A DNA stretch of 52,254 bases from a virus (lineage: Duplodnaviria > Caudoviricetes), in the IMG/VR virus record IMGVR_UViG_3300023184_000171, positions 1 through 52,254 of that record. The stretch is one strand, 5' to 3'. A model generated the notes under the pieces. That model saw only the letters and a program-made list of their open reading frames with translations. It did no database searches and had not been told where the DNA came from. Position numbers and translations under genes: made by a program. Positions 1 through 52,254 of the stretch are shown here, in pieces. Positions within the stretch are counted from its first letter, which is position 1, and each line of letters opens with the position of its first letter.

Positions 1-4
1 CCAT
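1..4 (-). CDS. Start codon of the next structural gene, probably the major capsid protein (truncated by the window edge)
   Basis: The minus strand reads GGAGAATAACTA-ATG-G (SD plus ATG) right after the stop of the 204-aa gene. Identity is inferred only from the order portal-scaffold-decoration-MCP. Confidence 0.4.
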
Positions 5-15
5 TAGTTATTCTC

Positions 16-630
16 CTAGACGCCGGTTGCAAGGCGATATTGATGAATGCCTTGGTTCCATGACACCAGAACTTCGACAAAGGAACCGGTAGCCGGTGCG
101 GTATCAGGCACAACGTCCACAACCTTACACGGGATTGCTGCCGTGGTTGCGGTGCTGTTAAGGACACAATGTGCGCTGTTGCCGGTGGTCGTGCTACCCG
201 CATTAACAACCAGCGCGGCATTTCCGCCAACCATCGTCGCACGGGTAGCTTGTGCAACAGTGGTAGTGCCAGAAACAATCGCGGTCTTCATCACCAGATC
301 GGGATCATCCGCAATATATGCGGTAATCGCGGTCGAAGTGTCCGGGGTGCCGGTGGTCAGGGCGGGGTAATACTGCCCGTAAATGCGCTGGTTGGATGAG
401 TTGATATAACTGCAACCCATAAAGATACCAACGACGTTAACCGTGGACGCAGTCAAAACAGCCGTAGTAATACAGCCATTTGAAGACATGAGAACCACAT
501 CACCAAAGTAAATACTGGTGCCGTGTGCCGTTTGGATCGGAATTTGCCGGGTTGAACCGGAAAAGACCTGTCCACCCAGCAGATTGACGGGAATTAGCCC
601 GTACGGTGCTGAAACAGTAGGATAAGCCAT
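16..630 (-). CDS. Putative capsid decoration/cement protein
   Basis: 204-aa ORF with SD AGGAG; beta-rich T/A/V/G composition; lies between the scaffold and the presumed MCP. Confidence 0.6.
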   Translation of the reverse strand: MAYPTVSAPYGLIPVNLLGGQVFSGSTRQIPIQTAHGTSIYFGDVVLMSSNGCITTAVLTASTVNVVGIFMGCSYINSSNQRIYGQYYPALTTGTPDTSTAITAYIADDPDLVMKTAIVSGTTTVAQATRATMVGGNAALVVNAGSTTTGNSAHCVLNSTATTAAIPCKVVDVVPDTAPATGSFVEVLVSWNQGIHQYRLATGV

Positions 631-662
631 GTAAAACTCCTAAAAGTTGTTTAAATGTTACG

Positions 663-1115
663 TTATTTTTTGCCGCTGCCGAACGTCACTGACGACCTGT
701 TATCTTTAAACAAGGGCATACGAGCGTCGTTTTGCTGCATAAAGCTGTTGTCTACGGCCTGTACCTGATCGTCTGAGGCTTTCTTGTAGAAAGCTGCGCG
801 TTGTTCCATAAATTCTTTAGGAATTTTGCACAGCAAAAGCCCACCAATCTCGATATTGCCTTTAAATCTGCTGTTAGGGTCTGAAAATGCGTGCATTTGC
901 GGTTGACTATCCGCTTTTACGGGTTCCCAGCCTTCACGGAATTTTGCAGACGTATTCGTTGGGTCAAATTGCCCAAGAAGTGACGTCCGTACCCACCTGA
1001 AAGAATACCCTTCCTCCGGTTCTGGAGTGGGCAAACCCTGTGGTTGTGTCCAACGTTGAACGCGCTGCGTAGTTTCACGAGCTTCCATTTCACGAGCGAG
1101 ACGATTTTCAGCCAT
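663..1115 (-). CDS. Head-module hypothetical protein
   Basis: Start reset to MAENRL at 1115 (SD AGGAG upstream, overlaps the scaffold stop). Contains FRWVR..., REGWEPV and GGLLLCKIP motifs typical of head-module proteins in this phage type. Confidence 0.7.
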   Translation of the reverse strand: MAENRLAREMEARETTQRVQRWTQPQGLPTPEPEEGYSFRWVRTSLLGQFDPTNTSAKFREGWEPVKADSQPQMHAFSDPNSRFKGNIEIGGLLLCKIPKEFMEQRAAFYKKASDDQVQAVDNSFMQQNDARMPLFKDNRSSVTFGSGKK

Positions 1116-2079
1116 TTGCAGACTCCTGAAGAGCAAGTTGTTTAGCGTATAGTTCTAAAGGCACACCCAGCCTCTTAGCTATACTAACTTGTGTTGTAGT
1201 TAAAATAATTTTTTTAGCCCCTGTAGAACGCTTTGCTGGTGCAACAACAGTTGCCGATCTTTTAACTTCGGGAGCATCTGCGCTGTCATCATCGCCTACT
1301 GACTTGTAGAAGTCAGGGAACCGCTGTTTCATACGCGCATCTATCTGCGTGTAATACTCGTCACTACGCGGGTCTAAACCCGAAGATACCAACTGCTTAT
1401 GCCGAACAAGCGCGACGGCAGTCATCTCGTCATCATTGCCAAACCACTGGTTTCTGGCTTGCCAGCGCAAGGTTTTCTCATCAGGTTTGGCAGGTGCTTG
1501 TACTGATAATTGTTGTTCTACCGCATTAGAATCATCTTGTAAAGGGGTAGGCTTAAAATTCTTAGCCTGTTCCATTCGCATTTGCGCGGTAGTCAAGGCC
1601 GCTTGTGCCTCAATCATAGCGTCTGCGTCAAAAGCCTCATGCGCTTCTTTAAACTGCTTTTTGGCAACCTCGTATTCAGCATCGGCGGCGCTCTTTAGAG
1701 TCCCCGCGTATGCTTGCTCGCCAGTAGAAACGTATTGTTTGAGGCGTTTGTTTTCGTCAACAAGGCTGCGAGCAACTTTTTCAAGCTCTTCCCGTTCCCG
1801 AACAGCCGTTTCTTTAGCCCGCCGCTCATCATGCCGAAGATGACTTATCTCTTTGATTCTGCGCTTAACTTTATCGCCGTATTGCTCCAATTCCTCGTCA
1901 GTAACCTCTGCTACGTTACCTGCGGGGGCGTAGCCACGGTCTTTTTCAGGCGTGTCATCTTTTACTTCAATGTCAACATCGCCCTCAATATCAAACTCTA
2001 TAGCCGCATCATCTTGCTTTTGTTGCGATGCAGCATCTTTGTCTTGTTCGTCTGGAAACTTATACGATTCATTTGCCAT
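1108..2079 (-). CDS. Capsid scaffolding protein
   Basis: 323 aa; acidic N-terminus, long coiled coil, NQWFG motif and C-terminal AKRLGVPLELYAK; downstream of the portal. Confidence 0.7.
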   Translation of the reverse strand: MANESYKFPDEQDKDAASQQKQDDAAIEFDIEGDVDIEVKDDTPEKDRGYAPAGNVAEVTDEELEQYGDKVKRRIKEISHLRHDERRAKETAVREREELEKVARSLVDENKRLKQYVSTGEQAYAGTLKSAADAEYEVAKKQFKEAHEAFDADAMIEAQAALTTAQMRMEQAKNFKPTPLQDDSNAVEQQLSVQAPAKPDEKTLRWQARNQWFGNDDEMTAVALVRHKQLVSSGLDPRSDEYYTQIDARMKQRFPDFYKSVGDDDSADAPEVKRSATVVAPAKRSTGAKKIILTTTQVSIAKRLGVPLELYAKQLALQESANG

Positions 2080-2090
2080 GATTTATCTCC

Positions 2091-2501
2091 TTATGCGCGG
2101 GCTATGCCGCGTGGGTCTTCAACAACTCCCTCAACTGCGTCGTCGTTAATTAAACGAAACTCACGGTTGTGAATCTTCAGGCGTGAACCCGTATTAGGAC
2201 GAATCAGAACGAAGTCTCCTTTTTTGCACCATGCTCCACTGGGGAAGCGCGTGGTGTCTTTGTAGCAGTCTGGCCCAAGTTCAACAACAAATAACACTGT
2301 GGTGAGGCGCTCTTCGTAGGTCTTGGTAACGTCTGCTTTGACAATTCCACTCTCGTAAGTCCCGTCAATTTCGGGGACAGCACATAGCATATGGAAACCT
2401 GAAGGTATTGGGAGTTGCTTTGCTTTTTGCTCAGGTGTGTCAGGTAGGACTGTTGACTGCTCCGGGTTGTTTGCATCTTGGCCTATAAAGATTTCACTCA
2501 T
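2091..2501 (-). CDS. GroES-like co-chaperonin (Cpn10 family)
   Basis: PSGFHML..., ESGIV, VVELGPDCY, KKGDFV and FRLINDDAVEGVV match the GroES pattern. Confidence 0.8.
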   Translation of the reverse strand: MSEIFIGQDANNPEQSTVLPDTPEQKAKQLPIPSGFHMLCAVPEIDGTYESGIVKADVTKTYEERLTTVLFVVELGPDCYKDTTRFPSGAWCKKGDFVLIRPNTGSRLKIHNREFRLINDDAVEGVVEDPRGIARA

Positions 2502-2694
2502 CTGGATCGCTCTCAAGTTGTCTTACGAGGTCTGTGATATGGCGCTCCGCAAGGGCTAGACCTTTTATTACCCCGCAAAGGTTTTGATACTCGTCAAATG
2601 TTTTGCAAGCGCCGCCAGCAGCGTCGTTTGTGTAGTTGTGTATATCTTCGCGCAGCCGTCTTACCAGTGCATCAGAAAACTGCGGGTACATCAT
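2494..2694 (-). CDS. Hypothetical protein
   Basis: 66-aa ORF coupled to both the portal and the GroES-like gene; Y..LCG.I.GL motif. Confidence 0.7.
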   Translation of the reverse strand: MMYPQFSDALVRRLREDIHNYTNDAAGGACKTFDEYQNLCGVIKGLALAERHITDLVRQLESDPDE

Positions 2695-5135
2695 TACGCA
2701 CTCTCCGGTGGGGTTTTTTTAACTTCAGCCATCTTTTTCTGATGCGCAAGCTGCTCGCGGTGCTTATTAAAATCAAGCGTCCGTTGATTTGTCTGGTGCC
2801 CAGACTGCTCTTTAGCTTTGGCTATCTCAACACCAACCTTCAACCCCGCAAGCTTCAGTTCCTCTTGTTTCGCCGCATTGTCGGCTTGGTCTTTAGCTGC
2901 TTTACGTTGAACCTCAGACTGTTTAATTTGAAGTTCCTGCTGCTGCATCTGCATCATCGGGTCTTGCTGGTTCTGCTGGGCTTGCTGGTTAGCCACCATC
3001 GCTTTACTCTGCGCTATAACCTGCGTGGCAGCTTGCGCAAGGAGCTTGGACAACTGGTATTCCATCTCCGGTGGCAAGCCCTCTTTAGAGTCTGGCAGCG
3101 GTGCGCCCAAGGCTTCAGACATTTTGTTACGGTATGCAAACCCAACGTGCTCCGCTATGTGCGCCATCATGGATGCTTGGATAGCCTGTGCTCGCGGGTT
3201 CTGCCCAATCAACTGTTGAATAATTGGGTCTTGCATAGCCGTGTTATGCACCACTATGTGCGACTCGTGGTCTTGGTATGCCACGGCTTTCACCGGTTTA
3301 CCTGCCAATACATTCTGGTTTTCTTGCACGGGGTCGGTTGGTTTTAAATCATCCTCGGTGGGCACAAGCTTCTCAATATTTTTAATGCCCAACACATGCA
3401 ACATCTGCCGATGAAGCTCTGGCATGTCGTATATCTGTGGTGACATCGCCGCCAGTTGCAGAACCGCCTGATACTGGACAACCCGCTGGCTCATCGTTGC
3501 CGCGTTCGGGTCAGACACCGGGATAATCTCTACGTGGCGGTAGTCTTCATATTTAGCGCTGCGGCCTTGCTCTCCGTCTACATCATACGGATATTCTTTA
3601 TTAGCTGGGCAATCCTCGCGCACTAGCTCTGCAATTAATTTTAACTCTTGCTTAAACGCAAAGTGAACCCGCGCCTGAACCGCTGACATAATCTTAAGGG
3701 TGCGTTCAAGAATAGCCAGCGTTGTCCCAACCGGGGCTTGCGCCGACATATCGGAAACCTTCATGTCCGCAGTTGCACCAAACCTGCGCCCGTCTTCTAC
3801 AATCTTATCCAGCAACCCCGCCAATACTTGACTTGGTTCCTTATAGGGAAGCATTAGAATGTTATCCCGTATGGCACCCGAACCAATATCTACGTCTCTA
3901 AACTCTCCCGGAGAAATTGGCGTGTCATCACCTTTTATGCGCATCCCACGGGTTTTCAATCCACCCGGAAGATTAGATAGCGTCCCAGCGTCTACAAGCT
4001 GGCGGATGATGCTGGTGGCACTTTTAGCAAAACCGCCAATCAAATGAAACAACCCAAACCCATACGCGCCAAAGCCGGGGATGTATTGATAGTGAACGTA
4101 GTGCAGCCGCTTCTGTTTTACTTTATCGCTTTCTTTCCAATTACGGCGTATAGCCAAAACCTGATTGCTACCTTCTACAAAAGTAACAATGTAAGGCCGC
4201 GCTATCCCCGTCGCATCGCCTTCTTTGTCGGTATCTTCAAACCCCGGCAAGTCCAAATCCGCGCAACATTCATTAATAACGTAGCGGTCATCATTTATTG
4301 GAGATACGCCAGTCTCCGTGTCTATCCGTTTCTGAATATCACTAACCGTCTTGGGCGGGTCACCAATTTCTACATCAAGCCAAAAGCCGTCGTATTGCAG
4401 CATCCGCACTTCGTTTTTATTCTTGCGCATACGGTGCGTAATGCGGGGGCATGTCAGAAGCTCGGATGTCCCGTACGGGAGAATAATATCTTCTGCCGTT
4501 ACAAACACCGAGGTCTGTCTGCCAAGGGCTGGGTCTTTATAAACTTTCTTAAAGGCAGACCCCGCTGCGGGGAGGCTCCACAACATCCGTTCATGCTCAG
4601 GACGGAACTCCACCATGTTCTCCGTCAACTGCCAATTCAAGTCTTCTGCCACACGCCCCGCTGCCGCGTCTTTCTCGATAGTCTGCTTCCCAACAATTTT
4701 TGTTTTAGCTGGCCCCGCAGCGGGGAACGTCTCCATGATTGTCTCTGATTGAAACCGAACAACCGCTTCCGTTATCATCGGATGAAACACTCCACACGCC
4801 CCTGACCACGGCTCCGTGCGTTCCTCGTATTTAAGACCCAGCAACTTAATGCCGTCCTTCATCATGCTCTCCCAATCCTTGCGGGAGCTAATGTCGTTCT
4901 TTACATCCGCCGCCAATTCAGACACCAACGTCTCCAAATCCCGCGCATCCATATACTCCGCGAGGTTAGCGTTGAAATCGTCAGAGCTTTCTTTACCGGG
5001 AGTTATCTCAATCTCTACCCCGTCCGCAGTAATTTTTACGGCTTCTGGGTCAACAATCTCTATCTCCATGTCCGACTGGTTCTGCTCAGCGTCCATCCCT
5101 TGCGGGGCTTGGTAGATACTTTTTTCCATAGCCAT
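2694..5135 (-). CDS. Portal protein
   Basis: 813 aa, downstream of terL; PWSGACGVFHP, GSAFKKVY and YGFGLFHLIG motifs; Q-rich coiled-coil C-terminus as in P22-like portals. Confidence 0.85.
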   Translation of the reverse strand: MAMEKSIYQAPQGMDAEQNQSDMEIEIVDPEAVKITADGVEIEITPGKESSDDFNANLAEYMDARDLETLVSELAADVKNDISSRKDWESMMKDGIKLLGLKYEERTEPWSGACGVFHPMITEAVVRFQSETIMETFPAAGPAKTKIVGKQTIEKDAAAGRVAEDLNWQLTENMVEFRPEHERMLWSLPAAGSAFKKVYKDPALGRQTSVFVTAEDIILPYGTSELLTCPRITHRMRKNKNEVRMLQYDGFWLDVEIGDPPKTVSDIQKRIDTETGVSPINDDRYVINECCADLDLPGFEDTDKEGDATGIARPYIVTFVEGSNQVLAIRRNWKESDKVKQKRLHYVHYQYIPGFGAYGFGLFHLIGGFAKSATSIIRQLVDAGTLSNLPGGLKTRGMRIKGDDTPISPGEFRDVDIGSGAIRDNILMLPYKEPSQVLAGLLDKIVEDGRRFGATADMKVSDMSAQAPVGTTLAILERTLKIMSAVQARVHFAFKQELKLIAELVREDCPANKEYPYDVDGEQGRSAKYEDYRHVEIIPVSDPNAATMSQRVVQYQAVLQLAAMSPQIYDMPELHRQMLHVLGIKNIEKLVPTEDDLKPTDPVQENQNVLAGKPVKAVAYQDHESHIVVHNTAMQDPIIQQLIGQNPRAQAIQASMMAHIAEHVGFAYRNKMSEALGAPLPDSKEGLPPEMEYQLSKLLAQAATQVIAQSKAMVANQQAQQNQQDPMMQMQQQELQIKQSEVQRKAAKDQADNAAKQEELKLAGLKVGVEIAKAKEQSGHQTNQRTLDFNKHREQLAHQKKMAEVKKTPPESA

Positions 5136-5136
5136 G

Positions 5137-5421
5137 TTATTTCCTTAAAGCAGCGTTTGTTTTGGGGTTGTAAGTAAAGGCTGTTGCAGGTTTCCCGGTT
5201 CTTTTAGCAGCCCTGTCTTTCGCACGTTCTTCAGCGGTCATCGCATCCCTAGCAGCGCCGCTTTTAGTGAATGTCTTGCCATCGTCTTTCATCTGCCCCC
5301 GCGCTTGCAGCACCGCTATCGCCGCCGCTTGTGGGTCAGCAGGGGGATTCTTCTGGGTGCGCATCTGCTCCGTCAGCCTATCCAGCAACTGATTCTTACC
5401 CATAAATTTCTGCGTTGCCAT
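5137..5421 (-). CDS. Hypothetical basic protein between terL and portal
   Basis: 94-aa ORF tightly packed between its neighbours. Confidence 0.65.
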   Translation of the reverse strand: MATQKFMGKNQLLDRLTEQMRTQKNPPADPQAAAIAVLQARGQMKDDGKTFTKSGAARDAMTAEERAKDRAAKRTGKPATAFTYNPKTNAALRK

Positions 5422-5429
5422 AAAAACCC

Positions 5430-6899
5430 TTAGTAATACGCCATGCTGCGGCGTGACCGAAACTCTTTTACCGGTGGCGCTTCATCCAGCGCGGTGCCAA
5501 TGAACCCGCCCTGCCTGAACCGTAGCAGAGCTTGTGTAGTTGTATCCACAAAGTCGTCATGCTCCCCCACCGGGAACGCTGCCATCTCTTCAATCACATC
5601 GTGCGCCCAGCGCTCGTCGGGTGCCCACACCCGCCCACTGGCAAACAAGTCAGCCACCGCGTTGACCCGGACTGTCTTGTCGTTACCTCTGCTTGGCGTA
5701 AACTCCTGCACCGGAATCCCGGCTAGGCGTAGCTCTTGAATCAATGGTGCGCCCGCTGCCTTCTTCTCAACAATGAACGCGTCGGGTTTCCAATCCTTGT
5801 AGTGGTCGAGCGCCACTTGCTTTAACTCAGGAAACTCCATCCGGTCTTTGAATGCGTCCAGCAGTATGACGTGCGCTACGTTCTTCTCTTCTTCGTTGAA
5901 CCACACCCCCCACGTTGTGCAAGCGCTATAGTCAGCGGATGTTTTAGCTTCAAACGCGGTGTCCCACGACTGAATCACGAACTGGCACTGGGGTGGGGTG
6001 TCATGAGGCCACACCCGCCACATCTCCCGTTTAATTATGGCGATGTTATCAGAGGTCGGTTCCTGCTGGTATTGAGCGTTCCAGAAGCGCGGCTGAAGCG
6101 TTGCCTTTGTTTTTAGCAACTCTTCAATAGGCCACTTCTCAGGCCATAAAGCTTTGCCTGACGGCAAGATAGCGGGGAGTTCAACTATCTCCCACTGGTC
6201 AGCGTCAGGGTTTTTAGTTTGGTAGTCTAGTAGCTTGGCGGTTAAGTCCAACTGCCCCCACCGCGTCATCACCACAATAATCGAACCGCCCCACATCAAC
6301 CGCTGGCGGGGGCCGGTCTGATACCAACTCCAACCCTGCTCAAACGGGAGCTTAGACCCACTCTTTAAGTCCTGCTCCGAGTGCGGGTCATCTATTACCA
6401 CCAAGTTAGCGCCGCGTCCCGCCAACGCACCCCCCGTGCCGACTGCGTAGTATTTCCCGCCTTGCGCCGTGCTCCACGACCCCGCGCTCTTAGAGTCGGC
6501 GCTGAGTTCTGTGCCGGGAAACACCTCCTTATATTCGGGCGTGGCAATCAAGTTCCGCACCCGGCGTCCAAAATCCTCTGACAAAGACGCGGTATGCGTA
6601 GCCATAATAACTTGGTCGGTGGGCTTATGCCCAAGCCACCACGCTGGCAGGAGGTAGGATGTCAACTCGGATTTGCCGTGGCGCGGGGCGATGTTGATAA
6701 TGATGCGTTTCTTTTTGCCGTCAAGAACATCCTTGAACAGCTTCGCCATTATCTTGTGGTGCCCCCCAACGGAGTAGTTGGGATACAACCTTTTGGCAAA
6801 TTCAATGAGCGATGCTTGTGACGCTGTTACCTCCAGACGTTTAATTTTCTCGTCAAGGAGCGTTAGTAGTTCTTCTTTCTGTTCACGCTGGGCTAGCAT
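5430..6899 (-). CDS. terL: Terminase large subunit
   Basis: Walker A-like APRHGKS, Walker B VVIDDP, coupling motif MTRW, and an RNase H-like nuclease (SWDTA ... HDDFVD). Start reset to ATG at 6899. Confidence 0.95.
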   Translation of the reverse strand: MLAQREQKEELLTLLDEKIKRLEVTASQASLIEFAKRLYPNYSVGGHHKIMAKLFKDVLDGKKKRIIINIAPRHGKSELTSYLLPAWWLGHKPTDQVIMATHTASLSEDFGRRVRNLIATPEYKEVFPGTELSADSKSAGSWSTAQGGKYYAVGTGGALAGRGANLVVIDDPHSEQDLKSGSKLPFEQGWSWYQTGPRQRLMWGGSIIVVMTRWGQLDLTAKLLDYQTKNPDADQWEIVELPAILPSGKALWPEKWPIEELLKTKATLQPRFWNAQYQQEPTSDNIAIIKREMWRVWPHDTPPQCQFVIQSWDTAFEAKTSADYSACTTWGVWFNEEEKNVAHVILLDAFKDRMEFPELKQVALDHYKDWKPDAFIVEKKAAGAPLIQELRLAGIPVQEFTPSRGNDKTVRVNAVADLFASGRVWAPDERWAHDVIEEMAAFPVGEHDDFVDTTTQALLRFRQGGFIGTALDEAPPVKEFRSRRSMAYY

Positions 6900-7512
6900 C
6901 AGCCTCTTCCGGCACAATCTCAACTAGCTCCGGGGGAACATCGTTGGCTTTACCCTCCACGACTTTCATCAAATCCATATACTTATCCATCCGGGTTTGG
7001 ATTTCTTTTTCCAAATCGCCGTCAGACAGCGCGGCTTTTTTAATTTCGATGCGTTCCGTAAACAGCGCCACTTCCGTTACCTTGCCTAGAACCTCGATTG
7101 CGCGGAGGCGTATCTTGGCGTCGGGGTGTTTGGATTCTTCAAGCAGTTGGGCGATACAGTAACCCCGTATCTCTTTAGCTTGTTCTACAAAAGCCCAGTC
7201 ATATGCAGTGAGCATCCCGACAAGATGCTGGACAGCTTTTGGAACCGTAACTTTAGTGAGCGCTTGCTTTTGGGTTTCCGCGTCAAGCGGTATGGTCATC
7301 GCGGCAAAGGCGTCTTGCGCGGATTTCTGTTGGGCGTTGGTGATTGTGGCGTCATCATCGAAGCCGAGGTCTTTTAACCACGCTGCGGTGGTTGTCTTCC
7401 CGTCCACAATATCGGCGGGAGGAGCCGTAGCATCCGCCACGAACTGCGCGTCATTTGATAGCACACTGGGCGCGTAGTCCGCATCTTGAATGCTAATCAG
7501 GTGTTCGAACAT
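6883..7512 (-). CDS. Probable terminase small subunit
   Basis: 209 aa directly upstream of and overlapping terL; helical RLRAIEVLGK...LFTER motif; SD GGAG. Confidence 0.6.
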   Translation of the reverse strand: MFEHLISIQDADYAPSVLSNDAQFVADATAPPADIVDGKTTTAAWLKDLGFDDDATITNAQQKSAQDAFAAMTIPLDAETQKQALTKVTVPKAVQHLVGMLTAYDWAFVEQAKEIRGYCIAQLLEESKHPDAKIRLRAIEVLGKVTEVALFTERIEIKKAALSDGDLEKEIQTRMDKYMDLMKVVEGKANDVPPELVEIVPEEADASPA

Positions 7513-7543
7513 TTAACTCCGCGCTTAATAAGCGAAAAACGGG

Positions 7544-7572
7544 TTTACTCTTTGCCCAATGTAGAATACACT
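7544..7572 (+). promoter_or_regulatory. Sigma70-like promoter for the predicted small RNA
   Basis: TTTACT (7544-7549), a 17-nt spacer, then TACACT (7567-7572). An alternative -10, TAGAAT, lies at 7562-7567. Confidence 0.5.
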
Positions 7573-7574
7573 AC

Positions 7575-7645
7575 AAGCTCCTTCGTTGTGAAGCGCTTTT
7601 TAAGCGCCCTCCAAACAGCCCCACCTCCTCCGGGGCTGTTTTTTT
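7575..7645 (+). ncRNA. Predicted trans-acting antisense small RNA against phage ribosome-binding sites
   Basis: Bounded by a promoter and a terminator. The 5' seed at 7577-7594 is complementary to the RBS regions of several plus-strand genes. Internal hairpin GCGCTT/AAGCGC (7593-7607) and three CTCC-containing anti-SD motifs. Confidence 0.6.
7613..7645 (+). terminator. Intrinsic terminator
   Basis: AAACAGCCCC-ACCTCCTCC-GGGGCTGTTT stem followed by a T-tract. Confidence 0.75.
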
Positions 7646-7861
7646 GTCTACTTATGTATAAGATTAGACAAGGGGGCTGAAATCCGTATTTAAATCCCTA
7701 GATGTAAAAAATTAGACATTAGACCTCTATTTTTGGCAATATGGTTCAAGAATAGTGTTCCCGCCAAGCTGCCTCGCCGCCCCGCCAAAAGGGTTGCCCC
7801 GCCCCCGGTGGGGTTCCGCTACCCCGTTGCGGGGCTAATGGGGAGTTACCAAAACGTGTTA

Positions 7862-7870
7862 TGGTATAAT
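7862..7870 (+). promoter_or_regulatory. Extended -10 promoter for the early operon
   Basis: Perfect TGnTATAAT (TGGTATAAT) about 80 nt upstream of the first plus-strand gene. Confidence 0.65.
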
Positions 7871-7952
7871 GTAGTTGTCGAATTGCTTCACGCCGTGGGG
7901 CAGCGACGCAGTAGGTGTGCATCACACACCTATCCACAAAAAGGAAATACAA

Positions 7953-8342
7953 ATGAACAAACAGCAAAGCAATTGGGTCACGATGCTCGGCAATTTGATT
8001 GCCGCCAAGAAAGACCACGCCGTGGCGTTGCGCGGGTTGCTCGCGCACCACGACAACAAACGGACGCTTGCGTTGGTGCAAGACATCGTGACGGGCTTGC
8101 GCATCGCGTTCCCGCAGACGGACGCTTGTGAGGGGGTTTACGCCGGGCAACCGACGGTAAGCTTCCCGAAAAAGGGAAGCGGGTTCCAGTTCTACCGCGA
8201 CGAGATTGCGGGGCTGTTGCCGAAGCTGCGCAAGAGCACGTCGTCGAAGCGCAACACCGTTGACCCCGTCGAAGCCGCTATCAAACGGCTTCGCAGCAGC
8301 TTCACCACCGCGCAGCTTCGCCGTATTGCCGCCGCGTTGTAA
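7953..8342 (+). CDS. Early hypothetical protein
   Basis: ATG at 7953 with SD AAGGA; 129 aa (MNKQQSNW...). Confidence 0.7.
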   Translation: MNKQQSNWVTMLGNLIAAKKDHAVALRGLLAHHDNKRTLALVQDIVTGLRIAFPQTDACEGVYAGQPTVSFPKKGSGFQFYRDEIAGLLPKLRKSTSSKRNTVDPVEAAIKRLRSSFTTAQLRRIAAAL

Positions 8343-8464
8343 TCGGCGGCTTCAAAGTTAGGTGTGTTCGGCACACCTAATTGTTAGACATTTTTCCACG
8401 GGCGTTGCTCGTGGGCGCGATGGGGGCGGCGCTATTCTGCCCCCGCTTGTTTTGGAGAAACACA

Positions 8465-8644
8465 ATGAGGTTCGGGATGTATCACGCAGAGACGGGCGCA
8501 CACCGTGAAGCGACTTGCTTCACACAGGCGCTCGATATGTGGCAGAACGCGCCACGCAGCGCGGGCACATGGGTGCTCGTTGTAGACGAGGTTGAGGTGG
8601 ATTCGGCGTATACCGCCGAGACGCCCAACAAGTGGGGCGAGTAG
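8465..8644 (+). CDS. Early hypothetical protein
   Basis: ATG at 8465 with SD GGAG; 59 aa. Confidence 0.6.
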   Translation: MRFGMYHAETGAHREATCFTQALDMWQNAPRSAGTWVLVVDEVEVDSAYTAETPNKWGE

Positions 8645-8741
8645 TCCCGCACTCGTGCGCCGTGACAGGGCGCACTGTGGGCGCGATTGCCCGTAACCTT
8701 AGGTGTGCATCACACACCTAATCACAGAGAGGAACAGCAGT

Positions 8742-9014
8742 ATGAAAAGGTACAAGCAACTCTTAGAGGACTACTACGCTGCGCTGGCGTGGCTGCACCT
8801 CGACTTCGCTGCGGGGGTAGACGACAACCTCGCATACATGAACACCCTCGTCGAGCGGGTGGGGGAATTGGAGTTGACGGATGACGAGTTGGACAGGCTC
8901 GACATGGCGTGGTCTATCAGCGAAAAGCTGAATGACTACTGGGATTTTGACATGGCGCTCTACCATATCGAATACATAGTCAGTTACCGTAACCACCTGA
9001 AAGGAACAGCATGA
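8742..9014 (+). CDS. Early acidic hypothetical protein
   Basis: ATG at 8742 with SD GAGG; 90 aa, D/E-rich. Confidence 0.65.
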   Translation: MKRYKQLLEDYYAALAWLHLDFAAGVDDNLAYMNTLVERVGELELTDDELDRLDMAWSISEKLNDYWDFDMALYHIEYIVSYRNHLKGTA

Positions 9015-9166
9015 AAGCAAAAGCTTGCACCACAACCGCGCCCCGATTCTGGGCATTACTCGTAGAGGTGAAAGCCTCTATGAACCCCGCGCTTAAGAAC
9101 GCGGAGATACCGCAACGAACCACGCTCACCGCACTACAGCGCCACCACGCCGCGAGGCGCACATGA
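9011..9166 (+). CDS. Small hypothetical protein
   Basis: ATGA overlaps at both ends, SD AAGGA; 51 aa (MKAKACTT...). Confidence 0.5.
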   Translation: MKAKACTTTAPRFWALLVEVKASMNPALKNAEIPQRTTLTALQRHHAARRT

Positions 9167-9303
9167 AATCTCTGATGCTAATTAGCTTCACGGGTTGGGC
9201 GGGTCTCTCGCTCAGCTTCCTCATACCAGAGGGCATGTGGCTGTGGCTTGCCATCTTCGGGGCATCCTGCTTCGGCCTATCGGCGGCGGTGATATTGGAC
9301 TAG
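9163..9303 (+). CDS. Small two-TM membrane protein
   Basis: MKSLMLISFTGWAGLSLSFLIPEGMWLWLAIFGASCFGLSAAVILD; ATGA-coupled, SD GAGG. Confidence 0.55.
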   Translation: MKSLMLISFTGWAGLSLSFLIPEGMWLWLAIFGASCFGLSAAVILD

Positions 9304-9451
9304 CACAACTCGCTGACAATCTGTCAGCGAGTTACCTGCACTGCGGCGTGGCACGACTCCTCACCCCCACGCCGCAGCAGTTAGGTGTGCTGTTCACACC
9401 TAACTAATTAGGTGTGCTGTTCACACCTAATCGTGAGTTACCATAACTCAC

Positions 9452-9840
9452 TACCAAAAAGGTCAATTGGACAATAGTCCACTATGTCCGGCATTTTTAG
9501 GGGTAGATGGGCGTAACTTTGTTCAATCAAATCAGGTAAGTCAGCGTCCACCTGTCCGGGATGCCCACATATATATATCCTTTTCCTTTTCTATATATAT
9601 AAGCAGCAACAAGTGGACGCTGGACTTGTCTCTCGCTTTGTCTTTTTCTTTTTCTTTGTTCCTTGGAAGTTAAAAAGACAAAAAACACGTAGACAGTGGA
9701 GACGCACACGCGCTAACCCCATGATGTTGTATACTGTATGCCCTGTCCACGAGCACACAGATTTGCCGGACTATTTCGTAATAAGTGGACTATTTTAGTT
9801 TTCCACGCCCCATTTCCCGGCATTTAGGTGGACTATTTTC
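9452..9840. other. Candidate replication origin or other cis-acting non-coding region
   Basis: AT-rich core (about 9568-9690) with (AT)n and T-tracts; GGACTATTT at 9768, 9787 and 9830 with an inverted copy at 9473; several GTCCAC/GTGGAC hexamers. Confidence 0.45.
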
Positions 9841-9859
9841 GTTACGGAGGGATAAAGCC

Positions 9860-10390
9860 ATGAACAAATACTGCCACACCTGCAAGAAAACCAAGCTGTT
9901 TAGGTGCTTCCGCTACACCTCGCAGCAGACACCCAACGCCGTGCCGCGCCGTCTATTCGGGCGTATGTGCAACGCTTGCCGCACCGCAGCGCTACTCAAA
10001 GACGAGCGCAAGCTGGAGACCGCCATCCAACGCGGCGAGGTTGGGCACGTTCAAGGAACGCTACTCTTGCAGAAGATGCGCTCCGAGGCTGCAACCCGCA
10101 AAGCCGAGTATCGGGCGCAGCAAGTTGAGCGGGCACTGGAGACGCATCGGCTGGGGCGTTACCTGACCCGTGAGTGCAACCTGCACAAACGCTCAACGGC
10201 TGAACTACGCGCAGCATACGAACTCGACCCCGCCGAGGCGCAAGCATACGAGGCGCACTACGCCGTGAAGCTGGCAGAGGGCAAGGATAAGTATGCGCGG
10301 CTCAAGGCGCGGGTAGCTAAGGGTGACCGCAAAGCCATCATCCTCTACGCCAGCCTAGACAGGGGGGAGGGAACGGTCACCCCGCGCTAA
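9860..10390 (+). CDS. Zinc-ribbon (CxxC...CxxC) basic protein
   Basis: SD GGAGG; CHTC...CNAC N-terminal motif; R/K-rich helical remainder. Confidence 0.65.
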   Translation: MNKYCHTCKKTKLFRCFRYTSQQTPNAVPRRLFGRMCNACRTAALLKDERKLETAIQRGEVGHVQGTLLLQKMRSEAATRKAEYRAQQVERALETHRLGRYLTRECNLHKRSTAELRAAYELDPAEAQAYEAHYAVKLAEGKDKYARLKARVAKGDRKAIILYASLDRGEGTVTPR

Positions 10391-10549
10391 CCACGCACGA
10401 CTCACCCCCCGCATTAGGTGTGCGCTTCACACCTAATTAGGTGTGCGTTTCACACCTAAACCAAACTTGCTGACATTTTGTCAGCGAGTTACTTGCTGAC
10501 ATTTTGTCAGCGAGTTATAGCACTACGTTTCACAACAAAGGAGAACCAC

Positions 10550-10750
10550 ATGAAGACGAAGAAAGTAAACCTGCGCACCATCCTCCGCGTGTCGGCCACC
10601 AACACCAAGTTTGGCTTGGTCAAGCGCATTGCCTACGTGCAAGGCAGCAACAAGAACGAGGCGCACTTCATCCACACCAGCAACGCCGACAACACCTGCA
10701 TCACTATCAAGCGCATCCCGAAGTGGCGCAACGCAAGCATCTATAACTAA
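10550..10750 (+). CDS. Small basic hypothetical protein
   Basis: ATG at 10550 with SD AAGGAG; 66 aa. Confidence 0.65.
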   Translation: MKTKKVNLRTILRVSATNTKFGLVKRIAYVQGSNKNEAHFIHTSNADNTCITIKRIPKWRNASIYN

Positions 10751-10760
10751 GGAGAAACAC

Positions 10761-11123
10761 ATGGACAAGATATCGAACTCGGTAGGGAAGGAAATCGCGG
10801 GGGTCACGCTGCTTGACAGCAGGTTGCACTTCGTCTTCACGGACAAGACGGAGATATACGTGGTTGATGACGGGCAGTCTTGTTGCGAGATGCGTTACAT
10901 GACCACGGACGACGAGTTGGATTCGTTTGTTGGGGCAAAGCTCCTTGGGCTGGAGGTTAAGGACGCGCCGTATGCGAAGGCAAGGTGTGAGGATGATGTG
11001 CATCAGGTGCAGTTCCTTGAAATACAGACGAACAAGGGTGTGTTCACGATGGCAAACCACAACGAACACAACGGGTGTTACGGTGGGTTTTACATTACGG
11101 TAGAGGAGAAACGACATGAGTAA
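10761..11123 (+). CDS. Conserved-type phage hypothetical protein (SCCE...HNEHNG.YGG)
   Basis: SD AAGGAG; the QSCCE.RYM and NHNEHNGCYGGF motifs recall a widespread phage family. Confidence 0.7.
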   Translation: MDKISNSVGKEIAGVTLLDSRLHFVFTDKTEIYVVDDGQSCCEMRYMTTDDELDSFVGAKLLGLEVKDAPYAKARCEDDVHQVQFLEIQTNKGVFTMANHNEHNGCYGGFYITVEEKRHE

Positions 11124-11574
11124 TAAATTGGACTGGACGAAGACGAATGCCGTGTGGAATGGCGAGGACTGGCTGTTCTACGAGGTGCCGCTGGAGGCTT
11201 GCCCTAACTGGGGCGGCACAACCTGCTTCAGTCGAAGTGAGTTGAACTACGAGGGTGACGACCCCGTTAAGGCGGTGGTTGCGCTGAGGTATTGGTGTGA
11301 CCACGGGGAGTCGCAGCCCAGTGAGGACTACCTTGACACTAGCGTTTTTGAGTTGCCGCTACTAAGCGACAGGTCTTCGCGCTTGGACAAGAGGGTGCTG
11401 TTGCGTAGTGCCGACATGATTGTAGTAGATTTTTGGTATGTGATGGGCATCAGCAGCACCTACTACGGCACCAAGATGCAAGCAGAAGTGGAGGCGCGTA
11501 AAGCGTTTCCAAATGAGGATGCGGGTAAGCGGTATGCCCGTGTGTTTTATAAAACGTTTTATCAGGAGGTATGA
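11116..11574 (+). CDS. Hypothetical protein
   Basis: 152-aa ORF with SD GAGGAG, overlapping the previous gene. Confidence 0.6.
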   Translation: MSNKLDWTKTNAVWNGEDWLFYEVPLEACPNWGGTTCFSRSELNYEGDDPVKAVVALRYWCDHGESQPSEDYLDTSVFELPLLSDRSSRLDKRVLLRSADMIVVDFWYVMGISSTYYGTKMQAEVEARKAFPNEDAGKRYARVFYKTFYQEV

Positions 11575-11575
11575 G

Positions 11576-11782
11576 ATGGGCGAACGATACGTGATATGGA
11601 CAGAGAAACGAAAGCAACACAGCAGCCCCTCCGGTGCGGTGTATTACAGCCGCGCCTTTGGCTGTTTCAGTAGTAAACACCGCGCAACGCGGTTTGAAAG
11701 TCTTGAAGCCGCGCTAGCCAAGGTAAGGCAATTACGTAGCGCAGCACCCAAATGGTTTATTCACGTAATCAAGGAGGTATGA
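11576..11782 (+). CDS. Hypothetical protein
   Basis: ATG at 11576 after SD AGGAGGT; 68 aa. Confidence 0.6.
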   Translation: MGERYVIWTEKRKQHSSPSGAVYYSRAFGCFSSKHRATRFESLEAALAKVRQLRSAAPKWFIHVIKEV

Positions 11783-11783
11783 A

Positions 11784-13340
11784 ATGAGAAAGCATCTGAG
11801 ATACACGGAACCAAAGCGCAGCCCCATCGGGCAGTTTCTGCAACGCGCCTACGACATCAAGGAGAACCGGGCGAACGCTCGACTGCTGGGCTTGGAGATA
11901 GCCAAGTCCGGGGTGATGAAGCACAAGCCCCTCATACCGCTCGCCGTCGTCGAGATGGTAACGGAGATATACGGGCGGTCAGCGTTGGCAACATCCGTGC
12001 GTAACTACGGCGAGCAGATGTTGAACGGGCTGCTCAAGTCCCTCTTGGGTGAGGAGATGGCGATAGCTATCGAGCGCGACGAAGCGCGGTTTGACAGTGG
12101 GTATTGGGGGAATGTTGCTTGGGCGCAGGAGTTCTGGTTCAGGAACAGCCCGCTTCGGTTGCTGCACTCACTGCACCTGCCGAGGGAGGAAGCAAATCGG
12201 GGGATGGTTGCGTTCGCTGAGTCCCCTGCCAAGCTGCTGGCTGACAAGTTCACGGTGATGAAGCCGGGGCGGTATCTGTCGCGGTTCTTCAGCGGCAAGC
12301 TGGAGGAGCGCACCATCAAGGTGTGGGCAGACAAGGTGGCTGCTGCTGGGATACCTCTCAGCCCGTTGCAGTTCATCGAGCATGACGACAGCGACGGGTG
12401 GATGCGGGTCTACAACGAGGGCTGCGACTCGTGCATGAAGGGACACGATGAGGTGCAGGTGTATGCACACCGTAAGAGCGTGTTGCGTCTGGCTTACCAG
12501 ATGAAGGGGACTGAGATAGTGACACGCGCTATCGTGCGGGAGGATACCGAGCCGAAGCAATACATCCGCGCCTACCCCAACACGACCAGCGACGAGAACC
12601 AGAAGCTGCACACTGCGATGGTGTCAGCACTGGAGGCGGCAGGGTATGAGCATGGCAACCTGAAGGGTGTGCTGCTGGACTCTATTGAGTATGAAGGGGA
12701 CAGCGACAGGTATACGTGCCCGTATCTGGACAGCGGCAACAGAGGCAGCTACGTCCACTTGACCGTCGTGCATGTGGAGGGGCGGGAGTATCTGCGGGTG
12801 GGCAACAGCGGGATGGATGGGCAGCAGCAGGACGGGTATGTGTCCGAGGAGGACATGCAGACTTGCGAGGACTGCGATGACACCATGCACGAGGACGAGA
12901 GTTGCTACATACCCTTCTGTGAGCGCACGGTGTGCGAGAGTTGCCGCGACAACAACTATACACACGCTATCGGACGGCGTGGGCATAGAGATTGGTATGA
13001 CAACAACGACTGTATCTATTGCGATAGCGATGGCGAGCACTATGTCGAGGAATACGCTAACGACAGGGGCGTGTATCAGTGCGAGGTCAGTGGTGATTGG
13101 TATGCGGAGGGTGACATGGTGACCACAAGCCGGGGCATGGTGCATACGGACAGGGCGGTGGAGTTGGATGTGGATGACAGCGACGGTAACTCGTGGGCTG
13201 CCGAGAGTGACACCGTGACTACGCACGACGGACGCGTGATACACGAGAACGATGCAGTGATGAGGACTGTTTACTTCCACAAGGATGATGAGATTCAGAA
13301 CGACCAGACGCCGGTGGTTGCGGCGCAACAAGTAGCTTAA
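11784..13340 (+). CDS. Large early protein with an SCM motif and a Cys-rich acidic C-terminus
   Basis: 518 aa, SD AAGGAGGT; GCDSCMKG, CPYLDSG and several CxxC-type motifs (CEDC, CESC, CIYC). Confidence 0.75.
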   Translation: MRKHLRYTEPKRSPIGQFLQRAYDIKENRANARLLGLEIAKSGVMKHKPLIPLAVVEMVTEIYGRSALATSVRNYGEQMLNGLLKSLLGEEMAIAIERDEARFDSGYWGNVAWAQEFWFRNSPLRLLHSLHLPREEANRGMVAFAESPAKLLADKFTVMKPGRYLSRFFSGKLEERTIKVWADKVAAAGIPLSPLQFIEHDDSDGWMRVYNEGCDSCMKGHDEVQVYAHRKSVLRLAYQMKGTEIVTRAIVREDTEPKQYIRAYPNTTSDENQKLHTAMVSALEAAGYEHGNLKGVLLDSIEYEGDSDRYTCPYLDSGNRGSYVHLTVVHVEGREYLRVGNSGMDGQQQDGYVSEEDMQTCEDCDDTMHEDESCYIPFCERTVCESCRDNNYTHAIGRRGHRDWYDNNDCIYCDSDGEHYVEEYANDRGVYQCEVSGDWYAEGDMVTTSRGMVHTDRAVELDVDDSDGNSWAAESDTVTTHDGRVIHENDAVMRTVYFHKDDEIQNDQTPVVAAQQVA

Positions 13341-13345
13341 GGAGA

Positions 13346-13669
13346 ATGAGTATGAAAACGAGTGAACTGCAAGGTGCTGCCCTTGATTGGGCGGTAGCGA
13401 AGTGCGAGGGAATTACTTTAGGGGTTGTGTATTACTTCCAACCATCAACAGATTGGGCACAAGGTGGCCCGATCATTGAGCGGGAGGAGATCAGCATTAC
13501 CAATGAAGCGGAGGGAAGATGGATCGGGGCTATTGATAACCCTGAAGCTGGTGGAGAATGGGACTGGCGCTGGAATCGGGTCGGCCCCACCCCACTCATC
13601 GCAGCCCTGCGTTGCTACGTTGCAAGCAAGTTGGGCGATGAGGTTGAAATCCCAGAGGAGTTGAAATAA
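13346..13669 (+). CDS. NinX/DUF2591-like phage protein
   Basis: L.GAALDWAVAKCEG, PSTDWAQGGPIIEREEI and GPTPLIAALRCYVASKLGDEVEIPEEL are family hallmarks. Confidence 0.8.
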   Translation: MSMKTSELQGAALDWAVAKCEGITLGVVYYFQPSTDWAQGGPIIEREEISITNEAEGRWIGAIDNPEAGGEWDWRWNRVGPTPLIAALRCYVASKLGDEVEIPEELK

Positions 13670-14667
13670 TGAAACGCTTACAAGCAATGCTGACCTACTG
13701 CCGTCCACACGGGGGTGAGGGTGAGAAGCAGTTCGTCAAGAGGTTCATCAAGCCATACAAACCGCTTGCCATGCTGGATGACAAGGGTGAGGTGATGGCG
13801 TGGTGTGTGCGGGTGGGGGACGCGCCTGTCCTGTGGTCGGGTCATGTTGATACGATGCACAAGCCCGATGCACCCGCTAAGCAATCAATCGTCTATGACG
13901 AGGGATGCGGCATGATTTACAAGGACGACAAGGTGATGCCGCTGGGTGCTGACAATGGCGCGGGTGTCTGGCTGATGCTGGAGATGCTGGATGCGGGTGT
14001 GCCGGGGACGTATCTCTTCCATCGTGGTGAGGAGCGCGGGGGTATCGGGTCGGGTGGCATAGCGAAGCACCACGAAGCGTTCCTCAAGCCGTTCAAGTAT
14101 GCCATCGCGTTCGACAGGCGGGGCACGGGGGATGTAATCACTGAGCAGATGTGCGGGGTGTGTTGCTCAGATGAGTTTGCGCTGGCACTCGCGGCACTAC
14201 TCAATACCAACGTGGCTATGGACTACAAGCCCGACAACACGGGCAGCTTCACTGACACCGCGAACTACATAGGCATCATCCCTGAATGCACCAACGTGAG
14301 CGTAGGGTATGACAACGAGCACACGCCCAACGAGACGCTGGATGTGTGGCACTTGATGCAGTTGCGCGATGCCGTGATAGCGGTCTTTAAAGCTGGCATC
14401 AGTTTGCCTGTGGTGCGCGACCCCAGCATAGTGGTAGACCGGTGGGGTGGCTTCGGTAGCTTCGGGGATAACTACGACTACCCGTTGTGCGCGGCAGAGG
14501 TGTTGGATATGCCGTTCAAAGACCTCATCAAGCTGGTGAAGACGACTCATCCAGAGGACATAGCGGAGTTGCTACTGTCACTGGCAGAGGAGGCAAGTGT
14601 AGCGGGGGCAGTGGAAGCAAACGATTCACAATACATGGAGAAAGATTATGCGCGGTATAGATATTGA
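13669..14667 (+). CDS. Zn-dependent M28/M20-like peptidase
   Basis: Metal-ligand motifs GHVDT, LGADN, GEERG, AFDR and C-terminal NEHT. Confidence 0.85.
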   Translation: MKRLQAMLTYCRPHGGEGEKQFVKRFIKPYKPLAMLDDKGEVMAWCVRVGDAPVLWSGHVDTMHKPDAPAKQSIVYDEGCGMIYKDDKVMPLGADNGAGVWLMLEMLDAGVPGTYLFHRGEERGGIGSGGIAKHHEAFLKPFKYAIAFDRRGTGDVITEQMCGVCCSDEFALALAALLNTNVAMDYKPDNTGSFTDTANYIGIIPECTNVSVGYDNEHTPNETLDVWHLMQLRDAVIAVFKAGISLPVVRDPSIVVDRWGGFGSFGDNYDYPLCAAEVLDMPFKDLIKLVKTTHPEDIAELLLSLAEEASVAGAVEANDSQYMEKDYARYRY

Positions 14668-14722
14668 TTGGTTCGTGGCAGGGTTGATAGTTGTAATGGT
14701 AGTTTTACTTGTAGTTCTTTAG
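14648..14722 (+). CDS. Putative 24-aa single-TM peptide
   Basis: MRGIDIDWFVAGLIVVMVVLLVVL with SD GGAG; fills the gap before 14732. Confidence 0.45.
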   Translation: MRGIDIDWFVAGLIVVMVVLLVVL

Positions 14723-14731
14723 GAGGATGAG

Positions 14732-14920
14732 ATGGATAAAGACCTGAAGTATCACGATTGCAATCGAAACGATTCATGGTGGGAGCATGATGGTAGGGGC
14801 ATACCGCTGTGTCGCGTATGCGACAAGTGTCGAGAAGTGAAGCTGTCCAAGTATCGGCCTGAGATACTGGAGTATTACACGCAGCATGATGTCGATGAAC
14901 AAATCGAAGCAAACTACTAG
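14732..14920 (+). CDS. Small Cys-containing hypothetical protein
   Basis: SD AGGAGG; DGRGIPLCRVCDKC motif. Confidence 0.65.
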   Translation: MDKDLKYHDCNRNDSWWEHDGRGIPLCRVCDKCREVKLSKYRPEILEYYTQHDVDEQIEANY

Positions 14921-14930
14921 GAGATTGACA

Positions 14931-15128
14931 ATGTATAAATACATCAGGATTCAAGCGATACCGGCACCGTTGTCTTTAGTGTTGGACGACGGCAGTGACT
15001 ACAACGTGGGGGTTGCGCGGGAGCGGGAGTTGGCGGAGTCAGCACCCTACTTGGTTGAGCGCATAAAACATCTGGAGTTTTTGGTTGCGGGTCTGCGGAA
15101 AGATAACGACGAGGCAGATGAAGCCTGA
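14931..15128 (+). CDS. Hypothetical protein
   Basis: ATG at 14931 after SD AGGAG; 65 aa. Confidence 0.55.
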   Translation: MYKYIRIQAIPAPLSLVLDDGSDYNVGVARERELAESAPYLVERIKHLEFLVAGLRKDNDEADEA

Positions 15129-15129
15129 G

Positions 15130-15285
15130 TCACGGCAGGTAGCCCGTGAACGGTAGCGAAACCGAGTTGATGCAGAAGGAAAGCATCTAGCGTGGATGAG
15201 CCGGTGTTTGACCAGACCGAGCCGGTAAGGAACTCGCAGCACGAAATGGCGCACCTAAAACTAACGCCCCTACGGTGCATGGGGC
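15130..15285 (+). ncRNA. Candidate structured RNA
   Basis: Intergenic stretch with several short hairpins, a long-range pairing (CGAGTT/AACTCG) and a possible pseudoknot (GCACC/GGTGC). Confidence 0.35.
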
Positions 15286-15302
15286 TTATCAAAGGAGAGG
15301 AA

Positions 15303-15482
15303 ATGAGCGTTAAATTTGAAGTGTGTTACCCGTCCACCGCGACGGTAGTTAAATCCTTCAGGACATTGAAGGCCGCGAAACAGTTTGCCAAGAACATGAC
15401 AGAGAAGGACTTGCCATTCCTTGTCATGCCGTGGGACGAAGGCTGCTGTCCGATAATCAAACGAACGGAGGTAAGAGTATGA
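15303..15482 (+). CDS. Hypothetical protein
   Basis: ATG at 15303 after AAGGAGAGG; 59 aa. Confidence 0.55.
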   Translation: MSVKFEVCYPSTATVVKSFRTLKAAKQFAKNMTEKDLPFLVMPWDEGCCPIIKRTEVRV

Positions 15483-15658
15483 GAGCACACGATTGGGAGG
15501 AGGCGTTAGACCAAGTTGTTGAAGAGAAACATAAATTGCGCTGTGCCCTGATGGACATCCTGTTGACGTGGTATCTGACTACAGGATTGGCCTCAATGGA
15601 GAACGCATTACACCGGGCAAAGGAGGTGCTCGACGCTACGGATGCAAAGCATTCTTAA
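15479..15658 (+). CDS. Hypothetical protein
   Basis: ATGA overlap, SD GGAGGT; 59 aa. Confidence 0.55.
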   Translation: MRAHDWEEALDQVVEEKHKLRCALMDILLTWYLTTGLASMENALHRAKEVLDATDAKHS

Positions 15659-15668
15659 TGTATAACGC

Positions 15669-15698
15669 TTGACAGGGGGGGATTCTCTCCCCTAGACT
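15669..15698 (+). promoter_or_regulatory. Sigma70-like promoter upstream of the MoxR operon
   Basis: TTGACA (15669-15674), an 18-nt spacer, then TAGACT (15693-15698). Confidence 0.6.
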
Positions 15699-15732
15699 TA
15701 CCAAAAAACAATTCACAACAAGGAGCATCACA

Positions 15733-16851
15733 ATGCAAGCACCTATGCTGTCGCATAAGCAAGTCTATTCACTCATCAAAGCGGTGGGTAGGAAGAGAAC
15801 GGTCATCGTGCAGGGGGAGACGGGCGTTGGTAAAACGTCCATCCAGATGGAGTTTATGCGTGACCCCGACTTTGCCAACCACCACGTTCGCCGCCCGTTG
15901 GAATGCACCCAGATGTCCGATGGTTCAGTATGGATGCCCGACATTGACCGAGAGTTGGGCGTGTCCCGCGAGTTGCCCAACGAGCGCTTCCACATCAACA
16001 CCAAGAACCGCAAGGGTGTGGACGGTTCCAAGCCGGTAGTCATCTGTCTGGATGAAGTGTTTAAGGCAACCAACCCGGTCAAGTGCATGATTTCCCCTGT
16101 GCTATATGAGCGCACCGTGGGTGACTATGAAGCCCCGGATGGCAGCATCGTGTGGGGTGCCACTAACCTAGCGGCTGAAGGGTTGGGGGACTCCCTCAAG
16201 ATGCACCTGCGCACACGCATGAAGATTGTAACCATGCGCAAGCCCACTCAGCCTGAATGGGCGAACGACTTCGCCATCCCCAACGGCCTACACCCTGCCG
16301 TTATCGCAGCCACCGCGCTGCATCCCGAGTGGTTCGACTCGTTCATGGACTACGAGCCGGGGGGTAAGCATGAGGGCAAGACGCTGGCTAAGGAGAATCC
16401 CTGCATCAACAACCCGCGCTTGGCACAGGAGGGCATCGTCAGCCCGCGCACACTGCACTCAGCCAGTGACTCGCTGCATGAGGCGCACAACATGGACAAG
16501 GAAACCCTGTTGGCTGACTTGTGTGGCACGGTGGGGGTTACGGCAGGGCAGATAGTTATGTCGGTCATGCGTCTGGGTAACGACATACCCGCACCGGAGC
16601 GTGTGTTTGCCGACCCTGACAACACACCGCTCTCTAACAATGCCAGTGCGCAAGCATTGCAGGTGTTCCAGTTGTTTAACCGCGCCACCACACGCGACGA
16701 TATGGCGGCTGTCGTGCGGTATGTTCGCCGGATGCGCACCGAGATGCAGACCATCTTTCGCCATAGCGTCGAGCATTCAGTTAAGAACCCTGTGTTCTCC
16801 ACCATCGCTGAGTTTCAGGTGATGTTGCAGGACGCTAGGTTGTTCGTATAA
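15733..16851 (+). CDS. MoxR-type AAA+ ATPase
   Basis: Walker A GETGVGKT, Walker B ICLDE, sensor ATN and SPRT; adjacent to a vWA gene. Confidence 0.85.
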   Translation: MQAPMLSHKQVYSLIKAVGRKRTVIVQGETGVGKTSIQMEFMRDPDFANHHVRRPLECTQMSDGSVWMPDIDRELGVSRELPNERFHINTKNRKGVDGSKPVVICLDEVFKATNPVKCMISPVLYERTVGDYEAPDGSIVWGATNLAAEGLGDSLKMHLRTRMKIVTMRKPTQPEWANDFAIPNGLHPAVIAATALHPEWFDSFMDYEPGGKHEGKTLAKENPCINNPRLAQEGIVSPRTLHSASDSLHEAHNMDKETLLADLCGTVGVTAGQIVMSVMRLGNDIPAPERVFADPDNTPLSNNASAQALQVFQLFNRATTRDDMAAVVRYVRRMRTEMQTIFRHSVEHSVKNPVFSTIAEFQVMLQDARLFV

Positions 16852-16857
16852 GGAGGC

Positions 16858-18030
16858 ATGATGATTCCAAACCATACGTGGGAGGTAATGACGTTGCAGC
16901 AGAGGGTGTCGGCTTGTAACAGCGACATCATTGAGCATCCAGAGTTTGGGCGGTTGACGGGCATCGTGTTCATGGGCGAGGTCATCATCGACCCCGCTTG
17001 CCCCACCGCCGCAACGAATGGGCGCGACGTGCGCTACGGAGAGAAGTTCTGTAGCAAGCTGAACCAGAAGCAACTGCGCTACGTTGACCTGCATGAGAAC
17101 TTGCACAAAGGCTTGCGGCACTGCGTCTTATACAAAGCTATCGTGGAGAAGTATCCAGACGAGTCTAACCGTGCGCAGGACTACGTAATCAACGGGATGA
17201 TTGAGGAAGTTGACCCGGCGTTTCAGTTCGTTGAGCGCCCGTGTGCTGTGCTGGTGGATGTTAAGTATCAGGGCATGGGGTTCATAGAGGTGTTGAAAGA
17301 CCTGATAGCTAACCCACCGCCACCCAACGGTGGGGGCAGCACGTTGGATGAGCATGAGCCGATGGATGAAGCCCCTGAGTTGGGCGACGAGATAGAAGAC
17401 GCGCTACGTCAAGGCAAGATTGTGTCTGACCGCATACGGGGGGAAGCTGGCGAGAGCGGTGCGTTGGATGTGCTGCTGCGCCCACGTAGCACGGCGTGGC
17501 GAGAAGCTATGCTGGAGTTCATGCAGTCTGTGTGTGACGGGGATGAGTTGAGCCGCATCTGTCCCCCGAACAAGCGCTTGCTACCTTCCGGGTTCTTGAT
17601 GTGGTCGCATTACTCAGAGGCGGTGGGGGAAGTAGTCATCGCGGCGGACACATCAGGGTCGATGCGCGGCGTGTATCCGGTAGTGTTCGGAGAGATATCG
17701 CACATATGCCAGACGTTGATGCCTGAGTCAGTGCGGGTTATCTGGTGGGACAGTCAGGTTCGTGGCGAGCAGGTGTTCACGCCTGATAACTATGAGGCGA
17801 TAGGTAGTTTAATGAAACCAGAAGGTGGTGGTGGCACTCGCGTGTCTACTGTTGCCGACTACATACAGGAGAAACAATATGCACCGATAGCAGTGATATA
17901 CCTGACAGATGGATACATCGAGTCTGAATACCGCACCCCTGCACTGCCGATACTGTGGGGGGTTGTAGACAACACACGGTTTGTGCCGCGTGTTGGTAAG
18001 AAAATAGACATTTGCAGCTTCACAATCTAG
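16858..18030 (+). CDS. Metallopeptidase-like plus vWA domain protein (DUF2201-like)
   Basis: TAATNG and HENLH (HExxH) in the N-terminal half; MIDAS DTSGS, GGGGT and LTDG in the C-terminal half. Confidence 0.85.
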   Translation: MMIPNHTWEVMTLQQRVSACNSDIIEHPEFGRLTGIVFMGEVIIDPACPTAATNGRDVRYGEKFCSKLNQKQLRYVDLHENLHKGLRHCVLYKAIVEKYPDESNRAQDYVINGMIEEVDPAFQFVERPCAVLVDVKYQGMGFIEVLKDLIANPPPPNGGGSTLDEHEPMDEAPELGDEIEDALRQGKIVSDRIRGEAGESGALDVLLRPRSTAWREAMLEFMQSVCDGDELSRICPPNKRLLPSGFLMWSHYSEAVGEVVIAADTSGSMRGVYPVVFGEISHICQTLMPESVRVIWWDSQVRGEQVFTPDNYEAIGSLMKPEGGGGTRVSTVADYIQEKQYAPIAVIYLTDGYIESEYRTPALPILWGVVDNTRFVPRVGKKIDICSFTI

Positions 18031-18041
18031 GAGATATAAAA

Positions 18042-18950
18042 ATGCAGCACTACAATATTGATACATGCGCGATGCTGGTGGAAGTTAATGCGTCCGTGTG
18101 GACTGCTCGTAAGCTTGACCGAGCCACAACGGATGAAGTCATTACCAGCAAGAATGCCGCGTCCAAGGGTGCGGCGCGGGTCAACAAGCACTTGCTGGCG
18201 GGTCGCCCTGAGTTGGAGGTGATCATCACGCACGTTGGCGGTGTGCGGGGCTACGTGTATGAGAACACGCTGCCGTGGTCAGACAGCGGTTTGCGCTTGC
18301 TGCCGGTGGTTAAGTTTCAAGAGTTCAACACGCGCATGAAGGTAGAGGAAGATAAGTATTGGGAGCTATGTAAGTCTTTCGTGGACGTATACCCCTCGTT
18401 GATTACAGCCCAAGCGTTGCAGTTGGGGGATATGTTCAAGCGCGAGGACTTCCCCAGTGCGGACACTATCCTGCACAAGTTCGGGTTTCAGGTGAACTAC
18501 ATGCCTGTGCCCACTGCGGGGGACTTCCGTGTAGACATCGGCAATGAGGCACAAGCTGAGCTTAAAGCCCAGTTGGTCAAGCTGGCTGACGAGCGGCTAA
18601 CGTCTGCGATGGATGACATCAAAGGCAAGCTTAAAGCCCACCTTGTCCATATGTCCGGGCGGTTGGCTGTGGACATTGTAGATAACGTGCCGAAGGTGCG
18701 GGGGTTTCACGACTCATTGATTGAGTATGGCTTCGACCTGTGCGACATGGTGAAGAGCTTGAATCTTACCCAAGATGTAGAACTGGAGGATGCACGGGCG
18801 GCACTTGAGCGGTGCTTGGGGGGCATAACTACGCGCACTAACAAGCGGGGGCGGGAGTTGACCGTAGCGGATACGCTGCGCGAGGATATGGGCAAGCGCA
18901 GCGCAGTGAAGGCGCAGGTGGATGAGATTCTTAACAAGTTCACATGGTAA
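18042..18950 (+). CDS. MoxR/vWA-associated protein (DUF3150-like)
   Basis: ATG at 18042 with SD AGGAG; WTARKLD, TLPWSDSG.RLLP and NLT.D..LE motifs; third gene of the AAA-vWA cluster. Confidence 0.6.
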   Translation: MQHYNIDTCAMLVEVNASVWTARKLDRATTDEVITSKNAASKGAARVNKHLLAGRPELEVIITHVGGVRGYVYENTLPWSDSGLRLLPVVKFQEFNTRMKVEEDKYWELCKSFVDVYPSLITAQALQLGDMFKREDFPSADTILHKFGFQVNYMPVPTAGDFRVDIGNEAQAELKAQLVKLADERLTSAMDDIKGKLKAHLVHMSGRLAVDIVDNVPKVRGFHDSLIEYGFDLCDMVKSLNLTQDVELEDARAALERCLGGITTRTNKRGRELTVADTLREDMGKRSAVKAQVDEILNKFTW

Positions 18951-18960
18951 AGGAGCGGTC

Positions 18961-19116
18961 ATGATTCAAACAAACGACGAAAAGGTAGCGGCAGCTATCG
19001 CTTACTTGCGCTCGCGGGATAGATACTTGCTAGACGGTTGCAAGTGGGTGCCGACCCCGGCAGGGCAGACTGACGTTAGGAAAACGATTGCGGACTACAG
19101 GGAGGCGTTGAAATGA
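18961..19116 (+). CDS. Hypothetical protein
   Basis: ATG at 18961 after AAGGAG; 51 aa. Confidence 0.55.
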   Translation: MIQTNDEKVAAAIAYLRSRDRYLLDGCKWVPTPAGQTDVRKTIADYREALK

Positions 19117-19514
19117 AAGACAACAGCACAGGAAAGACCAAGGGCTTCTACGAACGAGGCCAAGCTATATTTGATAGGATTCCAAAAATGCCGGAGGAGA
19201 AGAAGGAAATGAAAATGTCAAAAGCCGAGGTAGAAAAAGCACTTGCAGAGTATCCACGCGTTAAGCCCACGCCAGCGACTCCGCTGGAGAATTGGTATTA
19301 CTTGGATGAAACCCATGTGCTGCATCAAATGAGTAAGAATAAAACATTTGATGACGCGTGGGCTGAAATGGAACTTGCAGCAACCGTGCGCGGGACTCCT
19401 TTTCTTACCCTAGTTTGCGAAGACAACGCAAGGGAGTGGAGGGCAAAGCTAGACCGCTGGCTTGGTGATGATAAGTATCGGGAGAAATATAAAAAACGGA
19501 AGGGGGATTTATGA
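19113..19514 (+). CDS. Hypothetical protein
   Basis: 133-aa ORF, ATGA-coupled, SD GGAGG. Confidence 0.6.
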   Translation: MKDNSTGKTKGFYERGQAIFDRIPKMPEEKKEMKMSKAEVEKALAEYPRVKPTPATPLENWYYLDETHVLHQMSKNKTFDDAWAEMELAATVRGTPFLTLVCEDNAREWRAKLDRWLGDDKYREKYKKRKGDL

Positions 19515-19645
19515 AATTCGTGGACGTTGTTATGTTTATCGCGTTCCTCACTTCTCTTGCGTTCCTGTGGGGTATCGTCGATGGGACGATACAGATGGCA
19601 ACTGTTAAGGATTCCTTGACAGTTGGGAAGGAGTGCGGGAAATGA
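19511..19645 (+). CDS. Small membrane protein ending in KECGK
   Basis: MKFVDVVMFIAFLTSLAFLWGIVDG...KECGK; ATGA-coupled. Confidence 0.55.
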   Translation: MKFVDVVMFIAFLTSLAFLWGIVDGTIQMATVKDSLTVGKECGK

Positions 19646-19911
19646 ACGATACGCCAAGGACGGACATTCGGCATTGCGAAGCGTGTGGGCAGGTAAAGTT
19701 TCCAAGTGATCATTGGCAACGCCAACTCGCCGCCGCACAAGCCGAGATTGCAGCACTGCGGACGGATGCGGAACGGCTTGACTGGCTTGATACTGTTGAC
19801 TGCGGTATTAACCATATAGGTTACGGAGAATACAGAGATTATATTGGGCGTGGATTTATAAAAAAGATACGCGAAGTGGTTGACGCGGCGATGAAGGAGT
19901 GCGGGAAATGA
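19642..19911 (+). CDS. Hypothetical cassette protein
   Basis: MNDTPRTD...DAERLDWL...DAAMKECGK; start and stop both lie inside the junction repeats. Confidence 0.65.
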   Translation: MNDTPRTDIRHCEACGQVKFPSDHWQRQLAAAQAEIAALRTDAERLDWLDTVDCGINHIGYGEYRDYIGRGFIKKIREVVDAAMKECGK

Positions 19912-20210
19912 GGTTGATGGACTGTAAAGGGTATGACCTATACCCGGACGGAACGATGCGACCGGCGCACGGCTTGGGCGAATGGGTTAAAGCCGAAGAC
20001 TACGACAAACTCCACGCTGCCGCCGAAGCCGCCGAGCAGCGCCTTGCCGAGGTCGGGCGGGATGGGGAGCGGTATCGGTGGCTGCGCGCGCACGATGTTC
20101 TGTGCTGGTCAAGGGAGCCTAATGGGGCTGGTAAAGCGCCAATCGAGACGTCACATGGCAAAAAACTTGACGCCGCAATCGACGCGGCGATGAAGGAGTG
20201 CGGGAAATGA
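19908..20210 (+). CDS. Hypothetical cassette protein (Ead/Ea22-like C-terminus)
   Basis: RDGERYRWLR...LDAAIDAAMKECGK. Confidence 0.65.
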   Translation: MRLMDCKGYDLYPDGTMRPAHGLGEWVKAEDYDKLHAAAEAAEQRLAEVGRDGERYRWLRAHDVLCWSREPNGAGKAPIETSHGKKLDAAIDAAMKECGK

Positions 20211-20455
20211 GTAGTGACAAAGCATACAGAGCGCTGCATTTAAAGTATTGCGATCTTAAAGAAGAACTCGCCTCCGCAATTGAGCAGCGCGACAGGCTGG
20301 CCTGTGCGTTAAGAGCGTTACTGTCAAAGTGTCCTGACTGCGGTGGAACGGGTGAGGTAGGCACTGGGATAATACAAATAGGGCAACCAGACCAGATGCC
20401 GTGTTTCGTGTGCGCGGGTGAGCGTCAAATATTGTTGAAGGAGTGCGGGAAATGA
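20207..20455 (+). CDS. Hypothetical cassette protein with a Zn-finger-like motif
   Basis: MSSDKAYRALHLKYC...CPDCGGTG...CFVC...KECGK. Confidence 0.65.
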   Translation: MSSDKAYRALHLKYCDLKEELASAIEQRDRLACALRALLSKCPDCGGTGEVGTGIIQIGQPDQMPCFVCAGERQILLKECGK

Positions 20456-20637
20456 GTAGCGACAAAGCGTATCGGGCACTGCATTTAAAGTATTGCGCTC
20501 TTGAGGGGGAGATGCTGGTGCTGAAAGACCAGCTAACCTGCGCGCTGCTTCAAGCGCGGGAGAACGCGGAGACTGCAAATGAGTGTAAATTAAGAATGGA
20601 AGATTTAGAAGCCAAACTCAAGGAGAAGAACACATGA
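20452..20637 (+). CDS. Hypothetical cassette protein
   Basis: Shares the N-terminus MSSDKAYRALHLKYC with the previous gene; ends EAKLKEKNT. Confidence 0.6.
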   Translation: MSSDKAYRALHLKYCALEGEMLVLKDQLTCALLQARENAETANECKLRMEDLEAKLKEKNT

Positions 20638-21053
20638 GTGTTAATGCAGGAATGTTGTCTAGCGCGACAGACTTATGGGCTACACCACAAGAATTTTTTG
20701 ACAAACAAAATTTGTTATACGGGCCATTTGATGTTGATGTTTGCGCTGATGCCACAAACGCCAAATGCCCCGCGTATTTTGACAAAACTTTAGATGGACT
20801 TAAACAATCATGGAATGGGAAATGTTGGATGAATCCGCCATACGGAAAAGAAATTGGCAAATGGATGAAGAAAGCCTACGAGTCGGCTGGTAACGGGGTG
20901 GTTGTTGTATGCCTAGTCCCCGCAAGAACGGACACAAAATGGTGGCATGAATACGCGATTAAAGGACGCATTGATTTTATCAAAGGCAGGTTAAAGTTCG
21001 GCGGCGCAAAAAATAGCGCACCTTTCCCGTCTGCAATTGTTGTTTTTAGTTAA
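20634..21053 (+). CDS. Phage DNA N6-adenine methyltransferase (phage Dam-like)
   Basis: WATPQEFF, DVCA, catalytic NPPY, LVPARTDTKWWH, GRLKFG and APFPS motifs. Confidence 0.9.
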   Translation: MSVNAGMLSSATDLWATPQEFFDKQNLLYGPFDVDVCADATNAKCPAYFDKTLDGLKQSWNGKCWMNPPYGKEIGKWMKKAYESAGNGVVVVCLVPARTDTKWWHEYAIKGRIDFIKGRLKFGGAKNSAPFPSAIVVFS

Positions 21054-21077
21054 AGCCAAACTGCGGGAGAAGAACGG

Positions 21078-21362
21078 ATGACACCAGCATCATCAAAGAC
21101 GCAAATAATCTGGCTTGAAGACCGTGTTGACGGTTTAGAAAAGAGGCTGAAAGAGGTGGAGCGTTTAAACAAAGCTACTCAGCCAGATGATGATCTTAAT
21201 AACGTGCGTTACAAAGCTAACTATCGTTACGAAACCAAGCAGCCGCTGACGGATGAGCAGATAAAAGAATGTAGTTATGACGCAGAGGGTTTTATGATTA
21301 GCCGTGAAGCAGCAATGCGTAATGTTGAGAAAGCACATGGGATAGGAGAGAAAGATGAGTGA
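21078..21362 (+). CDS. Hypothetical protein
   Basis: 94 aa; PLTDEQI...VEKAHGIGEK C-terminal module. Confidence 0.6.
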   Translation: MTPASSKTQIIWLEDRVDGLEKRLKEVERLNKATQPDDDLNNVRYKANYRYETKQPLTDEQIKECSYDAEGFMISREAAMRNVEKAHGIGEKDE

Positions 21363-21663
21363 CCATCCATTAGGGTTTAATTTTGCTGCTGCTTTGGCGG
21401 GAGAAACAGATCATCTCTTGGTATACACGGACAACCGTTTGGTTGGCGCTAACCCAGACCAAGTAGATGGTTATTGGGACACAAAAGAAAAAGCTTTCGT
21501 AAATTTTGCGGTGCAGTTTTCAGAGATGGCTCATGCCGCGCAGGGCCATCATTTATTTGTACGCAGGGCACCGGAACTTGTGGCAGCAAGTCAGTTTGAA
21601 GGCGACACTAAATGGCGCATGATTGGTAGGTTTTCAATTGCAAAACTTAAGGAGAAAGAATGA
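21355..21663 (+). CDS. Hypothetical protein
   Basis: 102 aa; ends AKLKEKE. Confidence 0.6.
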   Translation: MSDHPLGFNFAAALAGETDHLLVYTDNRLVGANPDQVDGYWDTKEKAFVNFAVQFSEMAHAAQGHHLFVRRAPELVAASQFEGDTKWRMIGRFSIAKLKEKE

Positions 21664-21884
21664 TACTCGCATGGTATGACCCCACCAACCATCATGTCAG
21701 CACTGACAAGCACGACCCCTTGTTTACACAATTAGGACAGCTATGGCCTCTGCACAGGATACCGCTACCGCTGACAAAAGAAGCGGTGGGGTTGTTGATA
21801 GGAAACAGTCTTGAGGCGCAGTCGTGGCTTATGTCGGTAGTCAGAGCAGTTGAGAAGGCGCATGGGATAGGGGAGAAAGAATGA
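21660..21884 (+). CDS. Hypothetical protein
   Basis: 74 aa; ends VEKAHGIGEKE. Confidence 0.6.
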   Translation: MILAWYDPTNHHVSTDKHDPLFTQLGQLWPLHRIPLPLTKEAVGLLIGNSLEAQSWLMSVVRAVEKAHGIGEKE

Positions 21885-22087
21885 GACTCCAGATGAAAGC
21901 GTGGGACTTGGTTGGTCTTGAGAACGGCATACAAGAACACTTGGGGACGTTCAGCAGTCACAGAAAAGCTATGGCATACGGAGAGTATTTAATAACAACG
22001 GGGCAGGAAATATGCTGGGCTAACGCAACCAGCGATGGCTTGTCAGTGAGCGGCCCGTATAAATTACGTATCAACCCAGAATATTAA
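21881..22087 (+). CDS. Hypothetical protein
   Basis: 68-aa ORF, ATGA-coupled. Confidence 0.55.
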   Translation: MRLQMKAWDLVGLENGIQEHLGTFSSHRKAMAYGEYLITTGQEICWANATSDGLSVSGPYKLRINPEY

Positions 22088-22099
22088 AGGAGTTACAAA

Positions 22100-22261
22100 G
22101 TGAAGAAGCAAGTAACGACCCCAAAGACTGATGAGTTGCTATACCGTCTCATGGGGCAGATAGACAAGCACCGCAAGACCAGCCAGAGCGTCTACGAAGC
22201 ATTGTGGGAAATGGCGAAACATGCGCGGGAGTTGGAAACAAAACTACGGGAGAAGAAATGA
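22100..22261 (+). CDS. Hypothetical protein
   Basis: GTG start after AAGGAG; 53 aa; ends ETKLREKK. Confidence 0.5.
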   Translation: MKKQVTTPKTDELLYRLMGQIDKHRKTSQSVYEALWEMAKHARELETKLREKK

Positions 22262-23457
22262 TACTGACAAAAGACGAGATGATTAAGGACACGATCACCG
22301 TAATCAACGGCACAAAAGAAAAAATTCGCAGCTTTATAATGAAGTTGTGGCATTCCGCGTTCCCCGCTACACCCGATTTCTATTTCAATCGGCAACCGTT
22401 TGAGCAACCGGTTATACCTGTGGTTGAAAAGAAACCAAGGGTAGCCAGACAGAAAACCTTACAAAAAATGTTGGGGGGAATCGAATACGTATTTGAATCT
22501 GTTGGGTTACCTACCGAATGGGCTTGGGCGCACACATCAAAAGATACAATTATTGCTTTGCGAAAGCTTGGGCCTCACATAAGCAAAATTCCTCCAATTG
22601 GAGACCTTGATAGCAGAATTAAATTAAAAACTTTAGATGGTAAGTGGGGAGCTTTAATGTTTGTTGCTTACGAAAAACAGGAAAAACATAAAGGCTTTAT
22701 GAATCCAGTATTTTGTTACTCTGTATTGTTGAAAAAAGCACCGTGGTATGTTGGGAGACACAACAAAAAGTTACCAATCTTTGAATGCGGTGCTTCATGG
22801 AGGGACGAAAACGACAAACTATTTTGGGGCAACTGGCACGTCGTCGTGGACAAAACTACAGGAAGTGTCGATGTTTGCTCGTGTTTAAATTACACGCATA
22901 AACGTGTAAAAAATATGTCCTATACCCAAAAAGAATGGGGTTTGCCACCAATGGCGACTGCTGGATTTTCCGTAGAGGCAAGTCGTCAAGTAGATGTACT
23001 GAAGGCGATTTTTGTGGATTGTTTTGAGGCTTGGCAAATCGTTAACACTCATTGGAAGGTGTGTGTTTCTAAACAAAAACAAAGGGTAACGTGGACTGTG
23101 CCACAAGACGAAACGAAACACTTCTTCGCTGACAGGGATACAACTGTTACTGATGCTAGTGGAAAGAAAAAAAAGATAATCCACCACGTTGTACAGCACG
23201 AACGGATTACGGCGAGTGGAAAAGCATCAATGGTTCGGGAACACATACGTGGGTTAAACAAGTTTGACTGGCGCGGCTACGAGGTAAATGTCATAGCCCC
23301 AAAGTTTCACGTTACGGCACACGATTTTGACGTGGGAGCCTATGAGGAAGACGAACTACCAGCGGGTAAGAAAATGGTTTTCGCTAGCAAGGTCGGAAAG
23401 GTTCTGGCTGATCTGGAGCAGCGCGGTGAACGTAAAGAGCTACCCGCATTGCGCTAA
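22258..23457 (+). CDS. Hypothetical protein with a His/Arg-rich C-terminal motif
   Basis: ATG at 22258 (ATGA overlap, SD GGAG); 399 aa; HHVVQHER...VREHIRG; AT-richer than flanking genes. Confidence 0.7.
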   Translation: MILTKDEMIKDTITVINGTKEKIRSFIMKLWHSAFPATPDFYFNRQPFEQPVIPVVEKKPRVARQKTLQKMLGGIEYVFESVGLPTEWAWAHTSKDTIIALRKLGPHISKIPPIGDLDSRIKLKTLDGKWGALMFVAYEKQEKHKGFMNPVFCYSVLLKKAPWYVGRHNKKLPIFECGASWRDENDKLFWGNWHVVVDKTTGSVDVCSCLNYTHKRVKNMSYTQKEWGLPPMATAGFSVEASRQVDVLKAIFVDCFEAWQIVNTHWKVCVSKQKQRVTWTVPQDETKHFFADRDTTVTDASGKKKKIIHHVVQHERITASGKASMVREHIRGLNKFDWRGYEVNVIAPKFHVTAHDFDVGAYEEDELPAGKKMVFASKVGKVLADLEQRGERKELPALR

Positions 23458-23488
23458 ATGTGAAATAGTTAAACATAAAGGGGGATAT

Positions 23489-23674
23489 GTGCTAACAACA
23501 AATAAAGACCTTAGAAATGTATTGAAGAGCGCCGCGCAACAAGGGTGGGAGTTTGAATGCAAGAACAACCACATCAAGGGCAAGCACCCTAGCGGCAAGA
23601 CCACGACGATAAGCCGAAGCCCAAGCGACGGGCGGGCAATCAAAAACATAATGAGAGACTTGAGGATTGCATGA
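23489..23674 (+). CDS. HicA-like (dsRBD-fold) small protein
   Basis: GTG start after GGGGG; L...A.QQGW...KNNHIK.KHPSG.T.TIS.SPSD.RAIKN..RDL pattern. Confidence 0.6.
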   Translation: MLTTNKDLRNVLKSAAQQGWEFECKNNHIKGKHPSGKTTTISRSPSDGRAIKNIMRDLRIA

Positions 23675-23964
23675 CACCCGAAGCTAAGGTAAAGAAGCGG
23701 GTGCGTGTTTTCTTAAAAGAACTTGGCGCATATTATTCCATGCCGGTAACAGGCGGGTATGGCGTGTCGGGTGTGCCAGACTTCCTAGTGTGCTGGCGTG
23801 GTAAGTTCTTCGGAGTTGAGTGTAAAGCCAACGGCAACAAGCCCACCGCGCTGCAAGAAAAGAATATGCACGACATACGCGAAGCGGGTGGGCACACAAT
23901 AGTTATTGATGAAAACAACGTAGACCAACTTGGGTCATGGATAAGGGCGCACGAATATGAATGA
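23671..23964 (+). CDS. VRR-NUC domain nuclease (probable Holliday junction resolvase)
   Basis: TPEAKVK, GVPDF, GVECKA and PTALQ motifs. Confidence 0.85.
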   Translation: MTPEAKVKKRVRVFLKELGAYYSMPVTGGYGVSGVPDFLVCWRGKFFGVECKANGNKPTALQEKNMHDIREAGGHTIVIDENNVDQLGSWIRAHEYE

Positions 23965-24196
23965 CGAGCCACCAGATGAAGTTAAAAGTAAATACGAAGA
24001 AGCACTTCAAGGAATAATTGGTGAGTGTGTATGGGGAGAGCACGGACGGTTCGCTATCTTGCTGGTTGGTGACCCGCGTAGTTCTTTCGTAAACGTGCTG
24101 TCTATAAATAGCGATAGGGAACAGGCGTTGATGCTGCTCGCCCTTGCTAGTGATGCGATGACTACCCAGCCTAAAAACAACGGAGCACTTAACTAA
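23957..24196 (+). CDS. Hypothetical protein
   Basis: 79-aa ORF coupled to both neighbours. Confidence 0.6.
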   Translation: MNDEPPDEVKSKYEEALQGIIGECVWGEHGRFAILLVGDPRSSFVNVLSINSDREQALMLLALASDAMTTQPKNNGALN

Positions 24197-26181
24197 TGGC
24201 TATACCTTTTAAGAGAGTTATGGTTCTTGATTTCGAAACTGCATGGTGCAGCAGCACGTATACGCTGTCCAAGATGACCACGGAGTCCTATATCCGCGAC
24301 CCGCGCTTCAAAGCATGGGGCGCTGCGTTTAAGTTCCACGGCGACCCCACGCCGCCCATGTGGGTAACTGCTGAGCAACTCCCCGACTTCTTTGCCAGCA
24401 TAGATTGGTCTACCACCGCAGTGCTGGCGCAGAACACCGCGTTTGATGCGGCTATCCTGCATTGGGTATACGGCTACCTGCCCTGCTTCATGTTCGACAC
24501 CTTGAGCATGGCTCGTGCAGTGCGGGGGGTGGAAGCTGGCAATAGCCTACGGGCGCTGGCAGAGGCGTTCGGGTTCCCGCCCAAAGGCAATGACGTGAAG
24601 TTGAGCGACGGCATCCTTGATACGCTGCCCCGCCACATCGAGGACAGACTAGCCAGCTACTGCGTCCACGACGTGGAGCTTTGTGAAGGGGCGTTTGATA
24701 AGCTGGCGGCGGGGTTCCCGGTGAAAGAGTTACGACTCATCGACATGACGTTGAAGATGTTTGTTGACCCGCGCCTTGAGCTAGATTCAGAGATGCTGAA
24801 AGGTGCTATAGAAGATGAACGTATAAAACGGGAGGGGCTACTGTCGAGGCTGACGGTATCGGAGGAAAGCCTAGCCAGCAACGATAAGTTTGCAGAGGTT
24901 CTGAAGTTGGTTGGGGTATCGCCACCGCTGAAGAAAAAGAAGCCTACCCCCAAGACACCTAACCCTGTGGGTATGACCTACGCGTTTGCCAAGACGGACG
25001 CTTTGTTTCAAGCCCTGTTGAACGGCGACAATGAGGATGTGGCGCTGCTATGCGAGGCGAGGCTGGCGGTTAAGTCTACGCTGGGGCGCACACGGGCGCA
25101 GCGGTTTCTGGACATCTCTACCCGTGGCACGTTGCCGGTTCCCCTGAACTACTACGGGGCGCACACGGGGCGGTGGGCTGCGGGGCGCGGGAGTAGCATC
25201 AACCTACAGAACCTGAAGCGGGGGTCAGCCCTGCGCAGGGCTATCATGGCTCCCGAAGGCTATAAGGTTGTAGTCTGTGACCTTGCCCAGATTGAACCCC
25301 GCGTGTTGGCGTGGTTGGCTGGCTACCAATACCTGTTGGATATCTTCAAGTCAGGAGATGATGCGTATGCCGCGTTTGGAGCGCAGATGTTCGGCATTCC
25401 CGGCCTTTCAAAAGAGAGTCACCCCGACCTACGGCAGTCAGCGAAGTCTGCGCTGCTAGGGGCTGGCTACGGGATGGGCTGGTTCTCATTTGCCGCCCAG
25501 CTTCTTACGGGGTTTCTGGGCGCACCCCCCATGCGGTATGACGTAGCTTTTGCTAAACAGCTTGGTGTAACTAAGGACACGATGCTGGCGTTCATGGACT
25601 ACGCGCCCAACATGGAGAAGGCGCTATCCATACCAAGGCTGTGTAACGATGACGAAATCGTGGTGCATTGCGTAGCCGCCAAGCAGATTATTGACAAGTA
25701 TCGCACCGCTGCGAAGCCGGTTAAAACCTTCTGGGAGATATGCGACGAGCTACTGATTCGGTCATTGTCAGGGGGTATGCCGTATACCCATAAATGTCTA
25801 ATCTTTGAAAAGGAGCGTATAATATTGCCAAGCGGCCTCGCTCTGCGCTACCCCAATCTAGTCAACACTTCGGACGAAAAGGGGCGCTTGCAGTGGTCGT
25901 ATGGAACGCAGAACAAGAAGCTGTATGGCGGGAAGCTCACTGAGAACATCGTGCAAGCGGTGGCTCGGTGCGTGATGACGGATGGCATGTTGCGGATACA
26001 GAAGCGGTATCCCTGTAAGCTGACTGTGCATGATGAAGCGGTAGTGCTGGTGCCCGAAGACGAGGCGGATGACGCCGAGGGTTGGGTGCTGGAGCAGATG
26101 ATTAAAGAGCCTAGCTATATGCCGGGGATACCACTAGCTGCGGAGACAGGAGTGGCAGCACGTTACGGAGATGCGAAATAA
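24196..26181 (+). CDS. Family A DNA polymerase with 3'-5' exonuclease
   Basis: Exo motifs LDFET, NTAFD and YCVHD; HTGRW; motif A DLAQIEPR; motif B RQSAKSALLGAGYG; motif C VHDE. Confidence 0.95.
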   Translation: MAIPFKRVMVLDFETAWCSSTYTLSKMTTESYIRDPRFKAWGAAFKFHGDPTPPMWVTAEQLPDFFASIDWSTTAVLAQNTAFDAAILHWVYGYLPCFMFDTLSMARAVRGVEAGNSLRALAEAFGFPPKGNDVKLSDGILDTLPRHIEDRLASYCVHDVELCEGAFDKLAAGFPVKELRLIDMTLKMFVDPRLELDSEMLKGAIEDERIKREGLLSRLTVSEESLASNDKFAEVLKLVGVSPPLKKKKPTPKTPNPVGMTYAFAKTDALFQALLNGDNEDVALLCEARLAVKSTLGRTRAQRFLDISTRGTLPVPLNYYGAHTGRWAAGRGSSINLQNLKRGSALRRAIMAPEGYKVVVCDLAQIEPRVLAWLAGYQYLLDIFKSGDDAYAAFGAQMFGIPGLSKESHPDLRQSAKSALLGAGYGMGWFSFAAQLLTGFLGAPPMRYDVAFAKQLGVTKDTMLAFMDYAPNMEKALSIPRLCNDDEIVVHCVAAKQIIDKYRTAAKPVKTFWEICDELLIRSLSGGMPYTHKCLIFEKERIILPSGLALRYPNLVNTSDEKGRLQWSYGTQNKKLYGGKLTENIVQAVARCVMTDGMLRIQKRYPCKLTVHDEAVVLVPEDEADDAEGWVLEQMIKEPSYMPGIPLAAETGVAARYGDAK

Positions 26182-26194
26182 CAACGGAGAACGT

Positions 26195-26605
26195 ATGGAT
26201 AAAATTAAAATCGGTAAAACCGGTTACACAGTAAAAGTAGTTGAAGCGTTCTGGAACAAAACGATAGTTGCCCAGATTGATTACCACACAAAAGTATTAA
26301 CACTTGCCAGACGCGGCGGTATATCGCACAAGCCGCGCTCAAAGACGGACATAGAACAGTCTTTCTGGCATGAGGCTGTGCATGGGATTTTGAAAGACAT
26401 GCGCAACCCTTTGGAGAGCAACGAAGCGTTCGTAGATGGAATTGCCATCCGGCTAATGAAGCTTCTTAAACAGGTATATCCGAATGAAAGTAACTTGGTC
26501 ACACAGCGCGTTAAAGGAATACGAAAGCTGCGCACGGAAGTATTACGAAGTCAACGTGTTAAAGAACTACAAGTTTCAAGAAACACAAGAAACAAGATAC
26601 GGTAA
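26195..26605 (+). CDS. Small HExxH metallopeptidase-like protein
   Basis: FWHEAVHGIL...NEAFVD; ATG at 26195 with SD GGAG; the 3' end overlaps the next gene by 122 nt. Confidence 0.65.
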   Translation: MDKIKIGKTGYTVKVVEAFWNKTIVAQIDYHTKVLTLARRGGISHKPRSKTDIEQSFWHEAVHGILKDMRNPLESNEAFVDGIAIRLMKLLKQVYPNESNLVTQRVKGIRKLRTEVLRSQRVKELQVSRNTRNKIR

Positions 26606-27140
26606 AGACTTACACAAAGCAGCAGAACGTTACGTCAAAGGTGGGCCGCTGGCAAAGCAGTTTAGTTTCATTCAGCCCACCCTCGACGCGCTGAAAGCCA
26701 AACGCGGCACCAAGCATACGGAACTCCAGCTTGCGTTGGACGTAGACTTGAAGCCGTGCAAGTGGTTTGATAAAGAGTTGGTGTGGGTGCGGGGTATCAT
26801 CGACCTGTTGATTCTTGATGGCGACACAGCATGGGTGATTGACTACAAGACCGGCAGTAACAAGTATCCCGACAAAGACCAACTTGATTTGATGGCACTG
26901 ATTACGTTCGCGCACTACCCTGAAGTCAAGAAGGTTAATGCGGCGCTGCTGTTCGTTGTAAAAGAAAGTATGACGAAGCACAAGGTAGAAGTAGAAAACG
27001 CAGAAGGTATCTGGTGGGACTATCGTGAGCGTGTTGCCAAGATTGAGGCAGCGCACACTAACAACGTGTGGAACCCCAAGCAGTCGGGGCTATGCCCGTG
27101 GTGTCCTGTTAAAACGTGTGAGTTTCATCCTGAACATTAG
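26484..27140 (+). CDS. PD-(D/E)XK exonuclease, Cas4/RecB-like
   Basis: WSHS...C, G..LH, RGIIDL, IDYKTG, QL, and C-terminal CPWCPVKTC. Confidence 0.85.
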   Translation: MKVTWSHSALKEYESCARKYYEVNVLKNYKFQETQETRYGKDLHKAAERYVKGGPLAKQFSFIQPTLDALKAKRGTKHTELQLALDVDLKPCKWFDKELVWVRGIIDLLILDGDTAWVIDYKTGSNKYPDKDQLDLMALITFAHYPEVKKVNAALLFVVKESMTKHKVEVENAEGIWWDYRERVAKIEAAHTNNVWNPKQSGLCPWCPVKTCEFHPEH

Positions 27141-27149
27141 GAGAGTGAA

Positions 27150-27416
27150 ATGCCTAAGTCGTCCAAGCAAGAACTTAAAACAAAAGCAGCCTACAACAAG
27201 ATACCCAGTGTGCAAGACAAACGGGTTATCAACAACCGCGCTAGGCGGCAAGCACTTGCTGCCGGTAAAGCAAGCGTGGGGGATGGCACTAGCGTAGACC
27301 ACATCAAGCCTCTGGGCAAAGGTGGTTCCGCAAGCAAGAAGAACACGCGGATAATTTCAGCCGCAGAAAATAAAGGGTGGCGTAAAAGACAACCTGAGAT
27401 GTATGGGAAAAAGTAA
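27150..27416 (+). CDS. HNH endonuclease-like protein
   Basis: VDHIKPLGKGG...KNTRII...N motif. Confidence 0.75.
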   Translation: MPKSSKQELKTKAAYNKIPSVQDKRVINNRARRQALAAGKASVGDGTSVDHIKPLGKGGSASKKNTRIISAAENKGWRKRQPEMYGKK

Positions 27417-28993
27417 TGCAGATTGTAGATAATAAGGTGCTGGTGTTGCGTACTAAGACGCCCTCTAAGTACGCAATAATCCCGCGCTCAAAACACATCG
27501 GAGAAGTAAAGAAGGGTGTTCACGAAGTGGCAGTTCACTGGGGCTTGGATGAGGTGCGTGTGCTCAAGAATCTGGGTGTGCGCAACGTGCCTTCTCCCAT
27601 CTTGCGTAAGTATGAGTGGCCGGGGCGCTACACCCCGTTCGCTCATCAGCGCGACACCTCTGCGTTCTTGACTATGCACAAACGCGCTTTCGTATTTAGT
27701 GAACCGGGAACTGGCAAAACGCTGTCAGCATTGTGGGCAGCAGACTACCTGATGCGCATGGGGGAGGTCAGGCGCTGCCTTGTGTTGTGCCCGCTGTCTA
27801 TCATGCAAGCTGCGTGGATGGCAGACATAACGAAGAGCGTGATACACCGCACGGCTGTGATAGCGTATCACTCCAATGCGGAACGTCGCATAGAAGCGGT
27901 AAAGAATGATTACGAGTTTGTAATCAGCAACTATGACGGGTTGCCCATGATAGCCAACGCGCTGCTGGAAGACGGGCGCTTTGACTTAATCATAGGCGAC
28001 GAAGCGAACGCGTGGAAGAACGTATCAACCCGCCGCTGGAAGACGCTTAACAAGCTGATACTGCCTGACACGTATCTGTGGCTGATGACCGGCACCCCTG
28101 CCGCGCAGTCGCCCGTGGATGCGTATGGGCTGGCGCGTCTGATTAACCCCACTGCCGTGCCCCGCTTCGCTACCGCGTGGCGTGACAAGGTGATGCGCCA
28201 GATCACAAAGTTTAAGTGGGTGCCGAAGGAGGATGCCTACGATACGGTATACGACGTGCTGCAACCCGCCATCCGGTATACGAAAGACCAGTGTCTTGAC
28301 TTACCACCAGTGGTAACTATTACACGCGACGTTGAGCTTACCAGTCAGCAGATTAAATACTACCGGATGCTGAAGAGCCAGATGCTGGTGCATATGTCGG
28401 GGGAAACAATCACCGCCATAAACGCTGCTGCCAGCGTCAACAAGCTGTTGCAGATTTCAGCGGGGGCAGCATACACCGACAACAAGGAGGTAGTGGAGTT
28501 TGACTGCGCCCCACGGTTGGCAGTGCTGCTGGAAACACTGGAGGAAACTACCCGCAAGGTGCTAGTGTTCGCACCCTACCGGCACAGCATAGAAACCATC
28601 AGCAGCTACCTTGATAAGCATGGCATCTCTAACACCAAGATACACGGAGATGTTTCTGCTTCTAAACGTGCACTGATATTCGATGCGTTTCAAACCGCCG
28701 AAGAACCACGGGTGCTGGTCATTCAACCGCAAGCTGCCTCTCACGGGGTAACGCTCACGGCGGCTGATACGGTTGTCTTCTGGGGGCCGGTGATGTCTGT
28801 TGAGACTTACCTCCAGTGCATAGCCCGTGCGGACAGGGTAGGGCAGACGGGAAACAAAGTTACGGTGGTTCACATACAAGGCAGCGACATAGAACGCCGT
28901 ATGTTCAAGCAGTTAGCAGGAAAAGTTGATAGCCACGGAATACTCATCCAACTTTATGAAGATGAGCTTGCGAATAGAACTATCGACCTGTAA
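27416..28993 (+). CDS. SNF2-like superfamily 2 helicase
   Basis: PGTGKT, GDEAN, MTGTP, SHGVTLT and QCIARADRVGQ. Confidence 0.9.
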   Translation: MQIVDNKVLVLRTKTPSKYAIIPRSKHIGEVKKGVHEVAVHWGLDEVRVLKNLGVRNVPSPILRKYEWPGRYTPFAHQRDTSAFLTMHKRAFVFSEPGTGKTLSALWAADYLMRMGEVRRCLVLCPLSIMQAAWMADITKSVIHRTAVIAYHSNAERRIEAVKNDYEFVISNYDGLPMIANALLEDGRFDLIIGDEANAWKNVSTRRWKTLNKLILPDTYLWLMTGTPAAQSPVDAYGLARLINPTAVPRFATAWRDKVMRQITKFKWVPKEDAYDTVYDVLQPAIRYTKDQCLDLPPVVTITRDVELTSQQIKYYRMLKSQMLVHMSGETITAINAAASVNKLLQISAGAAYTDNKEVVEFDCAPRLAVLLETLEETTRKVLVFAPYRHSIETISSYLDKHGISNTKIHGDVSASKRALIFDAFQTAEEPRVLVIQPQAASHGVTLTAADTVVFWGPVMSVETYLQCIARADRVGQTGNKVTVVHIQGSDIERRMFKQLAGKVDSHGILIQLYEDELANRTIDL

Positions 28994-28996
28994 AAT
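28968..28996 (+). promoter_or_regulatory. Sigma70-like promoter
   Basis: TTGCGA (28968-28973), a 17-nt spacer, then TAAAAT (28991-28996), upstream of the gene at 29030. Confidence 0.55.
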
Positions 28997-29029
28997 CTTT
29001 TACTTGCAGTAAACACAACGAGGATAAAA

Positions 29030-29434
29030 ATGACAACAGAAGATTTAGTTCCTATGGACAGGCTTGCGAAAATCTATCTCAAGATTCGCACGAGTGTTCA
29101 GCTACTCACGCAAGACTACGAAAAACAAAAGGCCGCTTTGGAAGCGCAGAAGTCTGAGGTAGCTAATGCCATGCGCGACCAGATGAAAGCGTTGGGTTCC
29201 AAGTCGGTTAAGACAGAGTATGGAACGGTCATGCTGGGCGTAAAGACTCGCTACACCACGCAGGACTGGGATTCGTTTAAAGATTTTTGCATCAAGAACA
29301 ACACGATTGACCTCCTTGAGCGGCGCATTGCTCAACGGAATATGGCGAAGTGGCTGGAGGAGAATCCCGAAGATGTTCCACCGGGGTTGAACTCTGATTC
29401 TGAGTATGAAGTGACTGTTAGAAAACCTAGTTAA
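29030..29434 (+). CDS. Replication-module hypothetical protein
   Basis: 134 aa; N-terminal coiled coil; KTEYGTV...DWDSF...LLERR...PPGL. Confidence 0.75.
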   Translation: MTTEDLVPMDRLAKIYLKIRTSVQLLTQDYEKQKAALEAQKSEVANAMRDQMKALGSKSVKTEYGTVMLGVKTRYTTQDWDSFKDFCIKNNTIDLLERRIAQRNMAKWLEENPEDVPPGLNSDSEYEVTVRKPS

Positions 29435-29438
29435 AGGA

Positions 29439-30413
29439 ATGAACATGGCTACAGAAATGGCAGTATTTAATCCCGCGCAACTCCCCGCTTTTGCACGTAA
29501 TCGTAAAGGCCCGTCCGCACTGGCGAAGGCGCTGGCTGGTGGTGGCGGTGGTGGCTACGAGCATCGCTTGTCAATCAAGGGTTGCGTGTTTCGTTTGGTG
29601 GCTGGCGGTAAAGAGATTGCGTCCATTGAGGAGCGCCATCTGGATGTGGTGATTGTCAACGCAACTCCTAAAGTCGGGCGCATCTTCTACGGTGTGAAGT
29701 ATAGCGAGTCGGAAACCGCAGCACCCAAGTGCCAATCCGTGGACGGTATCAAACCGGATGCTGGCGTTAACGAAAAGCAGGGTGACAATTGCGCAAGCTG
29801 CCCGATGAACATCAAGGGTAGCGGTGACGGCGACACTAAAGGGTGCCGCTATTACCAACGTGTTGCTTTGGTTCTTGCCAACGACCTTCAGGGTAACGTG
29901 TTGCAGCTAACGGTGCCGTCGAAGTCACTCTTTGGTAAAGAAGAGAACGGCAACTACCCGCTGCAAGCTTATGCGCGGTGGTTGGACGCGCAGAACATCG
30001 ACCCTGACCTTGTGGTTACGCGTATCAAGTTCGACACCCGCGAGTCTTCGCCCAAGCTGTTCTTCCGCACCGTGCGTTATCTGGAAGACGCAGAGTTTGA
30101 ACTGGTGCAGGTCAAGGCTGAATCGCAGGATGCCAAAGACGCGATTGCTAACGTGAATAAGGCAGGTGCTGCCCCCACTACCGCGCCAGCACAGATTGAA
30201 GCTCCCAAAGGGCCACAGTTCCCACCTGACGATGACGAGGAAGACGCACCTCCTCCGAAGCCGAAGGCCAAGCCGAAGGCCAAGCCCAAAGCCGAGCCAG
30301 AGGAGGACGTAGAGGAACCGCCCGTCCGCAAGGGCGCAACGCCACCGGCAGCACCGGCAACAACATCGCTGGCGTCCGTTGTGGCCGATTGGGATAAAGA
30401 TACAGACGATTAA
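29439..30413 (+). CDS. Putative ssDNA-binding/annealing protein
   Basis: RLSIKG, C.S.DG..PD, CASCP.N..GS and GCR motifs; Pro/Lys linker and acidic tail (DWDKDTDD); lies in the replication module. Confidence 0.55.
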   Translation: MNMATEMAVFNPAQLPAFARNRKGPSALAKALAGGGGGGYEHRLSIKGCVFRLVAGGKEIASIEERHLDVVIVNATPKVGRIFYGVKYSESETAAPKCQSVDGIKPDAGVNEKQGDNCASCPMNIKGSGDGDTKGCRYYQRVALVLANDLQGNVLQLTVPSKSLFGKEENGNYPLQAYARWLDAQNIDPDLVVTRIKFDTRESSPKLFFRTVRYLEDAEFELVQVKAESQDAKDAIANVNKAGAAPTTAPAQIEAPKGPQFPPDDDEEDAPPPKPKAKPKAKPKAEPEEDVEEPPVRKGATPPAAPATTSLASVVADWDKDTDD

Positions 30414-30425
30414 TTAACCTGAAGG

Positions 30426-30448
30426 GCGAGGGGTGTTAAGCCCCTCGC
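30426..30448 (+). terminator. GC-rich hairpin after the SSB-like gene (terminator or stabiliser)
   Basis: GCGAGGGG-TGTTAAG-CCCCTCGC; no T-tract follows. Confidence 0.4.
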
Positions 30449-30454
30449 TACAGT

Positions 30455-30733
30455 ATGCCGTATAAAAGTTCGATTAGAAAAAAGATAGCCGTAGCGCCGA
30501 GCAGTATGGGCAAGACGTTGGGCGGTCATGCCGTGCGCACAGACTTTTCCGTGCTTCGCATTTCAAAGGCAACCGGTGCAACGCGCCAAACTATTTACAA
30601 TTGGTTTTTTGGCGGTGTTGTCGCGCCGTATTACCGCGATAAAGTTACTGAAATAATCGCCATCTTACGAGATTCACAAACCGCCGAACACGCATGGAGA
30701 ACCGTATGCTCGCGCTTCCACCTGAAAACTTGA
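30455..30733 (+). CDS. Helix-turn-helix DNA-binding protein
   Basis: SVLRISKATGATRQTIYNWFFG, a Cro/XRE-like HTH pattern. Confidence 0.75.
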   Translation: MPYKSSIRKKIAVAPSSMGKTLGGHAVRTDFSVLRISKATGATRQTIYNWFFGGVVAPYYRDKVTEIIAILRDSQTAEHAWRTVCSRFHLKT

Positions 30734-30873
30734 CCGATGAAGAACTCATCCGCAACGCATACCAGTATATTCACGACGGGTTGCCCATACGCTGGCAGAA
30801 AGAAATCTTTCGTCGTTACACAGAACTGTATGACGCAAACTATGACCTTGCCGTAAGCCAAGCAAGCACTTAA
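30706..30873 (+). CDS. Small hypothetical protein
   Basis: MLALPPENLTDEELIR...; SD GGAG; fills the gap before the primase. Confidence 0.45.
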   Translation: MLALPPENLTDEELIRNAYQYIHDGLPIRWQKEIFRRYTELYDANYDLAVSQAST

Positions 30874-30893
30874 TCCCACAACGAAGGGTTACT

Positions 30894-33812
30894 ATGACAC
30901 CGCTGGAATTCATAGCGGCTGTAGTGCCGTCGGCGGGGGTTTTGTGCGTCGCGGAACTAAGCTCAAAGAAAAAAGAACACGTATTCGTAGACAAGGTTGA
31001 AGACCTTGGCATTCACATAGCACGTTTCATCGCAGAAAAACGGGATACCTATTTCGCATTAGCAAGCTTTACGGAAAGCGGTAACCGCACTGCGCCCAAC
31101 GCGCTATACATGAAGTCGCTGTTTGTTGACATCGACTGTGGTGGAGGCAAGCCGTATTTAACAAAGCAAGCTGCCGCAACCGCGTTAGATACGTTCTTGC
31201 AGGAGACGAAGTTTGGCGCAATGGGCAACCCTTGGGTTGTCACGTCAGGCGGGGGGCTGCACGTCTACTGGCCTTTCACCGAAGACATACTTATCGCGCA
31301 GTGGCGTTCTGTCGCTGAGAACTTCAAGCGCCTGTGCAAGAAGCACTCGCTTCATATCGACTTTACTGTAACCGCCGATGCAGCGCGGGTGCTGCGTGTG
31401 CCTGACTCCTTCAACTGGAAGATTAAGGGCAAGCCCCGCAAGGCCAAGCTTATGGTGGAGGGCGGCACCTTTGTGTTTGCAGATGTAGCAGCAGCACTCA
31501 AGGTGCAGATTAACGGAGAGGCTGTAGCTGAACCGATATTCAACCCTGCGTCCATTCCCGGCATTCGCCCCAAACGCCAAACCGCATCGCAGGTCAAGCT
31601 GATCGAGAACAGCATCACGCGGTTCAAGACCATCATGCTGCGCACGGAAGGAGGTTCTGGGTGCTTGCAGTTGCGCCACTACGTAGAGAACGCAAAGCAG
31701 GAGGGTATGGAACCCCTGTGGCGTGGGCTGCTGTCGATAGCGCAGAAGTGCGTGGACGTTACCAAGGCTGCGAAGTGGCTGTCAGGATTGCACCCCTACG
31801 ACGAAAGCCGTATGGAGCAGAAGCTGCGCGAGATTAAGGGGCCATACTCCTGCGTCAAACTGGATGGCGAGAACCCCGGCTTGTGCGAGAAATGCCCGAA
31901 CTGGGGCAAGATCACCAACCCCCTCGCACTGGGGCGGGAGCTAGCAACGGACAACACCACCAAAGAAATCACGCTGCTGCCTGAGAGTAGCTCATCTGGT
32001 GAGCCAGTGCGTCCTAGCCAAATCAAAGTAACGCGCCCCACACCACCACGCGGCTTCTCTTACGGTAAGAACGGAGGCGTGTATCGTGAGATGGAAGTGG
32101 AGGACGAGAGTAAGAACGTTATTAAGAAACAAGTTTTGGTATTACCGTATGACTTGTTTGTTGTAGACCTGCTGAACGTCAACAAAGAACATTACGTGTT
32201 CATGCTGGCTACGCGCCCTGAAGGGCCAGTGCAGATATCCCTCCAGCAGAAAGCCGTAGTCAGTAAAGACGATACCGTTAAAGCGCTGGCAGCACAGAAC
32301 ATCGTGGCGGCGTATGGCTCTGGCAACGATAAGAACCTGTTTGATTACGTCAGGGCGTGTGTGGAGGCGGTATCTTCCAACAAGAACGCCATCAACGTGC
32401 CTAACAGCTATGGCTGGCAACCGGACGGCGGCTTTGTGGCGGGGGGTAAGATATTCATGCCCGACCAGACTGTTCGCCAGATACCCATGCCGGGGTTAGA
32501 GAACCTTACCCACGCCACCACACCAAAAGGAACGTTGGAGACATGGCGTAAGTATCCCGAAATGCTGATTGCGAAGGGGCTATACGACGTGCTGGCGATT
32601 GGCTGCGGGGTAGGGTTTGGCTCCCCGCTGATGGAGTTCACGGGACTGGACGGCCTAACCTTCCACGCTGGCTCAACGGAGTCAGGCACCGGCAAGACCG
32701 TAGCGCTGGAGTTGGCGGCGTCTATCTGGGGGCACCCTCGTGACTACCGCGTAGGCAAGAGCACCTCTGCGGTAGCCATGCAGCAACGGGCGGGGCTGCT
32801 ACGGAACCTGCCGCTGTTGAGCGATGAGATAACCAGTAAGAACAGGCGCGATGCAGAGTGGTTTCCTGAGTTCGTGTTTGACCTGTCTGAAGGCCGCGCT
32901 AAAGAGCGTATGGAGTCAGGGGCGAACAAGGAACGGCTGAACACCTCAGTCTGGTCGCTGATGGCGGTGCTGTCATCCAACACCCACATGATGGACTACC
33001 TGACCGGTGGGCGTAAGCACTCCTCTGAGGGTGAGATGCGCCGGATGCTGGAGTGGGTTACTAACGAGACGCTCTCGTGGGAGGTGCATGAGGTCGAGGT
33101 TATAAAGACCCTACGCTACCACCACGGCACCGCTGGCGATGTTTACGCGCAGTGGCTGACCCTCAACCGCAGCACGGCTATGGCGGTCTACCAGAGTGTT
33201 TACCAGCGCATCAGGGCTGAGTTCAAGATGACCAACGACGAGCGCTACTGGCACGCTGGCGTGGCGTGTTGTGTGGCGGGGTGCATCCTAGCGGGGTCGA
33301 AATACTCCAACGTGGTAAACCTCCCGATTCAGCACATTATCATCAGCCTGAAAGTCATTGTGGAGAAAGCCCGTCAGACGGTTCGCTCCAACGTGCGCAC
33401 GGCTGAAGATATCCTGAACGCCTACATCCGTGAGTTCTATGGCAAGTTCATCGTAGTCCGCGCTATTGACGGGGCGATACAGGCTACCTTTGGCGAGGCG
33501 GGGACGGTAGATGAATCCATCACACGCACCCAGATTTCAGGGCGGGTGGAACGGAACATAACACCGGGCTACGTAAACTTCTTTATAGAAGAGGGGCTAC
33601 TGAAATCCTACTGTTCCAGCATGAGCTTCGGGTATGCCGACTTCCGTAAGCAGATGGAGAAGTTGCACCGTGTTGAGTACGTTAAAAAGGACATGTTGTC
33701 TAAGACCAAAGGCCCACAGATGCGGGTCAATGCGATAAAGATCAGCCGTCCTGAGTCACCCCTGCTTGAACCCGATGCCGAAAAAGATACGGATATACTA
33801 CCCGTGGAATGA
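30894..33812 (+). CDS. Primase-helicase (RepB/AEP-like primase plus DUF927-like region and P-loop helicase)
   Basis: FVDID, SGGGLHVYW and DAARVLRVP primase motifs; Cys cluster; YGWQ; SGTGKT Walker A and LSDE Walker B. Confidence 0.85.
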   Translation: MTPLEFIAAVVPSAGVLCVAELSSKKKEHVFVDKVEDLGIHIARFIAEKRDTYFALASFTESGNRTAPNALYMKSLFVDIDCGGGKPYLTKQAAATALDTFLQETKFGAMGNPWVVTSGGGLHVYWPFTEDILIAQWRSVAENFKRLCKKHSLHIDFTVTADAARVLRVPDSFNWKIKGKPRKAKLMVEGGTFVFADVAAALKVQINGEAVAEPIFNPASIPGIRPKRQTASQVKLIENSITRFKTIMLRTEGGSGCLQLRHYVENAKQEGMEPLWRGLLSIAQKCVDVTKAAKWLSGLHPYDESRMEQKLREIKGPYSCVKLDGENPGLCEKCPNWGKITNPLALGRELATDNTTKEITLLPESSSSGEPVRPSQIKVTRPTPPRGFSYGKNGGVYREMEVEDESKNVIKKQVLVLPYDLFVVDLLNVNKEHYVFMLATRPEGPVQISLQQKAVVSKDDTVKALAAQNIVAAYGSGNDKNLFDYVRACVEAVSSNKNAINVPNSYGWQPDGGFVAGGKIFMPDQTVRQIPMPGLENLTHATTPKGTLETWRKYPEMLIAKGLYDVLAIGCGVGFGSPLMEFTGLDGLTFHAGSTESGTGKTVALELAASIWGHPRDYRVGKSTSAVAMQQRAGLLRNLPLLSDEITSKNRRDAEWFPEFVFDLSEGRAKERMESGANKERLNTSVWSLMAVLSSNTHMMDYLTGGRKHSSEGEMRRMLEWVTNETLSWEVHEVEVIKTLRYHHGTAGDVYAQWLTLNRSTAMAVYQSVYQRIRAEFKMTNDERYWHAGVACCVAGCILAGSKYSNVVNLPIQHIIISLKVIVEKARQTVRSNVRTAEDILNAYIREFYGKFIVVRAIDGAIQATFGEAGTVDESITRTQISGRVERNITPGYVNFFIEEGLLKSYCSSMSFGYADFRKQMEKLHRVEYVKKDMLSKTKGPQMRVNAIKISRPESPLLEPDAEKDTDILPVE

Positions 33813-33972
33813 AACCCCGGTGTGGGGTAGCTTCTTCGTGCCAACGCTGGATGTATACGCAACGAAAGAGACAGGGCTGAAGGTAGCCCTGCATCTTCGC
33901 ATCAAAGGTAAAACAACTTTCGGTCTATACAAAGGCAAGCACGGCGTGTTGTTTACGCGGCTTTCCGTATGA
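33775..33972 (+). CDS. Small hypothetical protein
   Basis: YPW....GSFFVP...GVLF.R motif; last plus-strand gene; overlaps the 3' end of the convergent giant gene. Confidence 0.6.
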   Translation: MPKKIRIYYPWNETPVWGSFFVPTLDVYATKETGLKVALHLRIKGKTTFGLYKGKHGVLFTRLSV

Positions 33973-36900
33973 TGTCGCGGTATAGTTTAGCCGTATCTAT
34001 CTGCTCTTTGCGTAACTGGTCTATGCGGTTGCGCTTTTCGCGGGGCGAAAGATCAGAAGCTTTAACTTCAGTTATGGCATCGGTTGACTGTTTCATATCT
34101 TTTTTAAAGTCCCCGTAACTGGTGCCAATTGAAACCCGTTGCATATTAGCGTTGAGATACGCTTCGGCTTCAGCGGGGTTACCATCCGCGTACAGTTTGT
34201 TGTAGGTATTAACCGCCCGCTCACCGTCCTGCATCAACTCATAAGTGCGGTTGATGATACCGCCAGCGTCGTTTGGCTGAAACGCGCTACTAAAGAACGC
34301 AACTTGGGAAGCTTTCTTTTCAGCCTGTTGCACTTTAGGGCTTGCAATAAACGCATCAGCCAGTGACACAGCAGACAGCAACGTTTGTGCTCCAACGCCT
34401 TTTATAAATTGATCCACTTTAACTGGCGATACCCCCGGAATGCCCATGCTGCCAAGCACCTTTGCCAGTTCAGTTGTTGTATCTTTATACCGTTGCGCAG
34501 GGTCAAGGGACTGCATACGAGCAGACTCAACATCTGCGCCGGTAAACAAGTCTTTACCGGTTATGCTTTCAACAACCGGCACAAGGAATTGCGGTATGCC
34601 CTTGCTGGAACCGCCCGGAATCGCGTTAATACCCAACTGCACCAACGCTTGCGCAATGGGCGCTACGTCGCCATCTCCAGCTACAGAATTGTAAATGGCT
34701 TCCGGTACGGCTTTAGCCAGTAAACCGAACTCAAACGGAATTGGTATCTTAAGCGGTTCATCAAACCCCGGAACACGCACAAACCAGTTGTTAAGTTTTT
34801 GCTCCGGTGTGGCGTTCTTGTAGGCTTCGTCGTCTTCCATCGCCATCGCATACATAACCGTAAACGCAGCCATTGCCACAACCCGTTGCTTAAACTTTTC
34901 TTGAATCTTTAAGCGCTCGTTGTAAGGCATATTGCCCGTCATGGCTTTAACAAACACACTCAAGCCTTGTATCTGCGCGTTAAAGAACGGATACAACGTA
35001 TTGGCCCATTGCACCGAAGGGGATACACCGCGCCGATTAAAATCTGTAATTTCATTGGCGGCTACCCACGCCTCCATTTCGTTCAAACCCTGCTTGATGT
35101 AGCTGTTGTAAGCAGACAAACGCACACCGACATCAGCCTCCATGCTCTTGGCTTCAGCATACGCAAGCAATCCTGATATTGACTGCTTACCACTAACAAC
35201 ACCGCGCAAAACCGTAGACAGCGCTTCTTTGCTGCTTCCGGCAAGAACTTGCCCGCCCAGCAACCCTTGGCTTTCAAGCAACGCAGCTTCGCGGCTGGTG
35301 CCAGTCAACGATTTATATATGTTTTTAAAGGGGTCAACAATCGGTATAAAGTTAGCGCCACTGGTTCCCAGCGCAGAAAACGAATCTTTAACAACCTGCC
35401 GAAGCGGATACATCGGACTCAAAATAACAGCGCGGCGCAGGAACTGCGCAGGGAGGCCCATAAGTTCCAGCGCCTTGGGCATTGTAGTTTTAACGCCTTC
35501 CAGCCCTTTGACCAATAGCGTCGGCGGGATACCTTCAAACATCGTATCGTTTGTGTCTTTTACGCGCACCGCAATATCTTCGCCGTCTTTTCTAAAGCGA
35601 ATAACATTAGCGCCTTTATGCGCATCCGAAATTTTAAAGTCTTCTTTTTGTTCCCCGGTTTTTTTGTCTTTATATTTACGAGTTTCAAGCATGTTGAGCT
35701 TGCGCAGTGTATCCACAACACTACCCGTTGCAATGTTACGCAGCGCCATGTCTGTCAGCAGGTTTGTGTTCTGCACCGCGCTGGTAAAGATGTTACTGAT
35801 CGCAGTGTCACCACCCACCAAACCGTGCAAATGCGGTTGGTCTGTTAAATTTCCAACAATAATCGGACTTGATTCACTGCCCAAAATCAATTCAATTTCA
35901 CCGCTAGGGTTTTCCCGGTAGAAAGGAATGTAGTCTTTGGTAGCGCGAAGAGCATCAGCTTTTTCTTTAGAAAGTGCCCCCGCTTGTTCGGCAAAATCAA
36001 CCAGCCCTTTGTTGTATTCGTTGTATATACCCCGCGCTTTTTCAAATGCAGTATTAACTCTGGGCATTGCCGCAATCTCGCGCTCAAATTGTTGCAGCTT
36101 AGCCCCGGTCAATACTTGATTGCCGTTCTTGTCTTTACCAAAATTTAATTTATCAACGCCAATTTTCTCGTTCTTAACCCGCTGCGCTGCCATATACATG
36201 GTAAACATATCACCAGCATCTTTTTCAGCAAGACCTGATTCACCTATAGCTTTAAACACCTTAACAAGATTAGCGCCGTCCTTGTTCTTGGTTTCAACCA
36301 TCCAATACTTGTTAGCACCAGTGCCTTTTTGTTTGTATTCAAGAGCGCCGTTTGCCGCAACCAACCGCGTAAAGTTCATTATCTTGTCACGCGCACTCAA
36401 GTCATAACGCACTTGGGACGCTTCCAAGTCTGTTATCTTTTTGCCAGCAACGCCTTTTTTAAGCGCCGCCCAAACGGGCGCATACCGGTCTACAAACTGG
36501 GTCATGCCAGCCAAACCCATTACGTTGCCGCGTATCTCGTCAATCTTAGACCTGTCCTGCGCCACTACCGTGTGCATCATAGCCCACGATTCCGCGCTCA
36601 TACCTGCGGGGCGTGGGCCTTCCTTGCTTCTAAAAGCAATTGTGCCATCGGGGGATACGTAGGCACCCAGCCGCCCCGCTGCCAAGTTGCGTGACGACTC
36701 ACGGATCAACGCTTGGATTTCTTTAGCATCACGCTTTGCCATCTCCGACAGACCGGAGTTGCGGAAGTAACTACGCACCGCAGCAACCATGTCCCGCACA
36801 AAGGTCTTAACCTTCTCGGTAAAGGTGGGCGCAACACGACGCCCCTCGGCAGCGTGGGCAACCATCTCGCGCACAAGTGCCATTTTAATGGCTTCTCTAG

Positions 36901-39900
36901 AGTCTACTTCTTGCGTGGTTGTTTCTTGGGTTTGTGTTTCGGTCTGTTTATTTTGAAAATTTGCCAATTTTACAATGTCCGCAACAGCAACGTCGTATGC
37001 GCGTTTTAAATTAGCCGTTAATTTTTCTACGCCATGCGTTTTGATAGCATCTTCTATATATTCTTCAGCTACCCAATTTTCTCCTTGGTTATCCCACGCG
37101 TTGTAAATGTCTTCACCAGCAATAGCGTGTATTTTAGTATGTAAAATGTCATTAGCTTGTTTCTGTAAATTAGCTGGTATCACCGTAAGGACACTACTAA
37201 CCCATTTTTCACTGGCATCCCATACATCGTACATGTTATCAATAGCATTTTCTGGGGTAATACTGCTAAAAGCTTTTACCAAATTGGTAGGCATAACGGG
37301 CGTTGCCATAGCCGCTGCCGCGCCTTTCAGCAATTTTCTACGTGTCAAATCAACTTCTGGGCGGGTGTATCCCAACGCTGCCAGCGCGGTCTCAACGTCA
37401 GGGAACACGCCCAGCGCCGTAGCAACGTCTGCTACGTGCGCATCGCCCTGCTTGAACAGCCGGTCAACCAGCGCTTGCATACCGTCTTTACCAATGATGG
37501 TATCTACGCCGTAGTGCCCAATCAACTCGTGGGCAAACGTTTCTTCAAGGTCAGCAAGGGTCTTGTGCGCCTCGCCTATGATGACAACGGTGCCGTCAGG
37601 CATCACAGCGCCTTTGGCAGAAGTAACACCATCTTCAGCCATTGCATCGCGTAACGCTTGGGGGGCATCGGCCAATGTTGGGGCGTATACAACCTCTACC
37701 CCTTTGGGCAGGGCTTTCTTAATCCGCGCCGCCACGTCCGCTGCGGCTTTGGCGTCAACACCACGGTCTTGTTCCGTGGCTTCGCGGTAGTCTGTCTTAG
37801 TTTTACGACCAGTTTTAGAGGTGGTTACTTTTCCGGGAGTTTTTTCTTTGTCTGGAATACCAAAACGCATACGAGGAGGCACACCACGACCCGACACTTC
37901 ACGATCCCCAATTACTACGCCAGTGCGAATTACTTCTTGTAAATTTTTTTGGCTTTTTTCAGAACTTTGATACAACTCTAAATTTATATTGTTAGCTTCA
38001 GCGTCTTCTATAATTTTTAAAAGCTTGTTTCCCACCGCATCTTTTTTAGACTGCACATACGCCATGTTTGCCATGAACTGCTCAGACTGCTGTTTTTTAG
38101 CGGCAATCTTTTTAAGCGGCGCTAACTGTTTATCTATAGCTTCGTACGCAATCTTGGTTTTTCTATAATTGCTTGGCAGCAACGACAGCTTGCGTTCCAA
38201 AGCTTCGGCTTTAGATTTTTGCGTAGGAGTTTCAGAAACGGTTGAAACAACTTCACGAGAAACGTTTATGTGCAAACGCTCTTCAAGTCTTGCTATCTCA
38301 TCAAGGATAGCGCCGCGCCGGTTTTCAAGCTGTATTTTCTTAGGCGTATTTGTTTCTGCGCCAGCGTAGGGGTTTAGCTGTTCAGTATTCCCCGTAATGC
38401 CTACGGCTTTAGCTATTATACGAGCGCGACTACGCAAGTCTTTTATACGTTTTTCAATAGCCGCAATTTCTGTTCCCGGCAAACCCCCTTTAACTGGAAC
38501 TAGTTCAGAAACAAAAGTGCGAGTGCCGGTAACATAGGGGGCCAAATCTTTAGCAACGCTATCCGACAGGCCATCCTCAAAAACTTTGGTATTTTTTAAT
38601 ATGGTTTCTATGGTATTTTTATGCGCTTTGTATTTTTCAGTTGCCCGCGCTATTTCGCTTTCAGTTTTTAACTGTATTATGTATTTTTCTAAACGTGTTA
38701 ATAAAGCACGTTCTTGTGCTAGTTTTTTATTATTTTCAGCAATGAATTGAATATACTTTTGCCGCGCTTTTTCTTCAATGCTTTTAGCTTTTGCAACCTG
38801 CGTATCCGTCAATTTTACAAAAAACTTAGAATTTTTTACAGAGCCTATAGCTCGTTTTAAACTACGAAGCGATTTAGCTAAAGCAAAACCGCGTTTCGTA
38901 TTGGCGTTAATAAGAGCTTCAATTTCCATCCGCGTTTTAGACACTTGCCCACGCAGAATATCTATATCCTTAGATACTCTATTTTTTATTTCTTCTTGCA
39001 CTTCTATATTTTGTTTCAGTGTAAGGGCTTTTTCTTTTGCTTTACGTGCAGCTTCAAGTTTTGCCGCACGAGTCTCTTCCGCTTTTTGTTGTTTAAGATT
39101 AAAAGCTTTTTCTTTGCGCAATCTTTCAAATTGCGCAGGAGTTTCCCTAGAAACAGAAGTTAACTTGCTGGGAAACAGATTTTTTTGTTTAGAAGTATCT
39201 TCTAAAGCTTGCCGATTAAGCGCCAATGCATCTTGTAGCGCTTGGGCATCCACTTCCCTACCCATAACAACGCGATCCGCCAAATCCGTGGCTGCTTCAA
39301 TTGTTTGGGCAGTTCCACGGCCTTTTTCAAGCAACCCCTTTGCTTCCCGCATAGCTGCACGAACGCCGGGGGCCATTACCTGCTCACCTAAAGCGGCGGT
39401 TAATTTGTTGAGTGCGTACGAACTTCCTTCTGCACGAGATGTTTCAGCAGCTTCGCTTTGCGGGGCAAGCCCAAACGGAATTATTTTACTTTGGGGCCGT
39501 GCTTTTTTACCAACAAGGGCCTCTACAAAATAATCAATCCCGCGCTGTAATTTTGCTAACTCTCCGGTTCTTTTATCAGAAATTGTCATGCCGCGTTCAA
39601 TGGGGCCAGCAGCAACTTTTTGTTGCATTGCCGTAAGCGTTTTTGTTAATTGTGTAATCTCTAATTGCTTACGGCGTATGGCAATCGTTGCCTCCATATT
39701 AGGAGGCGCTTTACTAGCGGCCTCTTTCATGGCGGCAAGTTCATTTTTTAAACGCAGTAGTTTATCCCCAAGTTTAAAATACGCTTCTTTTAACGCCCCA
39801 TGCATTACGCTGCTGGCGGGTGGTTTACCTTTTTCCGCAAGGGCTTTAAATTTGGTATTTATTTGTGTAACTATTTTATTTTTTTGAACATCGGACAAGG

Positions 39901-42556
39901 CTGGTATCCCCGCCGCAGCACGACGCGCAGACACTTCGTTAACAACGGATTCTGCTATTTTGTTGCTTAATTGCGCCGCTTCAACTAGCTGTTGGTCGCG
40001 TATGTTTTTTGTATACCCCGCTTTAGCAACGGCGGCAGTTATTGTAGAGTCAGTTATTTCGCCCTTACGCAACGAATCAACTATGTTGCCAAGGTCAAAA
40101 AGCGCAGTTTTGCGCGTATCCGCGTAAGCATTAGCCTCTGATACATTCTTCCTAACAATATCTTCCGGTTCCGCGTCTGTTGTTGCAAGCGGGAAATTCT
40201 GTAACGCTGTTTCAGCTTCTGTTGCAACAGGCTGCGCGGCTTGTTTTGCCGCACGGCTAAGTTCTTTAAGCTCTTGCAACGTTGCTTCTATCCGCACAAA
40301 CCTTTTACCAGCGGGGGTAAGCTTGCCATTCTGCACAAGGTCTTTACTTGGGAATACCCTTTTACGAAACGCTTCCAACTTTTGAATGTGCGGATCAAGA
40401 ATTTTAAGGGCTTCTTCGGCTTGCTGCGCATTCGTTAAATCATAGGTAGTATTGGCCGGTATTTTTAAACCAAGCACATTTGCTACTTGAGGGGTTAGCT
40501 GTTTGCTATTAAGCGCCGTATCTACTTGTTGATACGTCCGGGCAGCGCCCACGGATACTTTTCCGTTACCAAGAAGAACGGTTTTAAGCGGGTTCTCAAG
40601 TAGCTGCTGCGCTTGTTGGGTGCCTTGTTCAAAGCCAAGAGCCTCTAACTGCTTAGCCAAACGGCTTTTGTATTCCGCCGTTCTTTCCGCAGCTATACCT
40701 GCTTCGGCTTCTGGCCCCGTCTTTTTTTGAAATGTTTCATAATTTTTTTCTATTTCTTGACGTTTTTTCTGAGCAGCCTGTTGCGTAGCTTGTTGGGCTT
40801 TTTGCTGCGCTTTTTGCTTCTGTTCCGTATCCCGTTCAGCCATTTCTTGTTGCCGTGTAGAAAGTATATCCGGCGTAAGTGTGGCGGGAGGCATAGGCGC
40901 AATGTATTCATCTTGCATCTGCGCAGCCATAGTATCTTGCGCTTGAGCTTGCTGCGGCAAGTTAAACAGGTCTGCTTGGGGGCCGGGAGCCACACCCGCC
41001 GCTTGCTGCATCTGTTGATCTTTTTGTGCTTGCAGCGCTTGTGTCTTTTGCATAAGCGCATCAGGGATAACCTGCTTCTTGCTCATGTAACGCTGCGTTG
41101 CGGCTTGCGCGGCTTTTAACTCGGAATCAACATCTAAGATTACGTTGCTAGCTTTAGCAGTTTTTATAAGTTCGCTTTGAGCCGCTTCAATTTTCTGCAA
41201 CTGCTGCAACGCCGCGTTATACGCAGGAACATTTTTCTGTTCTTGCGCGGCTTCCACTTCCGCATTTAGCCGGTCACCTTCAGCTTTTGTTTTACGATAC
41301 TCATCTTGCAGAGATGCTTCAGGCGTCTGGGTTTCGATGCCGGTAGGCAACGCTTGCCCTTGCAGGGGTGTATACGCACCGCCAGTCTCACCAAAGATAT
41401 CGGTCTGCGTCCCGCCATAAGCAGGTAACCCCTCCGTCTTTTTAGTCCCCGGTTGCGCAGGAGCCATTCCGGGCAACGCTTGAAATGCTTGTTGTTGCTG
41501 TTGCAGTGCTGCTTGCTGCTGTTGCAGTGCTGCTTGCTGCAACGCTTCTTTCTCGTCCCTAACTTGTTGAATTTCGCCAAGCCGATCACGCGCTGCGCTG
41601 CGGCGACTAGCACCGCCCACACCACCAAACACGGCGGCGGGGCCAGCAACACCCACCGCAGTGGCGATATACTCCTCCTGCGCACCTTTATCAAACAGGG
41701 GCAGCCCCGCTTGCCAACGCTCAAGCACTGCTTGCGCGGTTTCTGTTGGGATTTCTATAACTTCACCAGCCACAACCCCCCGCCCAACTGTTCCGGCGAG
41801 GCTACGCTTTGATGCTTCAACCAGTGCCAGTTCTGCTTTTTCAACACCCAGCTTTGGTAACGCGCTGGCAAAAAGTTTACCAACACCCAAGCGGCCTAAA
41901 ACAAAAGCAGTCTCAGCAACATCTAGCGCGGCAGCAGGGGCAGCGGCAGTGGCGGCTTTACCGTAATCAAGGGGCTTATTTTCTTTAGCTTTTTCTTGTT
42001 CCTCCGCTTGGCGTTCGACGTACTGCCCAACAAACGCCGGATAGGACGCTGCCAACGCACCCAAAACCCCACCGCCAATCGTGCCTATCGGCCCCGCCAG
42101 TGACCCAATGCCAGCGCCTGCACGCGCCGCACCCATGACCGCGCCTATCTGGGGTAGAGACTCGCCCAACTGCCCACGCCACATATTCAGTAGAGAGCTT
42201 ACGCCGCCCTGTTCTTCTGGTTTTTCACCGCCAAACAAACCGTATTTTTCTTGAGCTTTTTGAACATCTTCCCAGCTTTTTGATTTTGCAATCTCGGAAC
42301 GTTTAGCTTGGGAGCGTTCAATACCTTTCTTAATTGCCTCATCAGAGAGGCCGAACAGCGGCGCAAATGTGGTTGAGTAGGCAGATTTGAGCGCTTCATA
42401 ACCTGACTTTGTGCTGGGTATAAGCCCTTCTTCGGCTTTTTTTACATCTGCGTATAGCTTGGGAAACTGGTCTTTGGCAAGTTTTATAGCATCATCATCA
42501 GACAAGCCGCTAGGAACTTCAACATACTTGCCAGATGGTGTTTGTAAATACGGCAT
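33953..42556 (-). CDS. Giant polyvalent virion/ejection protein (zincin-like metallopeptidase plus LPD38-like C-terminus)
   Basis: 2867 aa; N-terminal G/A-rich hydrophobic helices; coiled coils; AHELIGHYG; C-terminal PFFNAQIQG...NNWFV...KIPIPFEFG typical of LPD38. Confidence 0.8.
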   Translation of the reverse strand: MPYLQTPSGKYVEVPSGLSDDDAIKLAKDQFPKLYADVKKAEEGLIPSTKSGYEALKSAYSTTFAPLFGLSDEAIKKGIERSQAKRSEIAKSKSWEDVQKAQEKYGLFGGEKPEEQGGVSSLLNMWRGQLGESLPQIGAVMGAARAGAGIGSLAGPIGTIGGGVLGALAASYPAFVGQYVERQAEEQEKAKENKPLDYGKAATAAAPAAALDVAETAFVLGRLGVGKLFASALPKLGVEKAELALVEASKRSLAGTVGRGVVAGEVIEIPTETAQAVLERWQAGLPLFDKGAQEEYIATAVGVAGPAAVFGGVGGASRRSAARDRLGEIQQVRDEKEALQQAALQQQQAALQQQQQAFQALPGMAPAQPGTKKTEGLPAYGGTQTDIFGETGGAYTPLQGQALPTGIETQTPEASLQDEYRKTKAEGDRLNAEVEAAQEQKNVPAYNAALQQLQKIEAAQSELIKTAKASNVILDVDSELKAAQAATQRYMSKKQVIPDALMQKTQALQAQKDQQMQQAAGVAPGPQADLFNLPQQAQAQDTMAAQMQDEYIAPMPPATLTPDILSTRQQEMAERDTEQKQKAQQKAQQATQQAAQKKRQEIEKNYETFQKKTGPEAEAGIAAERTAEYKSRLAKQLEALGFEQGTQQAQQLLENPLKTVLLGNGKVSVGAARTYQQVDTALNSKQLTPQVANVLGLKIPANTTYDLTNAQQAEEALKILDPHIQKLEAFRKRVFPSKDLVQNGKLTPAGKRFVRIEATLQELKELSRAAKQAAQPVATEAETALQNFPLATTDAEPEDIVRKNVSEANAYADTRKTALFDLGNIVDSLRKGEITDSTITAAVAKAGYTKNIRDQQLVEAAQLSNKIAESVVNEVSARRAAAGIPALSDVQKNKIVTQINTKFKALAEKGKPPASSVMHGALKEAYFKLGDKLLRLKNELAAMKEAASKAPPNMEATIAIRRKQLEITQLTKTLTAMQQKVAAGPIERGMTISDKRTGELAKLQRGIDYFVEALVGKKARPQSKIIPFGLAPQSEAAETSRAEGSSYALNKLTAALGEQVMAPGVRAAMREAKGLLEKGRGTAQTIEAATDLADRVVMGREVDAQALQDALALNRQALEDTSKQKNLFPSKLTSVSRETPAQFERLRKEKAFNLKQQKAEETRAAKLEAARKAKEKALTLKQNIEVQEEIKNRVSKDIDILRGQVSKTRMEIEALINANTKRGFALAKSLRSLKRAIGSVKNSKFFVKLTDTQVAKAKSIEEKARQKYIQFIAENNKKLAQERALLTRLEKYIIQLKTESEIARATEKYKAHKNTIETILKNTKVFEDGLSDSVAKDLAPYVTGTRTFVSELVPVKGGLPGTEIAAIEKRIKDLRSRARIIAKAVGITGNTEQLNPYAGAETNTPKKIQLENRRGAILDEIARLEERLHINVSREVVSTVSETPTQKSKAEALERKLSLLPSNYRKTKIAYEAIDKQLAPLKKIAAKKQQSEQFMANMAYVQSKKDAVGNKLLKIIEDAEANNINLELYQSSEKSQKNLQEVIRTGVVIGDREVSGRGVPPRMRFGIPDKEKTPGKVTTSKTGRKTKTDYREATEQDRGVDAKAAADVAARIKKALPKGVEVVYAPTLADAPQALRDAMAEDGVTSAKGAVMPDGTVVIIGEAHKTLADLEETFAHELIGHYGVDTIIGKDGMQALVDRLFKQGDAHVADVATALGVFPDVETALAALGYTRPEVDLTRRKLLKGAAAAMATPVMPTNLVKAFSSITPENAIDNMYDVWDASEKWVSSVLTVIPANLQKQANDILHTKIHAIAGEDIYNAWDNQGENWVAEEYIEDAIKTHGVEKLTANLKRAYDVAVADIVKLANFQNKQTETQTQETTTQEVDSREAIKMALVREMVAHAAEGRRVAPTFTEKVKTFVRDMVAAVRSYFRNSGLSEMAKRDAKEIQALIRESSRNLAAGRLGAYVSPDGTIAFRSKEGPRPAGMSAESWAMMHTVVAQDRSKIDEIRGNVMGLAGMTQFVDRYAPVWAALKKGVAGKKITDLEASQVRYDLSARDKIMNFTRLVAANGALEYKQKGTGANKYWMVETKNKDGANLVKVFKAIGESGLAEKDAGDMFTMYMAAQRVKNEKIGVDKLNFGKDKNGNQVLTGAKLQQFEREIAAMPRVNTAFEKARGIYNEYNKGLVDFAEQAGALSKEKADALRATKDYIPFYRENPSGEIELILGSESSPIIVGNLTDQPHLHGLVGGDTAISNIFTSAVQNTNLLTDMALRNIATGSVVDTLRKLNMLETRKYKDKKTGEQKEDFKISDAHKGANVIRFRKDGEDIAVRVKDTNDTMFEGIPPTLLVKGLEGVKTTMPKALELMGLPAQFLRRAVILSPMYPLRQVVKDSFSALGTSGANFIPIVDPFKNIYKSLTGTSREAALLESQGLLGGQVLAGSSKEALSTVLRGVVSGKQSISGLLAYAEAKSMEADVGVRLSAYNSYIKQGLNEMEAWVAANEITDFNRRGVSPSVQWANTLYPFFNAQIQGLSVFVKAMTGNMPYNERLKIQEKFKQRVVAMAAFTVMYAMAMEDDEAYKNATPEQKLNNWFVRVPGFDEPLKIPIPFEFGLLAKAVPEAIYNSVAGDGDVAPIAQALVQLGINAIPGGSSKGIPQFLVPVVESITGKDLFTGADVESARMQSLDPAQRYKDTTTELAKVLGSMGIPGVSPVKVDQFIKGVGAQTLLSAVSLADAFIASPKVQQAEKKASQVAFFSSAFQPNDAGGIINRTYELMQDGERAVNTYNKLYADGNPAEAEAYLNANMQRVSIGTSYGDFKKDMKQSTDAITEVKASDLSPREKRNRIDQLRKEQIDTAKLYRDIIRKAA

Positions 42557-42577
42557 GGCGGCTCCAATCTTTTAAAG

Positions 42578-45319
42578 TCAAGGCGTAACGCGACCTGCAA
42601 CCTCGGCTGCATTTGGCACTTTATCAACCTGCGCTGACTCTGGCTTTGTAGCATCCCCGCTTAATCTTCTCAGTTCACTTTTGTAAATGCGGTCTCTAAG
42701 GGCGGGGAGTGTGTCATTTGGAAACTTAGCTTTCCAAGCCGCAAGTTCCGGTAAACTTTTCATTACATTTCCGGCGTTATCAGCAGCTTTGTCCCGAATT
42801 GCAGGAGTTATGCCCCCCCGTGGTTGGTTGTAGTAATTAGCACGTCCAAGGTTTTCTTTAATTTCAGAATCAACCCTAGTAGCCTGTGCCCCAGCAAGAA
42901 TTCCTTGCTGCCCAAACAACTTGATTTTAGCCCGTCCTTCTTCTATATCTCCCATAGCTTTCAGATACGCGGTTTCGTCTTGCTTAGTCCAATGCCCAGC
43001 TTGAACCGCAAGTTTTTTACCTTCCATGAGCATGTTTTCGCTCTGGTTATACATATCAGCGGCTATCTTAGTGTCGCCTTGTGCCAAGGTTGCTTTAGCC
43101 ATTGCAAGGCTCATACCCGCAGCAAGAGCCGCTTTCTTATCGGCTTTATCGGTGGCGGTGTAATCCTGCGCACCTTTAGCCAACGCTTCCATAGCGTCCG
43201 CTTGGCGGTCTCCAGACGGCCCCATTTTACGCAGCGCCGCAGCAGCACGGATAAACGCAATACCCGTAGCTTGCGCTTTAGCTTCGTTCCTTTCGTCGTT
43301 TGTGGCGGTCAACCCTTTAAGGAGGTTGGTGGCTTCATCCAGATACCCTTGTGACGCGGAGGTAACTTGGTTCTTGAATGCAGCATATCCTTCTGGTTTT
43401 GGAGGGCCAACTTGAAGGTCGGCAATCCCAGCGGGTTCTTGAGTTGGGGTTGCTGCTGTTTTAGCGGCATCAGTTGCGGCGATACCGTCTGAAAGTCGCT
43501 TTGCGGTTTCCTCAGAGTAGCCTAGCTGCTCTAAGCCTTGTGGCGGCGTTCTAGTCCTGACCGTAGCAGGGGCGGCAACTGGCGCGGCAGCAGGAGGGGC
43601 AGCAACAACGGGAGCAGCAGGAGCGGCAGCAACAGCGGGGGCGGGCGTGGTAGGATTGGATGCGGGTCGCGAATATGGTGATGGCGCGTCAACACCGAGC
43701 ATCCGTAAGCCGCCCATAATTGGCACTCCCATAAGCCGACCCGCAGCACGAAAAGGCTCAGTAACGGCGCTGTTAAAGTTTCTAGCTCCCGCAGCAACAG
43801 TGCCAGCAGCAGAACGGGTAGCATCAACACCCGCCCCCAACGCGTCTTCTAAAGCCGTACGCCGCGCTAGCACTTGAGCGGGGGTTTCCGGTATAAACGG
43901 ATTCTCCCTACGATGCCTGTTATATTCGTCTTCCTGCCCCTCTCCCTCTACTTTACCTTTATTTTGAAAGTGCTGCACCCCGCCACCCCCCGCGTAGCCC
44001 ATCACACCACCCTCGGCAGCTTGCGCAACGTCGTTCATATTCTCAGCCGGGAGGCTGGCAACGCCCCCTTGGTCTTCAGGCATTTGCGCCGGTTGGTTCT
44101 GCGCCATCATGCGGTCTATCACCGAGCCGGGGGATTTGGCTAGTTCCTGCTGGGCTTGTATACCTGCTGAAGCAGTCGCGTTCTTTATCGCCACCGGCAA
44201 CGCTGCGGCAGCTACCCCCGCAGATATGTCGCTGCGCTGTTGGCCTTTGATTATGGCATCCAAGTCTTTAGGGCGCATCGTCAAGGCAAGCTGGTATTGC
44301 GCTTCTATAGACATCCCACCAGCAATCCCACCTCCCACAAACTTCTTAACTTCCCCACCTTCCTTGTAGCCCTTGATTACGCCGCCTTCAGCGCCCAGCA
44401 ACTTACTGGCACCGTATGCGCCAAGGCCAAGACTCATCATGTTGTTAAACGCGGTGGGCGCTGCTTCCATCTTTTGCTGCGTTGTAATCCCACGCCCCTG
44501 AGTTTGCCCATGCAGGATGTCAGACATAAACCCAAGCTGCTGATAAGGGTAGTTCTGCTGGTCTAGGAAGTTCTGATATTGGTTGGTCAAGCCTTGTTGA
44601 TTAAACGCCTGTTGCTGCGCACCAACTTGTTGCTGTGCAGCATTAATACCCATCTGCTGACCGTATTGGTTCTGACCCAACTGCCCAAGTGTGTTGGCCC
44701 CTTGCAATGCTTGGTTGTAGCCTTGCAGCCCTAAACTAGAACCAAACTGTTGGGCTTGCTGGGCGTTCTGAAATGCGTTCTGACTACCGGTGGCTTGGAT
44801 ACCGGCAAGCTGGTTCTGGAGGTTACGTTGCCCTTCACCTTCTACGATAGCCTGACGACTACCACCAAACGCACCTTTGTTTGACGCTGCTGCGCCCATG
44901 CCCGGAAGTTGGCGTCCGTAGTCCATCACCGCTTGTTGCTTTTGGAAATCAGTGACGTTTTGTTGATACGGCGACATGAACGCTTGTATGGCACCGGGGT
45001 TGGTTGCCATCTGGTTGTATTGCTGACCCGCACCCAAACTACCCAGCCCTGCCGCGCCCGCTAGATTAGTAGCTTGTTGGTTCTGCGGAGATACCTGCAT
45101 GTTGTTGACGGTATTAAAAGCTTGCTGCTGCATCGGCGTGAAGTCAGCCAGACGCTGCCCCTGATACTGCTGGTAGGGGTTCTGGTTAATATCCGTCAAC
45201 GCACCGGCTTGCCCAAGCAGCTTCTCTGAATACGGCTGCGCCCATGCTGGGAGATTTGTATTAGTGACAGTCGAACTTGTCGGCTGTTGCTGCTGTTGTC
45301 CGCCGCCGCCTTTACCCAT
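42578..45319 (-). CDS. Internal virion/DNA ejection protein
   Basis: 913 aa; Q/G-rich N-terminus (NPYQQYQGQR, FMSPYQQNV, GAFGGSRQ); located in the ejection module. Confidence 0.7.
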   Translation of the reverse strand: MGKGGGGQQQQQPTSSTVTNTNLPAWAQPYSEKLLGQAGALTDINQNPYQQYQGQRLADFTPMQQQAFNTVNNMQVSPQNQQATNLAGAAGLGSLGAGQQYNQMATNPGAIQAFMSPYQQNVTDFQKQQAVMDYGRQLPGMGAAASNKGAFGGSRQAIVEGEGQRNLQNQLAGIQATGSQNAFQNAQQAQQFGSSLGLQGYNQALQGANTLGQLGQNQYGQQMGINAAQQQVGAQQQAFNQQGLTNQYQNFLDQQNYPYQQLGFMSDILHGQTQGRGITTQQKMEAAPTAFNNMMSLGLGAYGASKLLGAEGGVIKGYKEGGEVKKFVGGGIAGGMSIEAQYQLALTMRPKDLDAIIKGQQRSDISAGVAAAALPVAIKNATASAGIQAQQELAKSPGSVIDRMMAQNQPAQMPEDQGGVASLPAENMNDVAQAAEGGVMGYAGGGGVQHFQNKGKVEGEGQEDEYNRHRRENPFIPETPAQVLARRTALEDALGAGVDATRSAAGTVAAGARNFNSAVTEPFRAAGRLMGVPIMGGLRMLGVDAPSPYSRPASNPTTPAPAVAAAPAAPVVAAPPAAAPVAAPATVRTRTPPQGLEQLGYSEETAKRLSDGIAATDAAKTAATPTQEPAGIADLQVGPPKPEGYAAFKNQVTSASQGYLDEATNLLKGLTATNDERNEAKAQATGIAFIRAAAALRKMGPSGDRQADAMEALAKGAQDYTATDKADKKAALAAGMSLAMAKATLAQGDTKIAADMYNQSENMLMEGKKLAVQAGHWTKQDETAYLKAMGDIEEGRAKIKLFGQQGILAGAQATRVDSEIKENLGRANYYNQPRGGITPAIRDKAADNAGNVMKSLPELAAWKAKFPNDTLPALRDRIYKSELRRLSGDATKPESAQVDKVPNAAEVAGRVTP

Positions 45320-45320
45320 A

Positions 45321-45755
45321 CTATTCTCCTAGTCCCGCTTCAGCAGCGGGAAGTTCAAATGTCTGCCACAACGGTTTATGTCCGTCAGTTTTAAATATTT
45401 TTGCCCAGCCCAAACGGGCTGTTGCTTCAATTCCGTCACACTTACTATCAAAAGCCCATGCCTGTAACATCCTTAGCATCGGGGTTTTCCATTCGTCTAA
45501 ATCAACCCCGCCACAAAATGTCATACACAGAAACTTTCTTCTGGGGTAGTTTATGCAGTTAGTTACAACTGCACCTTTGATATTAGCCCCATCAAATGCA
45601 ATCCAAAGCAAATGCTCGTAATCGGTTATAGCTGTCAGTATGTCGTCAACTTGGTATCTGCCGTGCGTATAGTCCGCTGCACCTTCCAAATACTTTTCAA
45701 CTTGAGGCCATATTTGGTTAACCATCGTAGGCGGAACCAAACTAATTTGTATCAT
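45321..45755 (-). CDS. GNAT-like virion-module protein
   Basis: LWIAF...GAVVT...YPR...FCGG..L.EW...ARLGWAK; position analogous to T7 gp13. Confidence 0.6.
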   Translation of the reverse strand: MIQISLVPPTMVNQIWPQVEKYLEGAADYTHGRYQVDDILTAITDYEHLLWIAFDGANIKGAVVTNCINYPRRKFLCMTFCGGVDLDEWKTPMLRMLQAWAFDSKCDGIEATARLGWAKIFKTDGHKPLWQTFELPAAEAGLGE

Positions 45756-47320
45756 GCGGGCATAAAGTTAGCGGGGTTAATCTGACGCCCCTGTTTCTTG
45801 TTGCCAGTTCTTGCGTGACGAATCTTGTCCATCATGGCATAAAGCCTCTTGGCTCCAGCATCCGTCGAACCGTTGCCCAAGTGCGAAACTACGTCCGCAG
45901 GGACTACAAACTCCCCTTGCGCCAACGCAGCCCGTTGGGGTCTGGCACCCTTGATTACCGCAGGGATGGAGTCGGACATGCCGTCTCCCGGCCCTTGGAG
46001 CAGTTTACCACCCGCAGCGTATTCATTGGGCAGGGAGGCAACGCCGCCTTGGGCTAACTCGGTATACTTCTGCCCACCGGGGTCGTAGGAGTATTGTTTA
46101 GCTTTAGCTTCAGGTGGCCCCATTGCCATCACTTGACTGATTAGGTCTGAAAAAAACCCACCGCCAGCCATCCCCATAATCCCACCCTGCGCTGCCCTCT
46201 GCGTAGCTTTCTGCGTGGGTCTTTGCGTAGCTCCTGCAAAGTCGCCTTGCCCACGACTATACAGAGCTATCAACTTAGTCAGATATTCGTCTTTTTCTCT
46301 TGCAGAACGGTCATAGGGGCCAGCCGTCGAACCACCATACGGGCCGACAGGCGCAGTGTCCCCGCCCTGAGCCATGCCCTTAATTTCCCCGCCCTGCGCC
46401 GCGTTGTAGTAGGGCGTGGAACCTATTTGCCGGTAAGACGGGGCGGATATTAATCTGCCGCTGGCGTCGTATCTAGGCTGGTCGTAGGCGTAGTCTTGGC
46501 GCGTCCCTTGCAGGGTTGGGGCGGCGGGGTCAGCTTGCTTTGGCGTCATCATACCGGCAAGCCCCATCCCCGTTGCTATAAGGGGGAGTTTGTTGTTTTT
46601 TACAAAATCCATTGCGTTTTGGCCGGATGAGGTTATTTGCTTAAACCCGGCACCAAGCTTGTCCGTGTAAGACGGCATAGTTGGAGGTACAATATCCGGT
46701 GCCCCAGAATACGCAAGATTTTTAGTTGTAGGGTCTGAAAAATATTGCGGTTTATCAATAGGGTTGTACGGCTTTAGCATTGGATCAGCGGTTTCAAACA
46801 TAGGGGTTCTAAATGCGCTGGAGTCTCCTACAAACCCAAGTTTGTCAGAATCAATCTGGGGCAAATTTATTTCAGGCGTATAAAGGTTTTCTGCGCCCTT
46901 CAAAGCCTCGTTTGTTACGAAATCTTTGCCCGCGTCTTGTGCTGCGGTACGCGTAGCTTCGCTAAGAGCATCTCCGCCAACGCTTTCTACCCCACCCAGC
47001 AGCGAAGCTCCACCATAGCCCAGCGCACCGGCACCCAGAGCTTTACCTATGTCGCCTGTTTTTGCATAAGAAGTCAGTCCACTTGCAAGACCAGCACCGA
47101 TGGGGCCAAACATCATGCCCCCAACAATCGGAGCGGCAAAGCCAAGAACGTCTTCAAGAAACCCTGCCTCAACCAAGCCGGTATGGGGATTAACAGTGAG
47201 GGAGCCGCCGTGGGCAAGGGCTAATTGCTGAAGCCCCGCGACTTCACCGGGGGTCATGTGAACAAGTTGGGTGTCGTTGTTACGACCGAGAGAAGCGATG
47301 CCTTGGGCTAGTTGTTGCAT
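45752..47320 (-). CDS. Internal virion/pilot protein with repeated AxGG motifs
   Basis: N-terminal GRNNDT.LVH..PGE...NP.TGL.E; C-terminal GPGDGMSDSIPA...GEFVVPADVV. Confidence 0.7.
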   Translation of the reverse strand: MQQLAQGIASLGRNNDTQLVHMTPGEVAGLQQLALAHGGSLTVNPHTGLVEAGFLEDVLGFAAPIVGGMMFGPIGAGLASGLTSYAKTGDIGKALGAGALGYGGASLLGGVESVGGDALSEATRTAAQDAGKDFVTNEALKGAENLYTPEINLPQIDSDKLGFVGDSSAFRTPMFETADPMLKPYNPIDKPQYFSDPTTKNLAYSGAPDIVPPTMPSYTDKLGAGFKQITSSGQNAMDFVKNNKLPLIATGMGLAGMMTPKQADPAAPTLQGTRQDYAYDQPRYDASGRLISAPSYRQIGSTPYYNAAQGGEIKGMAQGGDTAPVGPYGGSTAGPYDRSAREKDEYLTKLIALYSRGQGDFAGATQRPTQKATQRAAQGGIMGMAGGGFFSDLISQVMAMGPPEAKAKQYSYDPGGQKYTELAQGGVASLPNEYAAGGKLLQGPGDGMSDSIPAVIKGARPQRAALAQGEFVVPADVVSHLGNGSTDAGAKRLYAMMDKIRHARTGNKKQGRQINPANFMPA

Positions 47321-47328
47321 AGTATTCC

Positions 47329-47667
47329 TTATGTAGCTTCGCCGCCGCTGGCGGTTATGGTTAGACCTGTGTTGGAGCCTTTAACGCTGATGAACGTCCC
47401 AGCAACTAATACCTGTAACCCGCGCCACGACAGAGTGGTGTTTGCAGCAATGGTATACCCCGAATACAACGCGTTTGCTGCCCCCGCCGAACCGCCCGTA
47501 GCAACCAGAGAGATGAATATTGTCAGCGCCCCGCTCGTGGTGTTAGAAACATCTATGCTTTTTAATAACGTGCGCGTAAGTGTTGGAGTAGTATATAGCG
47601 TAACAAAAGCACTGGTAACTGCGGTTGCCGGTATAAGCACATTTGCCGTTATGTTCTGAAAAGCCAT
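47329..47667 (-). CDS. Small tail-associated beta protein
   Basis: 112 aa, T/V-rich; LYTTP and SGGE motifs; downstream of the nozzle gene. Confidence 0.6.
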   Translation of the reverse strand: MAFQNITANVLIPATAVTSAFVTLYTTPTLTRTLLKSIDVSNTTSGALTIFISLVATGGSAGAANALYSGYTIAANTTLSWRGLQVLVAGTFISVKGSNTGLTITASGGEAT

Positions 47668-47852
47668 CAGTCACTCCCTAGCCATTGTAGGGTAGTTAAC
47701 CCATTGACTGCTTGGATAATTTGGGCATTATTGCTGTCTAGCTGGTTAAAGTATAGCCGCAACGTATTCAAAAGCTGGTCTTGATACCGTTGTTCGTATT
47801 CCAACGGCCCTACTGGAAGGCTTGGAGCTAGTGCGGGGAATATGTTTTCCAC
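47667..47852 (-). CDS. Small structural hypothetical protein
   Basis: APSLP..P.EY...Y...L...LRLYFNQLD; coupled to both neighbours. Confidence 0.6.
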   Translation of the reverse strand: MENIFPALAPSLPVGPLEYEQRYQDQLLNTLRLYFNQLDSNNAQIIQAVNGLTTLQWLGSD

Positions 47853-50035
47853 TACCTTCTCCCATCAGGTCTGACATCAATTCTGGTAGCACCCAACTGC
47901 CACGCTACACCAATCTCCGTAGACTCAATCTTGAACGCCATCTGCCGCCCACGTATTCGCGTGTAAACCTGCCCAGTGAAAAGCTGAACAACATAGTTAT
48001 GGTTCAGCGGAGAGGAGTAGTTATTACCGCTGATTACAGCAGGAGCATCACCAACGCCGTAGTTAGTGCCTGAGTTTTGGCGCGGACGCACAGACAGATT
48101 GACCTTGGGTGCAGCTACCGTAGAACCGTCAAACGTAACGTCAGGCAGCATCCGCCATACAAAGCCAAAGTTATGCCCGTCACCAATATCAAAGTCAGAA
48201 GACTGAACGTAAGCGTTGATAGATGTAGGAGTTACATTGGAGTAATCGTCTGTTCCGTTCTCGTGGAACATGACTTGATTTGGTGTCAGGTAGGTTACCG
48301 CTGAGTATTGAACGTGTGTTGCGGCAGTCGTAGCAGCCCCAGTAACCGGATTAACTGCGCCACGAGAACACCCAGTCAACGTATTACCGTCGCCACTGTC
48401 GTGAGCCGTATAGCTTATGTATTCAGAGTCAATAACCAAGGTGCCTGAATTGGGGTAAGAATACCCGTTAAGCAGTGTCAGCGACGTAGCCGTTGTAGAG
48501 GTTATAGCTGTTGCCAAGAATGAATTCTGCACACTCTGTGCGCCCATCGGATATTGACGAAGCGGAGAATCCAACCATGCTGTGCGGTTCATGGTGCCGT
48601 AATACCAAATTTTTTCCAAATGGTTGTAGATAACATAGCGGTTGTTTACTGGGCTATTGGCAGACGGATAAAACCACCACACTTCGTTGAAGCCCTCATT
48701 AGTGCCAGCAACGATCTGATAAGATTGGGATTGGTTTATGTCATTAAAGACATACTGCCGAAGGGTGCAAGGAACGGTATCCACACGACCCGTGTAAACG
48801 TAGAACTTATCTACCCCCATCCAAAACGTCTGGTTATTTACCGAAGCAATAGCGTTAGGCGATATGATGGAAACGTTGTCCATCAGCAGGTTGAAGCCCC
48901 AGACATAGGGTGGCCCCAAATACTGCATGGTGAACAACGCCGCGTCTGTCCAAATTAAGACTTCCTGCTTTGCCGTTCTTGCGGCGACAATTGTTGAACC
49001 ACCAGCAAGCTTGTATTCACCGGATTGGTTGGTTGCAGCGGGAACCCATGTGTATGCATCTTCTTGGTCAGACCAACGCACAATCATCGGGTCAAATGTC
49101 GTGGCTGAGTTACCGGGGACGTATGGGTTTGAACCAAACGCTATGACAAATCGTTGAACATCTGAGGCTATGACAGCAAGCGTAGTTGTCGGGGTATATG
49201 GGCCGTTTGTTGCATTGTATGTAGTTGCCAAACTTGTCAGTGTCACTGCCCGTGCATACGTGGATGTATCTACAGCCCAGTAGTAAATAGCGCCACCACG
49301 CGGGGCAAAGATTAAGTCCTGACCAAAGTTATCCGCAGTCCACAACCGAAGCTGTGTGCCAATAGAGTTTGCCGTAGCAGAGGCATCGCCCCATCCATAA
49401 GCCCCGTTCCACGGGCCAGCGCCCCAACCATTGCTAGTAGTGTAAGTGGCGCTGCCAGCGGCAATTTGGAAGTTAGCAACAACAGAAGCGCCACCAGTAT
49501 TGGCGCTTGTAGAAGTAGCCGCAGTCGGGCTAATGATGGTAAACGTGTTGCCTGTTGGGGTTGATATGGCTTCAAACTCACCATTAAGCGTCAAACCGCC
49601 GCCCGCTACAGCGCCAGAGAATGTAACCCAAGTGCCGGGGGATATACCATGCGCTGAGACAGTAACTAAAACCAGCTTGGAGCCGCTGGTAGTGGCAAAC
49701 GGGCCAGTCCCGCCAATAGATACCGGAGACGCCGCAGTCAGTGGGGTAACGTCGTGATACAACCCACCGTTCTCAACATAGTATTTCTGGTTAGTGCCTA
49801 CCCCGTTCAGGTTGCTGTAGTTCAGCGTAACCCAGTTATTCATATCACGGCTTACACCATTGTAGGTATTAACCACCCCACCAGTTGATGCAGCCAAGTT
49901 AGTCCAGCCGCCGATCTTCTCAGGCTGACCGGAACGGAACCTGATCTTGTCAGATTCAAACCACCCGCCTTCATTGGCGTAGGTTGTGCTTTCCCGGTTA
50001 ACCCCCGGTCTTAGTTGTAATTTTTGTAGTGGCAT
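47852..50035 (-). CDS. Tail nozzle/stabilisation protein (P22 gp10 or tail tubular B-like)
   Basis: 727 aa, beta-rich; PEKIGGW, VRWSDQE, EVWWFYPS and C-terminal RPDGRR. Confidence 0.75.
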   Translation of the reverse strand: MPLQKLQLRPGVNRESTTYANEGGWFESDKIRFRSGQPEKIGGWTNLAASTGGVVNTYNGVSRDMNNWVTLNYSNLNGVGTNQKYYVENGGLYHDVTPLTAASPVSIGGTGPFATTSGSKLVLVTVSAHGISPGTWVTFSGAVAGGGLTLNGEFEAISTPTGNTFTIISPTAATSTSANTGGASVVANFQIAAGSATYTTSNGWGAGPWNGAYGWGDASATANSIGTQLRLWTADNFGQDLIFAPRGGAIYYWAVDTSTYARAVTLTSLATTYNATNGPYTPTTTLAVIASDVQRFVIAFGSNPYVPGNSATTFDPMIVRWSDQEDAYTWVPAATNQSGEYKLAGGSTIVAARTAKQEVLIWTDAALFTMQYLGPPYVWGFNLLMDNVSIISPNAIASVNNQTFWMGVDKFYVYTGRVDTVPCTLRQYVFNDINQSQSYQIVAGTNEGFNEVWWFYPSANSPVNNRYVIYNHLEKIWYYGTMNRTAWLDSPLRQYPMGAQSVQNSFLATAITSTTATSLTLLNGYSYPNSGTLVIDSEYISYTAHDSGDGNTLTGCSRGAVNPVTGAATTAATHVQYSAVTYLTPNQVMFHENGTDDYSNVTPTSINAYVQSSDFDIGDGHNFGFVWRMLPDVTFDGSTVAAPKVNLSVRPRQNSGTNYGVGDAPAVISGNNYSSPLNHNYVVQLFTGQVYTRIRGRQMAFKIESTEIGVAWQLGATRIDVRPDGRR

Positions 50036-50418
50036 TATGGTATAAAAAACCTATGTCCAGAACGTGGTGGAACACACTGGATATGGCACCAAGTCGGCGT
50101 AGCCACATCATCTTCTAGCCAAAGACCTATGCCCTCTAGTATCTGGACATTGTTGCGACAGAACTTATCCAACTCTCCGTCGTTGTCTTCAATGTCTACT
50201 GCGTGACCCGTCATGTGCTTTGAATGCGGAGCGCCACCAGCATGGTTGTTTACCGCCGAAGGACGCCAACCTGACCGTAGCCCCCGGTCTACCCCAAAAG
50301 CAGCGATTAGCTGGTTAGCCTTCTCACAGATAATAGCAGCATTCGTCTTGATATCTTCGGTCAACTCCATCTCATGACCTTTCAGATGCTGACCTAGATA
50401 CTGGGCTACGGTAATCAT
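50035..50418 (-). CDS. Endolysin, peptidase M15-like
   Basis: SGWRP..N...GG...SKHMTGHAVD...WCHIQ Zn-peptidase motifs; adjacent to the holin. Confidence 0.8.
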   Translation of the reverse strand: MITVAQYLGQHLKGHEMELTEDIKTNAAIICEKANQLIAAFGVDRGLRSGWRPSAVNNHAGGAPHSKHMTGHAVDIEDNDGELDKFCRNNVQILEGIGLWLEDDVATPTWCHIQCVPPRSGHRFFIP

Positions 50419-50849
50419 CTATGTCCTTCTACGTTTTTTACCTTTTCCACCGTTCTGTATGCGCCAAGCCCAAGGATTCCCATCAGTATCTGCATCGTCA
50501 GGTTGGTGTCTATAACAGGGAAATCCCCAACGTAGCCGAACCAGACTTTAGCCACAAACCGCGATACCGGCTCCACCACAGAAACGTAAGCTAAGGATAC
50601 GCCGCATGTCCACATAATAAACGGCCTTGCGCCAGCAACAAACCAGTTAGTCGATTTCGCTTCTTCAATATTAGTTTGAATTTGAAGTTTAGCCAAATCA
50701 GTTTCTGCGGCAAGCTGGGCTAAGTCACCACTCTGCTGCATCTTCAGTAGTTCAAGCTGGGCAGCCGCTTTTTTCTCCGGGTCAGGGAAGAATCGCTCAA
50801 TCAAAGACTGGGCAGCAGAGAACAGACCTGATATGACCAGCGGGTTCAT
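50415..50849 (-). CDS. Holin (3TM, GTA-holin-like)
   Basis: IERFFPDP...EA.S.NWFVAGARPFIMW...LGLGAYRTVEK. Confidence 0.8.
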   Translation of the reverse strand: MNPLVISGLFSAAQSLIERFFPDPEKKAAAQLELLKMQQSGDLAQLAAETDLAKLQIQTNIEEAKSTNWFVAGARPFIMWTCGVSLAYVSVVEPVSRFVAKVWFGYVGDFPVIDTNLTMQILMGILGLGAYRTVEKVKNVEGHR

Positions 50850-51082
50850 TTGTCGGCTTTGTTTTCTAACTTCTCAAAAATCTTTGCGAGCATCGCTTTT
50901 ATGTCCCGGATGTCCTCGCGATAGTCGCTCCGAATAACGTATTCTTTTGGCAAATCCTCGCGCAGCTTGGCAAGATCGGCTTTGAGTTCTTTGACCGCCG
51001 CCCACAGTTCCCGCGCAAACCAGCCAAGAACGGTAAAACCACCACCCAGAAGCGCGTTTATTAGATGTTGGTTTTCCATCAC
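50846..51082 (-). CDS. Small membrane-anchored coiled-coil protein in the lysis module
   Basis: N-terminal hydrophobic helix, LPKEYV and a C-terminal KLENKADK. Confidence 0.65.
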   Translation of the reverse strand: MMENQHLINALLGGGFTVLGWFARELWAAVKELKADLAKLREDLPKEYVIRSDYREDIRDIKAMLAKIFEKLENKADK

Positions 51083-51089
51083 TTATCCG

Positions 51090-51935
51090 TTATGAAAATG
51101 TAATTGAACCTGAACCGGTAAAATCGTAATAACGAAATCCGCCAGTTACAGTAACAGTTGGGCTTCCAGTGGTGGCTATTGCCGCAGCAAGAGTGTCTGC
51201 GTATCGTATGCAAACCCGACCTGAACCGCCTGACGCAGCCGTTGAAACATACGCCTGACCAGAGCCACCACCACCCCCGCCAGTGTTTATTGTTCCAACA
51301 GTACCTATAAGTCCGTTTAAACCCCCAGCACCACCACCTCCAGTACCTGCGGCTGCAACAGTTCCACCAGAAGCTGCGCCTCCCGACCCACCGCCAGCAT
51401 AAGTAACTGAGACACCTGCGGCGTAAAGAGATGCGGTACCATTTCCTCCAGCACCTGATATTGTGCTGGAAACTGAAGCTGCGCCCGCCGAAGTTGCGCC
51501 ACCACCACCACCGCCCGCGTCTGACGAAGCCCCGTTACCATTGCCACCGTTATTCCCTTGTCCAGCAGTACCCGCCCCACCAGTAGCGCCGTTTGGATTG
51601 CCACCACCGCCAGACCCACCACTGCCACCAGTTTGTTCAGCAGAAGCACTACCACCCCCACCACCGCCAATAGAAGTAATGGAAGAAAATGCAGAATTAC
51701 CACCTACTGACCCACGCACTGAATTTGAAGTCGCCCCTGATCCTCCAGCACCAACAGTCACCGTTATTGCACCAGAGCTAATTGCAAATGCCGTAGCTGT
51801 GCGAAAACCTCCCGCACCACCACCACCGCCTCTGGAGTTACCACCACCGCCGCCACCAGCAATGACTAAGTAATCCACTGCCGTTGGGGGGAAGAAAACG
51901 GCACCACCCACCAGCATATGCATGATACCGCTCAC
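51090..51935 (-). CDS. Glycine-rich tail-fibre-associated protein
   Basis: VDYLVIAGGGGGG...GGSGRVCIRY...YYDFTGSGSITF; GTG start overlaps the upstream TAG. Confidence 0.75.
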   Translation of the reverse strand: MSGIMHMLVGGAVFFPPTAVDYLVIAGGGGGGNSRGGGGGAGGFRTATAFAISSGAITVTVGAGGSGATSNSVRGSVGGNSAFSSITSIGGGGGGSASAEQTGGSGGSGGGGNPNGATGGAGTAGQGNNGGNGNGASSDAGGGGGGATSAGAASVSSTISGAGGNGTASLYAAGVSVTYAGGGSGGAASGGTVAAAGTGGGGAGGLNGLIGTVGTINTGGGGGGSGQAYVSTAASGGSGRVCIRYADTLAAAIATTGSPTVTVTGGFRYYDFTGSGSITFS

Positions 51936-52254
51936 TAGCTTACCCCAGCACCAGAAACAAACCACGTATCGGTAGCCACCTTAAGGCACGTTGCCACACC
52001 TTTGGTAGCCACAGTCCGGTTACCAGTATTAGATGTTCCGGCTTGATACACCGTTAAAGATGTGGTGACGATAGTGATTGAGGTTGTGCCGTTGTTTACG
52101 ATAGTGAATGCAGTTCCAATTGGGAAGGCTACCGAAGCATTGGTTGGGATGGTAATACTCTGTGCGCCTGAGTTAGTGCTGTAGATATGCTTGCCACCGT
52201 CAATCAGGACAAGCGTGTAGTTGCTGGATTGAATGTTTTGTGGAATATCCCGAT
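51935..52254 (-). CDS. Tail fibre protein, C-terminal fragment (5'-truncated)
   Basis: Open frame RDIPQNIQSSNYTLVLIDGGKHI...TIPTNASVAFPIGTAFTIVN...DTWFVSGAGVS ending at TAG 51937-51935. Confidence 0.7.
   Translation of the reverse strand, partial: RDIPQNIQSSNYTLVLIDGGKHIYSTNSGAQSITIPTNASVAFPIGTAFTIVNNGTTSITIVTTSLTVYQAGTSNTGNRTVATKGVATCLKVATDTWFVSGAGVS

What the first reader, a model, noticed from the sequence alone, without database searches (positions are those of the whole stretch)
7544..7645. Candidate phage small RNA whose 5' seed is antisense to the ribosome-binding sites of many early and replication genes
Seen in the sequence: a promoter (TTTACT-N17-TACACT) and an intrinsic terminator (7613-7645) bracket a ~70-nt non-coding unit. 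Its 5' part, GCTCCTTCGTTGTGAAGC (7577-7594), has the reverse complement GCTTCACAACGAAGGAGC. Near-copies of that sequence overlap the SD of distant plus-strand genes: TTCACAACAAAGGAG at 10529-10543 (14/15; gene 10550); TTCACAAC-AAGGAGC at 15712-15726 (one gap; MoxR ATPase); GCTTCACAATCTAGGAG at 18017-18033 (14/17; gene 18042); ACAACGGAG at 24177-24185 (DNA polymerase) and 26181-26189 (HExxH gene); CACAACGA-GGA at 29014-29024 (gene 29030); CACAACGAAGG at 30877-30887 (11/11; primase-helicase); and a weaker CACAAAAAGGA at 7935. The match extends well beyond the SD (the CACAAC part), so it is not just generic SD complementarity. Established knowledge: P1/P7 c4 and P4 CI RNAs are trans-acting phage antisense regulators. 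Inference: one RNA placed at the early/late divergence represses translation of a replication regulon, acting as an early-to-late switch or as RNA-based immunity or dormancy control.
Basis: partly seen in the sequence, partly recalled or inferred. Interest (0 to 1): 0.92.

Follow-up and report, generated by a model that had tools for sequence, protein, structure and literature searches.

The report
Phage small RNA pairing with early-gene ribosome sites
An uncultured freshwater phage and its relatives carry a conserved gene for a roughly 70-base RNA whose free end is complementary to the ribosome-binding site of a conserved phage ATPase gene, and the RNA and that site have changed together across lineages, which points to RNA-based control of phage protein synthesis.

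Summary
At 7544-7645 a sigma70-like promoter (TTTACT 7544-7549, N17, TACACT 7567-7572) and an intrinsic terminator (7613-7645) bracket a unit of about 68 nt. It folds into an unpaired 5' end, one hairpin, a CCUCC linker and the terminator. The same unit sits beside the putative small-terminase gene in every relative examined. The core CUCCUUCGUUGU is invariant or nearly so in 18 distinct close variants, while the stems change compensatorily. G:U pairs occur only on the plus strand (19 versus 0 of 43 terminators). The seed pairs at -20 kcal/mol or better with 6 of 57 start regions, all on the early-gene strand; no flank-shuffled control reaches 6 (0 of 400). The strongest evidence is comparative. 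In 13 lineages with different seeds, each unit pairs best with its own genome's ATPase leader (0 of 50,000 permutations; controls not significant). Only the ATPase target is conserved. A wider regulon, repression as the outcome, and a switch or immunity role remain inferred. No RNA data exist. I call it a new variant of a known kind: a trans-acting phage antisense RNA.

The parts
7544..7549 (+). -35-like hexamer TTTACT of the small-RNA promoter
   Evidence: Read. The matching position in relatives keeps a -35-like TT-hexamer (TTTACT, TTTACG, TTTGCT, TTGCAG, TTGCGT, TTGACA) at 16-18 nt from the -10, while the spacer sequence varies. A strict promoter rule is met in 30 of 69 distinct units against 7.5 expected.
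7567..7572 (+). -10 hexamer TACACT of the small-RNA promoter. It overlaps a -10-like TATTCT (7568-7563) on the minus strand
   Evidence: In relatives this region is palindromic (AGTATACT, AGTGTACACT), which gives a -10 on both strands.
7577..7594 (+). Unpaired 5' seed GCUCCUUCGUUGUGAAGC. The predicted start is near 7577-7580, inferred from the -10 position
   Evidence: The first 18 nt are unpaired in the minimum-energy and centroid folds. C6, C8-T10 and C12-T17 are invariant in 18 distinct variants whose mean column identity is 57%.
7593..7607 (+). Stem-loop 1 (GCGCUU / AAGCGC)
   Evidence: Relatives keep the helix with other sequences (ACGCCU/AGGCGU, GUGCC/GGCAC, GCGUCU/AGACGC). L016 and L018 have a G:U pair on this strand only.
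7608..7612 (+). Single-stranded CCUCC linker, a second anti-SD-like motif
7613..7645 (+). Intrinsic terminator: a 10-bp stem, a loop ACCUCCUCC and a U7 tail (7639-7645)
   Evidence: Among 43 distinct terminators in relatives, the single non-Watson-Crick pair is G:U on this strand in 19 and A:C in 0. The T-run follows the hairpin on the plus strand only.
15712..15735 (+). Conserved predicted target: the leader, SD and start codon of the AAA+ ATPase gene (15733-16851)
   Evidence: Duplex energy is -23.0 kcal/mol. Orthologues in L221, G004 and G005 (53-64% amino-acid identity) carry ACAACGAAGGAG or AtAACGAAGGAG with unrelated flanks. The swap test over 13 seed types gives 0 of 50,000 permutations. 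The protein matches phrog_1297 ATPase at E 7e-29.
10529..10552 (+). Predicted target: start region of a 66-aa gene (10550-10750)
   Evidence: -23.0 kcal/mol. No homologue was found in the relatives compared.
18017..18044 (+). Predicted target: start region of a 302-aa gene (18042-18950)
   Evidence: -22.9 kcal/mol. Orthologues in L221, G004 and G005 are not predicted targets, at about -13 kcal/mol.
30877..30896 (+). Predicted target: start region of the DUF927 primase-helicase-like gene (30894-33812)
   Evidence: -21.1 kcal/mol. Pfam DUF927 at E 6e-22.
19884..19910 (+). Its twin lies at 20183-20209
   Evidence: -20.3 kcal/mol each, using G:U pairs. The leaders of 19908, 20207 and 20452 are near-identical.
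29014..29032 (+). Weaker predicted target: start region of a 134-aa gene (29030-29434)
   Evidence: -15.6 kcal/mol. The orthologue G004_6930 carries the exact 12-mer (-22.6). The B-group orthologues pair with the B-type seed at -18 and -18.9.
7563..7592 (-). Divergent promoter-like site TTCACA-N18-TATTCT, facing the putative small-terminase gene
   Evidence: This was the only sigma70-like hit of the consensus scan in 7000-8500. A comparable site exists in relatives, for example TTCACA-N16-TATAAT in L018. Its function is inferred.
6883..7512 (-). First gene of the leftward packaging module: 209 aa, a putative small terminase directly upstream of the large-terminase gene (5430-6923). It is the synteny anchor of the unit
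   Evidence: phrog_38 for the neighbouring large terminase. 274 relatives were found in IMG/VR, of which the best 80 were kept. The small-terminase label rests on position only; no family matched.

Best explanation
The region 7544-7645 is the gene for a trans-acting small RNA of about 68 nt.

Proposed mechanism:
- Host-type RNA polymerase starts at a sigma70-like promoter that is back-to-back with the packaging-operon promoter. It stops at a strong intrinsic terminator.
- The RNA has an unstructured 5' end (CUCCUUCGUUGUGAAGC), one hairpin, a CCUCC linker and a terminator hairpin whose loop also carries CCUCC.
- The 5' end pairs with the Shine-Dalgarno sequence plus the 6-10 nucleotides upstream of it. 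The main partner is the mRNA of a conserved phage AAA+ ATPase, the first gene of an ATPase / VWA-like pair. In this phage it also pairs with several other early-gene start regions.
- This pairing covers the ribosome-binding site and so lowers translation, and possibly mRNA stability.

What is shown here:
- The gene architecture and its conservation.
- The strand of the structured RNA.
- The excess of complementarity to start regions.
- Co-variation of the seed with the ATPase leader.

What is inferred:
- That the RNA is transcribed.
- The exact 5' end.
- That pairing represses rather than activates.
- The timing and the biological purpose.
For: 1. Conserved architecture.
- All 71 related loci with at least 250 nt upstream of the putative small-terminase gene show a unit of promoter-like hexamers, a CU-rich single strand, hairpins and a T-run on the strand opposite that gene.
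- So do the 32 loci that hold both that gene and the ATPase.
- Of 79 distinct units, 69 pass a strict terminator rule. 67 of those 69 carry CTCC, TTCC or CCTT within 75 nt before the terminator.

2. Conservation pattern typical of a small RNA.
- The seed is invariant or nearly so in 18 distinct A-group variants, while both stems change with compensation.

3. Strand of the RNA.
- 19 of 43 distinct terminators have a G:U pair on the plus strand and 0 have A:C.
- The 5' hairpin of the B group needs four G:U pairs that would be A:C mismatches on the other strand.
- The T-run is on the plus strand only.

4. Fold.
- The first 18 nt are unpaired; z-score -3.7.

5. Excess pairing in the window.
- 6 of 57 start regions pair at -20 kcal/mol or better, all on the early strand. 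0 of 400 flank-shuffled seeds and 0 of 50 pseudo-seeds reach 6.

6. Recurrence in relatives.
- The exact 12-mer ACAACGAAGGAG occurs at 3 gene starts in G004 and at 1 in G005.
- L221 has 2 exact and 2 one-mismatch copies at gene starts within 11.4 kb.

7. Reciprocal specificity between groups (the window's A-type seed against the B-type seed, number of early-strand start regions at -18 kcal/mol or better).
- A-group genomes: 6, 5 and 7 hits for the A-type seed against 1, 2 and 3 for the B-type seed. G004's own seed variant gives 9.
- B-group genomes: 5, 7 and 5 hits for the B-type seed against 0, 1 and 1 for the A-type seed.
- Own-seed hits on late-strand start regions number 0-2 per genome.

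8. Conserved target.
- ATPase orthologues (53-64% identical) keep the 12-mer leader in 4 of 4 A-group genomes, with unrelated flanks.

9. Co-variation.
- A search of each of 56 ATPase loci for the reverse complement of its own ATPase leader, followed by a terminator, landed 40-125 nt from the start of the putative small-terminase gene in 13 of the 32 loci that hold both genes. The seeds differ between lineages, for example UCUCCUUGAGUUG with CAACUCAAGGAa, UUUUCCUUUAG with CUuAAAGGAAAA, and CCUUUCAAGUG with CACUUGAAAGa.
- Swap test over 13 seed types: own pairs average -17.16 kcal/mol against -12.27 +/- 0.78 for permuted pairs, with 0 of 50,000 permutations as low.
- Controls are not significant: reversed leader p = 0.23, reverse-complement p = 0.94, complement p = 0.55.
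- The next gene's start region gives p = 0.36, where the ATPase gives p = 1.6e-4 in the same 9 lineages.
Against: - No transcript evidence exists. No RNA run holds this DNA, and the host is uncultured.
- The genome-wide count at -18 kcal/mol is not beyond the controls in the window (21 against a control maximum of 24) or in G004 (22 against a mean of 16.4). G005 shows no enrichment (13 against 20.1).
- The lineage of G005, L021 and L026 has CACCUU in place of CUCCUU. That puts a mismatch into the SD pairing. Its own seed reaches -18 kcal/mol on only 2 of 71 start regions.
- L215, L218 and L219 (seed CUCCUCCGUUGU) show no matching start region in the 2.7-4.6 kb of early DNA available.
- In several lineages (L251/252/256, L259, L261, L266-type) pairing with the ATPase leader does not go beyond the SD. 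The own leader ranks 5th to 9th of 13 in four of the 13 types.
- Apart from the ATPase, the window's predicted targets are not kept as targets in relatives.
- The strict promoter rule is met by only 30 of 69 units. The B group's -35 matches TTGACA in only 3 of 6 positions.
- The lineages are related, so permutation p-values overstate independence.
- A DNA-binding protein that recognises the same asymmetric site at both places would also give co-varying sites.
Confidence: 0.68

Rival explanations
1. The unit is a by-product of a bidirectional promoter. The palindromic -10 of the packaging-operon promoter also fires rightward. The terminator only insulates the early region from this stray transcription. 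The short RNA has no function of its own, and its likeness to early leaders reflects a shared, favoured leader sequence.
For: - The -10 region is palindromic in relatives, and both strands carry promoter-like sites.
- CA-rich leaders upstream of the SD are common in this phage group, also where no extended pairing exists.
- The genome-wide energy scan is not beyond the controls.
Against: - A by-product would not keep 12 nt invariant while the promoter hexamers and stems vary.
- It would not keep extra hairpins with strand-specific G:U pairs.
- It would not change its single-stranded segment in step with the ATPase leader of the same genome.
- The motif's minus-strand reading is not followed by a conserved ORF: 5 of 18 variants.
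Confidence: 0.12
2. The conserved 12-mer is a DNA or RNA site for a phage-encoded protein, a transcription regulator or a translational repressor. The protein binds both at the divergent promoter and at the ATPase leader. The two sites co-vary because the protein's specificity drifts.
For: - The motif lies in the -35/spacer region of the minus-strand promoter-like site.
- Co-variation of two sites within a genome does not by itself tell RNA-RNA pairing from a shared protein.
Against: - At genes, the motif always has the same orientation and a fixed distance to the start codon, and it includes the SD. This fits an RNA-level role.
- In the unit, the motif sits in the predicted single-stranded part of a structured, terminated RNA on the opposite strand.
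- In the B group the motif lies upstream of the minus-strand -35 instead of in the spacer. Its place in the promoter is therefore not kept, whereas its place in the RNA's single strand is.
Confidence: 0.1
3. The unit is a leader plus terminator (attenuator) for rightward early transcription, as in promoter-proximal terminators read through by an antiterminator. The short RNA is the terminated form.
For: - The early genes lie downstream on the same strand.
- A strong promoter followed closely by a terminator resembles the lambda PR'-tR' arrangement, whose short 6S RNA is mentioned in passages of bioRxiv 10.1101/2024.10.31.621285.
Against: - A separate promoter-like element follows the terminator in the window and in relatives. 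In the window there is TGGTATAAT near 7860. In relatives there is TGTATAAT-ATTAGACAAG or TTGACA directly after the T-run.
- This model does not predict complementarity to a start region 8 kb away, or its co-variation.
- No antiterminator was identified. That question was not searched beyond the family scans.
Confidence: 0.07
4. The motif on the minus strand is the ribosome-binding site of a small leader peptide (GTG, 8 codons, 7571-7545) that precedes the putative small-terminase gene.
For: In the window, GGAG is followed after 6 nt by GTG and an 8-codon frame.
Against: - The 8-codon ORF is present in 5 of 18 distinct variants, absent in 11, and replaced by an unrelated frame in 2.
- In the B group an ATG follows the motif in most members but not all, and the frame is not kept.
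Confidence: 0.03

Closest known systems
c4 antisense RNA of phages P1 and P7 (immI region)
   Same: Both are phage-encoded, trans-acting antisense RNAs that block expression of phage genes by pairing with a site on the phage's own mRNA. Passages of PMC8198154 state that full repression of ant needs the C4 antisense RNA, and they mention a C4 binding site. From my own recall of Citron and Schuster 1990 (seen only as a reference in that paper), RNA and target differ together between P1 and P7.
   Different: - c4 is cut out of the same operon transcript that it controls, and it serves lysogenic immunity. The unit here has its own promoter and terminator.
- This unit sits at the junction of the packaging and early modules, and its conserved target lies about 8 kb away.
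- It centres on an anti-SD motif.
- No repressor or integrase gene turned up in the proteins scanned. The window was not searched exhaustively.
- There is no sequence or Rfam match.
C-rich anti-SD small RNAs of bacteria (RsaE/RoxS of Firmicutes, 6C of mycobacteria)
   Same: Both use short C/U-rich motifs in single strands or loops that pair with G-rich SD regions of several mRNAs. The abstracts of PMC6158497 and PMC6486639 were seen in the listing.
   Different: - Those RNAs are chromosomal and regulate metabolism. This one is phage-borne.
- Its main motif is at the 5' end and is extended by a lineage-specific flank that gives target specificity.
- There is no Rfam hit to those families.
Phage-encoded trans-acting sRNAs PreS (lambda) and VpdS (vibriophage)
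   Same: All are small RNAs made by a phage that act by base pairing through an unpaired seed. According to passages of bioRxiv 10.1101/2024.10.31.621285, VpdS regulates both host and phage mRNAs.
   Different: - PreS acts mainly on host genes (dnaN, alaS).
- Both of those RNAs come from temperate phages of cultured hosts and were found by experiment.
- This unit is predicted from sequence alone, and its conserved partner is a phage gene. Host targets could not be examined because the host is unknown.
Cis-antisense RNAs OOP (lambda) and sar (P22)
   Same: Both are short, terminated phage RNAs that pair with a phage mRNA. OOP is described in passages of the same preprint. sar is from my own recall.
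   Different: Those RNAs are transcribed opposite their target and are fully complementary to it. Here the predicted start lies about 20 bp from the divergent promoter's predicted start, so the two transcripts would not overlap. The targets lie elsewhere.

Membership tests
Trans-acting base-pairing small RNA (generic bacterial/phage class) | Own promoter and Rho-independent terminator bracketing a non-coding unit of 50-300 nt | tested here: met
   Promoter-like hexamers and the terminator were read. A strict terminator rule is met in 69 of 79 distinct units, and a strict promoter rule in 30 of 69 against 7.5 expected. No conserved ORF exists on either strand.
Trans-acting base-pairing small RNA (generic bacterial/phage class) | Conserved single-stranded seed with structured, co-varying remainder | tested here: met
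   G:U pairs on the plus strand number 19, against 0 A:C.
Trans-acting base-pairing small RNA (generic bacterial/phage class) | Seed and target co-vary between relatives | tested here: met
   Swap test: 0 of 50,000 permutations over 13 seed types. Sequence controls give p = 0.23-0.94. The neighbouring-gene control gives p = 0.36.
Trans-acting base-pairing small RNA (generic bacterial/phage class) | The RNA is made, and it changes target expression | not testable with these tools
   No RNA holder was listed for this DNA, and the host is unknown.
P1/P7 c4-type immunity RNA | Encoded in, and processed from, the operon it controls; part of a lysogeny immunity region | tested here: not met
   The unit has its own promoter and terminator. 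The conserved target is 8 kb away in another transcription context. No repressor or integrase matched among the 20 proteins scanned.
Cis-antisense RNA (OOP / sar type) | Transcribed from the strand opposite its target, overlapping it | tested here: not met
   The targets lie at 10.5-31 kb on the same strand. The predicted divergent starts do not overlap. This is inferred from promoter positions.
Any Rfam family | Score at or above the family's gathering threshold | tested here: not met
   0 matches in the whole window on both strands.
Promoter-proximal terminator read by an antiterminator (lambda PR'-tR' type) | The downstream operon depends on read-through, and an antiterminator is encoded | tested here: inconclusive
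   Separate promoter-like elements follow the terminator. No antiterminator was recognised in the proteins scanned, but most early proteins have no family.

The most novel reading that the evidence does not exclude
The RNA and the ATPase leader form lineage-specific lock-and-key pairs. At least 13 seed types were seen. A phage's RNA would then silence the early genes of a co-infecting or superinfecting relative that shares its seed type, but not those of others. That would be RNA-based exclusion or competition between virulent-looking freshwater phages, comparable to heteroimmunity groups but without lysogeny. The several CCUCC motifs could in addition dampen SD-led translation of host mRNAs.
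Probability: 0.12. Interest if true: 0.85.

Novelty: new variant of a known kind. Interest (0 to 1): 0.7.

Why it matters
Few regulatory RNAs of phages are known, and most come from temperate phages of laboratory hosts. A passage of bioRxiv 10.1101/2024.10.31.621285 says that very few had been described.

This case is a whole family in abundant, uncultured freshwater phages, whose large terminase is about 50% identical to those of pelagiphages HTVC027P and HTVC023P.
- It has a fixed genomic address.
- It has a readable seed.
- Its partner gene is supported by changes on both sides.

That gives a concrete, falsifiable RNA-target pair for reporter assays. It also gives a seed alignment for a new RNA family model. 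And it suggests that dosage of the phage ATPase / VWA-like module is controlled at the level of translation.

My three literature searches found no description of this element. The searched library does not cover most subscription journals.

Tried and rejected
Steps that led nowhere or were rejected:
- Rfam at gathering thresholds over the whole window: no match.
- DNA search of cultured phages with 6800-8400: no match.
- Protein search of cultured phages with the 209-aa putative small terminase: no match.
- The large terminase finds only relatives at 54% identity or less. The one neighbourhood I opened, phage DSL-LC04, has a different gene order upstream of its large-terminase gene, and I did not pursue it.
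- Sequencing runs: no RNA holder was listed for 5500-11500. This says nothing about expression.
- The exact scan CTCCTYCGTTGTGAAGCG found only the 9 contigs already known.
- Comparing free-folding energy between the two strands does not separate them in the A group; the G-rich minus strand often folds better. I replaced it with the count of G:U against A:C pairs.
- RNAalifold on the MAFFT alignment recovered only 7 pairs because the stems are misaligned. Per-sequence folds were used instead. No covariance model was built.
- The control using the start region of the putative small-terminase gene gave p = 0.022. I reject it as flawed: the 105-nt unit window overlaps the opposite strand of that leader in short intergenic regions, and several start coordinates were imprecise.
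- The next-gene control could be built for only 9 of 13 lineages.
- The minus-strand mini-ORF and a plus-strand ORF through the unit are rejected.
- Supplementary files of papers were not consulted.
- Structure prediction, complex prediction and the large protein searches were not used, because the question is about RNA.
Full report
**Context**

The window is a 52,254-bp linear IMG/VR virus record, estimated 82% complete. Its genes fall into three blocks:
- Genes 16-7512 run leftward. They include the large terminase at 5430-6923 (phrog_38) and a 209-aa gene at 6883-7512. By position this is a putative small terminase; no family matched it.
- Genes 7953-33972 run rightward. They include an AAA+ ATPase, a VWA-like DUF2201 protein, a family-A DNA polymerase and a DUF927 primase-helicase-like protein.
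- Genes 33953-51965 run leftward again.

The finding lies in the 440-bp divergent gap 7513-7952.

No cultured phage matches the DNA or the 209-aa protein. The large terminase is at most 54% identical to those of phage 023Pt_psg01, Pelagibacter phages HTVC027P and HTVC023P, and lake phage DSL-LC04. DNA runs that hold parts of the window are labelled lake, freshwater and drinking-water metagenomes. None is an RNA run.

**The observation**

All listed features are present:
- TTTACT at 7544-7549, a 17-nt spacer, TACACT at 7567-7572.
- The 18-mer GCTCCTTCGTTGTGAAGC at 7577-7594.
- A hairpin at 7593-7607.
- A terminator hairpin at 7613-7641 with T7 at 7639-7645.

Folded as RNA, 7575-7645 has 18 unpaired 5' nucleotides, stem-loop 1, a CCUCC linker and the terminator. 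The energy is -24 kcal/mol, z = -3.7, and 0 of 200 shuffles fold as well.

TTCACAA occurs 8 times in the window, and 5 of those are followed within 3-6 nt by GGAG. Four of the five are plus-strand gene starts. The fifth is the reverse strand of the unit.

**Is the complementarity more than an SD effect?**

I compared the seed with 57 start regions (-35 to +6). Six pair at -20 kcal/mol or better: genes 10550, 15733, 18042, 30894, 19908 and 20207. All six are on the rightward strand.
- Keeping AAGCTCCTT and shuffling the other 11 nt 400 times gave a mean of 0.7 such sites, and never 6.
- The mean of the five best energies was -22.1, against -18.0 +/- 1.1. One of 400 shuffles was as low.
- Reverse complements of 50 other leaders used as pseudo-seeds never reached 6.

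A looser genome-wide count at -18 kcal/mol over every AAGGAG-like core was not beyond its controls in the window, G004 or G005. It did exceed them in G003, and it was near the control maximum in G001. I report this as a result against a broad regulon.

**Relatives**

The 209-aa protein has 274 relatives in IMG/VR, of which the best 80 were fetched. In all 71 with enough upstream DNA the gap holds the same kind of unit on the strand opposite that gene.

The close A group has 18 distinct sequences whose 209-aa proteins are 61-92% identical to the window's.
- C.CCU.CGUUGU is invariant, while mean column identity is 57%.
- Stem-loop 1 and the terminator keep their helices with different sequences.

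The B group (about 50% identity) has another layout: a 5' hairpin, the single strand UCUCCUU, a second hairpin and the terminator. Variants replace both hairpins yet keep the single strand.

**Which strand is functional?**
- In 43 distinct terminators the one non-Watson-Crick pair is G:U on the plus strand in 19 and A:C in 0. A further 18 are perfect, 5 have another mismatch and 1 has no hairpin by my rule.
- The B-group 5' hairpin has four G:U pairs.
- The T-run follows the hairpin only on the plus strand.
- The minus-strand 8-codon ORF is present in only 5 of 18 variants.

The structured RNA is therefore the plus-strand one.

**Promoters**

The plus-strand -35 and -10 keep their spacing while the spacer varies. 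Some lineages have near-consensus sites, for example TTGACA-N17-TATTCT in L239. A strict rule is met by 30 of 69 units against 7.5 expected.

The -10 region is palindromic, and a leftward promoter-like site overlaps it (TTCACA-N18-TATTCT in the window). The RNA gene and the packaging operon may therefore share a bidirectional promoter. This is inference.

**Targets in relatives**

- The exact 12-mer ACAACGAAGGAG stands at three gene starts in G004 and at one in G005.
- L221 has two exact and two one-mismatch copies at gene starts within 11.4 kb.
- Start regions of A-group genomes favour A-type seeds. The window's seed gives 6, 5 and 7 hits at -18 kcal/mol or better, against 1, 2 and 3 for the B seed; G004's own seed variant gives 9.
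- Start regions of B-group genomes favour the B seed: 5, 7 and 5 hits against 0, 1 and 1.
- Late-strand start regions are rarely hit.

Exceptions:
- G005, L021 and L026 carry CACCUU, and their own seed scores poorly (2 of 71).
- L215, L218 and L219 show no target in the short early stretch available.

**A conserved partner**

Among the window's predicted targets, only the ATPase leader is kept in all four A-group genomes. The flanks around it are unrelated. I therefore fetched 56 ATPase loci and read their leaders.

Searching each locus for the reverse complement of its own leader, followed by a terminator, hit the gap next to the putative small-terminase gene in 13 of the 32 loci that hold both genes. 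It revealed new seed types that match their own leaders. These include cases where the SD itself differs: AAAGGAAAA with UUUUCCUUU, and GAAAGACG with CCUUUCAAGUG. Three further flagged hits lay elsewhere (L250, L259, L261).

A swap test formalises this.
- With one representative of each of 13 seed types, own unit-leader pairs average -17.16 kcal/mol against -12.27 +/- 0.78 for permuted pairs. None of 50,000 permutations is as low.
- The own leader ranks first in 6 of 13 and in the top three in 9 of 13.
- Reversed, reverse-complemented and complemented leaders give p = 0.23, 0.94 and 0.55.
- The start region of the next gene gives p = 0.36, where the ATPase gives 1.6e-4 in the same 9 lineages.

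Lineages are related, so these p-values overstate independence. Several seed types differ at many positions, though, and the controls share the same relatedness.

**Mechanism**

The most likely reading is a trans-acting small RNA whose 5' end covers the SD and upstream leader of the ATPase mRNA. In this phage it also covers some other early start regions, and so limits their translation.

Repression is inferred from the position of the pairing. Timing and purpose are open.

The CCUCC linker and the CCUCC in the terminator loop (12 of 18 A-group variants) may add general affinity for SD sequences. By my recollection the loop resembles the 3' end of 16S rRNA; I did not test this.

**Comparison and novelty**

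The closest known system in logic is the c4 RNA of P1 and P7 (passages of PMC8198154). However, that RNA is processed from the operon it controls and serves lysogenic immunity.

C-rich anti-SD RNAs such as RsaE and 6C are chromosomal (listing and abstracts). PreS and VpdS are phage small RNAs found by experiment in temperate phages (passages).

Nothing in Rfam matches. My three literature searches found no description of this element.

I rate it a new variant of a known kind.

Noticed in passing
window 7646-7730; also L003, L024, L027, L249 directly after their terminators: Directly after the terminator lies TGTATAAGATTAGACAAG, followed by two more TTAGAC copies (AATTAGACATTAGACC). Relatives keep TGTATAAT/TATAAC-ATTAGACAAG at the same place. 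This looks like a -10 element plus a repeated operator-like word for the rightward early promoter.
   Followed up: partly
window 7760-7840; similar stretch in L225 after its unit: A G+C-rich stretch (CCCGCC..., GGGTTGCCCCGCCCCCGGTGGGG, CCCCGTTGCGGGG) lies in the otherwise A+T-rich gap. It is partly shared with L225 (…GCCAAGCTGCC…CCCCG.CAAAAGGGTTG). Its function is unknown.
   Followed up: no
window 7912-7946 and 8700-8734: A 35-nt leader is repeated at 89% identity in front of two early genes (7953 and 8742). It consists of the hairpin GGTGTGcatCACACC followed by a CACA-rich SD region.
   Followed up: no
window 7563-7592 (-) and relatives: The -10 region is palindromic (AGTATACT or AGTGTACACT in relatives), so promoter-like sites face both ways and share their -10. 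The packaging operon and the small RNA may compete for the same polymerase-binding site.
   Followed up: partly
window 19899-20637: Three small tandem paralogous genes (starts at 19908, 20207 and 20452) have near-identical leaders, GAAGGAGTGCGGGAAATGAG. Two of them pair with the seed through G:U pairs.
   Followed up: partly
window 7522-7535: A conserved hairpin CGCTTAATAAGCG lies immediately before the SD of the 209-aa gene (on the minus-strand mRNA). It is kept with compensatory loop and stem changes in most A-group relatives, but it is absent in L016 and L018.
   Followed up: no
window 15733-18950: The conserved target opens a three-gene block: an AAA+ ATPase (phrog_1297), a DUF2201 VWA-like / putative metallopeptidase protein, and a 302-aa protein with no family. 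This MoxR/VWA-like pair is kept across this phage group, and its role is unknown.
   Followed up: partly
window 33953-42556 (-): A very large 2867-aa open reading frame lies in the leftward block. It was not analysed.
   Followed up: no

Follow-up and report, generated by a model that had tools for sequence, protein, structure and literature searches.

Phage-specific palindromes of an early operon and their proposed pairing with the first early protein in an uncultured freshwater podophage clade

Introduction

Lambda Cro, the small dimeric product of the first gene in an early operon, acts on palindromic operators to reduce early transcription. Stoperators are asymmetric sites bound by a monomer, distributed genome-wide and serving lysogenic immunity. 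REP/BIME elements are short perfect intergenic palindromes, sometimes arranged in doublets, present in many chromosomal copies and associated with RAYT transposases. Published accounts of the stoperators and immunity repressor of Cluster A mycobacteriophages (PMC9283540, PMC6550527), of lambda N with nut/boxB antitermination (PMC2724277, PMC3526286) and of the PeSL promoter-terminator cassettes of T4-like phages (PMC4122927, PMC2839356) serve here for comparison.

The window considered here is the whole stretch of DNA that was analyzed, 52,254 nucleotides of a tailed phage. It belongs to an uncultured freshwater (lake) podophage clade that is apparently lytic and distant from cultured phages, with a terminase about 50% identical to that of HTVC023P-type pelagiphages. 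Among 50,697 phage records, no near-identical phage DNA was found, and cultured relatives are uninformative because phage DSL-LC04 is not syntenic upstream of the terminase. The palindromes of the early region are proposed to be this phage's version of a clade-wide system made of a site and a matching protein.

Palindromes of the early region

Seven exact copies of TAGGTGTG-N5-CACACCTA, named class B below, were recovered by exact search with starts at 7912, 8359, 8700, 9382, 9409, 10415 and 10438. The chance expectation of this motif is 0 (none in 100 dinucleotide-preserving shuffles), so the seven palindromes described in an earlier note on this DNA are real, and the loops it listed are exact: CATCA, TTCGG, CATCA, CTGTT, CTGTT, CGCTT and CGTTT, five different ones in seven copies. 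Its two tandem doublets exist as well, with start-to-start spacings of 27 nt (B4/B5) and 23 nt (B6/B7), their coordinates (9381/9408 and 10414/10437) having been one base low. Even with up to three mismatches, no further class B copy occurs in the 52,254 bases of the window, in line with the claimed confinement to a 2.6-kb stretch, and every copy lies between likely genes, as had also been stated. Arms of 8 bp and a spacer of 5 nt are common to all seven; six of them extend to TTAGGTGTG...CACACCTAA, the arms then reaching 9-11 bp. The arms are invariant and the spacer sequence is free, with 20 different loops across relatives.

A second family of palindromes, overlooked by the earlier note, corresponds to CT[C/T]GCTGACA-N3-TGTCAGCGAG with three copies at 9309, 10466 and 10492, against a chance expectation of 0.02. 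In the window, this class A reads AACTC-GCTGACA-N3-TGTCAGC-GAGTT. The seven class B and three class A copies are all located within 7912-10516 and nowhere else in the window. The features of this region are the following (those marked unstranded have no strand assigned).

7862..7870, + strand: putative extended -10 early promoter, TGGTATAAT
7874..7909, + strand: conserved leader with its own stem-loop, ending GCGACGC just before B1
7912..7932, unstranded: B1 (class B, site 1), in the leader, 20 nt before the gene 1 ATG at 7953
7953..8342, + strand: gene 1 of 'type B', encoding a 129-aa basic protein (pI 10.4), the proposed binder of class B palindromes
8358..8380, unstranded: B2 (class B, site 2), 16 nt past the gene 1 stop at 8342
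8381..8455, + strand: conserved element before gene 2, with TTAGACA, a stem-loop and then a terminator-like hairpin
8644..8698, + strand: 55-nt non-coding element, 96-98% identical in relatives, directly upstream of B3
8699..8721, unstranded: B3 (class B, site 3), 21 nt before an ATG at 8742
9307..9333, unstranded: A1 (class A), AACTCGCTGACA-ATC-TGTCAGCGAGTT
9379..9431, unstranded: B4 and B5, a doublet closing the first gene block, past a stop at 9303
9433..9451, unstranded: further 8-bp palindrome, GTGAGTTA-CCA-TAACTCAC
9452..9859, unstranded: non-coding control region with three exact ATAGTCCAC boxes and an A+T-rich core
10413..10459, unstranded: B6 and B7, a doublet past a stop at 10390, after the Zn-ribbon gene
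10464..10516, unstranded: A2 and A3, tandem class A copies with a 26-nt period

The TGGTATAAT element and the 35-nt leader following it are conserved in all relatives inspected (L009, L010, L011, L013, L015, L016 and L019); a simple -35/-10 scan does not call the element. Transcription probably starts near 7877, which places site 1 about 36 nt downstream of the start, the other sites standing between early genes and being doubled at the ends of two gene blocks. The leader stem is preserved in L019 through changes on both sides (by eye), and the stem-loop within 8381..8455 retains its pairing despite sequence changes. The terminator-like site at 8421-8445, just before gene 2, consists of a G+C-rich hairpin with a T-rich tail. 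One metatranscriptome run yielded three short contigs (9081-9117, 9626-9659 and 9750-9932), for which DNA carry-over is possible and transcript ends are not resolvable. Rfam gave nothing credible over window positions 7400-11000, and no tRNA was found in the window.

Replacement of sites among relatives

Relatives, found through their terminase, carry class A or class B palindromes at the same intergenic places. In every phage of the clade, the gaps between the genes of the early operon hold 4-10 identical palindromes, and the middle of the arm forms a phage-specific 'barcode' that is uniform within each genome, the window being of class B with GGTGTG. Both classes are found together in L019 and L031, as in the window. 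The 'fixed geometry' reported for the palindromes holds within the window, whereas spacers of 5 and 6 nt coexist inside single genomes of relatives (L024, L031 and L013). In 2.9 million viral contigs, the exact class B motif gave four single-copy matches, all unrelated.

Palindromes are gained, lost and replaced precisely in situ, with intact flanks. The B1 position is occupied by class A in L009, L010, L011, L013, L015 and L019 and by class B in L024; B2 is positionally orthologous to class A sites of L009, L011, L013 and L016; and the place of B3 bears class A in L013 and no palindrome in L010, L011 and L015. The left flank of B4/B5 is homologous to the flank of class A sites in L010 and L015, and the right flank of A3 is the one kept at class A sites in L011 and L015. 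The palindromes of L010 and L015 differ from each other at 37 of 100 columns and their flanks at 203 of 2205. Alignments of the window to its relatives break off at 7909/7910 and pick up again at 8383, so that sites delimit the gene 1 cassette.

The protein encoded by gene 1

The class of the palindromes follows the type of gene 1. A type B gene goes with class B at site 1 in seven of seven phages (the window, L021, L024, L032, L035, L036 and L037) and a type A gene with a class A-frame palindrome at site 1 or site 2 in 15 of 15 distinct phages, none being crossed, where the duplicates L014, L016, L396/L397 and L400 are counted once and L022, whose contig ends, is dropped. Because the closest terminase relative of the window, L009 (97%), has a type A gene and class A sites, the window has switched both its gene type and its sites, even those that lie 0.4-2.5 kb from the gene. 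Among 15 further viral records picked only for a perfect class A palindrome, 13 encode a type A homologue (E <= 0.01). In the window's own case, no type A protein was found in the 82% of the genome covered, despite its three perfect class A sites.

Types A and B share homology from about residue 50 onward, as far as the C-terminus (hhalign probability 96.5%, E 8e-10), whereas their N-terminal ~55 residues are different. Within type A, the eight residues after a GQRG motif change along with the barcode. Thus, barcode GCGG is paired with ..PRDSA in L011 and L395-397, whose proteins are overall only ~50% identical, and the other pairs are GTGG-TRDSA, GCTG-PRNSA, GCAG-GRGTA, ACAG-GYGNK, GTAG-PAGSA, AGGG-PQDSN and AGTA-PQGSN. 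In a set of about 20 non-independent lineages, uncorrected for phylogeny and with L398, L023, L027 and the long 197-222-aa variants as exceptions, Asp stands at the sixth residue after GQRG in 7 of the 13 lineages with G as third barcode base (0/7 of the others), and Arg or Lys at the fifth in 8 of the 13 with G (or C) as first base (0/5 of those with A). This would be the pattern of direct read-out of duplex DNA, in which Arg goes to G and Gln to A, Asp to a G:C pair and Asn to a T:A pair. The gene 1 proteins of L010 and L015 share an identical N-terminal half and differ by only four residues (D66G, K71S, A77G and S111A), yet every palindrome differs between these phages. Based on sequence comparison, the co-variation of barcode and protein segment is suggestive of cognate specificity.

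The window protein is predicted to form a symmetric homodimer with a score of 0.85, the best of three controls reaching 0.01. This mark was reached by 20 of 30 proteins solved as one-chain pairs and by 1 of 23 single-chain proteins, counts that are only a rough guide here, the alignment being our own, of 16 rows. Contacts are at least 98% the same between runs, the partner pLDDT is at least 88, and the predicted interface involves the helix 1-32 and the helix 121-129. The protein model (pLDDT 88) matched no known DNA-binding fold, the best Foldseek E-value being 1.0 and the best VIA-align Z 4.5. No match was obtained in Pfam or PHROG families, nor by PDB sequence searches; atlas look-ups of both gene 1 types returned only unnamed viral clusters (scores 0.85-0.86), and the family counts only 16 representatives among 1.8 billion proteins. 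The two binders proposed earlier fared poorly. The HTH protein (30455) matched no family and gained no support, and the Zn-ribbon protein (9860), also without a family match, is encoded by a gene that is near-identical in L010 and L015 though all their palindromes differ.

Proposed circuit and rival readings

The palindromes are tentatively regarded, with somewhat less than an even chance, as double-stranded operator-like sites for a dimer of the gene 1 protein, a regulator of the early operon. The earlier preference for a dimeric-protein site over an ordinary hairpin is indeed the best-supported reading, as class follows gene type, protein segment and arm change together and a homodimer is predicted. 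From the conserved extended -10 promoter, the host RNA polymerase would transcribe gene 1 first. The gene 1 protein would then sit as a symmetric homodimer on the palindromes in their duplex DNA form, with one subunit per arm, and would read the phage-specific middle of each arm. Since the sites stand downstream of the start and between early genes, the most likely effect would be an autoregulation or a shut-off of early transcription through a block of elongation, in the manner of Cro or of a 'stoperator'. Binding by gene 1, the DNA form of its target and the regulatory outcome are what we infer here. With this, an uncultured podophage clade gains a concrete and testable early regulatory circuit. 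The gene 1 family appears to read a short DNA or RNA word that close relatives rewrite in all copies, and if the pairing of residues to bases holds, these phages would offer a natural series of re-coded protein/nucleic-acid specificities.

Two properties of the sites count against an operator. The 5- and 6-nt spacers of single genomes should be poorly tolerated by a rigid dimer on B-DNA, and a near-perfect symmetry over 8-12 bp exceeds that of usual natural operators and suits intrastrand pairing. Also unfavorable to the operator reading are the three perfect class A sites of the window with no type A protein in the 82% of the genome covered, the non-independent lineages and exceptions of the co-variation, and the mere four residues that separate the gene 1 proteins of L010 and L015, whose palindromes all differ.

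The same dimer may have RNA as its target, either nascent stem-loops or the 5' arm before pairing, and would then act on termination, on read-through or on the fate of the mRNA, much as lambda N/nut or a hairpin-specific antiterminator does, which is judged fairly unlikely. The layout is like that of lambda pL-nutL-N-tL1, with a promoter, a leader hairpin, a small basic first gene and a terminator-like hairpin before gene 2, and each copy, situated in a spacer that is transcribed as part of a one-direction operon, has a stable fold (-12 to -22 kcal/mol, z-scores of -3.5 to -6.5). Class B pairing is kept at six core pairs in 23 of 23 sequences with two-sided changes at two pairs, nearly all copies pair without a mismatch over 8-12 bp, the change from 5 to 6 nt in the loop would be harmless to a hairpin, and a T-rich tract follows site 2 in most relatives and is absent after site 1 (by eye). 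The tail AQRRRIRAAI also speaks for RNA, as we take it to resemble an arginine-rich motif; in the window, this C-terminal arginine-rich stretch is weak (AQLRRIAAAL). Against an RNA target, the loops are not conserved, whereas recognition of the boxB type depends on the loop (a GNRA-like pentaloop). Wobble shows no bias toward RNA-level structure, the outer pairs counting 29 G.T against 37 A.C (a T.G excess seen in a smaller set vanished), and there is no family-wide T-tract asymmetry between strands: at least four T come after 7/36 class A and 3/29 class B sites, at least four A before 9/36 and 2/29. In addition, a symmetric homodimer fits a two-fold duplex better than a single hairpin, the protein has no sequence or fold likeness to N, and no boxA-like element was established.

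Other readings dispense with a dedicated protein. The palindromes may be factor-independent structural hairpins, acting as weak terminators, attenuators or mRNA-end protectors, kept uniform per genome by gene conversion and diverging between phages under targeting by host spacers, their link to gene 1 being physical linkage only. Copying between sites agrees with this, as B3 and B1 share their loop and a 14-nt flank (right flanks 89% alike) and the copies within B4/B5, B6/B7 and A2/A3 are near-identical; so do the mixed classes of the window (7 B, 3 A), L019 and L031, the hairpins followed by T5-7 in some relatives (e.g., L019, L395 and L398) and the host array spacers matching sites at 29 of 30 positions. 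This is nevertheless clearly unlikely, as it leaves unexplained the protein segment changing with the barcode and the type A gene of the 13 of 15 independent class A-bearing records, only one of the seven window class B copies has at least four T in the 6 nt after the site, and sites distant from gene 1 share its class. Selfish or recombinogenic palindromes, that is, miniature mobile elements or PeSL-like cassette-shuffling junctions devoid of a regulatory role, would account for a site 3 that is absent, of class A or of class B within intact flanks, for the natural variant of run X5, whose contig joins 10406 to 10491 and lacks B6, B7 and A2, and for the gene 1 cassette bounded by sites. The window yielded neither a transposase nor a RAYT-like gene, its copies do not have the composite promoter-terminator layout of PeSL since only B1 is near a promoter, phage-specific barcodes would hinder exchange between phages, and the protein co-variation is again unexplained, which makes this improbable. 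The 'recombination sites' of the earlier note are borne out in part, as regards precise gain, loss and replacement in situ. In N4-like phages, an RNA polymerase injected from the virion starts at hairpin promoters. Here too, the early region that enters first contains hairpins, and a giant virion ORF at 33953-42556 (2867 aa) would encode the polymerase. The giant protein matches only an LPD38 polyvalent-protein domain and an unnamed PHROG, has neither a polymerase family match nor a D.DGD, R...K..YG, HDS or GDD motif, and a conserved host-type extended -10 promoter precedes the first site, all of which makes an N4-type scheme extremely improbable.

An array of the likely host carrying the palindromes

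A CRISPR-like array bearing these palindromes is present in two betaproteobacterial genomes (G001:C185 and G098:C39) and one metagenome contig (L365), and this betaproteobacterial lineage, tied to the phages by the array, is a likely host. It is built of 36-nt direct repeats with an internal stem and 30-nt unique spacers in an exact 66-nt period (66-67 nt in L365). The last repeat is degenerate, the repeats differ from each other, and the content varies between genomes; G098 holds four identical 19-nt cores at 354, 420, 486 and 552. At least seven of 14 spacer units carry the class A or class B frame, including the arms of the window, and most spacers are palindromic (by eye), a content that ordinary sampling of spacers would not produce. 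Spacer sp2 has two matches in L010, each at 29 of 30 positions; the matches of spacers s1 and s4 to the window lie at 9307 (25/28 positions) and 10414 (20/22), respectively. The specificities stored are GCTGACA and GGTGTG, both of the window, GTAGACA, AGGGACA and AAGGACA.

The array is flanked by an MNT-type nucleotidyltransferase and AbiEi/AbiEii, two operons of the abortive-infection or toxin-antitoxin kind, and none of its three known copies has cas genes beside it. In G001, a single cas locus was found, Cas4-Cas1-Cas2, and its repeat is not that of the array. The cas1 locus in G098 is a fragment with no repeats nearby, and neither of these incomplete genomes gave a RAMP or Cas6 match. Besides G001 and G098, none of 159 genomes of the family contains such an array, nor does a 401-genome sample of the order, and among at least 119 metagenome stretches listed, only L365 is one. 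The stretch G001:C273 was set aside as a chance match in coding DNA. The host repeat is absent from 80 phage loci and from the window, Rfam gave nothing credible on the array, and no literature was found on palindromic spacers together with CRISPR. In a search of 185,579 genomes, the class B pattern occurs as a single copy each among the matches listed (at least 120 stretches), and G001, a genome of 4.9 Mb, has a single occurrence of the class A frame. The 'decoy sites for a host factor' once envisaged consequently lose ground, as no host-wide copies were found and a host locus instead stores copies of phage sites.

The array could be an adaptive memory that preferentially samples the sites, or a decoy or sensor bank for the first early proteins of the phages. 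It is possible, though rather doubtful, that palindromes and first early protein form a private lock-and-key under host attack, of which the array stores several phage specificities. If either role is true, phages would escape by simultaneously rewriting all copies and the residues with which the protein reads them, and the operator code of a regulator would be the object of a new kind of phage-host arms race. The array raises the question of how and why a bacterium collects the regulatory palindromes of a phage.

Comparison with known systems

Like stoperators, the phage palindromes are many copies of a short phage-specific site spread across intergenic spaces, one phage protein is proposed to stop elongation, and the specificities of site and protein diversify between related phages. 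They differ in being perfect palindromes, all inside a 2.6-kb part of the early operon, and in belonging to a podophage that is apparently lytic; the gene 1 protein, a predicted symmetric dimer, has no recognizable HTH. With Cro, they have in common a small predicted dimer from the first early gene and palindromic sites, whereas these sites stand downstream of the promoter and between genes, number 7-10 and are perfectly symmetric, and the protein has no sequence or fold likeness to Cro.

The leader hairpin between the early promoter and a small basic first gene, together with the terminator-like hairpin after this gene, recalls lambda N/nut, and gene 1 is modular as N is, with a swapped specificity part and a shared part. 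Unlike in lambda N/nut, the loops vary, the sites are many, a dimer is predicted, no boxA is established and homology is lacking; the arginine-rich stretch is C-terminal in gene 1, whereas the arginine-rich motif of N is N-terminal. As with PeSL, repeated stem-loops separate small early genes, and indels and gene replacements have their borders at them. They differ from PeSL in that the window copies carry no promoter, B1 being downstream of one, and in that each phage has a sequence of its own, linked to one protein. Except for one of seven, the class B stem-loops lack the immediate sense-strand T-rich tract of intrinsic (Rho-independent) terminators.

Phage palindromes and REP/BIME elements are alike in being short, perfect, intergenic, sometimes doubled and uniform per genome, but no host-wide copies occur among the matches listed and no RAYT was found. 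The host array resembles CRISPR in its regular repeats, unique spacers of constant length and matches to phage DNA, and departs from it in having no adjoining cas genes, variable repeats and mostly palindromic spacers.

Palindromes of the early region

The early region carries seven copies of the palindrome TAGGTGTG-N5-CACACCTA (class B, copies B1 to B7, starting at 7912, 8359, 8700, 9382, 9409, 10415 and 10438), six of which share the longer form TTAGGTGTG...CACACCTAA, with arms of up to 9-11 bp. An earlier note, made from the sequence alone, had described seven fixed palindromes, all intergenic and confined to a 2.6-kb early stretch. This description is borne out: the seven copies are exact, shuffled sequences give no match, all seven avoid likely genes, and a scan of the whole 52,254-base record at up to three mismatches adds no class B copy. 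The list was complete for class B but had missed a second family in the same 2.6 kb, namely class A, AACT[C/T]GCTGACA-N3-TGTCAGCGAGTT, found at 9307, 10464 and 10490 (A1 to A3). B1 and B3 have a common loop and 14 nt of common flank, and B4/B5, B6/B7 and A2/A3 are near-identical pairs; thus the window palindromes appear, visibly, to have been copied from one another. The set is real, non-random and other than ordinary terminators.

Intergenic elements of the early region
8381-8455: conserved composite element directly before gene 2; TTAGACA/TTGACA, then a stem-loop, then GCGCGATGGGGGCGGCGCTATTCTGCCCCC with a T-rich tail, terminator-like
8644-8698: non-coding element of 55 nt; 96-98% identical in L010 (two copies), L011, L013 and L015, where the preceding genes differ
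9452-9859: non-coding control region of ~400 nt; A+T-rich core, ATAGTCCAC boxes at 9474 (+), 9785 (-) and 9828 (-)

The stem-loop of the composite element keeps its pairing despite sequence changes across relatives, and the element is present alike in phages with a type A or a type B first early gene. The 55-nt element resembles an intergenic module, mobile or structured. The word ATAGTCCAC occurs exactly three times in the window, always within the control region, which possibly acts as a second promoter, early or middle, or as an origin. The same region includes a TATACT -10-like hexamer near 9733 and the start, at 9750, of a contig from an RNA run.

Same places, different words in related phages

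Through the terminase, 110 related stretches were retrieved and 80 loci kept. Relatives that reach this far keep the extended -10 element TGGTATAAT (7862-7870) with the 35-nt leader next to it, and in them GCGACGC followed by a palindrome stands at a fixed place. The palindrome itself differs between phages: the window has class B there, and L009, its closest relative (terminase 97%), has class A with the inner word GCTGACA. Other words are GTAGAC (L013), AGGGACA (L010), GCGGACA (L011), AGTAGCA (L015/L016) and ACCTGA (L019). The scan of related phages proposed in the earlier note thus finds class A or B palindromes at syntenic places.

Since the class B word GGGGTG is common among relatives (L024, L032, L035, L036 and L037, with one copy each in L019 and L031), the GGTGTG of the window is a both-sides change of a known class B frame; L021 has the class B word GATGTG. 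Across 23 distinct class B sequences, six core pairs are always intact and two pairs are changed on both sides. The class A frame gives 105 matches in a scan of all viral contigs, including 34 with all four free inner pairs complementary, which add the words GCAGACA, ACAGACA, GTGGACA, GTGTACA and TGTGACA. Six marine relatives (L050, L056, L063, L066, L073 and L075; terminase ~54%) have their own palindromes, AAAAACCC[CG]G[CG]-N4/5-...GGGTT, at least three per locus, so that genome-specific sets may extend to the marine branch.

Alignments of relatives with the window break at 7909/7910 and pick up again at 8383, so gene 1, the first early gene (7953-8342), and its two flanking palindromes were swapped as one block. 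Elsewhere, both flanks are homologous and the palindrome alone is different. At the site after the 55-nt element (96-98% conserved), where the window has the class B copy B3, L013 has a class A palindrome, and L010, L011 and L015 have none. In a drinking-water run, a natural variant differs from the window at 7908-7932, where its leader before gene 1 (site 1) is class A-like; in one contig from this run 10406 adjoins 10491, so the variant is without B6, B7 and A2. Over long stretches L010 and L015 hardly differ, but their four shared palindromes are all changed alike, from GGA to TAG, mirrored in the opposite arm; differences affect 37 of 100 palindrome columns versus 203 of 2205 other columns.

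Runs X2 and X4, from lakes of other studies, contain contigs identical to the window over 7600-11200, so the same strain is widespread; these contigs end exactly at palindromes, as expected of repeats in short-read assembly.

Gene 1 types and palindrome classes

Gene 1 exists as two types. Type B (129 aa and pI 10.4 in the window; also L021, L024, L032, L035, L036 and L037) is accompanied by class B at site 1 in 7/7 phages. Type A goes with a class A-frame palindrome at site 1 or at site 2, after gene 1, in all 15 distinct phages (L009, L010, L011, L013, L015, L019, L023, L025, L027, L028, L031, L395, L398, L399 and L402), duplicates (L014, L016, L396/L397 and L400) being counted once and L022 left out as its contig ends. 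No crossed combination occurs. Because sites 1 and 2 flank gene 1, this match could be linkage. Against mere linkage stand the sites up to 2.5 kb from gene 1 that share the palindrome class, and the type A homologue encoded in 13 of 15 further records selected only by a perfect class A palindrome. No protein cognate to the three class A sites of the window is encoded in the part of the genome recovered; these sites are perhaps relics, or else would serve a co-infecting L009-type phage.

Types A and B are homologous from about residue 50 on (hhalign probability 96.5%) and unrelated before. Type B is a tiny family: a search of 1.84 billion proteins at E <= 0.001 yields 16 representatives. For the window protein, AlphaFold gives a confident model (mean pLDDT 88) that has no match among solved folds, with a Foldseek E-value of 1.0 and a VIA-align Z of 4.5 at best. 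In the predicted symmetric pair, two copies meet via helix 1-32 and helix 121-129, which makes the type-specific N-terminal module the predicted dimer interface. The homodimer score is 0.85, against 0.01 for the best of three controls, and the runs show at least 98% contact agreement and pLDDT of at least 88. Of the proteins solved as one-chain pairs, 20 of 30 attain this level, as does 1 of 23 known as single chains; since the prediction used our own alignment, these counts apply only roughly.

In type A proteins, eight residues after an invariant GQRG, outside the predicted dimer interface, track the barcode, the phage-specific middle of the palindrome arm.

Barcodes and residues following GQRG in type A proteins
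GCGG: ..PRDSA; L011 and L395-397 (the latter only ~50% identical to L011 overall)
GTGG: TRDSA; L511
GCTG: PRNSA; L009
GCAG: GRGTA; four records
ACAG: GYGNK; three records
GTAG: PAGSA; L013
AGGG: PQDSN; L010
AGTA: PQGSN; L015

With G as third barcode base, 7/13 lineages have Asp at the sixth place, against 0/7 of the others; with G as first base (C in one), 8/13 have Arg or Lys at the fifth place, against 0/5 with A. Given the exceptions (L398, L023, L027 and a longer variant of 197-222 aa) and the non-independence of the lineages, this co-variation is suggestive. The residue-base pairs that it suggests, Arg-G, Gln-A, Asp-(G:C) and Asn-(T:A), belong to the pattern of direct duplex read-out. Between the L010 and L015 proteins, three of the four differing residues (D66G, K71S and A77G) lie in or just after the post-GQRG segment.

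A palindrome array in a betaproteobacterial lineage

The motif scan of candidate host genomes that the earlier note had also proposed leads to an array with palindromes of this phage clade in two betaproteobacterial genomes, G001 and G098. The class B frame has at least 120 matches in the genomes scanned, each a single copy among the matches listed; one of them, contig C185 of the metagenome-assembled genome G001, also matches a class A site of the window.

Host loci carrying the array
G001:C185 (L210), 3130-3900: ~800 nt non-coding, flanked by operons for an MNT-type nucleotidyltransferase and for AbiEi/AbiEii
G098:C39 (L242), 280-640: same locus in the sister genome, cleaner array
L365: same locus in a metagenome contig, cleaner array

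The array is built of a 36-nt repeat with an internal stem and 30-nt spacers, at an exact 66-nt period, and closes with a degenerate repeat. One trailer spacer is common to G001 and G098, the remaining content being different. At least 7 of the 14 extracted spacer units have a class A or B frame, and most others are palindromic by eye. The spacer AACTCAGGGACA...GAGTTTTC matches L010 at 29/30 positions, twice; a second AGGGACA spacer is offset from the first by three bases. A GCTGACA spacer matches the window at 9307 (25/28) and a GTAGACA spacer matches L013 (21/23), while a longer unit reads AAGGACA then TTAGGTGTG-CGCCG-CACACCTA, with the exact arms of the window. The repeat also contains ATAGTCCAC, the word of the 9452-9859 control region.

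No cas genes lie beside the array, the Cas4-Cas1-Cas2 locus of G001 has a different repeat, and neither G001 nor G098, both incomplete genomes, yielded a RAMP or Cas6 gene. Another array was found neither in 159 genomes of the family and 401 of the order nor among the metagenome matches listed. Random spacer sampling would not be expected to strike palindromes this often. The locus is possibly an orphan adaptive array biased toward palindromes, possibly a bank of decoy or sensor sites for phage proteins, or possibly something else; whichever it is, it ties the phage clade to this betaproteobacterial lineage and supplies a motive for rewriting the barcodes wholesale.

Nature of the target and proposed mechanism

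The palindromes may well be duplex operator sites for a putative gene 1 dimer, a reading we tentatively prefer. The earlier note had suggested a dimeric binding site from a free spacer at fixed spacing: the free spacer sequence, the invariant arms and the predicted symmetric dimer speak for a duplex site, whereas the fixed spacing fails in three relatives, which mix 5- and 6-nt spacers within single genomes. The palindromes are also perfect over 8-12 bp, which counts against a duplex site. It is less probable, though plausible, that the same protein recognises them as RNA hairpins. In the early transcript each copy would form a hairpin of -12 to -22 kcal/mol, and the order of a leader site, a small basic first gene and a terminator-like G+C hairpin with T-rich tail (8421-8455) resembles the pL-nutL-N-tL1 order of lambda. 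However, the strand asymmetry sought as wobble pairs or T-runs is not found: outer pairs number 29 G.T versus 37 A.C, and at the outer pair that varies in class B, a count by eye in the alignment gives 3 U.G versus 6 C.A. T-runs after the site versus A-runs before it number 7/36 versus 9/36 in class A and 3/29 versus 2/29 in class B. Our leaning toward the duplex results from weighing the free spacer sequence, invariant arms, predicted dimer and lack of strand bias against the perfect arms, mixed spacers, folding and lambda-like layout.

Hairpins acting without any factor are improbable, and that the palindromes are simply selfish or recombinogenic is more doubtful still. N4-type hairpin promoters, rejected here, are very improbable, as the giant virion protein has no RNA polymerase motif and LPD38 is its sole domain match.

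33953-42556 (-): ORF of the 2867-aa virion protein; LPD38 polyvalent-protein domain only (residues 2576-2754); adjoins a 913-aa ejection-protein homologue

With duplex operators, host polymerase would start at the conserved promoter and gene 1 would be made first. Its dimer would next bind at the site near +36 and at those between genes, and would there throttle or shut off early transcription; the palindrome doublets are located at the ends of two gene blocks. A word and reading residues of its own could insulate each phage from relatives in co-infection, and also from host factors targeting the word.

Genome context

The window, a whole IMG/VR virus record with an estimated completeness of 82%, codes for a large terminase, a family A DNA polymerase, a primase-helicase, an exonuclease, a holin and an endolysin, besides the 913-aa ejection protein and the 2867-aa virion protein. 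A MoxR-like ATPase gene followed by that of a protein with VWA/DUF2201 metallopeptidase-like domains lies in the replication block (15733-18030), and an M28-like peptidase and a NinX homologue at 13346-14667. No close phage was found in the public phage collection; the nearest cultured phages (HTVC023P-type pelagiphages and lake phage DSL-LC04) have ~50% terminase identity and are not syntenic with the window in the early region.

Comparison with known systems

No published description of the palindrome-protein system was found in the literature on HTVC023P pelagiphages and palindromic CRISPR spacers. The host locus is like CRISPR arrays in form, but without cas neighbours. On the phage side, the system works most like repressor-stoperator pairs and Cro with its operators, its layout is similar to that of N and nut, and the turnover of its palindromes is similar to that of PeSL cassettes, whereas each of these has defining features that it fails. 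It is a new form of the regulator-and-operator-array theme, unusual in its concerted re-coding and its host counterpart.
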